Source of the DNA: a virus
Lineage: Duplodnaviria; Heunggongvirae; Uroviricota; Caudoviricetes
Direction: 5' to 3' (one strand)
Length of the DNA stretch: 24,544 nt
Virus record (IMG/VR): IMGVR_UViG_2660238269_000012
Part shown: positions 1 through 24,544 of the stretch, one piece after another
Layout of the letters: each line of letters begins with the position of its first letter
How positions within the stretch are numbered: the stretch's first letter is position 1
Position numbers and translations under genes: made by a program
Notes under the pieces: model-generated
What the model was told of the DNA's origin: nothing
What the model saw: only the letters and a program-made list of their open reading frames with translations
The model's database searches: none

Positions 1-57
1 TACCAATAACGGCGAGTAAGTAGTACGCATCTTACCTCTTTTTTAGAGATAACCATT

Positions 58-168
58 ATGACAATAGAAAAACACGAAAGAAGCACTAAGGATTTGGTGA
101 AAGCAGCAGTATCGGGATGGCTGGGCACTGCGCTTGAATTTATGGATTTCAAGAGTCATGCGTGTTAA
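58..168 (+). pseudogene. ydfJ: 5' fragment of MFS transporter ydfJ, interrupted by prophage insertion
   Basis: ATG at 58 translates MTIEKHERSTKDLVKAAVSGWLGTALEFMDF, then KSHAC and stop. The ...EFMDF end is continuous with MDFQLYSLGAALVFHEIFFP at 23261, together giving a ProP-like MFS N-terminus. Confidence 0.8.
136..150. repeat. attL core, direct repeat with attR
   Basis: gaatttatggatttc here versus gaattatggatttc at 23256..23269. An 11-bp identical stretch ttatggatttc sits exactly where the ydfJ reading frame is split, next to the integrase gene. Confidence 0.7.
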
Positions 169-187
169 CTATTTGATAAATATTAAA

Positions 188-1483
188 TTAATTTTTCATT
201 GCTTCGTTATGGGGCATGGTTGGGGCAAACTCGCTTAACTGTGTATTTAACAAAGCTACCTGTGCATTATTGTTTTCAGACATCCATTTTCCGTATACCT
301 GAAATACCATTTGCGCATCTGCATGGCCCATCTGGTTTGCTATAAATGCCGGGTTAGCACCAGCTGTCAGCGACCAGCAGGCATAAGTATGTCTCGACTG
401 ATATGATTTTCGATGGCGGAGTCCGGCACGTTTTATCGCTGCGTCCCACATCTGCCTTATTGAGTCAACGGTAAAATGGTCACCATAATTTTTTACTCTC
501 GCTGACACTTCAGGTTGAAAAACAAAGGTGCATTTTTGTTTTTCTGTTCTGCCATACTCTCTGAGGTGAACATCAATGATATGCTCTTTGCTCAGTCTCG
601 TTAATGTCATCTGACTCCGGAGAGCGTCGATTGCTGGCTTAATAAGATGAATGACCCGATTGGTTCCCGCCTGTGTTTTTGGTACCGTGAAACGGTCTTT
701 TGCTAAATTTCTCCTGATCATCATTGTTCCATTTTTCAGATCTATGTCCTCCCATCCAAGTGCACACAGCTCACCAGGGCGAACTCCAGTATAAACAGAA
801 ACACACCATAAATTTTTTGCTTGCTGATTTCTGCACGCATCGATAAGACGGATAAATTCTTCCCGCGAAAGAGGATCCGGAATGGTTCTTGATTCCTTTA
901 ATGGCGAGATCCCCTTAAACGGATTATCTGCCAGGTAACCGTTATCAACACCAAACTGGAACACGGCGTTAAGATTTGTCATGTAATTATTTACAGTTAC
1001 AGCCGATCTCCCTGGTTGTGTAACAATATAGTTACTTTTGGGGATCTGGTATCCAGTCAGTAACTCTTTACGAACCTCCAGTAATTTTTCTTTATTAATC
1101 GATGAGGCAAGATTTTTTTCACCGATTATGCTCAGGATATTTTTGATGACGGCACGGTATGTGTTGAGTGATGTTTTGGCGACTTCAGTTTCTTTCAGTG
1201 CCAGAAATTTTTCAGCCAGTTCTTTTATGGTTAAATCTTGTCGGGCCTCACCAAATTTTTCCAGATTGCGTGAGGAGGGAAACTGTTTTGCATAGTCGAA
1301 AACACCAGTTTTTATTGCGTAACAAACAGAGGAGCGTAGTTCACCTGCAACGCGCCTGTTTTTTGCTGTGTCAGGAACCCCCAGATTTTCCCTGACTCTT
1401 ACGTCTTTATAAACAAACCAGATACGTAATTTCCCTCCATGGTTTTCCACGCCTGTCGGATATTTCATTTCAACTTCTCTCAT
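188..1483 (-). CDS. int: tyrosine-type phage integrase
   Basis: 431-aa ORF with a C-terminal catalytic region (RHTYACW, VFQVYGKW) and an arm-binding-type N-terminal domain. The Met at 1468 has a better SD (GAGAAG) and is the likelier start. Lies next to attL. Confidence 0.9.
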   Translation of the reverse strand: MREVEMKYPTGVENHGGKLRIWFVYKDVRVRENLGVPDTAKNRRVAGELRSSVCYAIKTGVFDYAKQFPSSRNLEKFGEARQDLTIKELAEKFLALKETEVAKTSLNTYRAVIKNILSIIGEKNLASSINKEKLLEVRKELLTGYQIPKSNYIVTQPGRSAVTVNNYMTNLNAVFQFGVDNGYLADNPFKGISPLKESRTIPDPLSREEFIRLIDACRNQQAKNLWCVSVYTGVRPGELCALGWEDIDLKNGTMMIRRNLAKDRFTVPKTQAGTNRVIHLIKPAIDALRSQMTLTRLSKEHIIDVHLREYGRTEKQKCTFVFQPEVSARVKNYGDHFTVDSIRQMWDAAIKRAGLRHRKSYQSRHTYACWSLTAGANPAFIANQMGHADAQMVFQVYGKWMSENNNAQVALLNTQLSEFAPTMPHNEAMKN

Positions 1484-1502
1484 TAGTTAGTGTGGCTTTT
1501 AG

Positions 1503-1754
1503 TCAAGTAAGATGACGTCTTGGTCTCGCTGATGCCTGGCGCTCAATCCAGCGATCAATTTCTTCCAGGTTGTAAAAGCATGGACTGTTATCCCATGGCA
1601 TACCGTCATGAGCGACATGCTTATATTCCCTTCCTTCCATAAACGATTTTTCCCGGGCCTTTTTTAACGTACCTTTTTTTATTCCTTTCAGCGCAATTAA
1701 CTGCTCTTCGGATACCCATTTGCCGGGAGAGACAATCATGATTACTTCGCTCAT
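1503..1754 (-). CDS. xis: excisionase-like small DNA-binding protein
   Basis: 83-aa ORF immediately upstream of int on the same strand, the lambda int-xis arrangement; small basic protein. Confidence 0.6.
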   Translation of the reverse strand: MSEVIMIVSPGKWVSEEQLIALKGIKKGTLKKAREKSFMEGREYKHVAHDGMPWDNSPCFYNLEEIDRWIERQASARPRRHLT

Positions 1755-1826
1755 CGATTTCTTTATCTCTTACATCAGACGAGCGCCGGTTGCAGAATAC
1801 CAGTCACAACCGGCGACAGTTGAACA

Positions 1827-3860
1827 TTAAGAATCAGCCTGACTCGGGATCAGTTTTTGCCAGATAACTGAAACGTATTTTGCCTGGTAACGGGCGTCAT
1901 CAAGTGCATTATGGCGCTCACCTTCGAATGGAATAGCCGTTCTGGCATCGAAGTCTATGGCTTTCCCCAGCTCAACGATTGTGCGTACATCGCGATCGTT
2001 GTAGTAACGCCACGGGCAGGGGATCCCCTGCCGTTCGTATGAACGGCGCAAAATCGTGTTGTCGAAGTTGGCTCCATTTCCCCAAACCTGAACAAAAAAT
2101 TCACCGGAGTTTTCGTCGATAAATTCTCGCAATTGTAACAGTGCATCATCTAACGGGATTTCATCGGTCATAATGGCAGATTGCGCTTCGCGTGATTGCT
2201 TAAGCCACCATTTAATGGTGTCCCGATCAATGACTCCGCCAGCAGTTTCCAGATCGATAGTCTTACTAAATTCCGGTCCCATATCTCCGGTTTGCGGATC
2301 GAAAAATATTGCACCTATTGAGATGATCGGGGCATCAGGATTTTTTCCCATGGTTTCAAGGTCGATCATTAGATGGTCACACGTCCTGCTGGTGGATGTG
2401 ATTTCGTGATGACCGTTCACCTTAATTGGGTGATCTGCCGTCTCGCCAGTTTCATTATCGCTATTGTGATGCTGATTGCCGCCAGTGTTCTCCTTGTGTG
2501 GATGTTCAGCGCCTTCCATTTCCTCCGGATCATCTTCCTGAACTTCAACCTGATACTCTTCATCGAATGTTTCTTGGTATGTTGCGTCGCCCATCACCGC
2601 GCCACAATCAGGGCAGTTGCCGCCGCCGGTCTGACCGCAGGCGGTGCAGACTTTTTCCACTTCCTGTTGCGCTACTGGTTCAGGCTGTTTCGTTTCTGGC
2701 TCGTTTTGTAACGCATTTGGACTGTTTTGTTCCGCTTTTTGGTAGTTCCGTTCCGATTCATGCTGGTTCTGGTTCACAGAATCGCGGGTCTGGAGCCCCT
2801 TAACCCATTTCGGATCATTCGGGTCACTAATCCCTTCAACAAATTCACCACGTGATGCAGCAAGCAACTTATCGGCGTCAGGCTGGCTGATATTGGCTGC
2901 CTGCATAATTTTGTTTACTTCGTCAGCGGTAACTTTTATCGGCTCTGGTTGTTCTGAATCTTCAGCGGTATCTACATTTTGCGGTAAGCCCGTGTATGTG
3001 CCATTTTTTCGGGCAAAATATTCTTCTTTTGTGATTTCAGTGGCGCCAGCAGCCAGTGCCTTATCCAGACCAGAGAGTTTGTTTGCGCGACCGTATTTTT
3101 CTCCGTCCTTATCTGCGAAGAGGAAATAGAACGGCCCCTCACGCTCTACAGATGGTTCAGCTTCCGGCGCGGTTTCATTTTTTGGGATATCAGATACCTC
3201 AGTTTCCACTGCATCAGTTTGTGTTTCTGATGACTGGAGAACATCAACAGTGCCCAGGTCTGTTTCTTCATTCTCAAACACGCCCTTTGTCGTCAGGTAT
3301 TCGCAGATATATTTGTTCAGTGCTACGGGATCTTTGTGAATGTCGATCGGACGCTCACGGACAAGGCCAAAAATAGTTTGGCGGTCGTAGCGAAGGGCAT
3401 CAGGCTGTTTGCGCATTGATGCCGAGATACGCTTCCAGTCTTCGCGGTCGTTGTCGATAACTTCTTTTTTTGCCCAGCGATGGATGCTGCCGTCAATGTT
3501 TCCGGCATCCACATCACTAGGCCAGAGAGCGTAGGCCAGTTCGTCATCCAGTGTTTTCCATGTCTGCTTGTATTCGCGATGAATGGCAGCAATGACCGGG
3601 CTGATTTTTCCTGTTGAATTTTCAGTGTACTGTTGATTGGCTCTGGCGCGGGCGAGATCAACAACAGACGTGTATTTTCCGGTTTCCTTGCGTTCACCTT
3701 CGCGACGTTTTTTCCAGATGCGCATCTCTGCCTGAATTTCGGGCCATTTAGCACCAGGAATACATTTATGCTTAACCCACCCAATGGCATGCAACTTAAG
3801 CTCCGGATACGGGTTATTCCCCTCTGAACAGGCGCGTAAGGACTGGCAAAACGCCCGCAA
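1827..3860 (-). CDS. large phage protein with C-terminal DEDDh (DnaQ-like) 3'-5' exonuclease domain, acidic low-complexity middle and a C4 zinc-ribbon motif
   Basis: C-terminal motifs MIDLETMG (Exo I), WGNGANFDNTIL (Exo II), ERHNALDDARYQ (Exo III, H-x4-D); CTACGQTGGGNCPDCG zinc ribbon; D/E/Q-rich region. The codon at 3860 is TTG; the first ATG is at 3725, so the start is uncertain. Confidence 0.75.
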   Translation of the reverse strand: MRAFCQSLRACSEGNNPYPELKLHAIGWVKHKCIPGAKWPEIQAEMRIWKKRREGERKETGKYTSVVDLARARANQQYTENSTGKISPVIAAIHREYKQTWKTLDDELAYALWPSDVDAGNIDGSIHRWAKKEVIDNDREDWKRISASMRKQPDALRYDRQTIFGLVRERPIDIHKDPVALNKYICEYLTTKGVFENEETDLGTVDVLQSSETQTDAVETEVSDIPKNETAPEAEPSVEREGPFYFLFADKDGEKYGRANKLSGLDKALAAGATEITKEEYFARKNGTYTGLPQNVDTAEDSEQPEPIKVTADEVNKIMQAANISQPDADKLLAASRGEFVEGISDPNDPKWVKGLQTRDSVNQNQHESERNYQKAEQNSPNALQNEPETKQPEPVAQQEVEKVCTACGQTGGGNCPDCGAVMGDATYQETFDEEYQVEVQEDDPEEMEGAEHPHKENTGGNQHHNSDNETGETADHPIKVNGHHEITSTSRTCDHLMIDLETMGKNPDAPIISIGAIFFDPQTGDMGPEFSKTIDLETAGGVIDRDTIKWWLKQSREAQSAIMTDEIPLDDALLQLREFIDENSGEFFVQVWGNGANFDNTILRRSYERQGIPCPWRYYNDRDVRTIVELGKAIDFDARTAIPFEGERHNALDDARYQAKYVSVIWQKLIPSQADS

Positions 3861-3879
3861 AAAACTCTCGAGGGCAAAG

Positions 3880-4050
3880 GTGAAGAAACCTGCTGTGGTT
3901 GATCCGGACCTTATCTGGTCATCACCTGACGGAGAAATACGTCGCTACGACAGTCGCCTAAACATAATCTGTCGCGAGTGCCGGAAGAGCGAAGTTATGC
4001 AGCGCATACTGGCTTTCTATCAGGGTAATTTTCAGGACGTGGCGCAGTGA
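3880..4050 (+). CDS. hypothetical small protein
   Basis: Possible GTG start at 3880 preceded by GAGGG; runs to the TGA at 4048..4050, which overlaps the GTG of the downstream fragment. Weak support. Confidence 0.25.
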   Translation: MKKPAVVDPDLIWSSPDGEIRRYDSRLNIICRECRKSEVMQRILAFYQGNFQDVAQ

Positions 4051-4181
4051 GTGCACCGGCAACCATTCTTGATATGTGCTGTGGCAGCCGCATGTTCTGG
4101 TTCGATAAGTCTGACGAACGGGCGATATTCAGCGATATCAGAAAAGAAGGATACACATTACGCAATGGGAGACGCTTGATT
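4047..4181 (+). pseudogene. N-terminal fragment of a putative SAM-dependent methyltransferase, truncated by IS911
   Basis: Translates VSAPATILDMCCGSRMFWFDKSDERAIFSDIRKEGYTLRNGRRLI. ILDMCCGS resembles methyltransferase motif I. The frame stops at the TGA formed by the first three bases of the IS911 left inverted repeat. Confidence 0.3.
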
Positions 4182-4253
4182 TGAAGTGGTTTACTGAATT
4201 TGGCCACCTGAACAGAGGTGATATGCTCACCTCAGAACAACACAGGTGCCATA

Positions 4254-5401
<1,148 letters not shown>

Positions 5402-5431
5402 CTCGGTGGCCAGTTTTTGTTGACCACTTCA

Positions 5432-6449
5432 CTTCACAAAGACCGTTATCACAGGCGACGGTCCACTGGAACTGCGTACTCCGCGCGATCGTGACGGTAC
5501 CTTCGAACCACAACTGGTAAAGAAAAATCAGACCCGTATTACCGGGATGGATAACCAGATCCTCTCGTTGTATGCCAAAGGGATGACCACCCGTGAGATA
5601 GCTGCTGCGTTCAAAGAACTGTATGACGCAGATGTTTCACCGGCACTGATATCAAAGGTTACCGATGCCGTGATGGAGCAGGTTGTAGAATGGCAAAACC
5701 GACCACTGGATGCTGTTTACCCCATTGTTTATCTTGACTGTATCGTCCTGAAAGTTCGGCAGGACAGTCGCGTCATCAACAAATCGGTGTTCCTGGCACT
5801 GGGCATCAATATCGAAGGTCAGAAAGAACTGCTGGGTATGTGGCTGGCCGAAAATGAAGGGGCGAAGTTCTGGCTCAATGTGCTGACTGAACTGAAAAAC
5901 CGCGGTCTGAACGATATCCTCATCGCCTGTGTGGATGGCCTGAAAGGCTTCCCGGATGCCATCAACACAGTATATCCGAAGGCCCGCATCCAGTTATGCA
6001 TCGTGCATATGGTGCGCAACAGCCTGCGCTTCGTGTCATGGAAGGACTACAAAGCCGTCACTCGCGACCTGAAAGCGATTTATCAGGCTCCCACGGAAGA
6101 GGCAGGCCAGCAGGCACTGGAAGCGTTCGCTGCGGCCTGGGACTGTCGCTATCCTCAGATAAGCCGAAGCTGGCAGGCTAACTGGCCGAATCTTGCCACG
6201 TTCTTCGCTTATCCAACGGACATCCGCAAAGTGATCTATACGACGAATGCCATCGAGTCGCTAAACAGCGTGATCCGCCATGCGATCAAAAAGCGTAAAG
6301 TGTTCCCGACAGACGACTCGGTGAAAAAAGTGGTGTGGCTGGCAATCCAGGCGGCTTCACAGAAATGGACGATGCCACTGCGGGACTGGCGTATGGCAAT
6401 GAGCCGCTTTATTATCGAGTTCGGTGACCGCCTGGACGGCCACTTCTGA
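5432..6449 (+). pseudogene. IS256-family (Mutator-like) transposase, 5'-truncated at the IS911 right end
   Basis: Frame translates LELRTPRDRDGTFEPQLVKKNQTRITGMDNQILSLYAKGMTTREI... through DGLKGFPDAI and TTNAIESLNSVIR, typical of IS256-family transposases. The N-terminal roughly 100 aa are missing; the frame opens directly at the IS911 end. Confidence 0.8.
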
Positions 6450-6510
6450 GAAAAGGTATTTACACAGAATCCTGAACAGGCTCCGATGAGGGCCACAATA
6501 CGGCTGTCAC

Positions 6511-6843
6511 TTAGACGTAAATATCAATGGTGCCAGCGGTATTTGTATCGTCTTTTTTCTCTTCTTTTTTATCAGGCTGAACTGTCGCGTCTTCATTCTT
6601 TTTCTCTGCCTGCTGCCTTAACAACTGCTCCAGTTGAGCCCAGAGGCTTTCAATTTGCTTCTGTACCAATGCAGCCATTTCTTTTTTCTGCTGTGTCGTC
6701 ATCCCCTCTTCCGATGAGATTTTCCCAAGCTTTTCAGTCAGCACCTGAATTTGTCTTGTGATTTTGGCTATTTCTGATGTTCCTTCCGGGGCGGAGTTGT
6801 TTGAAATAACGGTTGAGGTATTTCCCTGAATTGTGACAGACAT
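6511..6843 (-). CDS. flxA: FlxA-like protein
   Basis: 110-aa ORF MSVTIQGNTSTVISNNSAPEGTSEIAKITRQIQVLTEKLGK..., matching Qin FlxA in length and sequence as I recall it; SD AGGAG upstream. Confidence 0.85.
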   Translation of the reverse strand: MSVTIQGNTSTVISNNSAPEGTSEIAKITRQIQVLTEKLGKISSEEGMTTQQKKEMAALVQKQIESLWAQLEQLLRQQAEKKNEDATVQPDKKEEKKDDTNTAGTIDIYV

Positions 6844-6866
6844 AGATTTCTCCTTTTAAAAAAGCA

Positions 6867-6893
6867 CTATCGGCATGCACAAAAAAATCTTTA
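6867..6893 (-). promoter_or_regulatory. sigma-28 (FliA) type promoter upstream of flxA
   Basis: Minus strand reads TAAAGATT, an 11-nt spacer, then GCCGATAG, against consensus TAAAGTTT-N11-GCCGATAA; about 20 nt upstream of the flxA SD and ATG. Confidence 0.7.
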
Positions 6894-7045
6894 ATCGTAT
6901 TTCTTGTGTCATTAATTGTTTGATGTTCAGATTGTTTTCCTCGCGGGCTGGCGCGCCTCAGAAAGTAAAGCTTGTTGACAGGGGTAAACGTTCGGCAATA
7001 ATTTTCTGCCGCATGCGGGTGTTGCATAAAACGTGTTACGTTCCT

Positions 7046-7351
7046 TTATCGACAGGTCAGGTCACCGCTCACCCGCCGACGAGAAAGCAACACTGACATG
7101 CTAAAGCAAAAAATAGATGAATAAGTTGAGTTGTGCATATGTAGCCTGACCGTCACAAAGTATATGGTGTCTGTACCAGTAAGATGATGGCCGGACTCTT
7201 TAAAAACGAGCTGACCTGCACAATACAGGATGGACTTAGCAATGGCTGCTCCTGGCACAAAGCGGACAGTGATCACCGTTCTTACGACTACTTTCTGACT
7301 TCCTTCGTGACTTGCCCTAAGCATGTTGTAGTGCGATACTTGTAATGACAT
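7046..7351 (-). CDS. ydfV: hypothetical protein YdfV-like
   Basis: 101-aa ORF between flxA and relB, the position and length of Qin ydfV; sequence identity not independently verified. Confidence 0.5.
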   Translation of the reverse strand: MSLQVSHYNMLRASHEGSQKVVVRTVITVRFVPGAAIAKSILYCAGQLVFKESGHHLTGTDTIYFVTVRLHMHNSTYSSIFCFSMSVLLSRRRVSGDLTCR

Positions 7352-7375
7352 TTGTAATTACAAGAGGTGTAAGAC
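7320..7375 (+). promoter_or_regulatory. relBE promoter/operator (relO) with TTGTAAT repeats
   Basis: cttgtaatgacatttgtaattacaag directly upstream of the relB ATG: repeated TTGTAAT hexads in inverted arrangement, typical of the RelB-RelE autoregulated operator. Confidence 0.6.
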
Positions 7376-7615
7376 ATGGGTAGCATTAACCTGCGTATTG
7401 ACGATGAACTTAAAGCGCGTTCTTACGCCGCGCTTGAAAAAATGGGTGTAACTCCTTCTGAAGCGCTTCGTCTCATGCTCGAGTATATCGCTGACAATGA
7501 ACGCTTGCCGTTCAAACAGACACTCCTGAGTGATGAAGATGCTGAACTTGTGGAGATAGTGAAAGAACGGCTTCGTAATCCTAAGCCAGTACGTGTGACG
7601 CTGGATGAACTCTGA
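7376..7615 (+). CDS. relB: RelB antitoxin (type II TA)
   Basis: 79-aa protein MGSINLRIDDELKARSYAALEKMGVTPSEALRLMLEYIADNERLPF... recognised as RelB; stop overlaps the relE start (ATGA). Confidence 0.95.
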   Translation: MGSINLRIDDELKARSYAALEKMGVTPSEALRLMLEYIADNERLPFKQTLLSDEDAELVEIVKERLRNPKPVRVTLDEL

Positions 7616-7902
7616 TGGCGTATTTTCTGGATTTTGACGAGCGGGCACTAAAGGAATGGCGAAAGCTGGGCTCGACGGTACGTGAACAGTTGAAAAAGAA
7701 GCTGGTTGAAGTACTTGAGTCACCCCGGATTGAAGCAAACAAGCTCCGTGGTATGCCTGATTGTTACAAGATTAAGCTCCGGTCTTCAGGCTATCGCCTT
7801 GTATACCAGGTTATAGACGAGAAAGTTGTCGTTTTCGTGATTTCTGTTGGGAAAAGAGAACGCTCGGAAGTATATAGCGAGGCGGTCAAACGCATTCTCT
7901 GA
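7615..7902 (+). CDS. relE: RelE mRNA interferase toxin (type II TA)
   Basis: 95-aa protein MAYFLDFDERALKEWRKLGSTVREQLKKKLVEVLESPRIEANKLRG... recognised as RelE. Confidence 0.95.
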   Translation: MAYFLDFDERALKEWRKLGSTVREQLKKKLVEVLESPRIEANKLRGMPDCYKIKLRSSGYRLVYQVIDEKVVVFVISVGKRERSEVYSEAVKRIL

Positions 7903-7973
7903 ACCAAAGCATGACATCTCTGTTTCGCACCGAAGGTGACACTTCTGCTTTGCGTTGACAGGAGAAGCAGGCT

Positions 7974-8129
7974 ATGAAGCAGCAAAAGGCGATGTTAATC
8001 GCCCTGATCGTCATCTGTTTAACCGTCATAGTGACGGCACTGGTAACGAGGAAAGACCTCTGCGAGGTACGAATCCGAACCGGCCAGACGGAGGTCGCTG
8101 TCTTCACAGCTTACGAACCTGAGGAGTAA
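7974..8129 (+). CDS. hokD: Hok-family small membrane toxin HokD (RelF)
   Basis: 51-aa ORF MKQQKAMLIALIVICLTVIVTALVTRKDLCEVRIRTGQTEVAVFTAYEPEE; too short for the supplied ORF track, found by direct translation. SD GGAGAAG upstream. Confidence 0.9.
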   Translation: MKQQKAMLIALIVICLTVIVTALVTRKDLCEVRIRTGQTEVAVFTAYEPEE

Positions 8130-8197
8130 GAGACCCGGCGGGGGAGAAATCCCTCGCCACCTCTGATGTGGCAGGCATCCTCAACGCACCCGCACTT

Positions 8198-8225
8198 AAC
8201 CCGCTTCGGCGGGTTTTTGTTTTTA
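8198..8225 (+). terminator. rho-independent terminator downstream of hokD
   Basis: aacccgc-ttcg-gcgggtt stem-loop (7-bp GC-rich stem, UUCG loop) followed by tttttgttttt. Confidence 0.7.
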
Positions 8226-8345
8226 TTTTCAACGCGTTTGAAGTTCTGGACGGTGCCGGAATAGAATCAAAAATACTTAAGTAGCGCGCAGGGATAAGAG
8301 GGATGGTCCCTTAAAGGGGAGAGCTAATTATCCGGAAGGATTCTG

Positions 8346-8597
8346 ATGATGAACATCGAAGAACTGCGTAAAATTTTTTGTGAAGATGGCCTCTATGCTG
8401 TGTGCGTTGAAAATGGAAATCTTGTTAGTCATTACCGCATTATGTGTTTGCGAAAGAATGGGGCTGCGTTAATTAATTTTGTGGATGCTCGGGTCACGGA
8501 CGGATTTATCTTGCGCGAAGGTGAGTTTGTCACTTCATTACAGGCATTGAAAGAGATCGGAATAAAAGCTGGCTTTTCTGCTTTTTCAGGAGAATAA
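8346..8597 (+). CDS. rem: Rem-like small protein
   Basis: 83-aa ORF MMNIEELRKIFCEDGLYAVCVENGNLVSHYRIMCL...; same position and length as Qin rem. Confidence 0.8.
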   Translation: MMNIEELRKIFCEDGLYAVCVENGNLVSHYRIMCLRKNGAALINFVDARVTDGFILREGEFVTSLQALKEIGIKAGFSAFSGE

Positions 8598-8663
8598 ACT
8601 CATCTACAATCTTGCGCGGGGCTGAACTCCCGCTGAGTAACACCGTGCCACCGGAGAAAACCG

Positions 8664-8942
8664 ATGGCACGCAACGCAAAATATTACAATTCTGATAATT
8701 CGCCCGTTCTTGCCTGCACGCACGGGCGGTATTCTCACGCATTCAAGTCTGAATGGTTCCAGCACCCTCCATGCACTGCAGAACAGGCCGAATGGCTGAT
8801 TCATTCTTACCGCAGGCGCGGGTTCGAGGTTAAGAAAGCTCTCAGTCTCGACTATCGGCACTGGATAATCTCTGTCAGGCTGCCTTATTCCGAACGCCCA
8901 CCACGTGCGTCCCGCACTTTCCAGCAACGGATCTGGAGGTAA
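8664..8942 (+). CDS. hypothetical protein
   Basis: 92-aa ORF with SD GGAG 7 nt upstream of the ATG; its stop TAA lies inside the SD/GTG start of the downstream ydfU (translational coupling layout). Confidence 0.45.
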   Translation: MARNAKYYNSDNSPVLACTHGRYSHAFKSEWFQHPPCTAEQAEWLIHSYRRRGFEVKKALSLDYRHWIISVRLPYSERPPRASRTFQQRIWR

Positions 8943-8943
8943 C

Positions 8944-9993
8944 GTGCGGGTATTACTTAGACCTGTTCTGGTGCCTGAGCTTGGGCTGGTGGTCCTTAAG
9001 CCGGGCCGTGAATCCATACAGATATTTCATAATCCTCGAGTGCTGGTGGAACCGGAACCAAAAAGCATGCGTAATCTGCCATCCGGAGTCGTTCCTGCCG
9101 TTCGCCAGCCGCTGGCGGAAGACAAAACATTGCTGCCGTTTTTTAGTAACGAACGGGTGATTCGTGCTGCTGGCGGCGTTGGCGCATTGTCCGACTGGCT
9201 ATTACGTCATGTTACATCCTGCCAGTGGCCTAATGGCGATTACCATCACACTGAAACAGTCATTCACCGTTATGGTACCGGCGCAATGGTGTTGTGCTGG
9301 CACTGCGACAACCAACTGCGTGACCAGACATCGGAATCACTGGAGCTGCTTGCTCAACAAAATCTGACAGCATGGGTGATTGACGTCATCCGTCACGCAA
9401 TAAGCGGTACGCAGGAGCGGGAATTATCTTTGGCTGAATTATCCTGGTGGGCGGTCTGCAATCAGGTGGTGGATGCACTACCTGAGGCTGTATCGCGTCG
9501 TTCGCTGGGATTACCAGCGGAAAAAATCTGCTCGGTGTACCGCGAAAGCGACATCGTACCGGGAGAGCAGACCGCCACCAGCATATTGAAACAACGCACA
9601 AAAAATCTTGCACCGTTGCCTTACGCCCACCAGCAACAAAAATCACCACAGGAAAAGACGGTGGTAAGCATCACCGTTGATCCAGAGTCTCCGGAATCTT
9701 TCATGAAGCTGCCTAAACGTCGCCGCTGGGTTAAGGAGAAATACACACGTTGGGTTAAGACACAGCCGTGTGCTTGCTGCGGTATGCCAGCCGACGATCC
9801 GCATCATCTGATTGGTCACGGGCAGGGCGGAATGGGAACAAAAGCACATGATCTCTTTGTGTTGCCTTTGTGCAGAAAGCATCACAACGAGCTGCATACG
9901 GATACAGTGGCATTTGAAGATAAGTATGGCTCCCAACTGGAGCTGATATTTCGTTTTATCGATCGCGCGCTGGCAATTGGCGTACTGGCGTAA
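8944..9993 (+). CDS. ydfU: DUF968-family phage protein YdfU-like with C-terminal Cys/His (HNH-like) motif
   Basis: GTG start at 8944 preceded by GGAGG gives a 349-aa product. C-terminus has CACCGMPADDPHHLIGHGQGGMGTKAHDLFVLPLCRKHHNELH. Lies in the nin-region position upstream of Q. Confidence 0.8.
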   Translation: MRVLLRPVLVPELGLVVLKPGRESIQIFHNPRVLVEPEPKSMRNLPSGVVPAVRQPLAEDKTLLPFFSNERVIRAAGGVGALSDWLLRHVTSCQWPNGDYHHTETVIHRYGTGAMVLCWHCDNQLRDQTSESLELLAQQNLTAWVIDVIRHAISGTQERELSLAELSWWAVCNQVVDALPEAVSRRSLGLPAEKICSVYRESDIVPGEQTATSILKQRTKNLAPLPYAHQQQKSPQEKTVVSITVDPESPESFMKLPKRRRWVKEKYTRWVKTQPCACCGMPADDPHHLIGHGQGGMGTKAHDLFVLPLCRKHHNELHTDTVAFEDKYGSQLELIFRFIDRALAIGVLA

Positions 9994-10006
9994 GTGGAGA
10001 ACGAGC

Positions 10007-10759
10007 ATGAACCTTGAAGCCTTACCAAAATATTACTCCCCAAAATCTCCAAAATTGAGCGATGACGCTCCAGCGACAGGCACCGGTTGTTTAACAATTA
10101 CGGATGTAATGGCAGCGCAGGGGATGGTGCAGTCGAAAGCACCACTTGGGTTGGCCTTATTTCTGGCAAAAGTTGGTGTTCAGGACCCTCAGTTTGCGAT
10201 TGAAGGCCTGCTAAATTACGCGATGGCACTGGATAACCCGACATTGAACAAATTGAGTGAAGAAATCCGGTTACAGATTATTCCTTACCTCGTGAGTTTT
10301 GCCTTTGCTGATTACTCCAGGTCTGCGGCAAGTAAGGCTCGCTGTGAGCATTGTTCAGGTACGGGATTTTATAATGTATTGCGCGAAGTGGTGAAACACT
10401 ACAGACGCGGGGAATCTGTAATCAAGGAAGAATGGGTGAAGGAACTATGTCAGCATTGCCATGGTAAGGGCGAAGCCAGCACAGCGTGCAGAGGGTGTAA
10501 GGGTAAAGGGATTGTTCTGGATGAAAAAAGAACCCGGTTTCATGGCGTACCGGTATATAAGATTTGTGGGCGTTGTAATGGAAACCGGTTTAGTCGTTTA
10601 CCGACCACGCTGGCACGACGTCATGTCCAGAAGCTGGTACCAGACCTGACCGATTATCAGTGGTATAAGGGGTATGCGGACGTCATTGGTAAACTGGTAA
10701 CAAAGTGCTGGCAGGAAGAAGCATACGCGGAAGCGCAATTGAGGAAGGTGACGAGATAA
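10007..10759 (+). CDS. quuQ: Q-family late-gene antiterminator
   Basis: Start at MNLEALPKYYSPKSPKLSDDAPATG... (250 aa) with SD GGAG; Cys-rich zinc-binding region (CEHCSGTG, CQHCHGKG, CRGCKGKG, CGRCNG). Position upstream of the lysis genes. Confidence 0.9.
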   Translation: MNLEALPKYYSPKSPKLSDDAPATGTGCLTITDVMAAQGMVQSKAPLGLALFLAKVGVQDPQFAIEGLLNYAMALDNPTLNKLSEEIRLQIIPYLVSFAFADYSRSAASKARCEHCSGTGFYNVLREVVKHYRRGESVIKEEWVKELCQHCHGKGEASTACRGCKGKGIVLDEKRTRFHGVPVYKICGRCNGNRFSRLPTTLARRHVQKLVPDLTDYQWYKGYADVIGKLVTKCWQEEAYAEAQLRKVTR

Positions 10760-10790
10760 ATGATTTTTGCTGAAGATGGCGACATGATGT

Positions 10791-10819
10791 TTGCATTTTT
10801 CAAAAAATATGGATAAAAT
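10791..10819 (+). promoter_or_regulatory. putative late promoter (PR'-like) downstream of Q
   Basis: TTGCAT, 17-bp spacer, TAAAAT, beginning about 30 bp after the quuQ stop. Confidence 0.55.
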
Positions 10820-10864
10820 TTTTTCAACGATGGGCTTTGTATACCCGACGTTAAGAAAAAGTAG

Positions 10865-10888
10865 AAAACCCGCTGATGAGCGGGTTTT
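10865..10888 (+). terminator. rho-independent terminator (tR'-like) about 50 nt downstream of the putative late promoter
   Basis: aaaacccgct-gatg-agcgggtttt: perfect 10-bp stem, 4-nt loop, then a short U-tract gtgcttt. Confidence 0.65.
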
Positions 10889-11180
10889 GTGCTTTAAATG
10901 GGGCAATGGTAATGTTGAATCTCATCCCGGGACTCATGTCTGTTAACTTATTATTTAGCTGGTGACTTGGTTATTTGCCTGATGTTTAAAATGTTTTCTT
11001 CCAGTACAATGTCCCTAAACACAATGAGTCTGCTTATTATATTATTAGCAGAGCTATTACGGCCAAAGTACAGCATAAGCTTTTAAAGCCAATCAACCAG
11101 TCATCAAGACAGACGGGGTTATTCATAAAAACTCTCCATGTGTGATCCGATGGGGCCTGAAATTAAAGCTTTAATATAGC

Positions 11181-11393
11181 TCATGAAAGGTAAACATTGG
11201 CAGCTGAAGGGCCACGCAGACCATTTATCCGGCAAAATTCCACGCGTAATCCGGTGGTAATTTCTTCTGCATCGCGGAGATTGAGCGCTGAAACATGAAG
11301 CTGGACATCGATACGACCATCGGATGGGGTGATAAGACCCTTGCCGCTTTTGCCGTCAAAGGTTTTGACAATTCCTGTCATTTTACGGGACAA
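11181..11393 (-). CDS. cspF: cold-shock protein family CspF
   Basis: 70-aa [39 protein letters not shown]...; CspA-family fold, recognised as CspF. Confidence 0.9.
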
Positions 11394-11664
11394 AAAAATT
11401 CCTTAATACTGATAACTTGGCGCACTATACACACGTTCCTGAAGAAAGCTATAGTTTTTTGATGGGGTTGAAGATGGCTGGATGTCTAAAATAAACATTG
11501 CTTCATATGTTCAACTATGCGTTAATGATTGCGTCGGTTTGAAGAACAGACGATATACGAAGTAGTTTACTAAAGCAGTTCTCATTTCAGGTGTTATTCA
11601 CTTATTCCTTCTTTGAGTCTCTCCAATTAAGTACGAAGTCGTTTCTGTTATGCAAACCATTTAT

Positions 11665-11677
11665 GCCGAAAGGCTCA
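11665..11677 (+). promoter_or_regulatory. CspA-family 5'-UTR upstream box upstream of the cspB SD
   Basis: gccgaaaggctca matches the conserved upstream box GCCGAAAGGCACA found in cold-shock csp 5' UTRs, just upstream of the cspB start. Confidence 0.55.
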
Positions 11678-11693
11678 AGTTAAGGAATGTAGA

Positions 11694-11909
11694 ATGTCAA
11701 ATAAAATGACTGGTTTAGTAAAATGGTTTAACGCTGATAAAGGTTTCGGCTTTATTTCTCCTGTTGATGGTAGTAAAGATGTGTTTGTGCATTTTTCTGC
11801 GATTCAGAATGATAATTATCGAACCTTATTTGAAGGTCAAAAGGTTACCTTCTCTATAGAGAGTGGTGCTAAAGGTCCTGCAGCAGCAAATGTCATCATT
11901 ACTGATTAA
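11694..11909 (+). CDS. cspB: cold-shock protein CspB
   Basis: 71-aa [71 protein letters not shown]. Confidence 0.95.
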
Positions 11910-12189
11910 AATTCATCGCTCGTCTGTATACGATAACGAAGAAGGCTGATGCCTGAGTAGAGATACGGACAGAGTAGTGAATATTGGATCTCTTTAATAA
12001 AAAGTAAGGAGGTCCAATACATGAAACAATGGCTAGCATATTTGGCAAAATCTTAATCAGGAAAAGTATGCTAACCATTGTGGTGAAGTGCAGGTTTGCT
12101 GCATGAATAGTTTTACAGCAGAAGCTAACTGCTGGCATGGCAAAACAAAGTGCGTAAGTGGATGACTCCCACAAAAAGCACCACAATCT

Positions 12190-12215
12190 CAAACCCGCTC
12201 AGGCGGGTTTTTTAT
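12190..12215 (+). terminator. rho-independent terminator
   Basis: aaacccgc-tcag-gcgggttt stem-loop followed by ttttattat; the U-tract is on the plus strand only. Confidence 0.6.
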
Positions 12216-12272
12216 TATCTGCTTTAAATATATTATTAAAATATAAAAAATACTTGTTACTAATAAAATCAA

Positions 12273-12443
12273 TCAGGCTACAGCTTTAAGATTTGTCTGG
12301 AATACTTTGTTGCAATGAGGGCAGATCAAAAGGGCACCTTTTTGTACTCTTGAAAAACTGTGTTCTGACTCTTGGGTGCAGTTTGGGCAGGAACATTTAA
12401 CGAGATAATTACGGCGTGATTTTGAGTTTTTACGTTCTGACAT
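12273..12443 (-). CDS. small zinc-ribbon protein (hypothetical)
   Basis: ORF 12273..12494; the internal Met at 12443 has SD AGGAAA and gives 56 aa MSERKNSKSRRNYLVKCSCPNCTQ...ICPHCNKVF with two CxxC pairs. Confidence 0.5.
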   Translation of the reverse strand: MSERKNSKSRRNYLVKCSCPNCTQESEHSFSRVQKGALLICPHCNKVFQTNLKAVA

Positions 12444-12662
12444 AGGCTTTTCCTGTATAAATGGCCGTATACAGTACACTAAATATGAAAACATTTCTCG
12501 TATTATTATTTTATATATGACTTTCTTTCAAAATAATTACCCACATTTTTAATGTGTATGTTTTTTTAGCGCCGTTGAGAACAACGTGTGCTGTCAAAAC
12601 TACCCCGTAGACTCCGATCTTTTCAAACATATTGCACCATCCGTGTACATCGGGGTGAGGAT

Positions 12663-12878
12663 ATGAAATCAATGGATAAGTTAACAACAGGTGTTGCCTA
12701 TGGCACATCGGCGGGTAATGCTGGTTTCTGGGCATTGCAGTTACTCGATAAAGTAACTCCGTCACAGTGGGCTGCAATCGGTGTGCTGGGTAGCCTGGTT
12801 TTTGGCCTGCTGACGTATCTGACAAATCTTTATTTCAAGATTAAAGAAGACAGGCGTAAGGCTGCGAGAGGAGAGTAA
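12663..12878 (+). CDS. essQ: phage-21-type pinholin (S21-like) with dual-start motif
   Basis: [71 protein letters not shown] (71 aa); resembles phage 21 S pinholin including the antiholin/holin dual start (MKSM / MDK). SD GGTGAGG. Confidence 0.85.
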
Positions 12879-12882
12879 TCCA

Positions 12883-13190
12883 ATGACTCAAGACTATGAA
12901 CTGGTTGTGAAAGGAGTCCGTAATTTTGAGAATAAAGTTACGGTAACTGTAGCCTTACAGGACAAAGAACGCTTTGACGGTGAAATTTTTGACCTGGATG
13001 TCGCCATGGAGCGTGTTGAAGGAGCTGCGCTGGAGTTTTATGAGGCAGCAGCCAGAAGGAGCGTCCGGCAAGTCTTCCTGGAAGTAGCAGAAAAATTGTC
13101 AGAAAAAGTTGAGTCTTATCTGCAGCATCAGTACTCCTTTAAGATTGAAAATCCTGCCAATAAGCACGAGCGTCCTCATCATAAATATCT

Positions 13191-13194
<4 letters not shown>
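12883..13194 (+). CDS. ydfR: YdfR-like protein (DUF1327)
   Basis: 103-aa MTQDYELVVKGVRNFENKVTVTVALQDKERFDGEIFDLDVAMERVEG...; between holin and endolysin as in Qin. Confidence 0.8.
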
Positions 13195-14218
<1,024 letters not shown>

Positions 14219-14580
14219 GGTAATATTAAATCGGAACATTTACATCGCGGAATGTAAAATTTAAATAAAAAGGACTCTTCCATGAGCCAAAATTCCTGAA
14301 ATCTTAAGGGTAAGATAAAAGGTCTTAATCAGAATGACACGTTTTATTAATAAATAAAGCTATTCTTTCATTGCTGTGTTTTTCTTTACAAAAGTAATCC
14401 TTGCTATGGGTGGTTAATCATGCGTTAATGGTGTTCTGGTTTGTTACAAATTTATCTGAAGCAGTCATTGTTATAATTTTATTATTTGTACCTCTTGAGA
14501 TTTCCTTGTTGGTTTTTCTCTCTGATATTTTTTTTCGGACCATTCTGCCCAAGGGCTAATTTCTTCAAAAGGTAATAATT

Positions 14581-14793
14581 ATGTCTAACAAAATGACTGG
14601 TTTAGTGAAATGGTTTAACCCTGAAAAAGGTTTTGGTTTCATCACGCCGAAAGATGGCAGCAAAGATGTGTTTGTCCATTTCTCAGCAATTCAGAGCAAC
14701 GATTTCAAAACATTAACTGAGAATCAGGAAGTTGAATTTGGTATTGAGAACGGACCTAAAGGTCCTGCCGCTGTTCATGTAGTGGCGCTTTGA
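14581..14793 (+). CDS. cspI: cold-shock protein CspI
   Basis: 70-aa [70 protein letters not shown]. Confidence 0.95.
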
Positions 14794-14881
14794 GGTAGAC
14801 AATATTACAAACCATATTCACTTTAGATGCCCGTGTTGTCATGGTTCCCAGTATAGAACATCATCTTTTGATGTTTCTGAC

Positions 14882-14992
14882 ATGAATCCTTTCGGGGCAA
14901 AATGTATCTTTTGTAAATCAATGATGATTACATTTGATAATATTTCACAATACTTAAATGCCAGCCGTCTGTCGTTGGATTTAAAAAAGTGA
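14882..14992 (+). CDS. ynfN: YnfN-like small protein (possibly longer or frameshifted; Cys-rich)
   Basis: First ATG at 14882 gives MNPFGAKCIFCKSMMITFDNISQYLNASRLSLDLKK. The same frame is open upstream to 14783 and encodes RCPCCHGSQY with no ATG/GTG/TTG; an out-of-frame ATG at 14841 is present. Confidence 0.45.
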   Translation: MNPFGAKCIFCKSMMITFDNISQYLNASRLSLDLKK

Positions 14993-14996
14993 AAAT

Positions 14997-15022
14997 GAAG
15001 GCTCCTTCGGGAGCTTTTTTGC
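14997..15022 (+). terminator. rho-independent terminator after ynfN
   Basis: aaggctcc-ttcg-ggagcttt hairpin (UUCG tetraloop) followed by ttttttg. Confidence 0.7.
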
Positions 15023-15064
15023 TTGGTGTCTATTCGATGGATACTCACATACTACGGTAACATC

Positions 15065-15295
15065 ATGAAAAAAATCATAGTTTTTTTTAACTCTGAACCA
15101 GCAGTGGTAGTGCCAGCGATGACTGGAGTTAACACCATCATGCGTGAATATCCAAATGGCGAAAAAACACACCTTACTGTAATGGCCGCAGGGTTTCCAT
15201 CTCTGACCGGAGATCATAAAGTCATTTATGTAGCCGCGGATCGACATGTTACTTCAGAAGAAATTCTGGAAGCAGCAATAAGGCTCTTGAGTTGA
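15065..15295 (+). CDS. hypothetical protein
   Basis: 76-aa ORF from the internal ATG at 15065 (MKKIIVFFNSEPAVVVPAMTGV...); weak SD; not recognised. Confidence 0.4.
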   Translation: MKKIIVFFNSEPAVVVPAMTGVNTIMREYPNGEKTHLTVMAAGFPSLTGDHKVIYVAADRHVTSEEILEAAIRLLS

Positions 15296-15463
15296 TTTGA
15301 TGCTATTGCATTGATAATTCAGGAAAATTCTCTTTGTCTGTTTGTGTAAAATTTAGACTATCGTATGTTGATTATTGCGATGTTTCATCTTATCTTTTAC
15401 ACGTTTGCACCATATAATCGACTTACTGTGTAACTGGAAAGTCATAACAGACTAAAAGAGGAA

Positions 15464-15640
15464 ATGATGAATATTGAAAACTTAAAAACAAAAGCAGAAG
15501 CAGATATTTCTGAATATATAACAAAAAAAATTATTGAACTTAAGAAAAAGACCGGGAAAGAAGTTACCAGTATTCAGTTTACCGCACGGGAAAAAATGAC
15601 GGGTCTTGAAAGCTATGATGTCAAGATTAATTTAATCTGA
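15464..15640 (+). CDS. gnsB: GnsB-like small protein
   Basis: MMNIENLKTKAEADISEYITKKIIELKKKTGKEVTSIQFTAREKMTGLESYDVKINLI, 58 aa, found by direct translation (below the track length cutoff); SD AGAGGAAA. Confidence 0.8.
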   Translation: MMNIENLKTKAEADISEYITKKIIELKKKTGKEVTSIQFTAREKMTGLESYDVKINLI

Positions 15641-15666
15641 TGTATTCAATAATAAAATTTATCCAT

Positions 15667-15692
15667 AAACCTCGTTTTTACGGGGTTTTGTT
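15667..15692 (+). terminator. putative rho-independent terminator between gnsB and ydfO
   Basis: cctcg-ttttta-cgggg hairpin followed by ttttgttatattt; short stem, moderate support. Confidence 0.4.
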
Positions 15693-15791
15693 ATATTTGA
15701 ATGGTTCCGAATATCTAAATCACAATTGTTGATGGTTTTTATTAAACCAATGCAGTCCGGCTCAGGAGTGAGAGAAGCCGGACGTTATGGT

Positions 15792-16202
15792 TTAGCGTGG
15801 TAAGATCTGTGTAGTTTTCTGGATGCTTTCAGTAAATAGTAATGAATTATCAAAGGTATAGTAATATCTTTTTTGTTCGTGGATATTTGTAACCCACCGA
15901 AAAACTCCTGCTTTAGCAAGGTTTCTTCTGTATTCCTGAAATGTGATCTCTCTGGATTTCAGCTTATTAGAGGTCGTTTCTATAAGATGCCTATCCTTTG
16001 AAAATTTGACAGACACAATGTTTTTTAGGCCCTTTAATAACACTGTATTATCATTTTTTAATACAATATGAACATTCTCTGTGGCTAAATAGTAAATGTA
16101 ATGTGAGACATTGTGACGTTTTAGCTCAGAATAAAACCATTGATAGTTTAAATCGTTTCGAACTTTATCAAATATTTGTTTAAAAATGACTACCTGATCC
16201 AT
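15792..16202 (-). CDS. ydfO: YdfO-like protein (DUF1398)
   Basis: Start at the second Met ([31 protein letters not shown]...) preceded by SD GGAAGG gives 136 aa. Confidence 0.8.
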
Positions 16203-16259
16203 AGATAAACCTTCCATGTGATATGAGGGGGCGTAGTCTGCACGATTATCTAAATTGCT

Positions 16260-16493
16260 TCAATCTGGTCTGACCTGTTTTCTGAGCAATTCAGTAATGT
16301 CACTCTTTTCTTTGTTTGCTTCAGAAGAAACTCTTTTTTCTGAGCACAGTCTCCGGCGGCAGGCTTCAATGACCCAGGCTGAGAAATTCCCGGACCCTTT
16401 TTGCTCAAGAGCGATGTTAATTTGTTCAATCATTTGGTTAGGAAAGCGGATGTTGCGGGTTGTTGTTCTGCGGGTTCTGTTCTTCGTTGACAT
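16260..16493 (-). CDS. ynfO: YnfO-like small basic protein, possible ribbon-helix-helix DNA binder
   Basis: 77-aa MSTKNRTRRTTTRNIRFPNQMIEQINIALEQKGSGNFSAWVIEACRRRL...; a basic N-terminus then strand-helix pattern is compatible with an RHH fold (inference). Confidence 0.7.
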   Translation of the reverse strand: MSTKNRTRRTTTRNIRFPNQMIEQINIALEQKGSGNFSAWVIEACRRRLCSEKRVSSEANKEKSDITELLRKQVRPD

Positions 16494-16539
16494 GAGGTTG
16501 CCCCGTATTCAGTGTCGCTGATTTGTATTGTCTGAAGTT

Positions 16540-16870
16540 GTTTTTACGTTAAGTTGATGCAGATCAATTAATACGATACCTGCGTCATAATTGATTATTT
16601 GACGTGGTTTGATGGCCTCCACGCACGTTGTGATATGTAGATGATAATCATTATCACTTTACGGGTCCTTTCCGGTGATCCGACAGGTTACGGGCGGCGA
16701 CCTCGCGGGTTTTCGCTATTTATGAAAATTTTCCGGTTTAAGGTGTTTCCGTTCTTCTTCGTCGTAACTTAATGTTTTTATTTAAAATACCCCCTGAAAA
16801 GAAAGGAAACGACAGGTGCTGAAAGCGGGCTTTTTGGCCTTTGTCGTTTCCTTTCTCTGTTTTTGTCCGT
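16540..16870 (+). promoter_or_regulatory. lambda-type cos site (cosQ-cosN-cosB) upstream of Nu1
   Basis: Near-identical to the lambda right-end/left-end junction as I recall it: ...gatccgacaggttacg then ggcggcgacctcgcgggttttcgctatttatgaaaattttccggtttaagg...; cohesive-end sequence at about 16692..16703. Confidence 0.85.
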
Positions 16871-16880
16871 GGAATGAACA

Positions 16881-17426
16881 ATGGAAGTCAACAAAAAGCA
16901 GCTGGCTGACATTTTCGGTGCGAGTATCCGTACCATTCAGAACTGGCAGGAACAGGGAATGCCCGTTCTGCGAGGCGGTGGCAAGGGTAATGAGGTGCTT
17001 TATGATTCTGCCGCCGTCATAAAATGGTATGCCGAAAGGGATGCTGAAATTGAGAACGAAAAGCTGCGCCGGGAAGTTGAAGAACTGCGGCAGGCCAGCG
17101 AGACAGATCTCCAGCCAGGGACTATTGAGTACGAACGCCATCGACTTACGCGTGCGCAGGCCGACGCACAGGAGCTGAAAAATGCCAGAGACTCCGCTGA
17201 AGTGGTGGAAACCGCATTCTGTACTTTCGTGCTGTCGCGGATCGCAGGTGAAATTGCCAGTATTCTCGACGGGATCCCCCTGTCGGTGCAGCGGCGTTTT
17301 CCGGAACTGGAAAACCGACATGTTGATTTCCTGAAACGGGATATCATCAAAGCCATGAACAAAGCAGCCGCGCTGGATGAACTGATACCGGGGTTGCTGA
17401 GTGAATATATCGAACAGTCAGGTTAA
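16881..17426 (+). CDS. nohQ: terminase small subunit Nu1
   Basis: 181-aa MEVNKKQLADIFGASIRTIQNWQEQGMPVLRGGGKGNEVLYDSAAVIKWYAERDAEIENEKLRREVEELRQ..., essentially lambda Nu1. Confidence 0.95.
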   Translation: MEVNKKQLADIFGASIRTIQNWQEQGMPVLRGGGKGNEVLYDSAAVIKWYAERDAEIENEKLRREVEELRQASETDLQPGTIEYERHRLTRAQADAQELKNARDSAEVVETAFCTFVLSRIAGEIASILDGIPLSVQRRFPELENRHVDFLKRDIIKAMNKAAALDELIPGLLSEYIEQSG

Positions 17427-17667
17427 CAGGCTGCGGCATTTTGTCCGCGCCGGGCTTCGCTCACTGTTCAGGCCGGAGCCACAGACCGCCGTTGAATGGG
17501 CGGATGCCAATTACTATCTCCCGAAAGAATCCGCATACCAGGAAGGGCGCTGGGAAACACTGCCCTTTCAGCGGGCCATCATGAATGCGATGGGCAGCGA
17601 CTACATCCGCGAGGTGAATGTGGTGAAGTCTGCCCGTGCTGGTTATCCGGCAGGAAACACTGAATGA
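17401..17667 (+). pseudogene. terminase large subunit gpA, N-terminal fragment of about 80 codons, truncated by deletion
   Basis: MNISNSQVNRLRHFVRAGLRSLFRPEPQTAVEWADANYYLPKESAYQEGRWETLPFQRAIMNAMGSDYIREVNVVKSAR matches the lambda gpA N-terminus, then diverges (AGYPAGNTE, stop) where the sequence switches to the start of gene L. Confidence 0.85.
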
Positions 17668-18334
17668 ATGCACCCGTGCGGAGCAGTCGGCCAGCGTGGT
17701 GCTCTGGGAAATCGACCTGACAGAGGTTGGTGGAGAACGTTATTTTTTCTGTAATGAGCAGAACGAAAAAGGTGAGCCGGTCACCTGGCAGGGGCGACAG
17801 TATCAGCCGTATCCCATTCAGGGGAGTGGTTTTGAACTGAATGGCAAAGGCACCAGTACGCGCCCCACGCTGACGGTTTCTAACCTGTACGGTATGGTCA
17901 CCGGGATGGCGGAAGATCTGCAGAGTCTGGTCGGCGGAACGGTGGTCCGGCGTAAGGTTTACGCCCGTTTTCTGGATGCGGTGAACTTCGTCAACGGAAA
18001 CAGTGACGCCGATCCGGAGCAGGAGGTGATCAGCCGCTGGCGCATCGAGCAGTGCAGCGAACTGAGCGCGGTCAGTGCCTCCTTTGTGCTCTCCACACCG
18101 ACGGAAACGGATGGTGCCGTTTTTCCGGGGCGCATCATGCTGGCTAATACCTGCACCTGGACCTATCGCGGTGATGAGTGCGGTTATCACGGTCCGGCTG
18201 TCGCGGATGAATATGACCAGCCGACGTCCGATATCACGAAGGATAAATGCAGCAAATGCCTGAGCGGCTGTAAGTTTCGCAATAACGTCGGCAACTTTGG
18301 CGGCTTCCTTTCCATTAACAAACTTTCGCAGTAA
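17636..18334 (+). CDS. tail tip protein gpL homolog (native ATG replaced; GTG at junction)
   Basis: 232-aa product (M)LVIRQETLNECTRAEQSASVVLWEIDLTEVGGERYFFCNEQ..., near-identical to lambda L from residue 4. The first codons derive from the A/L deletion junction. Confidence 0.85.
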   Translation: MLVIRQETLNECTRAEQSASVVLWEIDLTEVGGERYFFCNEQNEKGEPVTWQGRQYQPYPIQGSGFELNGKGTSTRPTLTVSNLYGMVTGMAEDLQSLVGGTVVRRKVYARFLDAVNFVNGNSDADPEQEVISRWRIEQCSELSAVSASFVLSTPTETDGAVFPGRIMLANTCTWTYRGDECGYHGPAVADEYDQPTSDITKDKCSKCLSGCKFRNNVGNFGGFLSINKLSQ

Positions 18335-18339
18335 ATCCC

Positions 18340-20388
18340 ATGACAGAGACAGAATCAGCGATTCTGGCGCACGCCCGGCGATGTGCGCCAGCAGAGTCGT
18401 GCGGCTTCGTGGTGAGAACGCCGGAGGGAGAGGGGAATACCAACATCTCCGGTGTCACGGTGGTGTTCCGTGCCGGTGAGCAGGAGCAGACACCGCCGGA
18501 GGGGTTTGAATCCTCCGGCTCCGAGACGGTGCTGGGTACGGAAGTGAAATATGACACGCCGATCACCCGCACCATTACGTCTGCAAACATCGACCGTCTG
18601 CGCTTTACCTTCGGTGTGCAGGCACTGGTGGAAACCACCTCAAAGGGGGACAGGAATCCGTCGGAAGTTCGCCTGCTGGTTCAGATACAACGTAACGGTG
18701 GCTGGGTGACGGAAAAAGACATCACCATTAAGGGCAAAACCACCTCGCAGTATCTGGCCTCGGTAGTGGTGGATAATCTGCCGCCGCGCCCGTTCAACAT
18801 CCGGATGCGCAGGATGACGCCGGACAGCACCACAGACCAGCTGCAGAACAAAACGCTCTGGTCGTCATACACCGAAATCATCGATGTGAAACAGTGCTAC
18901 CCGAACACGGCACTGGTCGGCGTACAGGTGGATTCGGAGCAGTTCGGCAGCCAGCAGGTGAGCCGTAATTATCATCTTCGCGGGCGTATTCTGCAGGTGC
19001 CGTCGAACTATAACCCGCAGACGCGGCAATACAGCGGTATCTGGGACGGAACGTTTAAGCCAGCATACAGCAACAACATGGCCTGGTGTCTGTGGGATAT
19101 GCTGACCCACCCGCGCTACGGCATGGGTAAACGTCTTGGTGCGGCAGATGTGGATAAATGGGCGCTGTATGTCATCGGCCAGTGTTGCGACCAGTCGGTG
19201 CCGGACGGTTTTGGCGGCACGGAGCCGCGCATCACCTGTAATGCCTGGCTGACCACACAGCGTAAGGCGTGGGATGTTCTCAGTGATTTCTGCTCGGCGA
19301 TGCGCTGTATGCCGGTATGGAACGGGCAGACGCTGACGTTCGTGCAGGACCGACCATCAGATAAGGTGTGGACCTATAACCGCAGTAATGTGGTGATGCC
19401 GGATGATGGCGCGCCGTTCCGCTACAGCTTCAGCGCCCTGAAGGACCGCCATAATGCCGTTGAGGTGAACTGGATTGACCCGGATAACGGCTGGGAGACG
19501 GCGACAGAGCTTGTGGAGGACACGCAGGCCATTGCCCGTTACGGTCGTAACGTCACGAAGATGGATGCCTTTGGCTGTACCAGGCGGGGGCAGGCGCACC
19601 GAGCCGGGCTGTGGCTGATTAAAACGGAACTGCTGGAAACGCAGACCGTGGACTTCAGCGTGGGTGCCGAAGGGCTTCGCCATGTACCAGGTGATGTCAT
19701 TGAAATCTGTGATGATGACTATGCGGGGATCAGCATCGGCGGGCGCGTGCTGGCGGTGAACAGCCAGACGCGGACACTGACGCTCGACCGTGAAATCACG
19801 CTGCCATCCTCCGGCACCACGCTGATAAGCCTGGTTGACGGGCAGGGTAATCCGGTGAGCGTGGAGGTCCAGTCCGTCACCGACGGCGTGAAGGTGAAAA
19901 TGAGCCGGGTTCCTGACGGCGTTGCCGAGTACAGCGTGTGGGGGCTGAAGCTGCCGACGCTGCGTCAGCGCCTGTTCCGCTGTGTGAGTATCCGTGAGAA
20001 CGATGACGGTACGTATGCCATCACTGCCGTGCAGCATGTACCGGAGAAAGAAGCCATCGTGGATAACGGGGCGCACTTTGACGGTGACCAGAGCGGCACG
20101 GTGAATGGTGTCACGCCGCCAGCAGTTCAGCACCTGACCGCAGAAGTCACCGCAGACAGCGGGGAATACCAGGTGCTGGCGCGCTGGGACACGCCGAAGG
20201 TGGTGAAGGGGGTGAGCTTTATGCTTCGCCTGACCGTGGCAGCGGACGACGGCAGTGAGCGGTTGGTCAGCACGGCCCGGACGACGGAAACCACATATCG
20301 CTTCACGCAGCTGGCGCTGGGAAATTACAGGCTGACAGTCCGGGCGGTAAATGCATGGGGACAGCCGGTGCACATACCCATTCGATGA
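18340..20388 (+). pseudogene. in-frame fusion of gpK N-terminus (about 30 aa) to an internal segment of the central tail fibre gpJ, which is also truncated at its C-terminus
   Basis: Starts MTETESAILAHARRCAPAESCGFVV (JAB/MPN-type K N-terminus), then from ...EG-NTNISGVTVVFRAGEQEQTPPEG... follows lambda J (roughly residues 58-640), ending with 7 non-J codons at the stf junction. Confidence 0.8.
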
Positions 20389-20663
20389 CATTTGTTTCAG
20401 GTGGTTCCAGTGGTGCTCCGGGAAGTGGATCACCTGATTATTCTAAATACAGTGTTAACACTTCTTCTGCAGGCGCTCATACGCACTCTGTATCGGGTAC
20501 TGCTGCAAGCGCAGGTGCACACGCACATACTGTCGGTATTGGTGCTCATACGCACTCCGTTGCGATTGGTTCACATGGACATACCATCACCGTTAACGCT
20601 GCTGGTAACGCGGAAAACACCGTCAAAAACATCGCATTTAACTATATTGTGAGGCTTGCGTAA
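20355..20663 (+). pseudogene. side tail fibre (Stf) C-terminal fragment with His-rich GAHTHS repeats
   Basis: ...[65 protein letters not shown] matches the lambda Stf C-terminus; joined out of frame to the J fragment. Confidence 0.8.
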
Positions 20664-21238
20664 TGGCATTCAGAATGAGTGAACAACCACGGACCATAAA
20701 AATTTATAATCTGCTGGCCGGAACTAATGAATTTATTGGTGAAGGTGACGCATATATTCCGCCTCATACAGGTCTGCCAGCAAACAGTACCGATATTGCA
20801 CCGCCAGATATTCCGGCAGGCTTCGTGGCTGTTTTCAACAGTGATGAGGCATCGTGGCATCTCGTTGAAGATCATCGGGGTAAAACGGTTTATGACGTGG
20901 CTTCCGGCGACGCGTTATTTATTTCTGAACTCGGTCCGTTACCGGAAAATGTTACCTGGTTATCGCCGGGAGGGGAATATCAGAAGTGGAACGGCACAGC
21001 CTGGGTGAAGGATACGGAAGCAGAAAAACTGTTCCGGATCCGGGAGGCGGAAGAAACAAAAAACAGCCTGATGCAGATAGCCAGTGAGCATATAGCGCCG
21101 CTTCAGGATGCTGTGGATCTGGAGATCGCAACGGAGGAAGAAACCTTGTTGCTGGAAGCCTGGAAAAAGTATCGGGTGTTGCTGAACCGTGTTGATACAT
21201 CAACTGCACCGGATATTGAATGGCCAGCACTGCCGTAG
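20663..21238 (+). CDS. tfa: tail fibre assembly protein Tfa
   Basis: 191-aa [44 protein letters not shown]..., near-identical to lambda Tfa; start overlaps the stf stop (TAATGG). Confidence 0.9.
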
Positions 21239-21334
21239 GGTAAAACATATAAATTCTATAATTAGATGTATCTCTCCATTTACGGCAAGGAAGGGGCTTG
21301 GAAGACGTAAAGCATCTCACACCGAGATTATTTT

Positions 21335-21925
21335 TTATATGTCAGGTGTCTGAAGTTTTGCTTTGGCTCTTAAAATGGTTTGCCGCGAGGTTTTGAATTC
21401 CCGGGCAATGGCACTTATACTTACACCTGACTTAATTCGTTCGAATACCACCTGTTTCTGTTCTTCATTTAACACAGGTGGTCGACCAAAACGTTTCCCT
21501 GCGCCGCGGGCTCTTACTATCCCGGAATGAGTGCGTTCAAGTAAAAGGTCTCGTTCAAATTCAGCGACTGCTGAAATTACGTGCATCATCATTTTTCCTG
21601 CTGGACTGGTCAGGTCAATGCCCCCCAATGCTAAGCAATGCACTCTGATACCTGTTTCGGTCAGTTGTTCCACTGTTTTCCTGATATCCATTGCATTACA
21701 ACCAAGGCGATCCAGTTTTGTCACAATCAATTGATCACCACATTTCAGGCGAGCAAGCAACCGGTTAAAACCAGGACGCTCACTGGTTGCTGCTGAGCCG
21801 CTAATGTGTTCTTCGATTATTTGCTGAGGTTTGATTTTAAAACCTGCACTTTCGATTTCCCGGCGTTGATTTTCGGTGGTCTGATCCAGCGTTGATATCC
21901 GACAGTAAGCAAAAATTCGAGACAT
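21335..21925 (-). CDS. pinQ: serine recombinase DNA invertase (Pin/Gin/Hin family)
   Basis: 196-aa [44 protein letters not shown]...: catalytic Ser in the RISTLDQ context, C-terminal HTH. Confidence 0.9.
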
Positions 21926-22241
21926 AGTGAGACTCTATACGAAATTGGTGTTCATATCATAATGCATCTCAGAAAATAATTTTGATTATTTTTGTGCATA
22001 TTTGTATGTACACGTTCGAAAATAAACGAATGCGTATGCAACCCCGTAACTTTGGTGAGACCCAAAATCGATTTTGTGAAAAATGGCTTTAACTCGGTTT
22101 GTTTTTCGAGTTCCGGGCGGACTCAAGGAAGAAGAATAGTGTTGCGTGTTATTTTAACCAGATTTCAAGTTGTTTGGTCGTGGAAAAGTGGAGCAAAATG
22201 TTGTTAAAGTGGAAAAATGATAAAAAAGTAAGTTTATTATA

Positions 22242-22475
22242 TTACATTTTACCATTTAAATTTTGGTTGTCTTTAAGAACTGATATCGCTGTTTGTAATA
22301 ATTCTTTGTTATCCAGCCATGATTTTTTCTTTATGTTTCCTTCAATGTAATCAAGCAATGTTCTGGTATTGATAGGTCTTCCCTGTTTTGCTACTTCCAC
22401 TACAGCATCCCCTAGGATAATTCTGACTTCAGGAAGCTGCGCAGGGAACCACTTTAGGGTGTCTTTTGATTTCAT
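22242..22475 (-). CDS. ydfK: YdfK/YnaE-family small protein
   Basis: Start at MKSKDTLKWFPAQLPEVRIILGDAVVEVAKQGRPINTRTLLDYIEG... (77 aa); position next to pin as in Qin and Rac. Confidence 0.75.
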   Translation of the reverse strand: MKSKDTLKWFPAQLPEVRIILGDAVVEVAKQGRPINTRTLLDYIEGNIKKKSWLDNKELLQTAISVLKDNQNLNGKM

Positions 22476-23255
22476 GAATATATTCCTTAAAATATTATTG
22501 ATTTTCATTGCGATATTGTATGTCTGATTCAGGATATGTTGACTTATACATCGGTTTTGTCTGGGTTATTGGATATGCCAATCCCTAATTTTATTAGAGC
22601 ATGACTAAAAATGCTGAATATGATAAGGAGCGAAGTGATTATCAGTATGCTGTTCATATAGCCTCGAATTAGTAATGTGTTATATATGATATAGTTGACA
22701 ATTTTTATCCTGGGTGTTCTTAAAGTTCGTAGATAAACATTGTCGTTTCAGGTATACAGGAATGCTAACAGATGGCGGCAAAAATCAGGCGGTTTATGGC
22801 GCAAGCTGAAGTGGCAACTGCAAACTATCTTATGCAGAGACTCTACACGGATTAGGTTTAAAAGTATACATAGATAACAGTTTTTATCTGAAGAAGAAAA
22901 ATATCAAGGTGATATAGCCTATATGCCTTTGATGTGGAGGAATGAATGTGATGGGAGTGATGTATCTGAATAGTTGAAAAACCGCAGACACGCCTTATGC
23001 AAGAACGTGCTGCGGTTGGCTGGTAAATTTTTCGATAGTGCGAGTATTGAATGATTTCCAGCCGTTATTGATTTTACGCGTAACTCCATGAAAAAACTAC
23101 TTATCTGTTGAGGAGTTTTTTTGGGGCATATATGGGACAGAAATGGGCCCCAGATAGACACTGAGATCGAACTTAGGATGCTTTTTAAAAAATGCAACTA
23201 TCTGAAAAAACCTAGAAAACGCCAAGGAAACCACAGGATGGGAAAAAACACCTGT

Positions 23256-23269
23256 GAATTATGGATTTC
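23256..23269. repeat. attR core, direct repeat with attL
   Basis: gaattatggatttc; the ATGGATTTC overlaps the point where the ydfJ reading frame resumes. Confidence 0.7.
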
Positions 23270-24544
23270 CAGTTATATTCGCTCGGCGCAGCGTTAGTGT
23301 TTCATGAAATATTTTTTCCTGAATCATCAACGGCAATGGCGTTAATTCTGGCAATGGGAACCTACGGTGCAGGTTATGTGGCGCGTATTGTCGGAGCATT
23401 TATTTTCGGCAAAATGGGCGACAGAATAGGGCGTAAAAAAGTGCTCTTTATTACCATCACCATGATGGGGATCTGTACCACCTTAATTGGTGTGTTACCG
23501 ACCTATGCACAGATTGGTGTTTTTGCACCCATCTTGCTGGTGACGTTGCGTATTATTCAGGGGTTGGGTGCAGGTGCGGAAATTTCCGGTGCCGGTACGA
23601 TGCTGGCGGAATATGCGCCAAAAGGTAAGCGCGGAATTATCTCCTCATTTGTGGCTATGGGAACTAACTGCGGAACCTTGAGCGCAACGGCAATCTGGGC
23701 CTTTATGTTCTTCATTCTCAGTAAAGAGGAACTGCTGGCGTGGGGATGGCGTATACCGTTCCTGGCGAGTGTTGTCGTGATGGTCTTTGCTATCTGGTTG
23801 CGTATGAATCTGAAAGAAAGCCCGGTCTTTGAGAAGGTTAACGACAGTAACCAACCGACAGCAAAACCTGCACCTGCTGGTAGCATGTTCCAGAGCAAAT
23901 CCTTCTGGCTGGCAACAGGGCTGCGTTTTGGTCAGGCGGGTAACTCCGGGTTAATTCAGACTTTCCTTGCAGGCTATTTAGTGCAGACGTTATTGTTTAA
24001 CAAAGCAATTCCAACAGATGCATTGATGATCAGTTCGATTCTCGGCTTTATGACCATTCCGTTCCTTGGTTGGTTATCCGATAAAATTGGTCGCCGGATC
24101 CCGTATATTATTATGAATACCTCCGCGATTGTGCTGGCATGGCCAATGCTTTCTATCATTGTAGATAAAAGCTATGCCCCGAGCACCATTATGGTTGCAC
24201 TGATTGTGATTCATAACTGTGCGGTGCTGGGATTATTTGCTCTGGAAAACATTACCATGGCAGAAATGTTCGGCTGTAAAAACCGCTTTACCCGGATGGC
24301 TATTTCTAAAGAAATTGGTGGTCTTATCGCTTCCGGTTTTGGTCCTATCCTGGCGGGTATTTTCTGCACCATGACGGAATCCTGGTATCCGATCGCCATT
24401 ATGATCATGGCATATTCAGTGATTGGTTTAATCTCTGCGCTGAAAATGCCAGAGGTGAAAGACCGTGATTTAAGTGCGCTGGAAGACGCTGCGGAAGATC
24501 AACCGCGTGTTGTAAGAGCTGCGCAACCTTCCAGAAGTCTGTAA
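23261..24544 (+). pseudogene. ydfJ: 3' portion of MFS transporter ydfJ (ProP-like), separated from its 5' end by the prophage
   Basis: 427-aa ORF with MFS signatures (GKMGDRIGRKKV loop motif, multiple TM segments, WGWRIPF); lacks the first 28 codons, which are at 58..141. Confidence 0.85.

Follow-up and report, generated by a model that had tools for sequence, protein, structure and literature searches.

A truncated prophage gene at a deletion junction

The window analysed here, a 24,544-nt stretch of DNA from a virus of the Caudoviricetes (IMG/VR record IMGVR_UViG_2660238269_000012), carries an integrase gene, an excisionase gene and a long mechanical ORF on the same strand (Table 1). A first-pass annotation of this DNA had placed the long gene beside xis, which holds, and had described it as encoding a 677-aa protein with an unclear start (TTG at 3860, first ATG at 3725). 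The ORF exists, but it is not an intact gene: its codons 1–17 run antisense through a DUF977 gene, and its native sequence begins at Y18, which is residue 164 when counted in the full-length protein of 825 aa. In alignments with the corresponding locus of ATCC 8739, where an 825-aa CDS is annotated for the intact gene, window positions 1–3810 matched locus positions 1–3816 and window positions 3801–4181 matched locus positions 8427–8807, within the DUF977 gene; ~4620 bp of the intact prophage were absent from the window. These alignments show that the gene was truncated by a 4.62-kb deletion between microhomologies that match at 9 of 10 bp. Besides codons 1–163, about ten genes and the early-left promoter region were lost: the missing interval spans ydfD, dicB, ydfC/B/A, the immunity and promoter region of dicA/dicC, two genes of the replication region and half of the DUF977 gene, on its 5′ side. 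The dicF sRNA gene falls in the equivalent interval of K-12 and Tritos. The ambiguity of the start codon is no puzzle of translation but the result of this deletion, which decapitated the gene, and RefSeq records the identical allele (equivalent to window 1827–3818) as a pseudogene “missing N-terminus”. The DUF977 fragment is labelled in the same way by PGAP, both fragments flanking the junction being annotated as pseudogenes.

Of 5426 complete E. coli genomes, 91 had the identical junction, and the best-matching genomes listed carried an essentially identical copy of the ORF. A scan of positions 1400–4400 on either strand revealed no σ70-like promoter, inspection by eye revealed no convincing Shine-Dalgarno sequence before the TTG at 3860 or the ATG at 3725, and an Rfam search of the whole window gave no match in or near the ORF. 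The ORF has neither the native start codon, nor the N-terminus, nor the promoter of an intact, expressible gene. It is what remains, without promoter and 5′ end, of a gene that is common in the lambdoid prophages of E. coli, namely the 3′ 80% (codons 164–825) of the “exonuclease” gene found in the early-left operon of Qin/Tritos-type lambdoid prophages, and this remnant without its native start or promoter is most likely a silent pseudogene. The frame of the 660 native codons is still open.

Table 1 Coordinates of the features at the exonuclease locus (window positions)
Feature	Position	Strand	Remarks
Integrase gene	188..1483	−	Qin-type prophage end adjoins rspB/ynfA in related genomes
Excisionase gene (DUF1233)	1503..1754	−	Directly downstream of the ORF, same operon
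Mechanical ORF	1827..3860	−	677 codons + stop, TTG start; native exonuclease sequence is codons 18–677 only
DEDDh (DnaQ/DexA-like) 3′–5′ exonuclease domain	1860..2375	−	ORF aa 496–667; by Pfam PF16473, DexA 8KEL and alignment
Catalytic codon D655	1896–1898	−	Exo III
Catalytic codon H650	1911–1913	−	Exo III
Catalytic codon D600	2061–2063	−	Exo II
Catalytic codon E502	2355–2357	−	Exo I
Catalytic codon D500	2361–2363	−	Exo I
Acidic disordered linker 2	2391..2588	−	ORF aa 425–490; pLDDT <50
Block common with Rac recE	2432..2874	−	ORF aa about 326–476, equivalent to RecE 452–588; two helices, zinc ribbon, acidic tail
CxxC-x7-CxxC zinc-ribbon motif CTACGQTGGGNCPDCG	2601..2648	−	ORF aa 405–420; pLDDT 62–79
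Small alpha/beta domain (REGPFYFLFADKDGEKYG...)	2985..3149	−	ORF aa 238–292; pLDDT about 90–97 in both AlphaFold2 models
Acidic disordered linker 1	3150..3263	−	ORF aa 200–237; pLDDT <50
Helical scaffold domain	3270..3809	−	ORF aa 18–197; AlphaFold2 pLDDT mostly 90–98
DUF977 gene 3′ fragment	3799..4050	+	Other flank of the deletion; Pfam PF06163 profile positions 62–134 only
Deletion junction	3801..3810	.	10-bp microhomology, CTCCGGATAC versus CTCCGGCTAC; exonuclease codon 164 fused to DUF977 3′ half
Non-native ORF leader	3811..3860	−	TTG start + ~17 codons, antisense through the DUF977 gene 3′ part

The intact gene and its distribution

Isolated phages carry the parent gene intact, encoding 823–825 aa, among them Tritos, HannyBb and PhiR42_1 (98.8–100% identity). 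Its architecture, which the first-pass annotation did not recognise as that of a characterised protein, is a catalogued one: the 660 native residues of the window cover positions 164–822 of the 823-position PHROG profile phrog_2082 “exonuclease” (E 0), the intact homologue spans positions 1–823, and matches occur in 4825 of 5426 E. coli genomes; PGAP names the product “exonuclease” or “3′-5′ exoribonuclease domain-containing protein”. The ydfE pseudogene in the Qin prophage of K-12, which likewise follows dicB and ydfD, is this gene at this locus; it corresponds to residues 1–258 of the intact protein, with an identity of 98.8%. The two relics are complementary, ydfE being an N-terminal fragment cut by IS2E, whereas the window holds the C-terminal 80% cut by the deletion. 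We regard the window gene as a commonplace prophage pseudogene from a family that is known but uncharacterised; the searchable literature yielded no biochemical or genetic characterisation, or any other experimental work, on the fused architecture. DLP12 exoD, considered as a second fragment of the window gene, showed no relationship to it in BLASTP.

A RecE-like scaffold with a different nuclease

The N-terminal ~480 aa had been described as unrelated, acidic and of low complexity. Acidic stretches are indeed present, with net charges of −7 over aa 216–245 (overlapping linker 1) and −12 over aa 420–450 (overlapping linker 2), but the region also holds two predicted folded domains (pLDDT >90) and is homologous to RecE, the exonuclease VIII of the Rac prophage of E. 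coli K-12. Residues 264–629 of the intact protein aligned with K-12 RecE 278–592 at 39% identity (BLASTP, E 2e-61), and the N-terminal part matched positions 271–600 of NCBIfam PRK09709 (E 5e-84). Similarity was weak in the helical domain (to RecE 278–351) and highest in the recE block, which is 78% identical to K-12 recE in nucleotides and 71–78% in protein. This block contains the C4 zinc ribbon reported earlier, a putative metal-binding motif kept in RecE and in only a subset of family members. The helical scaffold domain had no structural relative at E ≤ 1e-3 in a Foldseek search against BFVD, and the N-terminal part had no sequence match in the PDB.

The two proteins share the non-catalytic scaffold, and their genes both lie in an early-left operon near xis and int. 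The homology stops at RecE residue 588 (592 in BLASTP), where the minimal nuclease fragment of RecE begins. The PD-(D/E)XK 5′–3′ nuclease of RecE (588/606–866) is missing from the window protein, which has a DEDDh 3′–5′ domain instead, and phmmer with RecE 596–866 found no match to the intact homologue. The N-terminal 163 aa of the intact protein also differ in type from the PF06630 (Exonuc_VIII) domain of RecE; PF06630 had no match in the window ORF, and other members of the scaffold family do have it. The RecE neighbour recT has no counterpart beside the intact Qin/Tritos-type gene, which adjoins ydfD, dicB and xis in the intact prophage as well as in the phages, with no annealase gene. Against the RecE equivalog model NCBIfam NF007259, with its curated cut-off of 1269 bits, the window ORF scored 282.9 bits and the intact homologue 286.4 bits, both over profile positions 271–602 only. 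Of the RecE (exodeoxyribonuclease VIII) features compared, the window ORF shares only the middle scaffold with its zinc ribbon and acidic linker.

Homology and predicted structure place the intact protein in the RecE family as a modular member composed, in order, of an N-terminal alpha/beta domain (lost here), the helical domain, the small alpha/beta domain, a zinc ribbon of the RecE type with acidic linker, and a DEDDh domain that, on the same grounds, occupies the slot of the PD-(D/E)XK 5′–3′ nuclease of RecE. The outcome that the first-pass annotation had named as speaking against it, a member of a well-characterised family such as a simple RecE or DnaQ paralog, is borne out in part, as the protein is related to RecE but has a different nuclease in exchange; profile searches and structure prediction of the separate parts of the ORF, proposed at the same time, gave a RecE-homologous, folded N-terminus and a DEDDh C-terminus. 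In other proteins this scaffold bears either a nuclease of the RecE type or a domain whose Rad52 matches are weak. This third scaffold-borne C-terminal module is probably a Rad52-like domain; hmmsearch comparisons with RecT and epsilon34 gp36 gave uninformative output, and sequence and profile searches against the PDB found no match to it. Homologues also carry precomputed Pfam assignments to PF27430 and PF27432.

The DEDDh exonuclease domain

Identification of the C-terminal domain as a DEDDh exonuclease with Exo I, II and III motifs, already proposed in the first-pass annotation, was upheld by profile, residue and fold comparisons. Pfam PF16473 (Rv2179c-like 3′–5′ exonuclease) matched aa 496–667 with E 1.9e-67 and 226.8 bits, against a curated cut-off of 27 bits. 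Exo I is present as D-x-E (D500 and E502 in MIDLET), Exo II as D600 in NGANFD, and Exo III as H650-x4-D655 in HNALDD. A C-terminus without the DEDDh residues, which would have overturned the assignment, was not what the profile search returned: all five are present, and in an alignment of the window ORF with T4 DexA, an EcD-like protein and epsilon34 gp34 they are invariant. The AlphaFold2 model of the domain (pLDDT about 85–92) has an RNase H-like fold and matched DexA and RNase T (probability 1.00), a Cas2-DnaQ domain and Orn/REXO2 in Foldseek, with DexA on top, and DexA (PDB 8KEL) was also the only PDB match at the sequence level (E 6e-8).

Among tested proteins, T4 DexA and E. coli EcD are nearest to the domain. 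DexA (exonuclease A) has the same fold and DEDDh residues; identity is only about 25%, and DexA differs in its extra loops, its stand-alone form and its origin in a virulent phage. EcD, an anti-T4 exonuclease of the HREX type (PMC12153337), belongs to the same DEDDh subfamily and is also stand-alone, unlike the window-type fusion. It was represented in our comparisons by an EcD-like 189-aa protein, recovered via the primers of PMC12153337, to which the window domain is 37–38% identical (E 3e-34), and which lies, like the window protein, on viral or prophage contigs. Membership of the window protein in EcD/HREX was rejected on the marker residues. The tetramerisation residue D90 of DexA is Ala in EcD and retained in the window protein (D572), and the proposed 5hmC-recognition residues W152 and D169 of DexA are Tyr and Lys in the window protein, as opposed to Trp and Glu in the EcD-like protein; the D169 position is less certain owing to an alignment gap. 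PADLOC defence models returned only a weak, generic CRISPR-associated DEDDh match.

A nearer relative in sequence is epsilon34 gp34, a “DnaQ-like” nuclease of the Rec module of a lambdoid Salmonella phage, which shares 56% identity along the entire DEDDh domain, has Lys at the DexA D169 position as does the window protein, and is likewise encoded in the early-left operon. Nucleases of this kind are described as members of lambdoid Rec modules (PMC12315714). The ~180-aa gp34 stands alone, between SSB and Abc2 genes and beside an annealase candidate (a recombination protein gene), whereas in the Qin/Tritos protein the domain is joined to a RecE-like scaffold of 640 aa, and the gene lacks annealase, SSB or anti-RecBCD neighbours. 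Tritos is the prototype of the class with a nuclease only, without annealase (SAP) or anti-RecBCD gene (PMC12315714).

Proposed function of the intact protein

We consider the locus as a whole best explained, with a probability of roughly 80%, as a truncated gene for a protein that joins a RecE scaffold to a DEDDh domain and would act as a nuclease on DNA 3′ ends in end-processing or recombination. The DEDDh domain would remove nucleotides from DNA 3′-OH ends, presumably by a two-metal-ion mechanism by analogy with DexA and RNase T. The intact protein would serve the phage as a DNA-end-processing or recombination nuclease, for which the RecE-like scaffold may supply assembly or targeting. As neither an annealase nor an anti-RecBCD gene is present in the phages that carry it, the protein would work with host recombination functions. 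It counts against a recombination role that DexA and EcD, the nearest of the tested relatives, serve other functions, and that the usual effect of 3′–5′ exonucleases on homologous recombination is inhibition, not promotion (PMC12315714).

We advance only tentatively, as possible but doubtful, a wider proposal: that the RecE-like scaffold serves as a general adaptor for interchangeable DNA-end enzymes (PD-(D/E)XK, DEDDh and Rad52-like annealase), the DEDDh version representing an unstudied, annealase-independent route of reversed polarity that would operate with host RecBCD/Chi in lambdoid phages without a Red/RecET-type system.

The most serious competitor, although in our estimate an unlikely one, is that the intact protein does not serve recombination and is instead a moron-type nuclease for defence, superinfection exclusion or DNA scavenging, which would attack competitor-phage or host DNA from 3′ ends as DexA and EcD do. 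These two are its closest biochemically tested relatives, the gene lies beside int and xis where accessory genes cluster, int-proximal DnaQ-type genes may fall outside Rec modules (PMC12315714), and annealase genes are absent from the carrier phages. Against it, the domain is nearer to the Rec-module protein epsilon34 gp34 than to EcD or DexA and is fused to a scaffold that elsewhere bears recombination domains; the HREX marker residues are not conserved and the PADLOC match is generic.

An exoribonuclease trimming or degrading host or phage transcripts is considerably less probable. The type member of PF16473 is a M. tuberculosis 3′–5′ exoribonuclease, one PGAP product name points to RNA, and RNase T, oligoribonuclease and REXO2 are among the Foldseek matches; however, several of the matched RNase T structures hold DNA substrates, and fold similarity therefore does not decide the substrate. 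The sole sequence-level match in the PDB is a DNase, the EcD-like and epsilon34 homologues occur in DNA contexts, and the domain substitutes for a DNA exonuclease on the RecE scaffold.

Equally improbable is expression of the truncated ORF itself, from TTG 3860, ATG 3725 or an internal start by read-through or an IS-borne promoter, to give a working host 3′–5′ exonuclease of, for example, the EcD/HREX-like anti-phage kind: the unbroken 660 codons, the complete catalytic domain, the spread of the allele to 91 genomes and the protection from T4 that the 189-aa stand-alone EcD confers even at leaky expression (PMC12153337) speak for it, but the native promoter region is gone, the scan and inspection found no replacement signals, PGAP calls a pseudogene, the proposed HREX 5hmC residues are replaced, and the near-identity of the copies in the best-matching genomes listed suggests shared recent descent over selection.

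Significance of the family

The window itself is of minor importance, as a decayed prophage gene whose puzzling start is explained by a deletion. Its parent family, found in Stx-associated prophages and the majority of E. coli genomes, routinely bears the wrong label “exodeoxyribonuclease VIII” and carries on the same scaffold a 3′–5′ nuclease in place of the 5′–3′ nuclease of RecE. Full-length RecE raises linear–linear recombination for an unexplained reason, and the role of the scaffold is a long-standing question in recombineering; a scaffold found with three DNA-transaction domains offers a handle on what it does. The family is also the sole recognisable recombination-type gene of the Tritos-class phages and provides a handle on its role there.

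The E. coli chromosome has roughly one Chi site per 4–5 kb. The window contains 6 Chi sites in 24.5 kb, more than in shuffled sequences; this count is close to the ordinary chromosomal density and is therefore not informative.

The window ORF is a 5′-truncated exonuclease gene

The ORF of 677 codons at 1827..3860 (−), opening with TTG, was recovered as described in the first-pass annotation, together with its C-terminal DEDDh domain, of which aa 496–667 matched Pfam PF16473 (Rv2179c-like 3′-5′ exonuclease domain) with E 1.9e-67. The Exo I (D500/E502, MIDLET), Exo II (D600, NGANFD) and Exo III (H650/D655, HNALDD) residues formed a complete set and were invariant in an alignment with T4 exonuclease A (DexA), an EcD-like protein and epsilon34 gp34; judged by sequence, the domain carries the complete catalytic machinery for 3′-5′ exonucleolysis. 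DexA (8KEL, E 6e-8) was the only sequence-level PDB match of this domain, which AlphaFold2 modelled at pLDDT ~85–92 and Foldseek grouped with DexA, RNase T, a Cas2-associated DnaQ domain and oligoribonucleases. The previously noted C4 motif (CTACGQTGGGNCPDCG, aa 405–420), acidic character (two strongly acidic stretches) and xis neighbourhood (genes for a DUF1233 excisionase and for an integrase lie downstream of the ORF) were also confirmed.

The window represents a Qin-type lambdoid prophage, which in related genomes is inserted beside rspB/ynfA and has ydfJ split at the opposite end. Compared with the intact prophage of E. coli ATCC 8739, window 1–3810 was colinear with positions 1–3816 (99.8% identity, a single 6-nt indel), and window 3801–4181 resumed at positions 8427–8807; the two parts join at an imperfect microhomology of 10 bp (window 3801–3810; CTCCGGATAC versus CTCCGGCTAC). 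Because both flanks matched ATCC 8739 at separated positions, ~4620 bp are absent from the window; in K-12 and in Tritos this interval also contains the dicF sRNA gene. As a consequence of the deletion, codons 1–17 of the ORF, including the TTG start, consist of antisense DUF977 sequence, and the native exonuclease sequence starts only at Y18, corresponding to residue 164 of the 825-aa protein. Thus, the start codon flagged earlier as unclear is indeed not native, but it poses no translation puzzle, since it is explained by the deletion that beheaded the gene. The 6-nt indel (window ~3650–3660) left one Arg-Ala repeat unit fewer, ARAR here compared to ARARAR in the intact ATCC 8739 gene, and is a small repeat-length polymorphism.

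The identical allele is annotated in RefSeq as a pseudogene “missing N-terminus” adjoining a DUF977 pseudogene, and the junction is shared by 91 of the 5426 complete E. coli genomes scanned with a 90-nt probe spanning it. No sigma-70-like promoter was predicted within window 1400–4400, and inspection by eye revealed no convincing ribosome-binding site ahead of TTG 3860 or ATG 3725. The window copy is most likely a silent pseudogene.

At full length the gene encodes 823–825 aa and carries the annotation “exonuclease” in ATCC 8739. Over the part kept in the window, it was 98.8–100% identical in three isolated phages, PhiR42_1, HannyBb and Tritos; identity was 81–88% in mEp460_ev081, Evi and the PPompW/Stx2a prophage records. 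The intact protein matched PHROG phrog_2082 end to end, Pfam PF27430 and PF27432 were precomputed on its relatives, and related sequence was present in 4825 of the 5426 E. coli genomes. The ORF in the window has already been annotated as a pseudogene, and its parent gene is both catalogued and very common among prophages.

Table. Predicted domains, deleted genes and neighbouring features of the window ORF
Feature	Position	Remark
N-terminal alpha/beta domain		~100 aa; missing from window (AlphaFold2)
Helical domain	aa 18–197	pLDDT above 90 (AlphaFold2)
Disordered acidic linker	after helical domain	AlphaFold2
Small alpha/beta domain	aa 238–292	pLDDT ~95 (AlphaFold2)
Two helices	after small alpha/beta domain	AlphaFold2
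Zinc ribbon		predicted, moderate confidence (AlphaFold2)
Disordered acidic linker	between zinc ribbon and exonuclease domain	~65 aa (AlphaFold2)
Exonuclease domain	last in order	AlphaFold2
Exonuclease gene codons 1–163		in lost segment
ydfD, dicB, ydfC/B/A		in lost segment
dicA, dicC		in lost segment; immunity and early-promoter region
YdaT-family gene, replication-type gene		in lost segment
DUF977 gene, 5′ half		in lost segment
IS3-family orfA	4218–4556	after methyltransferase remnant
IS3-family orfB	4583–5401	after methyltransferase remnant
flxA (Qin cargo)	6511–6843 (−)	intact
relB-relE (toxin-antitoxin)	7376–7615, 7615–7902	intact

A RecE-like scaffold with an exchanged nuclease

The part of the protein that precedes the DEDDh domain (the scaffold), initially regarded as unrelated, proved to be RecE-like by both NCBIfam profile and BLASTP. 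Positions 271–600 of the NCBIfam RecE model (PRK09709) matched aa 100–477 of the ORF with E 5e-84, though with a score far below the whole-protein cut-off, and residues 264–629 of the intact protein aligned with residues 278–592 of K-12 RecE with E 2e-61. The similarity was mosaic: ~20–25% protein identity in the helical region and the remainder of the scaffold, and 71–78% protein and 78% DNA identity to Rac recE across window 2432–2874, which encodes the two helices, zinc ribbon and acidic tail. The latter segment represents a mosaic exchange with its downstream edge at RecE residue 588, the start of the C-terminal RecE fragment used in recombination experiments. The RecE similarity of the scaffold stops at this residue. 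The protein is therefore a paralogue of RecE whose PD-(D/E)XK 5′-3′ nuclease has been swapped at the linker for a DEDDh 3′-5′ nuclease. This swap of nuclease polarity is the notable aspect, and the interest lies with the family rather than with the truncated window copy. AlphaFold2 models were built for the native 660 aa of the window and for residues 1–438 of an intact homologue (mean pLDDT 86.6); the scaffold gave no significant structural relative in Foldseek against BFVD and no sequence relative in the PDB.

An exhaustive scaffold search of 1.84 billion representative proteins returned only 193 clusters at 50% identity. Local phmmer searches revealed a combinatorial design among the long members, with a common middle region, two alternative N-terminal modules (Qin type or RecE type, Pfam PF06630), an optional zinc ribbon present in only a subset, and a C-terminal module of at least three kinds: DEDDh domain, RecE nuclease, or a domain of ~180 aa (the third module) with the invariant motif KKSLTDA..KKALS.LGF..D. 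The third module occurs in nine representative proteins, none from the window (alignment A4; P0152, P0165, P0178, P0190, P0205, P0215, P0216, P0244, P0254). Weak but consistent Pfam Rad52_Rad22 matches in eight of the nine (best E 0.0012, just under cut-off) suggest scaffold-annealase fusions, which may be what PMC12315714 refers to as “RecE-2” proteins, without a nuclease domain.

Recombination or defence

Our best inference is that the intact protein would act as a 3′-end DNA-processing nuclease belonging to the phage recombination or end-processing repertoire. The stand-alone homologue epsilon34 gp34, 56% identical to the exonuclease domain, lies within a canonical recombination module whose genes run recombination protein, SSB, gp34, Abc2, and DnaQ-like nucleases of this kind are described as members of lambdoid Rec modules (PMC12315714). 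The same study presents Tritos as the prototype of a class that has a nuclease alone, lacks both SAP (annealase) and anti-RecBCD, and has many Chi sites. It warns that DnaQ-type genes close to int may fall outside Rec modules and that 3′-5′ exonucleases usually inhibit recombination. Literature searches yielded no experiments on the scaffold-DEDDh fusion protein.

A role in defence or scavenging is the main rival. PMC12153337 demonstrates DNase activity for T4 DexA and for EcD, a homologue from E. coli that protects against T4 through cleavage of 5hmC DNA. The EcD-like protein (189 aa), recovered via a primer sequence from that paper, carried Ala at position 78, in agreement with its statement on EcD, and was 38% identical to the window exonuclease domain. 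The Asp at the DexA D90 position is kept in the window protein, whereas the proposed 5hmC-recognition positions W152 and D169 are Tyr and Lys; this Lys is shared with epsilon34 gp34, unlike EcD. EcD-like “HREX” exonucleases (189 aa, MIDTETLG... start) were also present on viral-classed IMG/VR contigs (L009, L014, L024, L025, L027, L030), and the published host defence gene EcD may for this reason itself be prophage-borne.

Repeated inactivation and prophage decay

K-12 ydfE (5079–5999 of the K-12 locus) corresponds to residues 1–258 of the intact protein and is interrupted by IS2E, and in strain 1332KP an IS3-family element spares only the last 465 codons (1827–3224 of that locus). Together with the microhomology deletion described here, the exonuclease gene has been inactivated in at least three independent ways across E. 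coli lineages, by IS2 insertion, IS3-family insertion and deletion.

The window prophage shows further decay at 4047–6449, comprising a broken methyltransferase gene and IS elements. The SAM-dependent methyltransferase gene following DUF977 stops at ~4181, and the ORF at 5547–6449 resembles a truncated IS1414 (IS256-like) transposase annotated at the equivalent position in strain 1332KP. The Qin cargo genes flxA, ydfV and relB-relE (6511–7902) are intact next to the decayed early region.

Rfam identified two cspA-type thermoregulator leaders, probably ahead of cspB and cspI homologues as judged from related genomes, and one IS009 RNA (11533–11925, 14435–14820 and 21006–21204), the IS009 RNA lying near the tail-fibre/tfaQ region. 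Six Chi octamers (GCTGGTGG), more than in shuffles, occur at 2388–2395 (+), within the ORF, and at 8985, 9042, 9575, 9627 and 13609; going by the genome-wide Chi frequency, six per window is about the normal E. coli density.

What the first reader, a model, noticed from the sequence alone, without database searches (positions are those of the whole stretch)
10791..10888. Promoter-terminator pair right after Q resembling the lambda PR'/6S RNA/tR' unit
TTGCAT-N17-TAAAAT is followed about 50 nt later by a perfect 10-bp-stem terminator. In lambdoid phages Q modifies RNA polymerase at such a promoter (qut) to read through the terminator into the lysis genes. Here the downstream late region contains cspF (opposite strand), cspB and a small zinc-ribbon gene before the holin, so the unit may still gate expression of the lysis cassette.
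Basis: partly seen in the sequence, partly recalled or inferred. Interest (0 to 1): 0.4.

Follow-up and report, generated by a model that had tools for sequence, protein, structure and literature searches.

The report
Qin prophage late promoter-terminator switch
This is the unannotated late-gene control switch of the cryptic Qin prophage of E. coli K-12, a lambda-type promoter, pause site and terminator placed right after the Q antiterminator gene; it is a textbook kind of element that makes a short RNA of about 67 nt in ordinary cultures.

Summary
The window is E. coli K-12 prophage Qin. The gene upstream (ydfT/quuQ) is a Q-lambda-family antiterminator. TTGCAT-N17-TAAAAT (10791-10819) is followed, at lambda's exact spacing, by AACGATGGG (10826-10834). 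These nine bases are identical to the start of lambda PR' RNA, which contains the sigma70-dependent pause element. A 10-bp hairpin plus T-tract follows (10865-10896).

Published Term-seq places an RNA 3' end at window 10892 in all three growth conditions, and it is not among the Rho-dependent sites. This predicts a 67-nt RNA. The start site is inferred by homology only.

In 88 close relatives, -35 to +17 is about 93% conserved, while sequence beyond the terminator is unrelated (about 30%). At least seven different cargoes follow the terminator, including stx2c.

In 65 of 67 more distant Q-lambda-family loci a terminator follows, typically ending near +64. Qin is therefore the common short form and lambda's 194-nt 6S RNA is the exception.

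Nothing is annotated at this site in NC_000913.3, and no Rfam family matches.

Verdict: an ordinary, previously unannotated member of a known kind.

Side observation: a covarying 5'-terminal hairpin occurs across the family.

The parts
10007..10759 (+). ydfT/quuQ, a Q antiterminator of the Q-lambda family (250 aa as annotated). It is a 'long-arm' form, with two extra CxxCxGxG motifs relative to lambda Q.
   Evidence: RefSeq annotation. Pfam PF03589 E = 4.2e-54, plus DnaJ_CXXCXGXG. phmmer against PDB 7UBM, E = 5e-36. Alignment with the lambda, P22 and phi80 Q proteins keeps the zinc cysteines, G39 and the C-terminal VTR.
10791..10796 (+). -35 hexamer TTGCAT of the late promoter (PR' equivalent).
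   Evidence: Sequence. Invariant in 28 distinct Qin-type variants. The same hexamer is annotated as the pR' -35 in the phi80 record.
10797..10813 (+). 17-nt spacer TTTTCAAAAAATATGGA, the presumed Q-binding element (QBE).
   Evidence: In lambdoid PR' promoters the QBE lies between the -35 and -10 hexamers (PMC4914094; phi80 protein_bind feature). The spacer shares 11 of 17 bases with the lambda spacer. 13 of 17 columns are invariant among Qin-type variants. Binding has not been tested.
10814..10819 (+). -10 hexamer TAAAAT.
   Evidence: Sequence. The variants are TAAGAT and TAGGAT.
10826..10834 (+). Inferred transcription start (A10826), followed by the sigma70-dependent pause element AACGAT and then GGG.
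   Evidence: Identical to lambda PR' +1..+9 with the same 6-nt distance from the -10 hexamer. Kept in 85 of 88 Qin-type copies. The lambda pause is at +16/+17, and the G/C-rich segment sets its position (PMC5001585). No start-site data set could be reached.
10826..10852 (+). Predicted 5'-terminal RNA hairpin: +1-4 AACG pairs with +24-27 CGUU, and G7-9 pairs with C19-21.
   Evidence: Fold of the single RNA, consensus fold of Qin-type variants, and family-wide covariation.
10865..10896 (+). Intrinsic terminator (tR' equivalent): 10-bp stem, GATG loop and tail TTTTGTGCTTT. The mapped RNA 3' end is at 10892.
   Evidence: Sequence. Term-seq 3' end at NC_000913.3 1642356(-) in all three sheets of the table, and absent from the Rho-dependent list. 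The homologous hairpin is annotated as a terminator in phage SfV. The stem is kept through sequence changes in relatives.
10865..10888 (-). The same hairpin read on the minus strand, with tail CTACTTTTTC. It is a possible terminator for the convergent cspF-ynfS transcript.
   Evidence: Terminator scan. No Term-seq 3' end was reported on this strand in the conditions sampled.
10826..10892 (+). Predicted constitutive short RNA of 67 nt, the analogue of lambda 6S RNA.
   Evidence: The 5' end is inferred by homology and the 3' end comes from Term-seq. MFE -26.2 kcal/mol, z = -5.55. No Rfam family reaches its gathering score. Nothing is annotated here in NC_000913.3.
11037..11393 (-). ynfS (11037-11126) and cspF (11181-11393). 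Both are on the opposite strand and would be transcribed antisense by read-through.
   Evidence: RefSeq annotation. Pfam CSD.
11694..11909 (+). cspB, preceded by its own cspA-type 5' UTR thermoregulator (11533-11925).
12191..12210 (+). Second terminator-like hairpin that a Q-modified polymerase would have to pass. It is also used in the other direction.
   Evidence: Scan. Term-seq 3' end at 1641060(+), which is window 12188 on the minus strand.
12663..14218 (+). Lysis cassette: essQ (holin, 12663-12878), ydfR (12883-13194), rrrQ (lysozyme, 13191-13724) and rzpQ/rzoQ (13721-14218).
   Evidence: RefSeq annotation. Pfam Phage_holin_2_1, DUF1327 and Phage_lysozyme.

Best explanation
The segment is the late-gene regulatory cassette of prophage Qin, the counterpart of lambda PR'-qut-tR'.

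Without Q: host sigma70 RNA polymerase initiates at about A10826 from TTGCAT-N17-TAAAAT. Sigma region 2 re-binds the -10-like AACGAT in the first transcribed bases and the polymerase pauses at about +15 to +17. It then terminates at the hairpin 10865-10888, releasing a 67-nt RNA that ends at C10892.

With Q: when QuuQ (YdfT) is made, it should bind the promoter spacer, load onto the paused complex with NusA, and make the polymerase resistant to this and later terminators. Transcription would then run about 1.8 kb through ynfS/cspF (antisense), cspB and ynfU (antisense) into essQ-ydfR-rrrQ-rzpQ.

Shown:
- The sequence elements.
- Homology of Q and of the pause element to lambda.
- Conservation of the cassette as a unit.
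- The RNA 3' end in vivo.

Inferred:
- The start site.
- The pause.
- Q binding.
- Q-dependent read-through in K-12.
For: Identity of the locus:
- The window is 100% identical to MG1655 Qin.
- Q belongs to the Q-lambda family. PF03589 is the Q-lambda family according to PMC9388147.

The promoter and pause element:
- AACGATGGG sits at lambda's spacing from the -10 hexamer.
- The composite motif is expected 0.01 times by chance.
- The required cassette anatomy (Q gene, PR', QBE between the hexamers, pause element, terminator, late genes) is described in PMC9388147 and PMC4914094. Every sequence part is present here.

The terminator in vivo:
- Term-seq finds a 3' end at 1642356(-), which is window 10892. 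Read counts are 103,591 in LB at OD 0.4 and 55,368 in LB at OD 2.0, and the site is also on the third sheet.
- The site is absent from the bicyclomycin (Rho) list.
- It is more abundant than the 3' ends just upstream (64,702 and 44,933), which argues for a nearby promoter.

Conservation as a module:
- Homology to SfV, Stx2c phages, mEp460 and sal3 stops at window 10888.
- Mean pairwise identity is 0.93 for -35..+17 and 0.30 for +81..+110.
- 85 of 88 close copies keep the pause element.
- Isolated phages 2H10 and Tritos have the same Q-PR'-tR'-csp-holin layout.

Wider family:
- 65 of 67 anchored units from other species have a downstream terminator-like hairpin of unrelated sequence. The median stem end is +64; Qin's is +63.
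- phi80, whose record annotates pR', a Q site and a terminator, has the same architecture.
Against: - No transcription-start data could be retrieved, so initiation at 10826 is inferred.
- The -35 hexamer is weak, matching 3 of 6 consensus bases in the N17 reading.
- The TTGACT-like segment that sits just upstream of the pause element in lambda is TTTTTC here.
- The bases at the expected pause position (+16 A, +17 T) differ from lambda's C and G.
- Qin is cryptic and its early region is repressed, so QuuQ may never be made in K-12.
- Read-through would collide with two convergent genes and must pass a further terminator at 12191-12210.
Confidence: 0.85

Rival explanations
1. A relic switch. The promoter and terminator still work, but in K-12 the Q arm is dead because QuuQ is not expressed or not functional. 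The present-day role is then only to make the short RNA and to insulate cspF, cspB and the lysis genes from upstream transcription.
For: - Qin is annotated as a cryptic prophage with a pseudogenised integrase and an IS2 fragment.
- The RNA 3' end is seen in uninduced cultures.
- No paper in the searchable library reports QuuQ activity.
Against: - quuQ is intact and 100% identical in many genomes.
- It keeps the zinc cysteines, G39 and the C-terminal residues whose mutation abolishes lambda Q function (residue list from PMC9388147).
- The lysis genes are intact ORFs.
Confidence: 0.35
2. The 67-nt RNA is itself a trans-acting, Hfq-binding regulatory RNA, as shown for StxS from Stx-phage PR'-tR'. 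Gating of late genes would then be only part of its function.
For: - StxS is a precedent, and its authors propose that antiterminated promoters are a source of sRNAs (PMC7547250).
- Lambda 6S RNA is recovered on Hfq by RIL-seq (bioRxiv 10.1101/2024.10.31.621285).
- The Qin RNA is made constitutively.
- It has an A-rich linker, AAGAAAAAGUAGAAAA, before a terminator with a U-tail.
Against: - No Hfq-binding or target data were found for this RNA.
- The linker is the least conserved part among relatives.
- Its A-run also serves as the T-tract of the minus-strand terminator.
- No Rfam family matches.
Confidence: 0.2
3. The hairpin is mainly a bidirectional terminator for the convergent cspF-ynfS transcript, and its position after Q is secondary.
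For: - The minus-strand reading has a good T-tract and is the one called by the scan.
- The extended A/T arms occur in the Qin, 2H10 and Tritos variants. cspF is annotated downstream in Qin and 2H10, though not in the Tritos record.
Against: - Term-seq reports the 3' end on the Q strand only.
- Relatives with no convergent gene (SfV, Stx2c phages, mEp460, sal3 and other genera) keep a terminator at the same place.
Confidence: 0.3
4. The mapped 3' end belongs to the ydfU-ydfT mRNA (a long 3' UTR), and the promoter-like sequence is not used.
For: - No start-site evidence was obtained.
- The 'orphan' class of the Term-seq study includes long 3' UTRs.
Against: - The promoter and pause element are the best-conserved non-coding bases of the region.
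- The pause element is identical to lambda's.
- The 3' end is more abundant than the ends upstream of ydfU.
Confidence: 0.07
5. The region encodes a small protein. The 51-codon ORF 10791-10946 is annotated as a hypothetical protein in the PhiR42_1 record.
For: The ORF exists and was called by an annotation pipeline.
Against: - It has a TTG start that coincides with the -35 hexamer.
- In close relatives the same frame is cut by stops at codon 25 (Tritos and sal3 types) or 36, and it diverges completely after the terminator.
Confidence: 0.02

Closest known systems
Phage lambda PR'-qut-tR' unit and its 6S RNA
   Same: - Q of the same protein family.
- Promoter directly after Q.
- Identical AACGATGGG at +1..+9, with the same 6-nt gap from the -10 hexamer.
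- 11 of 17 identical bases in the spacer that holds the Q-binding element.
- Intrinsic terminator before the lysis genes.
- The short RNA is made without Q.
   Different: - The terminator stem ends at +63, giving a 67-nt RNA. Lambda's RNA is 194 nt.
- There is no TTGACT-like element next to the pause element.
- Bases at +16/+17 differ.
- Q carries an extra double-CxxCxGxG insertion in the zinc 'arm'.
- 1.8 kb with csp genes on both strands lies before the holin.
Phage phi80 pR' with gp17 (Q), as annotated in JX871397
   Same: - Long-arm Q subfamily.
- Identical -35 hexamer TTGCAT.
- Similar spacer end (CTGGA-TAGATT against ATGGA-TAAAAT).
- Terminator close to the start, with the stem ending at about +69.
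   Different: - Q is only 36-41% identical.
- The pause element is AACGCT.
- The holin follows within 0.4 kb, with no csp genes.
Phage P22 gene 23 late promoter
   Same: Same pause element, and a short leader with a terminator stem ending at about +57.
   Different: Short-arm Q that is nearly identical to lambda Q. The promoter is almost identical to lambda's rather than to Qin's.
The same cassette in SfV, mEp460, Stx2c-converting phages and Salmonella phage 118970_sal3
   Same: - Q is 93-94% identical.
- -35 to +17 is nearly identical.
- The terminator is at the same position, and is annotated as 'putative rho-independent terminator' in SfV.
   Different: Everything after the terminator differs. 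The cargo includes a DNA methylase and, in Stx2c phage PV98-693, an ORF starting MKCILFKW..., a signature I recalled from memory for Stx2 subunit A; it lies 2.6 kb downstream.
StxS, the Hfq-binding sRNA processed from the PR'-tR' transcript of Stx phages (PMC7547250)
   Same: Same origin: a constitutive, prematurely terminated late-promoter transcript in a lysogen.
   Different: StxS is a 74-nt processed 3' fragment of a longer leader with demonstrated Hfq binding and targets. None of this is known for the Qin RNA, and the sequences were not compared here.

Membership tests
Q-dependent late-gene regulatory cassette, Q-lambda type | [quoted passage not shown] | tested here: met
   PF03589 E = 4.2e-54. 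phmmer against Q-lambda structures 7UBM and 4MO1, E = 5e-36 and 1e-23. The stop codon lies 31 nt before the -35 hexamer.
Q-dependent late-gene regulatory cassette, Q-lambda type | A sigma70-type promoter just downstream of Q. | tested here: met
   TTGCAT-N17-TAAAAT. The hexamers are invariant or nearly so in 28 variants. Promoter activity is only indirectly supported, by the downstream RNA 3' end.
Q-dependent late-gene regulatory cassette, Q-lambda type | A -10-like sigma-dependent pause element in the initially transcribed region. | tested here: met
   AACGAT followed by GGG, identical to lambda +1..+9 at the same spacing. Present in 85 of 88 close copies. Pausing itself is not testable here.
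Q-dependent late-gene regulatory cassette, Q-lambda type | A Q-binding element between the -35 and -10 hexamers. | tested here: inconclusive
   The spacer shares 11 of 17 bases with lambda, and 13 of 17 columns are invariant among Qin-type copies. A TTC-R-R-AAAA...TGG pattern is shared with relatives at 63-72% Q identity. No binding assay is possible with these tools.
Q-dependent late-gene regulatory cassette, Q-lambda type | An intrinsic terminator between the promoter and the late genes that stops transcription in the absence of Q. | tested here: met
   Hairpin plus U-tract. Term-seq 3' end at 10892 in three conditions, not Rho-dependent. The structure is conserved through sequence changes.
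Q-dependent late-gene regulatory cassette, Q-lambda type | Late (lysis) genes downstream on the same strand. | tested here: met
   essQ, ydfR, rrrQ and rzpQ at 12663-14218 on the plus strand. They are separated from the terminator by ynfS/cspF (minus), cspB (plus) and ynfU (minus).
Q-dependent late-gene regulatory cassette, Q-lambda type | Q-dependent read-through of the terminator. | not testable with these tools
   This needs in vitro transcription or a reporter with quuQ supplied in trans.
Q-dependent late-gene regulatory cassette, Q-lambda type | A primary transcript 5' end about 7 nt after the -10 hexamer. | not tested
   No start-site table was accessible.
Hfq-dependent sRNA derived from an antiterminated promoter (StxS-like) | A stable short RNA with a terminator hairpin and U-tail. 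| tested here: met
Hfq-dependent sRNA derived from an antiterminated promoter (StxS-like) | Hfq binding and defined mRNA targets. | not testable with these tools
   No data were found. The linker region is not conserved among relatives.
Any Rfam RNA family | A score at or above the family's gathering threshold. | tested here: not met
   There is no hit at this site at gathering thresholds. The best sub-threshold hits are terminator-driven, for example isrK at 16.6 bits against a threshold of 50.

The most novel reading that the evidence does not exclude
The first 4-6 nt of the late transcript are the RNA copy of the sigma-dependent pause element. They form a conserved 5'-terminal hairpin with a complementary segment 10-25 nt downstream, in Qin, lambda, P22, phi80 and most Q-lambda-family cassettes. 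When the pause element varies, the complement varies with it: AACG with CGUU, AACA with UGUU, AAUG with CAUU, and AACGG with CCGUU.

If this element is functional and undescribed, it could protect late mRNA and the short RNA from 5'-end-dependent decay, or act after Q loading. The constitutive 67-nt Qin RNA may in addition be an unrecognised K-12 regulatory RNA.
Probability: 0.3. Interest if true: 0.55.

Novelty: new member of a known kind. Interest (0 to 1): 0.3.

Why it matters
- It fills an annotation gap in the reference E. coli genome: an abundant, condition-independent 'orphan' RNA 3' end gets an origin and a name.
- It shows that the short-leader form (about 65 nt), not lambda's 194-nt 6S RNA, is the usual design in the Q-lambda family.
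- An almost identical cassette precedes an apparent stx2 A-subunit ORF in Stx2c-converting phages. Qin in harmless K-12 could therefore serve as a safe model for how that toxin's expression is gated.
- None of this changes the accepted mechanism.

Tried and rejected
Start-site evidence:
- Thomason 2015 and the SEnd-seq paper are not held.
- The Cappable-seq, RNET-seq and EDL933 TSS supplements have no matching entry.
- No supplements are held for the Rend-seq annotation paper or Conway 2014.

Literature:
- Searches for quuQ, ydfT and the promoter sequence itself found nothing relevant.

Rfam:
- Nothing reaches the gathering score at this site. Sub-threshold hits (rnk leader, Trp leader, isrK, isrJ, P9, OrzO-P) align mainly to the terminator and were rejected.

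The 5' hairpin:
- RNAalifold on 42 diverse leaders gave no structure, because MAFFT produced an ungapped alignment that cannot register loops of different length. I used anchored permutation tests instead.

Other points:
- The first viral-contig scan returned only near-identical copies, so diversity came from the genome scan with an alignment query.
- My terminator detector requires perfect stems. It missed lambda's own tR' and once called the 5' hairpin (L132) a terminator.
- The small-ORF reading was rejected.
- PasD sRNAs lie near PF03589 Q genes in EPEC but are reported absent from K-12, and were not pursued.

Full report
**Where we are**

The 301 bases around the finding are 100% identical to E. 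coli K-12 MG1655 and occur in 1,629 of 5,426 complete E. coli genomes. The window maps to NC_000913.3 on the minus strand: window x corresponds to 1653248 - x. It spans the whole cryptic prophage Qin.

The gene ending at 10759 is ydfT (quuQ), annotated as a putative antitermination protein Q. Downstream lie, in order:
- ynfS and cspF (minus strand)
- cspB (plus strand)
- ynfU (minus strand; the 'zinc-ribbon gene')
- the lysis genes essQ-ydfR-rrrQ-rzpQ/rzoQ (plus strand)

RefSeq annotates nothing between ydfT and ynfS.

**Observation**

TTGCAT (10791-10796), a 17-nt spacer and TAAAAT (10814-10819) are present as described. So is a perfect 10-bp stem (10865-10874 paired with 10879-10888, loop GATG) followed by TTTTGTGCTTT, counting the four U's of the stem.

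Generic promoter-like and terminator-like matches are common in this A+T-rich region: 10 against 6.6 expected and 8 against 4.0 expected in 4 kb. The two matches alone would therefore prove little.

The decisive detail is what lies between them. Six bases after the -10 hexamer comes AACGATGGG. This is identical to the first nine transcribed bases of lambda PR' and sits at the same distance from the -10 hexamer:
- lambda: TAAATT-TGACTC-AACGATGGG
- Qin: TAAAAT-TTTTTC-AACGATGGG

AACGAT is lambda's -10-like sigma70-dependent pause element. The following G/C-rich bases help to fix the pause at +16/+17 (PMC5001585). The composite pattern occurs once in the window, against 0.01 expected.

**The protein**

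YdfT hits Pfam PF03589 (E = 4e-54), which is the Q-lambda family as defined in PMC9388147. It also matches the solved Q-lambda chains (E = 5e-36).

In an alignment with the Q proteins of lambda, P22, phi80 and three other phages, it keeps the following:
- the four zinc cysteines
- G39
- the C-terminal L..VTR

Mutations at several of these positions abolish lambda Q antitermination.

YdfT differs from lambda and P22 Q by an insertion of about 40 residues that carries two more CxxCxG motifs. This is picked up as a DnaJ_CXXCXGXG domain. The insertion lies in the region that forms the DNA- and sigma-contacting 'arm' in lambda Q. The same long arm is present in phi80 gp17 and most other family members.

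**The RNA exists**

Supplementary file 1 of Adams et al. 2021 (PMC7815308) lists a Term-seq 3' end at 1642356 on the minus strand.
- It appears three times in a file that has three sheets, one per growth condition: LB at OD 0.4, LB at OD 2.0 and M63.
- Read counts are 103,591 in LB at OD 0.4 and 55,368 in LB at OD 2.0.
- The printed context is ...AAAACCCGCTGATGAGCGGGTTTTGTGC|TTTAAATGGG.
- The site corresponds to window 10892, 8 nt after the G+C core of the stem.
- It is absent from the same paper's bicyclomycin (Rho-dependent) list.
- It is classed as 'orphan', meaning it was assigned to no gene.
- It is more abundant than the same-strand 3' ends upstream of ydfU (64,702 and 44,933). This fits a promoter just upstream better than read-through from the early region.

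With the start inferred from lambda (A10826), the RNA is 67 nt. It folds into a 5' hairpin and the terminator at -26.2 kcal/mol, z = -5.55. I could not reach any start-site table, so the 5' end remains an inference.

**Comparative evidence, close relatives**

In the phage collection, the Q 3' end, promoter and terminator are found in SfV, mEp460, fifteen Stx2c-converting phages, phiSTEC1575-Stx2k, Salmonella phage 118970_sal3 and others. In most of them the homology ends at query base 189, which is window 10888, the last base of the stem. SfV's record annotates that hairpin as a putative rho-independent terminator.

From these phages and 80 IMG/VR contigs I obtained 28 distinct Qin-type variants.
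- The -35 hexamer is invariant.
- 13 of 17 spacer columns are invariant.
- Mean pairwise identity over -35..+17 is 0.93.
- Mean pairwise identity over +81..+110 is 0.30, and at least seven unrelated sequences follow the terminator.

The variants were collected with AACGATGGGC as the anchor, so invariance at +1..+10 is by construction. Checking the copies that lacked the anchor showed three with one substitution (AATGAT twice, GACGAT once). A fourth (AAAGAT) sits next to a truncated Q. That gives 85 of 88 intact.

The terminator keeps its place while its sequence changes. Examples are CCCGCTGATGAGCGGG, CCCGCCGCTGAGCGGG and CCTCGCTTCGGCGGGG; 3 of 16 consensus pairs show double changes.

The isolated phages 2H10 and Tritos have the same order: Q, promoter-terminator, csp gene(s), holin. 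A late operon interrupted by csp genes is therefore compatible with phage growth.

In Stx2c phage PV98-693, an ORF with the Stx2 A-subunit signal sequence (as I recall it) starts 2.6 kb downstream of the same cassette.

**Comparative evidence, the family**

A scan of one genome per species with a Q alignment gave 80 loci across Enterobacterales. In 67 non-redundant loci I could anchor a promoter plus a -10-like element.

Of these, 65 have a downstream terminator-like hairpin whose sequence is unrelated to Qin's. The median stem end is +64, and 53 lie between +50 and +74. Qin's is +63.

P22 (+57) and phi80 (+69) are also of this short type. phi80's GenBank record annotates pR', a Q-binding site in the spacer and the terminator. 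Lambda's 194-nt leader is the minority design.

Caveats: my detector needs perfect stems. It missed lambda's tR' and made one false call (L132).

**Mechanism**

The established model has four cis elements (PMC9388147, PMC4914094):
- a promoter
- a Q-binding element between the hexamers
- a sigma-dependent pause that holds the polymerase at a 16-25-nt RNA
- a terminator that stops everything unless Q, helped by NusA, has formed a nozzle on the RNA exit channel

All four cis elements are recognisable here, so I adopt this model.

Differences from lambda that might matter:
- The segment immediately upstream of the pause element, where sigma region 4 is repositioned in the lambda loading complex, is TTGACT-like in lambda and TTTTTC here.
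- The bases at +16/+17 are A and T rather than C and G.
- The Q arm that contacts that DNA and sigma region 4 is longer.

Whether these three differences are linked is speculation.

**Rivals**

- A small ORF over the site, annotated in one phage record, is not conserved.
- The hairpin also reads as a terminator on the minus strand and may serve cspF-ynfS. However, the mapped end is on the Q strand, and relatives without a convergent gene keep the hairpin.
- The RNA could have a trans-acting role, like StxS or the Hfq-bound lambda 6S RNA. There are no data for this, and the linker is the least conserved part.
- Q may be silent in K-12. This affects whether the switch is ever thrown, not what the element is.

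**Side observation**

The first bases of the transcript pair with a segment downstream:
- Qin: AACG (+1 to +4) with CGUU (+24 to +27), plus GGG with CCC.
- lambda and P22: AACGA with UCGUU (+19 to +23).

The complement tracks variation in the pause element:
- 33 of 36 AACG leaders contain CGTT.
- All 9 AACA leaders contain TGTT and none contains CGTT.
- AATG leaders carry CATT or TCAT.
- AACGG carries CCGTT.

In 45 representatives below 85% identity, 42 have at least 4 contiguous Watson-Crick pairs starting at +1 or +2. The controls gave 22% after swapping arms between classes (maximum 38% in 2000 trials) and 22% after shuffling (maximum 44%).

In minimum-energy folds of +1..+30, 24 of 43 pair +1 or +2, against 8.7 in shuffles (maximum 16).

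The sequences are related, so these are not true probabilities. I did not establish whether the hairpin has been described before.

**Verdict**

It is a previously unannotated but otherwise ordinary member of the best-known class of phage antitermination switches.

Noticed in passing
window 10826-10852; also L002 788-810 (lambda), L094 (P22) and 40+ loci: A conserved 5'-terminal hairpin in Q-lambda-family late transcripts. The RNA copy of the pause element (+1 to +4/5) pairs with a complement 10-25 nt downstream, and the complement covaries with pause-element variants: AACG/CGUU, AACA/UGUU, AAUG/CAUU and AACGG/CCGUU. 42 of 45 representatives have at least 4 pairs, against about 22% in controls.
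   Followed up: partly
window 10007-10759 (about residues 112-160 of YdfT): YdfT and most family members (phi80 gp17, SF6, Fraca and a Stx2a-phage QuuQ) carry an insertion with two extra CxxCxG motifs in the zinc 'arm'. Lambda and P22 Q have a single zinc ribbon there. The insertion gives a DnaJ_CXXCXGXG Pfam hit.
   Followed up: partly
window 11029-11060 (+), antisense to ynfS: A second Term-seq 'orphan' 3' end at 1642188(-), which is window 11060. It appears in LB at OD 2.0 only (87,904 reads), just after the hairpin TCTGCT...AGCAGA, with no T-tract. It could be read-through from the late promoter, a processed end, or a transcript from a promoter-like site at 11016.
   Followed up: no
window 12188-12210: The hairpin after cspB is used in the opposite direction. 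There is a Term-seq 3' end at 1641060(+), which is window 12188 on the minus strand, presumably ending the ynfU transcript. A Q-modified polymerase would have to pass this hairpin on the plus strand.
   Followed up: partly
L009 (phage HannyBb) 1364-1450 and 3055-3190: HannyBb has a degenerate copy of the promoter and pause region directly after its Q gene. It also has an intact Qin-type copy, with terminator, 1.7 kb further downstream.
   Followed up: no
L058, L064, L086 (IMG/VR) and L110: Rare single-base variants of the pause element occur in otherwise Qin-type cassettes: AATGAT, GACGAT and AAAGAT. The AAAGAT copy sits next to a truncated Q gene, which suggests decay of both partners.
   Followed up: partly
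window 21006-21204 (+); 11533-11925 (+); 14435-14820 (+): Rfam hits above the gathering score: IS009 (221 bits) near the ydfJ/Qin boundary, and two cspA-type thermoregulator leaders in front of cspB and cspI.
   Followed up: no
L101, L123, L134, L162 (genome contigs): Q loci that are enterobacterial by sequence sit in assemblies labelled Veillonella parvula (99% identical to QuuQ), Bacteroides sp. and Chryseobacterium sp. These are probably mis-binned or contaminated assemblies.
   Followed up: no
window 10791-10946 (+): A 51-codon ORF that starts at the -35 hexamer and runs through the terminator is annotated as a hypothetical protein in the PhiR42_1 record. It is interrupted by stop codons in close relatives and is almost certainly spurious.
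   Followed up: yes

Follow-up and report, generated by a model that had tools for sequence, protein, structure and literature searches.

The combination of a lambda-type cos site, a full small terminase gene and a cut-off large terminase gene is already known from E. coli K-12, where it is annotated in the DLP12 prophage as cos, nohD and aaaD. DLP12 retains lambda bases 1-1018, with nohD coding for a full 181-aa Nu1 homologue and with gene A reduced to the pseudogene aaaD, which is cut after ~100 codons and fused to tail genes, in this case tfaD. The Qin prophage of the same strain retains lambda bases 1-719; its deletion runs from the Nu1/A overlap to stfQ, and its nohA (b1548) is a 189-aa fusion. 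Both K-12 prophages have four Gs in the G run of cosN. Espion and co-workers are said to have described in 1983 that the Q-S-R-cos region of Qin can work in a viable lambda hybrid, and our own searches of the literature on nohA, Qin and cos, and on the lambda qin111 hybrid, returned only irrelevant papers. In experiments, DLP12 has served as a source of homology to lambda (PMC3945230, PMC545071), and the K-12 cryptic prophages showed no excision on lambda infection (PMC3945230). Cos-type PICIs, of which EcCICFT073 is an example, are also chromosomal and have an integrase and a lambda-like cosN with no TerL or capsid genes of their own (PMC6092414), but they carry alpA and pri-rep, undergo excision and replication induced by a helper, lack a TerS, have an unrelated cosB with Rpp and reach ~1/3 of phage size (PMC6092414, PMC9026076).

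The DNA analysed here is a stretch of 24,544 nucleotides classed as viral (IMGVR_UViG_2660238269_000012), referred to below as the window, and megablast alignment showed that it is the cryptic prophage Qin of E. coli, sited between rspB and ydfJ and co-linear at 98.5-99.9% identity with Qin of K-12 and of strain 1332KP. A 2-kb query around cos and nohA had matches in 5,189 of the 5,426 complete E. coli genomes, with 1332KP as the top match, and the identification was made from the 42-kb context of that match together with the K-12 reference. Annotation of 1332KP at this point reads ynfO, nohA, 'phage terminase large subunit family protein (incomplete)' and 'phage minor tail protein L'. The characteristic Qin genes were found in the expected order (relBE, hokD, ydfT, cspB/F/I, essQ, rrrQ, ydfO, ynfO, nohA, tfaQ, pinQ and ydfK), and the agreement with Qin of K-12 and 1332KP also takes in the rspB side, int, xis and ydfJ. 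At 24.5 kb the window is approximately the whole prophage, extending from just past rspB into ydfJ.

The part of the window that is specific to it, positions 1-7000, has open reading frames that include int (188-1483), a 677-aa protein with an exonuclease domain and IS transposases. The xis gene follows int, both reading frames look intact, and the 677-aa frame comes after xis. An IS3-family element and a partial IS1414 occupy the place of the K-12 dicA-dicB immunity region, and the rest of the window holds, in order, flxA, relBE, hokD, ydfU, ydfT (Q), cspF/B, the lysis genes, cspI, gnsB, ydfO, ynfO, cos, nohA, the remnant of A (A'), L, a K'::J' fusion, stf', tfaQ, pinQ and ydfK. Compared with K-12 Qin, which has the same site, gene order, cos region and a Nu1 homologue and is 98.5-99.9% identical in the common segments, the window keeps a full Nu1, 82 codons of A, gene L and part of J, but IS elements have replaced its dicA-dicB immunity region, with the int and xis frames intact. 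It shares with DLP12 the lambda-type cos, the full 181-aa Nu1 homologue and the truncated A, but DLP12 is another prophage at another site, and its A is joined at codon ~102 to tfaD rather than at codon 82 to L. Promoter and terminator scans around cos gave nothing above shuffle level.

The first-pass annotation had described cos and Nu1 as near-identical to those of the phage, and alignment bore this out. Window positions 16692-17646 matched bases 1-956 of NC_001416 at 98.3% identity, with 15 mismatches and 1 gap, and when a permuted lambda record was included in a multiple alignment, the 154 bp to the left of cosN, cosQ among them, showed no difference. The packaging termination subsite cosQ, GGGTCCT, lies at 16663..16669 on the plus strand and is the same as in lambda; it was placed by direct reading of the sequence and by its position in lambda, 48473-48479. 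The role of this 7-bp element and its conservation have been described previously (PMC4669245). Searching the window with the cosN 16-mer gave 1 site, where shuffled sequence predicts 0, and chance is of no concern for this region because the identity to lambda is this high.

To the right of cosN, cosB has its subsites in the lambda order R3-I1-R2-R1, as these were defined by Murialdo and Feiss, who also gave the R3 coordinates and the 16-bp sequence that R2 and R1 have in common (PMC9026076). Only five substitutions separate the window from lambda between cosN and the start of Nu1 (C53T, A73G, T102C, A137G and a C->T change at the first base of R1), and the stretch from cosN to R3 is free of indels. 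The main TerS binding site, R3 (lambda bp 50-65), is found at 16741..16756 (plus strand) and contains C53T at 16744, a change also present in K-12 DLP12, 1332KP and strain B379, while the contacted bp 55-63 are those of lambda. The inverted 16-bp repeat R2, at 16800..16815 on the minus strand, is the same as in lambda, and the I1 IHF region between R3 and R2 contains A73G (16764) and T102C (16793). A137G (16828) sits in the loop between R2 and R1. The first-base change of R1 (16841..16856, plus strand) is at 16841 and is common to 1332KP and to B379, a strain whose Qin has a complete late region and carries the same five cosB substitutions as the window.

The nicking site is where the window departs from lambda. 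cosN, defined as 12 bp with 2 bp on each side (PMC9026076), consists in lambda of the 12-bp segment GGGCGGCGACCT between conserved CG dinucleotides, 16 bp in all, but in the window the site (CGGGCGGCGACCTCG, 16691..16705) comprises 15 bp, possibly through a sequencing error, with a G run (16692-16694) that is one G short. The junction therefore reads TTACGGGCGGCGACCT in the window against TTACGGGGCGGCGACCT in lambda, DE3, K-12 Qin and 1332KP; the shorter run had been claimed in the first-pass annotation, and the alignment confirmed it, with 3 Gs against 4 in lambda. The top-strand nick falls within the run that has lost the G, and the spacing between cosQ and cosN is also 1 base shorter. It had further been proposed that the cohesive end is changed, and this holds for one of two equally good readings: the 15 bp can be read as CG-GGCGGCGACCT-CG, in which case cutting could possibly give an 11-nt cohesive end, or as C-GGGCGGCGACCT-CG, in which case the 12-nt end GGGCGGCGACCT is unchanged and the left CG has become AC. 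The left half of cosN and the CG dinucleotides flanking the nicks are conserved and sensitive to mutation, with G2C cutting yield ~10-fold (Feiss et al., PMC4669245), and under either reading the missing G would affect this part of the site.

Whether the G is truly missing from the DNA is an even call. The distribution of the two forms would fit a homopolymer undercall during sequencing or assembly at a locus that in reality has four Gs. The 81-bp cos segment is present in 4,232 complete E. coli genomes, none of which gave a full-length exact match to the context with three Gs, and the best matches among E. coli genomes differ from the window by the extra G only. The shorter run was likewise absent from species-representative genomes (0 against 9 with four Gs) and metagenome contigs (0 against at least 120), and viral contigs held a single case against at least 120 with four Gs. 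That single case (L009) is a different prophage, 97.6% identical and DLP12-like to the left of cos, and it too pairs the short cosN run with a second G-run contraction, from G5 to G4, which frameshifts its gene A. The window shows the same pairing: its private indels relative to both 1332KP and K-12 are two, and both are contractions of G runs, from G4 to G3 in cosN and from G5 to G4 at 21293-21297. Against an undercall, both contractions in the window are non-coding, yet coding sequence holds ~78-82% of the G/C runs, all of them unshifted; two random hits would both fall in non-coding runs with a probability of ~0.03-0.05, and slippage in short G runs is also common as real mutation.

If the deletion of the G is real, it would be a private slippage mutation that probably weakens top-strand nicking, and most likely it would just disable further a packaging site that is already dead. 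We consider it quite improbable that three Gs represent a real allele that arose independently in the Qin remnant and in the other viral contig and disables or re-specifies the chromosomal cos; on that reading it could be the repair scar of terminase nicking at the top-strand site, or could have been favoured for sparing the chromosome from breaks made by a co-resident lambda-type terminase. Single-base differences in homopolymers within functional sites call for a check of the reads before they are interpreted.

Immediately downstream, nohA (16881..17426, plus strand) codes for a Nu1 small terminase homologue of 181 aa in an intact frame, with 179 of 181 residues the same as in lambda and only A74T and L131I differing. 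Residues 1-73, which cover the recognition helix (17-24) and the wing (31-39), are those of lambda, and the Pfam model PF07471 (Phage_Nu1) matched with 336 bits over its positions 1-164 of 164. Together with cos, this gene is a member of the lambda packaging family. There are zero nucleotide differences between this gene and nohA of 1332KP (WP_000453587.1). The same protein is annotated in both intact and deleted prophages, and its conservation is therefore uninformative on selection in the defective state. A dN/dS test on nohA in deleted lineages was set aside, as there was no divergence to measure.

The large subunit is in a very different condition. The gene A remnant (17401..17667, plus strand) has 88 codons, of which the first 82 belong to A (to 17646) and the last 6 are out-of-frame codons from gene L followed by a stop, in agreement with the earlier estimate that gpA is cut off after about 80 codons. 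Its product matches lambda gpA over residues 1-82, through Tyr82, with one substitution (V80A), and the A::L junction presumably falls at the putative P-loop of gpA, which we place at residues 76-84. The Pfam model GpA_ATPase covered the remnant at profile positions 3-40 of 247 only, and its 23.1 bits lie below the cutoff of 25.6. No A-derived sequence was found in the window downstream of A codon 82. Residues 83-641 of gpA are thus absent, and with them the ATPase motor, the C-terminal nuclease and the portal-binding tail; all head genes of lambda are missing as well, and the remnant is unable to package DNA.

How a nearly unaltered cos and Nu1 came to stand beside so short a piece of A is best seen by comparison with B379 (NZ_CP090456). 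Its Qin lies at the same site, has four Gs in cosN, and has a complete late region with nohA, a full A (1,926 bp), W, B, C, D, E, FI, FII, Z, U, V, G, T, H, M, L, K, I, J, lom, stf and tfa. The 7,348 bp leading up to the first deletion junction are 99.95% identical between the window and B379, with 3 mismatches and 1 gap, the gap being the cosN G. Beyond that point the late region of the window is the B379 version minus three clean deletions with microhomology, of 12,480, 1,424 and 4,921 bp. The first joins A codon 82 to L codon 3 at 17644..17646 across a TAT microhomology, with 12,480 bp lost; the second joins K to J at 18430-18431 (GA microhomology, 1,424 bp lost) and the third joins J to stf at 20362-20365 (CAGC microhomology, 4,921 bp lost). 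The parental state is here taken from another strain, B379, rather than from the window's own lineage.

Two open frames were created or altered by these junctions. The minor tail gene L (17636..18334, plus strand) has a hybrid N-terminus with a GTG start derived from A sequence, gives 336.8 bits with the Pfam model Phage_tail_L and is annotated alike in 1332KP. The K'::J' fusion ORF (18340..20388, plus strand) has Pfam J domains and contains the second and third junctions.

The first junction was present in 6 of the 5,426 complete E. coli genomes; the K::J junction was found in none of these 5,426 genomes and in none of the viral contigs. The lambda bases that are retained differ accordingly among relatives. 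Qin of 1332KP keeps 1-956 and 13434-17608, the window keeps 1-956, 13430-14221 and 15670-17605, and strain P13-6, together with four other strains, keeps 1-956, 13434-13575 and 16534-17608. Together with the two K-12 prophages described above, Qin and DLP12, they form a nested series of retained segments, as in stepwise prophage erosion. An apparent breakpoint in A common to many genomes, whose matches end at query position 1347 (window position 17646), was rejected: those genomes have a full-length A, and their matches stop there because the alignments run out at the window's own deletion junction.

These comparisons lead us to propose that an ancestral Qin whose lambda-like late operon was complete, and for which B379 serves as proxy, would have lost 12,480 bp by illegitimate recombination at the 3-bp TAT, joining A codon 82 to L codon 3, and that two further smaller deletions, K::J and J::stf, would have followed later. 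The cos site, nohA and the first 82 codons of A would then survive only through their position just outside the deletion and through the recency of the event. Nothing shows that cos, nohA or A' is retained for a function. We regard it as very probable that the locus, including its origin in a recent deletion, is as a whole explained as the cos and small-terminase end of a Qin prophage whose decay stands at an intermediate stage.

The first-pass annotation had drawn another conclusion from the same layout, namely that a lambda-type helper could in principle package, in trans, an element keeping its packaging signal and DNA-recognition subunit. The premise stands, as cosQ, cosN and cosB and an apparently intact Nu1 are kept and the motor is lost, but the proposed packaging in trans does not follow, given a single cos and no replication genes. 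Read as a satellite, the remnant would hold on to cos and its own TerS so that the TerL, proheads and tails of a helper could package and transfer it, and several features do fit: cosQ and cosB are essentially those of lambda, Nu1 is nearly so, and the int and xis frames look intact, so that excision is formally possible. Plasmids become transferable by lambda once they carry a cloned lambda-type cos, and both lambda and phi80 mobilise EcCICFT073, a PICI with a cos site (PMC6092414).

Genome size and cos number tell against such transfer. The 24.5-kb window is ~ half of the lambda genome as a monomer, although a dimer of ~49 kb would fit a lambda head. The packaging limits of lambda are ~38-51 kb. 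No alpA, primase-replicase, O/P or other replication initiator was recognised in the annotation of the co-linear relative or among the window ORFs in 1-7000, and without such genes the repeated cos sites of a concatemer would not arise. Only one cos lies in the window, and no second cos was found within 52 kb downstream in 1332KP, its closest relative, where one 11-mer with a mismatch was at chance level. Packaging initiation needs cosB and cosN and then runs from cosN toward Nu1 (PMC4669245, PMC9026076, PMC6687093). Cos terminases also need a second cos (PMC6687093), as completion depends on a second cosQ-cosN, failing which uncut DNA protrudes and tail joining is blocked (Chiang et al., PMC6687093). 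Particles made from lambda prophages with an excision defect are immature (Sternberg and Weisberg 1975, as cited in PMC8008629).

The single cos, the lack of replication genes, a size half that of lambda and the requirement for a second cos together make helper-dependent transfer unlikely, and the left half of cosN is altered besides. Moreover, only 6 of 5,426 genomes share the configuration, and relatives have eroded it further, which is the opposite of what is expected of a maintained strategy. With an intact parent that is 99.95% identical, recency explains the retention: cos and Nu1 are kept because the deletion is young and not as a satellite strategy, and a cos and Nu1 without a motor are a by-product of where that recent deletion began. 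Nor is the window a PICI or other satellite, since neither alpA nor pri-rep nor a cosB of the Rpp type was found, for all that it shares with them in integrase, cosN and missing TerL and capsid genes. Overall we consider the satellite explanation very unlikely and retain recent deletion from an intact Qin as the origin of the layout.

Residual activity of the remnant is a separate matter. A chromosomal cos might be cut by a terminase of lambda specificity, and the cos-nohA-A' patch might then act as a recombination hot spot at which packaging alleles are exchanged, adding to lambdoid mosaicism; we view this as a tentative possibility, on the unlikely side. An infecting or co-resident phage terminase may bind cosB and nick cosN, giving a break, and the break together with a ~1-kb homology patch of near identity may promote recombination with that phage; the most that could follow is rightward packaging that begins but has no means of ending. 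With DLP12, whose cos-nohD-A' layout is of the same kind, the yield of lambda recombinants was ~100-fold above that with Qin or Rac, and cos adjoined 10 of the 19 recombinant junctions in that work (PMC3945230); in the window, ~1.1 kb around cos is at least 98% identical to lambda. The published evidence for cutting of a chromosomal cos is, however, indirect, and the short G run, if real, alters the left half and flanking CG of cosN, which are deleterious when mutated (PMC4669245). Any such recombination would also be a consequence of homology rather than a sign of a selected function. Within these bounds, a passive target or homology patch seems the most plausible residual activity.

It could also be argued that NohA and the 82-residue A fragment, which contains the TerS-binding N-terminus of gpA, act as a decoy that poisons terminases brought in by superinfecting phages of the lambda type. 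TerL does bind TerS through an N-terminal domain, and TerS binds TerL through a C-terminal one (PMC9026076), and both are encoded in the window as open frames. However, the A fragment breaks off where the ATPase domain has barely begun and might be unable to fold, relatives have lost the configuration, which is rare in any case, and neither evidence of expression nor supporting literature or experiments were found; such an anti-phage role is the least probable of the readings considered here, and highly improbable in itself.

The finding matters little beyond bookkeeping. What looks like a design, with a signal and a recognition subunit but no motor, would be a snapshot of stepwise prophage erosion, and since an intact parental form (B379) is still circulating next to relatives that are eroded further, Qin offers a clean example of microhomology-mediated decay. 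The cos-nohA patches left behind by this process are homology targets, and possible cleavage targets, for infecting lambdoid phages.

Outside the window, the only other three-G cosN (lambda has four Gs) found among E. coli genomes, species-representative genomes, and metagenome and viral contigs was that of L009 (IMGVR_UViG_2896595138_000002), with its cos at 3845-3884 on the minus strand. L009 is a lambdoid prophage different from that of the window, being DLP12-like to the left of cos and lambda-like to the right of it. In gene A of L009, a G run at lambda position 1951 has contracted from five to four, and the resulting frameshift splits the gene. The G-run changes of L009 reflect either the same sequencing artefact that is suspected in the window or independent decay.

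The window itself holds a second private one-base G-run contraction, from five to four, in the tfaQ-pinQ spacer (21293-21297), where K-12, the closest relative 1332KP and B379, our proxy for the undeleted parent, all have five Gs. In 1332KP, an IS1414 insertion lies exactly at the position of this run. Two lambda records also differ from each other by one G at lambda bp 138-139 (window about 16828-16830), in the loop between cosB repeats R2 and R1, which reads GCGAGGCTTTTT in NC_001416 and GCGAGCTTTTT in PV340536, and the shorter form is present in every copy of Qin and DLP12. This difference is a further short G-run length polymorphism within cos. Exact matches to lambda cosN were observed in the genome records of Raphidiopsis brookii D9 (a cyanobacterium), an Aeromicrobium and an Alicyclobacillus 'plasmid', as well as, among the matches listed, in several very high-coverage marine metagenome contigs; contamination with lambda control or vector DNA seems a more likely source of these matches than natural occurrence.

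A private T to C substitution is located at window 17639, right at the junction (17644-17646) that joins terminase gene A to tail gene L. All six genomes with the same junction have T at this position, and the change converts codon 80 of A from Val to Ala and also alters codon 2 of the hybrid L frame.

In the left part of the window, a 677-aa open frame (1827-3860, minus strand) includes, towards its C-terminus, an exoribonuclease domain of the Rv2179c-like 3'-5' type (227 bits). In K-12 Qin, the corresponding region is that of the ydfE pseudogene. The version in 1332KP is about 0.6 kb shorter, bears the annotation 'incomplete' and lies directly against an IS3 element. At 4218-6449, where K-12 Qin has dicA, dicC, dicF, dicB and ydfA-D, the window has an element of the IS3 family (OrfA/OrfB) together with an IS1414 (Mutator-family transposase) that is truncated at its 5' end. 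Because these two elements sit in its place, the immunity and division-inhibitor region is missing from the window; the reading frames of int and xis appear intact.

The Qin prophage of E. coli B379 (NZ_CP090456, 2406423-2429605), at the rspB-ydfJ site as in the window, has a complete morphogenetic operon of the lambda type, running from nohA through tfa. Therefore, in some strains Qin is far less decayed than the K-12 reference suggests.

Follow-up and report, generated by a model that had tools for sequence, protein, structure and literature searches.

The late (head and tail) operon of a lambda-like prophage is reduced to four blocks in the DNA studied here, a stretch of 24,544 nucleotides referred to throughout as the window, and the question it raises is how this reduction came about. 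The first-pass annotation read the breaks between the blocks as deletion junctions in a Qin-like, lambda-type morphogenesis module, and comparison with both lambda and an intact Qin-type prophage bears this out. The region is almost certainly the Qin late operon, collapsed by three separate illegitimate deletions and since inherited vertically as non-functional DNA.

Identity of the prophage and an intact relative

From its gene content the window is recognizable as the right arm of Qin, a lambda-like cryptic prophage of Escherichia coli that is inserted in ydfJ. A 5'-truncated ydfJ (an open reading frame from 23261 to the end of the window) adjoins ydfK (22242-22508), ynfT and pinQ, and the upstream genes are ydfU, the Q antiterminator gene, cspF/cspB, essQ, ydfR, rrrQ, rzpQ, cspI, gnsB, ydfO, ynfO and nohA, as annotated in strain 1332KP. 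The window's colinearity with the loci annotated in 1332KP, B379 and K-12 is 99.9%, and window positions 8801-18431 correspond to 1-9632 of the 1332KP locus at 99.97% identity. The morphogenesis module is of the lambda type (cos-Nu1-A ... L-K-I-J-lom-stf-tfa), with the four kept blocks 94-98% identical to lambda at the nucleotide level and in lambda order, and alignment of the window with lambda shows that colinearity is broken at exactly three points.

A complete lambda-type order, nohA-A-W-B-C-D-E-FI-FII-Z-U-V-G-T-H-M-L-K-I-J-lom-stf-tfa-pinQ, is present within ydfJ in a Qin-type prophage of E. coli B379 (NZ_CP090456, 2.406-2.430 Mb). Each kept block of the window is 99.7-100% identical to this prophage at the same locus, and B379 was used as the undeleted parental reference for base-by-base mapping of the junctions. 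B379 differs from the window in having all 24 late genes and a copy of IS1B between pinQ and ydfK, whereas the window lacks about 18.8 kb in three pieces. The features of the collapsed module, including the junctions J1, J2 and J3, are as follows.

16692-16880, plus strand: cos region and late operon leader, equivalent to lambda nt 1-190 (window 16692-17646 against lambda 1-956, 98.3%).
16881-17426, plus strand: nohA, intact Nu1 terminase small subunit homologue of 181 aa (Pfam Phage_Nu1, E=3.9e-101, full length; annotated nohA in 1332KP and B379).
17401-17667, plus strand: A' stump, codons 1-82 of the terminase large subunit gene followed by six out-of-frame L-derived codons and TGA (Pfam GpA_ATPase, weak N-terminal match only).
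17644-17646, no strand: J1 crossover, TAT, from A nt 246 to L codon 4 (base by base against B379).
17636-18334, plus strand: L' minor tail protein gene, 232 codons (Pfam Phage_tail_L, E=4.7e-101).
18340-18431, plus strand: K' stump, in which the first 31 of the 247 codons of the C40 peptidase gene K are left (no difference from B379 K up to residue 31).
18430-18431, no strand: J2 crossover, GA, in frame (base by base against B379).
18430-20365, plus strand: J' core, in which the tail tip protein J keeps residues 56-700 out of 1,159 (identity with B379 J, 99.95%).
18340-20388, plus strand: K'::J' chimeric open reading frame, 682 aa, the last seven residues frameshifted (PVHIPIR; open reading frame list and residue map).
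20362-20365, no strand: J3 crossover, CAGC, with a +1 frame shift (base by base against B379).
20362-20663, plus strand: stf' stump, the 3'-terminal 100 of the 1,035 codons in the side tail fiber gene (Pfam Phage_fiber repeat).
20663-21238, plus strand: tfaQ, intact tail fiber assembly gene and right neighbor of the collapsed module (Pfam Caudo_TAP, E=2.4e-43; annotated tfaQ in relatives).
21335-21925, minus strand: pinQ, intact serine invertase gene, 196 aa (open reading frame; annotated pinQ in relatives).

Three deletion junctions

All three junctions lie where the first-pass annotation had placed them, as breaks in colinearity with lambda and with the intact B379 prophage. At J1, terminase gene A continues to gene nt 246 (codon 82) through 17646 and L is read from codon 4 onward from 17644. 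The lost segment of 12,480 bp comprises the rest of A together with W, B, C, Nu3, D, E, FI, FII, Z, U, V, G, T, H and M, in agreement with the reported absence of the genes between A and L. The TAT crossover sits within an imperfect repeat (GTGYTGGTTAT / ATGCAGGATAT), and the first three L codons, ATG-CAG-GAT, are now the A-derived GTG-CTG-GTT, which is the described replacement of the L ATG by GTG.

At J2 the K frame extends through 18431 and the J frame begins at 18430, such that K codon 31 is joined to J codon 56 across a 2 nt GA overlap, with the loss of 1,424 bp (K codons 32-247, the whole of I, and J codons 1-55). The fusion is in frame, 682 aa long and begins with K residues 1-31, as had been described, but J is re-entered at residue 56/57 rather than at about 58. 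The EG/EG microhomology proposed for this junction is too loose a description, as the two EG dipeptides are both still there in the product (PEGEGN), and only 2 nt actually overlap. At J3 the J sequence can be followed to 20365 and the stf sequence from 20362, the two overlapping by CAGC. J codon 701 is thereby joined to stf codon 936, and the 4,921 bp removed held J residues 701-1159 together with lom and the first 935 codons of stf. The reading frame moves by +1, and that of J meets a stop at 20386-20388, seven codons on. Here the out-of-frame join to the last 100 or so stf codons was correctly anticipated, but J is cut at residue 700/701 and not near 640, and the removal of lom is an addition to the earlier description.

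Native gene boundaries in a related intact phage had been named as the observation that could overturn this reading, and the comparison did not do so: not one of the 282 matching phage records has the region as an unbroken colinear stretch. That the junctions are native boundaries of a non-lambda phage, or artefacts of assembly, is extremely improbable, and we found no point in its support. J continues uninterrupted past nt 165, the J2 breakpoint, in all 120 IMG/VR copies examined, and the junctions are repeated to the base in independent complete genomes and in drafts from different laboratories. Some strains have two of the three junctions, others one, and others none.

Mechanism of the deletions

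Each junction maps onto B379 with the intervening DNA absent and no filler bases, and only the short identities TAT, GA and CAGC are found at the crossovers, with no long repeat, IS end, att site or invertase site. Each deletion formed between these 2-4 nt of identity and not at a recombinase site, probably without RecA and through slippage, a template switch or the joining of ends at the microhomology. The three scars are ordinary prophage decay.

Several other routes were considered and rejected. Chi-limited resection by RecBCD could have fixed the endpoints, but Chi (GCTGGTGG) and its complement are absent from B379 coordinates 4,000-29,000, and there are just 7-of-8 matches at no consistent distance. 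Deletion by Pin at quasi-sites finds no AAACCNNGGTTT-type core near any junction; two one-mismatch matches to such a core are present in the window, away from the junctions and at chance level, and the site at J nt 165 is by eye a poor match to hix/gix half-sites. IS-mediated adjacent deletion is similarly rejected, with no IS abutting J1, J2 or J3, and the IS copies of relatives (IS1414, IS3, IS903B, ISCro1 and IS1B) are located elsewhere. The window also lacks an invertible tail fiber segment of the P/G/C type: there is a single copy of stf'-tfaQ, with 97 nt between tfaQ and pinQ, and no AAACCNNGGTTT-type invertase core near 20300-22000 or near the junctions. PinQ is reported to act on e14 (PMC12529663).

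Distribution and order of the deletions

In a set of 5,426 complete E. coli genomes, 91 have J3, six have J1 and none has J2, and the exact K'::J' chimera is found on 13 other public contigs, one carrier being the strain of GCA_000942915.1. Every isolate contig that carries the chimera and enough flanking sequence also has J1 and J3. J3 occurs without J1 in AJ1, 300709, NCTC9040, FDAARGOS_1337, BUCT2930 and BS74R-D, and 1332KP has both J1 and J3, yet an intact K, I and J N-terminus. Window position 17639 is C in all J2 alleles and T in J1-only alleles and in B379, which places the J2 alleles inside the J1 group. Comparison with Qin prophages of other strains, which had been suggested as a means of ordering the events, thus points through the nested distribution and the linked SNP to J3 as the probable first deletion, followed by J1 and then J2.

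A metagenome contig (L024) counts against this simple order, in that it combines J2 and J3 with a full head-tail block (H-M-L lying upstream) and has no J1. Conceivably J2 arose before J1, after J3, and an intact lambdoid prophage restored K-I-J' to 1332KP through homologous recombination. We consider this improbable, although it would also accommodate the seven mismatches between 1332KP and B379 across L-K-I-J', and segment exchange between lambdoid prophages through homologous recombination has been described (PMC3945230). The left part of L024 is only 96.7% identical to the B379 Qin, with a switch to near identity at the M/L boundary, and this 3.3% divergence indicates that the contig is either a recombinant or a chimeric assembly; it is the pattern expected of an assembly or recombination join. 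Moreover, the derived C at 17639 is restricted to J2 alleles, and J1 without J2 is seen in six complete genomes whereas J2 without J1 is seen in no isolate genome. The order J3, J1, J2 is therefore the one we favor.

The K'::J' reading frame

Residues 1-31 of the chimera are K residues 1-31 and residues 32-675 are J residues 57-700 (residue map against B379), with a junction peptide that spans TPEGEGNTNISG. Its only Pfam matches are FNIII-A_GpJ, Phage-tail_3 and Ig_J, all of them internal J domains, and no K-type Pfam domain was found. A functional gpJ (TipJ) is not preserved, as J is kept from residue 56 to 700 of 1,159 and lacks its first 55 and C-terminal 459 residues; the C-terminal part of lambda J is receptor-binding. 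Neither is a functional gpK (C40 peptidase family by PGAP annotation), of which 31 of 247 residues are left. With K contributing just 31 residues and J a core that has lost both ends, the open reading frame is most likely a by-product and not a working gene, with no sign of function, though it could still be expressed.

Signal counts for a dedicated promoter or terminator equal the shuffled expectation, and L' immediately upstream has lost its ATG and its start context, is uncoupled from M, and has no Shine-Dalgarno sequence. Downstream, stf' has possible starts at a J-supplied ATG at 20355 and at an internal Met at 20385 that overlaps the chimera stop (ATGA), and a 92-aa stf' gene is called in public assemblies.

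Were K'::J' not debris but a domesticated protein under selection, one acting against incoming lambdoid phages, for instance, the in-frame fusion would be readily understood, as would the identity of the 2,049-nt open reading frame on 13 contigs from several assemblies and the retention of K's own start codon 5 nt past the L stop; the neighboring Qin gene pinQ also has a reported defense role (PMC12529663). This is nonetheless very unlikely. The allele is rare, being absent from all 5,426 complete genomes, and the identity among carriers is what is expected of a young clone. Sister alleles cut J elsewhere, and the H'/J' join of AJ1 is annotated in different frames. Together with a promoter-like signal no higher than chance, the loss of the L' start context and the loss of both ends of J, these observations argue for a by-product of deletion.

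Reused deletion endpoints

Across strains, deletions that count as independent from their differing partners, and not from phylogeny, share endpoints at J nt 164-169 (the right end of J2) and at Nu1 nt 507, in a sample drawn from ranked BLAST lists and not from an exhaustive survey. The J' boundaries were surveyed with a composite query of J' and stf'-tfaQ-pinQ, since a query of the 1332KP J' alone mostly brings up the intact J genes that other prophages carry. Four other junctions, with different left partners, have the J-side endpoint of J2 to within 0-5 nt. The five left partners at J nt 164-169 are K (the window), H (AJ1, TB06053, 300709 and WS4437A-1), Nu1 nt 394 (160-11H1), Nu1 nt 395 (ZYB62) and a Rac-specific open reading frame (Z142-3). 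The ZYB62 junction involves a J just 95.6% identical to that of B379, and the left partner in Z142-3, for which blastn and tblastn find no homologue in lambda or Qin, is the normal end of a Rac open reading frame in K-12. Under a uniform model the probability of at least 4 of 11 endpoints falling within 6 nt is p ~ 2e-5, and the shared J-side endpoint suggests that J2 may not be a purely random microhomology event.

The chance is close to even that J2, and perhaps other junctions, reflect a site-preferring process, in which J nt 164-169 is where a break occurs, a fork stalls or an enzyme cuts, and the other end lies at any 2-5 nt homology. Besides the five different partners and the clustering, a 9-bp imperfect stem lies 3 nt 3' of the site, where an 81-nt DNA fold gives z = -2.4. 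However, proximity to hairpins is not significant over the 25 mapped breakpoints (4 of 25, against 7% expected), neither Chi nor a gix/pix-type core is recognized, and the site resembles by eye neither lambda att, Ter nor IS ends; the independence of the events and the nature of the sample, as described above, also weigh against it. We suggest, somewhat more tentatively still, that lambdoid prophage decay in E. coli may use hot-spot endpoints that are reused by independent events across strains, even in Rac, J2 being one such event. Candidate hot spots are J nt 164-169 (ACTGA/GGGGAATACC), Nu1 nt 507-511 (CTGATA/CCGGGG) and J nt 632-637. If real, they would imply an unrecognized mechanism by which breaks or stalls occur preferentially at these sequences, and endpoint reuse, if confirmed, would provide a natural, sequence-defined system for illegitimate-recombination hot spots in the E. 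coli chromosome. It is the only part of these findings that is possibly of wider importance.

Relationship to known systems

The collapse by three deletions changes no concept. It does provide a clean and fully mapped case of a cryptic prophage losing its structural genes, with an intact relative, intermediate alleles and ordered events, and our literature search found background on Qin and nothing on these three junctions. The mapping is also useful for annotation, PGAP already flagging these pieces as partial genes. The K'::J' junction and the C at 17639 define a small E. coli clade, and so may serve as a lineage marker.

The Qin prophage of K-12 MG1655 shares the ydfJ insertion and the flanking genes (ydfU, cspB/F, essQ, rrrQ, rzpQ, cspI, gnsB, ydfO, ynfO, nohA ... 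tfaQ, pinQ, ydfK), and has likewise lost the morphogenesis block, its locus reading nohA-stfQ-tfaQ-pinQ-ydfK beside ydfJ. It differs in that a single large deletion begins at A codon 3 (B379 coordinate 5241) and reaches the final 320 stf codons, without J1, J2 or J3, whereas the window retains A', L, K' and 645 codons of J. The 1332KP allele (NZ_CM173849) is much closer, being 99.9% identical and sharing J1 and J3 base for base, but it lacks J2, has T at the position of window 17639, and carries IS1414 between tfaQ and pinQ.

Short-homology illegitimate recombination and slipped-misalignment deletions are well known in E. coli and lambda, and the deletions described here resemble these in their 2-5 nt of crossover identity, the lack of a recombinase site and the colinear excision. 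They differ in removing 1.4-12.5 kb, a considerable length for simple fork slippage, and in that some of their endpoints are reused across strains.

Organization of the late region

Sequence comparisons identify the region as the right arm of Qin, a cryptic prophage. Across positions 8801-24544 it is colinear at 99.9% with Qin as annotated in E. coli 1332KP (NZ_CM173849), save for one gap and one insertion sequence, and the gene identities in the map are backed by Pfam.

Open reading frames mapped between 15 and 24.5 kb
left end, minus strand: ynfO and ydfO
16881-17426: complete Nu1 homologue
17401-17667: terminase A stump (A'), 88 codons
17636-18334: L gene (L'), 232 codons, GTG start
18340-20388: K'::J' frame, 682 codons
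20355-20663: 102-codon frame with tail-fibre repeats (stf')
20663-21238: tail-fibre assembly gene tfaQ
21335-21925, minus strand: serine invertase gene pinQ, intact
right of pinQ: ydfK, then a 5'-truncated ydfJ

The pinQ gene, separated from tfaQ by a spacer at 21239-21334, encodes an intact product of 196 aa, yet has no invertible segment or gix/pix-type core nearby. According to a 2025 paper (PMC12529663), PinQ targets the P segment of e14 in trans and prevents adsorption of phage T2. In 1332KP an IS1414 copy separates tfaQ from pinQ; in the window that spacer is unbroken and an IS1414 sequence (5435-6492; 1,058 bp) with 99.7% identity to the 1332KP copy lies 15 kb further left, within Qin's early region, where neighbouring complete genomes carry IS30, ISNCY, ISEc52 and IS3.

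Three deletion junctions

BLASTN comparison with phage lambda (NC_001416) yields four colinear blocks, so colinearity is broken at exactly the three sites named in the first-pass annotation, A'/L (J1), K'::J' (J2) and J'/stf' (J3).

Blocks colinear with lambda (window; lambda; identity)
16692-17646; 1-956; 98.3%
17637-18431; 13430-14224; 96.5%
18430-20368; 15670-17608; 94.1%
20514-21228; 21824-22538; 93.8%

A search with the J' stump found a J gene of 100% identity up to the J3 breakpoint in E. coli B379 (NZ_CP090456; locus L008), in which Qin lies in ydfJ with a complete set of nohA, A, W, B, C, D, E, FI, FII, Z, U, V, G, T, H, M, L, K, I, J, lom, stf, tfa and pinQ. The window blocks map onto this undeleted prophage at 99.75-99.95% identity, and base-by-base comparison places each crossover. 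At J1, A nt 246 is connected to L codon 4 through a TAT crossover (17644-17646) within an imperfect 11-nt repeat, with a loss of 12,480 bp; only the first three codons of L' differ from L. At J2 (GA, 18430-18431) K codon 31 meets J codon 56, with 1,424 bp lost. At J3 (CAGC, 20362-20365) J codon 701 meets stf codon 936; the 4,921 bp lost there include lom, and the final 100 codons of stf are left. The chimeric protein comprises K residues 1-31, J residues 57-700 and seven frameshifted residues. The intact B379 parent and the breaks with lambda support the reading as deletion junctions in a Qin-like, lambda-type module; base and protein comparisons with B379 bear out the original description except in the cut in J, placed there at about residue 640 and here at 700/701.

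If the junctions were native gene boundaries, an intact phage should share them, but the 282 phage records that match include none with the colinearity to the window that native phage gene order would require. A native K/J boundary fares no better, as all 120 IMG/VR copies of J with the sequence right of the J2 breakpoint run normally leftward. An assembly artefact is countered by the recurrence of the junctions, base for base, across independent complete genomes and draft assemblies. By these comparisons the junctions are neither native nor artefactual.

Distribution and order of the deletions

A 160-nt query centred on each junction was run against 5,426 complete genomes of E. coli, of which 91 contain J3 and six contain J1 (1332KP and the porcine or farm strains P13-6, ETEC1706, ETEC1716, ETEC4073 and VG48B2), whereas J2 is found in none. 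All six J1 genomes have J3, many J3 genomes lack J1, and 1332KP has J1 and J3, yet K, I and the J N-terminus are intact. The exact 682-aa chimera is encoded by 13 further public contigs, from at least six NCBI draft assemblies, gut metagenomes and one Logan assembly, and every chimera-bearing isolate contig of sufficient length also carries J1 and J3. Position 17639 is C in every J2-bearing assembly examined, and so marks the J2 lineage, but T in B379 and the J1-only alleles (1332KP, P13-6), which nests the J2 group within the J1 group; the change is silent in L' and replaces V with A at A' residue 80. The first-pass annotation had proposed ordering the deletions by comparison with Qin-like prophages of other strains, and the nested distribution together with this SNP points to the order J3, then J1, then J2. 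The sole record at odds with this is a MEGAHIT metagenome contig (L024, 1-12049; ENA ERZ27239412 k119_4702) that runs through a full head-tail block, from portal through H-M-L, into the identical chimera and J3 and lacks J1. Its left 7.4 kb has only 96.7% identity to B379 Qin, with near-identity beginning at the M/L boundary, and we treat it as a probable recombinant prophage or chimeric assembly joined in L.

Origin of the junctions and fate of the chimera

All three junctions have 2-4 nt of identity without filler, and their surroundings contain no insertion sequence, Chi site or invertase-type core. The most plausible explanation is illegitimate recombination independent of RecA, in which slippage, template switching or end joining may have acted at the microhomology.

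Nothing suggests that the chimera is a working protein. It lacks nearly all of K, the first 55 J residues and the C-terminal 459, its Pfam matches are confined to domains from the interior of J, the lambda tail tip protein, and promoter-like sites for it occur at chance level. Directly upstream, L' has lost its ATG and the overlap with M. Translational coupling down to tfaQ is still possible, because the chimera TGA overlaps an in-frame stf' Met codon (ATGA, 20385-20388) and the ATG of tfaQ in turn overlaps the stop codon of stf'; TfaQ and a short peptide from the stf tip could be made in this way. An ATG in the stf frame, at 20355, is contributed by the J-derived side of J3.

Reuse of deletion endpoints

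Placing a further twelve Qin alleles, together with one from Rac, on B379 shows that deletion endpoints are reused between alleles. The right end of J2, at J nt 164-169 (window 18430-18436; L008 20164-20169), is common to four other junctions with a spread of 0-5 nt.

Left partners joined to J nt 164-169
K: J2, window
H nt 146 (H'/J'): AJ1, TB06053, 300709, WS4437A-1
Nu1 nt 394 (Nu1'/J'): 160-11H1
Nu1 nt 395 (near-identical Nu1'/J'): ZYB62, with J just 95.6% identical
end of a Rac ORF ordinary in K-12: Rac prophage of Z142-3

Similarly, Nu1 nt 507 (CTGATA|CCGGGG; Nu1 nt 504-511, L008 5216-5223, window 17385-17392), unbroken in the window, serves as left end to five junctions, to A nt 1467 in AJ1 and NCTC9040 and to J nt 181, 634, 1219 and 1798 among 17MR471, FDAARGOS_1337, F829 and BS74R-D; three of these partners share a GATAxCGG(GG) motif. 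Under a uniform model with events taken as independent, as their differing partners rather than a tree suggest, the clusters have p values of ~2e-5 (J nt 164-169) and ~1e-6 (Nu1 nt 507).

The FDAARGOS_1337 allele (L004 2087-2090) equals that of NCTC9040 (L007 2087-3377) minus the exact A'-W-B' fragment between the latter's two junctions, and may reflect either a second deletion made exactly at two earlier scars or a pair of independent events at the same sites. The AJ1 allele (L005 2087-4648), shared by TB06053, 300709 and WS4437A-1, has four internal junctions, all colinear (Nu1/A, B/C, C/G and H/J), and keeps small A, W, B, C, G, T and H fragments in their original order, a structure that would fit serial deletions or a single multi-jump template-switching event.

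Four possible causes of the reuse were checked: Chi sites, invertase cores, the boundaries of native modules and closeness to hairpins. None accounts for the pattern. Stems do lie next to two of the endpoints, an imperfect one of 9 bp located 3 nt 3' of J nt 165 and a perfect one of 10 bp, GGCGATCCGG ... CCGGATCGCC (L008 22104-22136), that begins 3 nt past the J side of J3 in parental J. The 10-bp stem is deleted in the window and is among just 24 perfect stems of at least 8 bp in 23.5 kb.

Comparison with K-12 Qin

Deletional decay of this well-known cryptic prophage is already known as a kind of feature, and of the results here only endpoint reuse might justify further study. Qin of K-12 MG1655 (L009, reverse complement 6162) carries none of J1, J2 and J3 and is therefore a poor reference for the window allele; its own scar is one different deletion, which starts at A codon 3 (B379 coordinate 5241) and ends within stf, of which the final 320 codons are kept.
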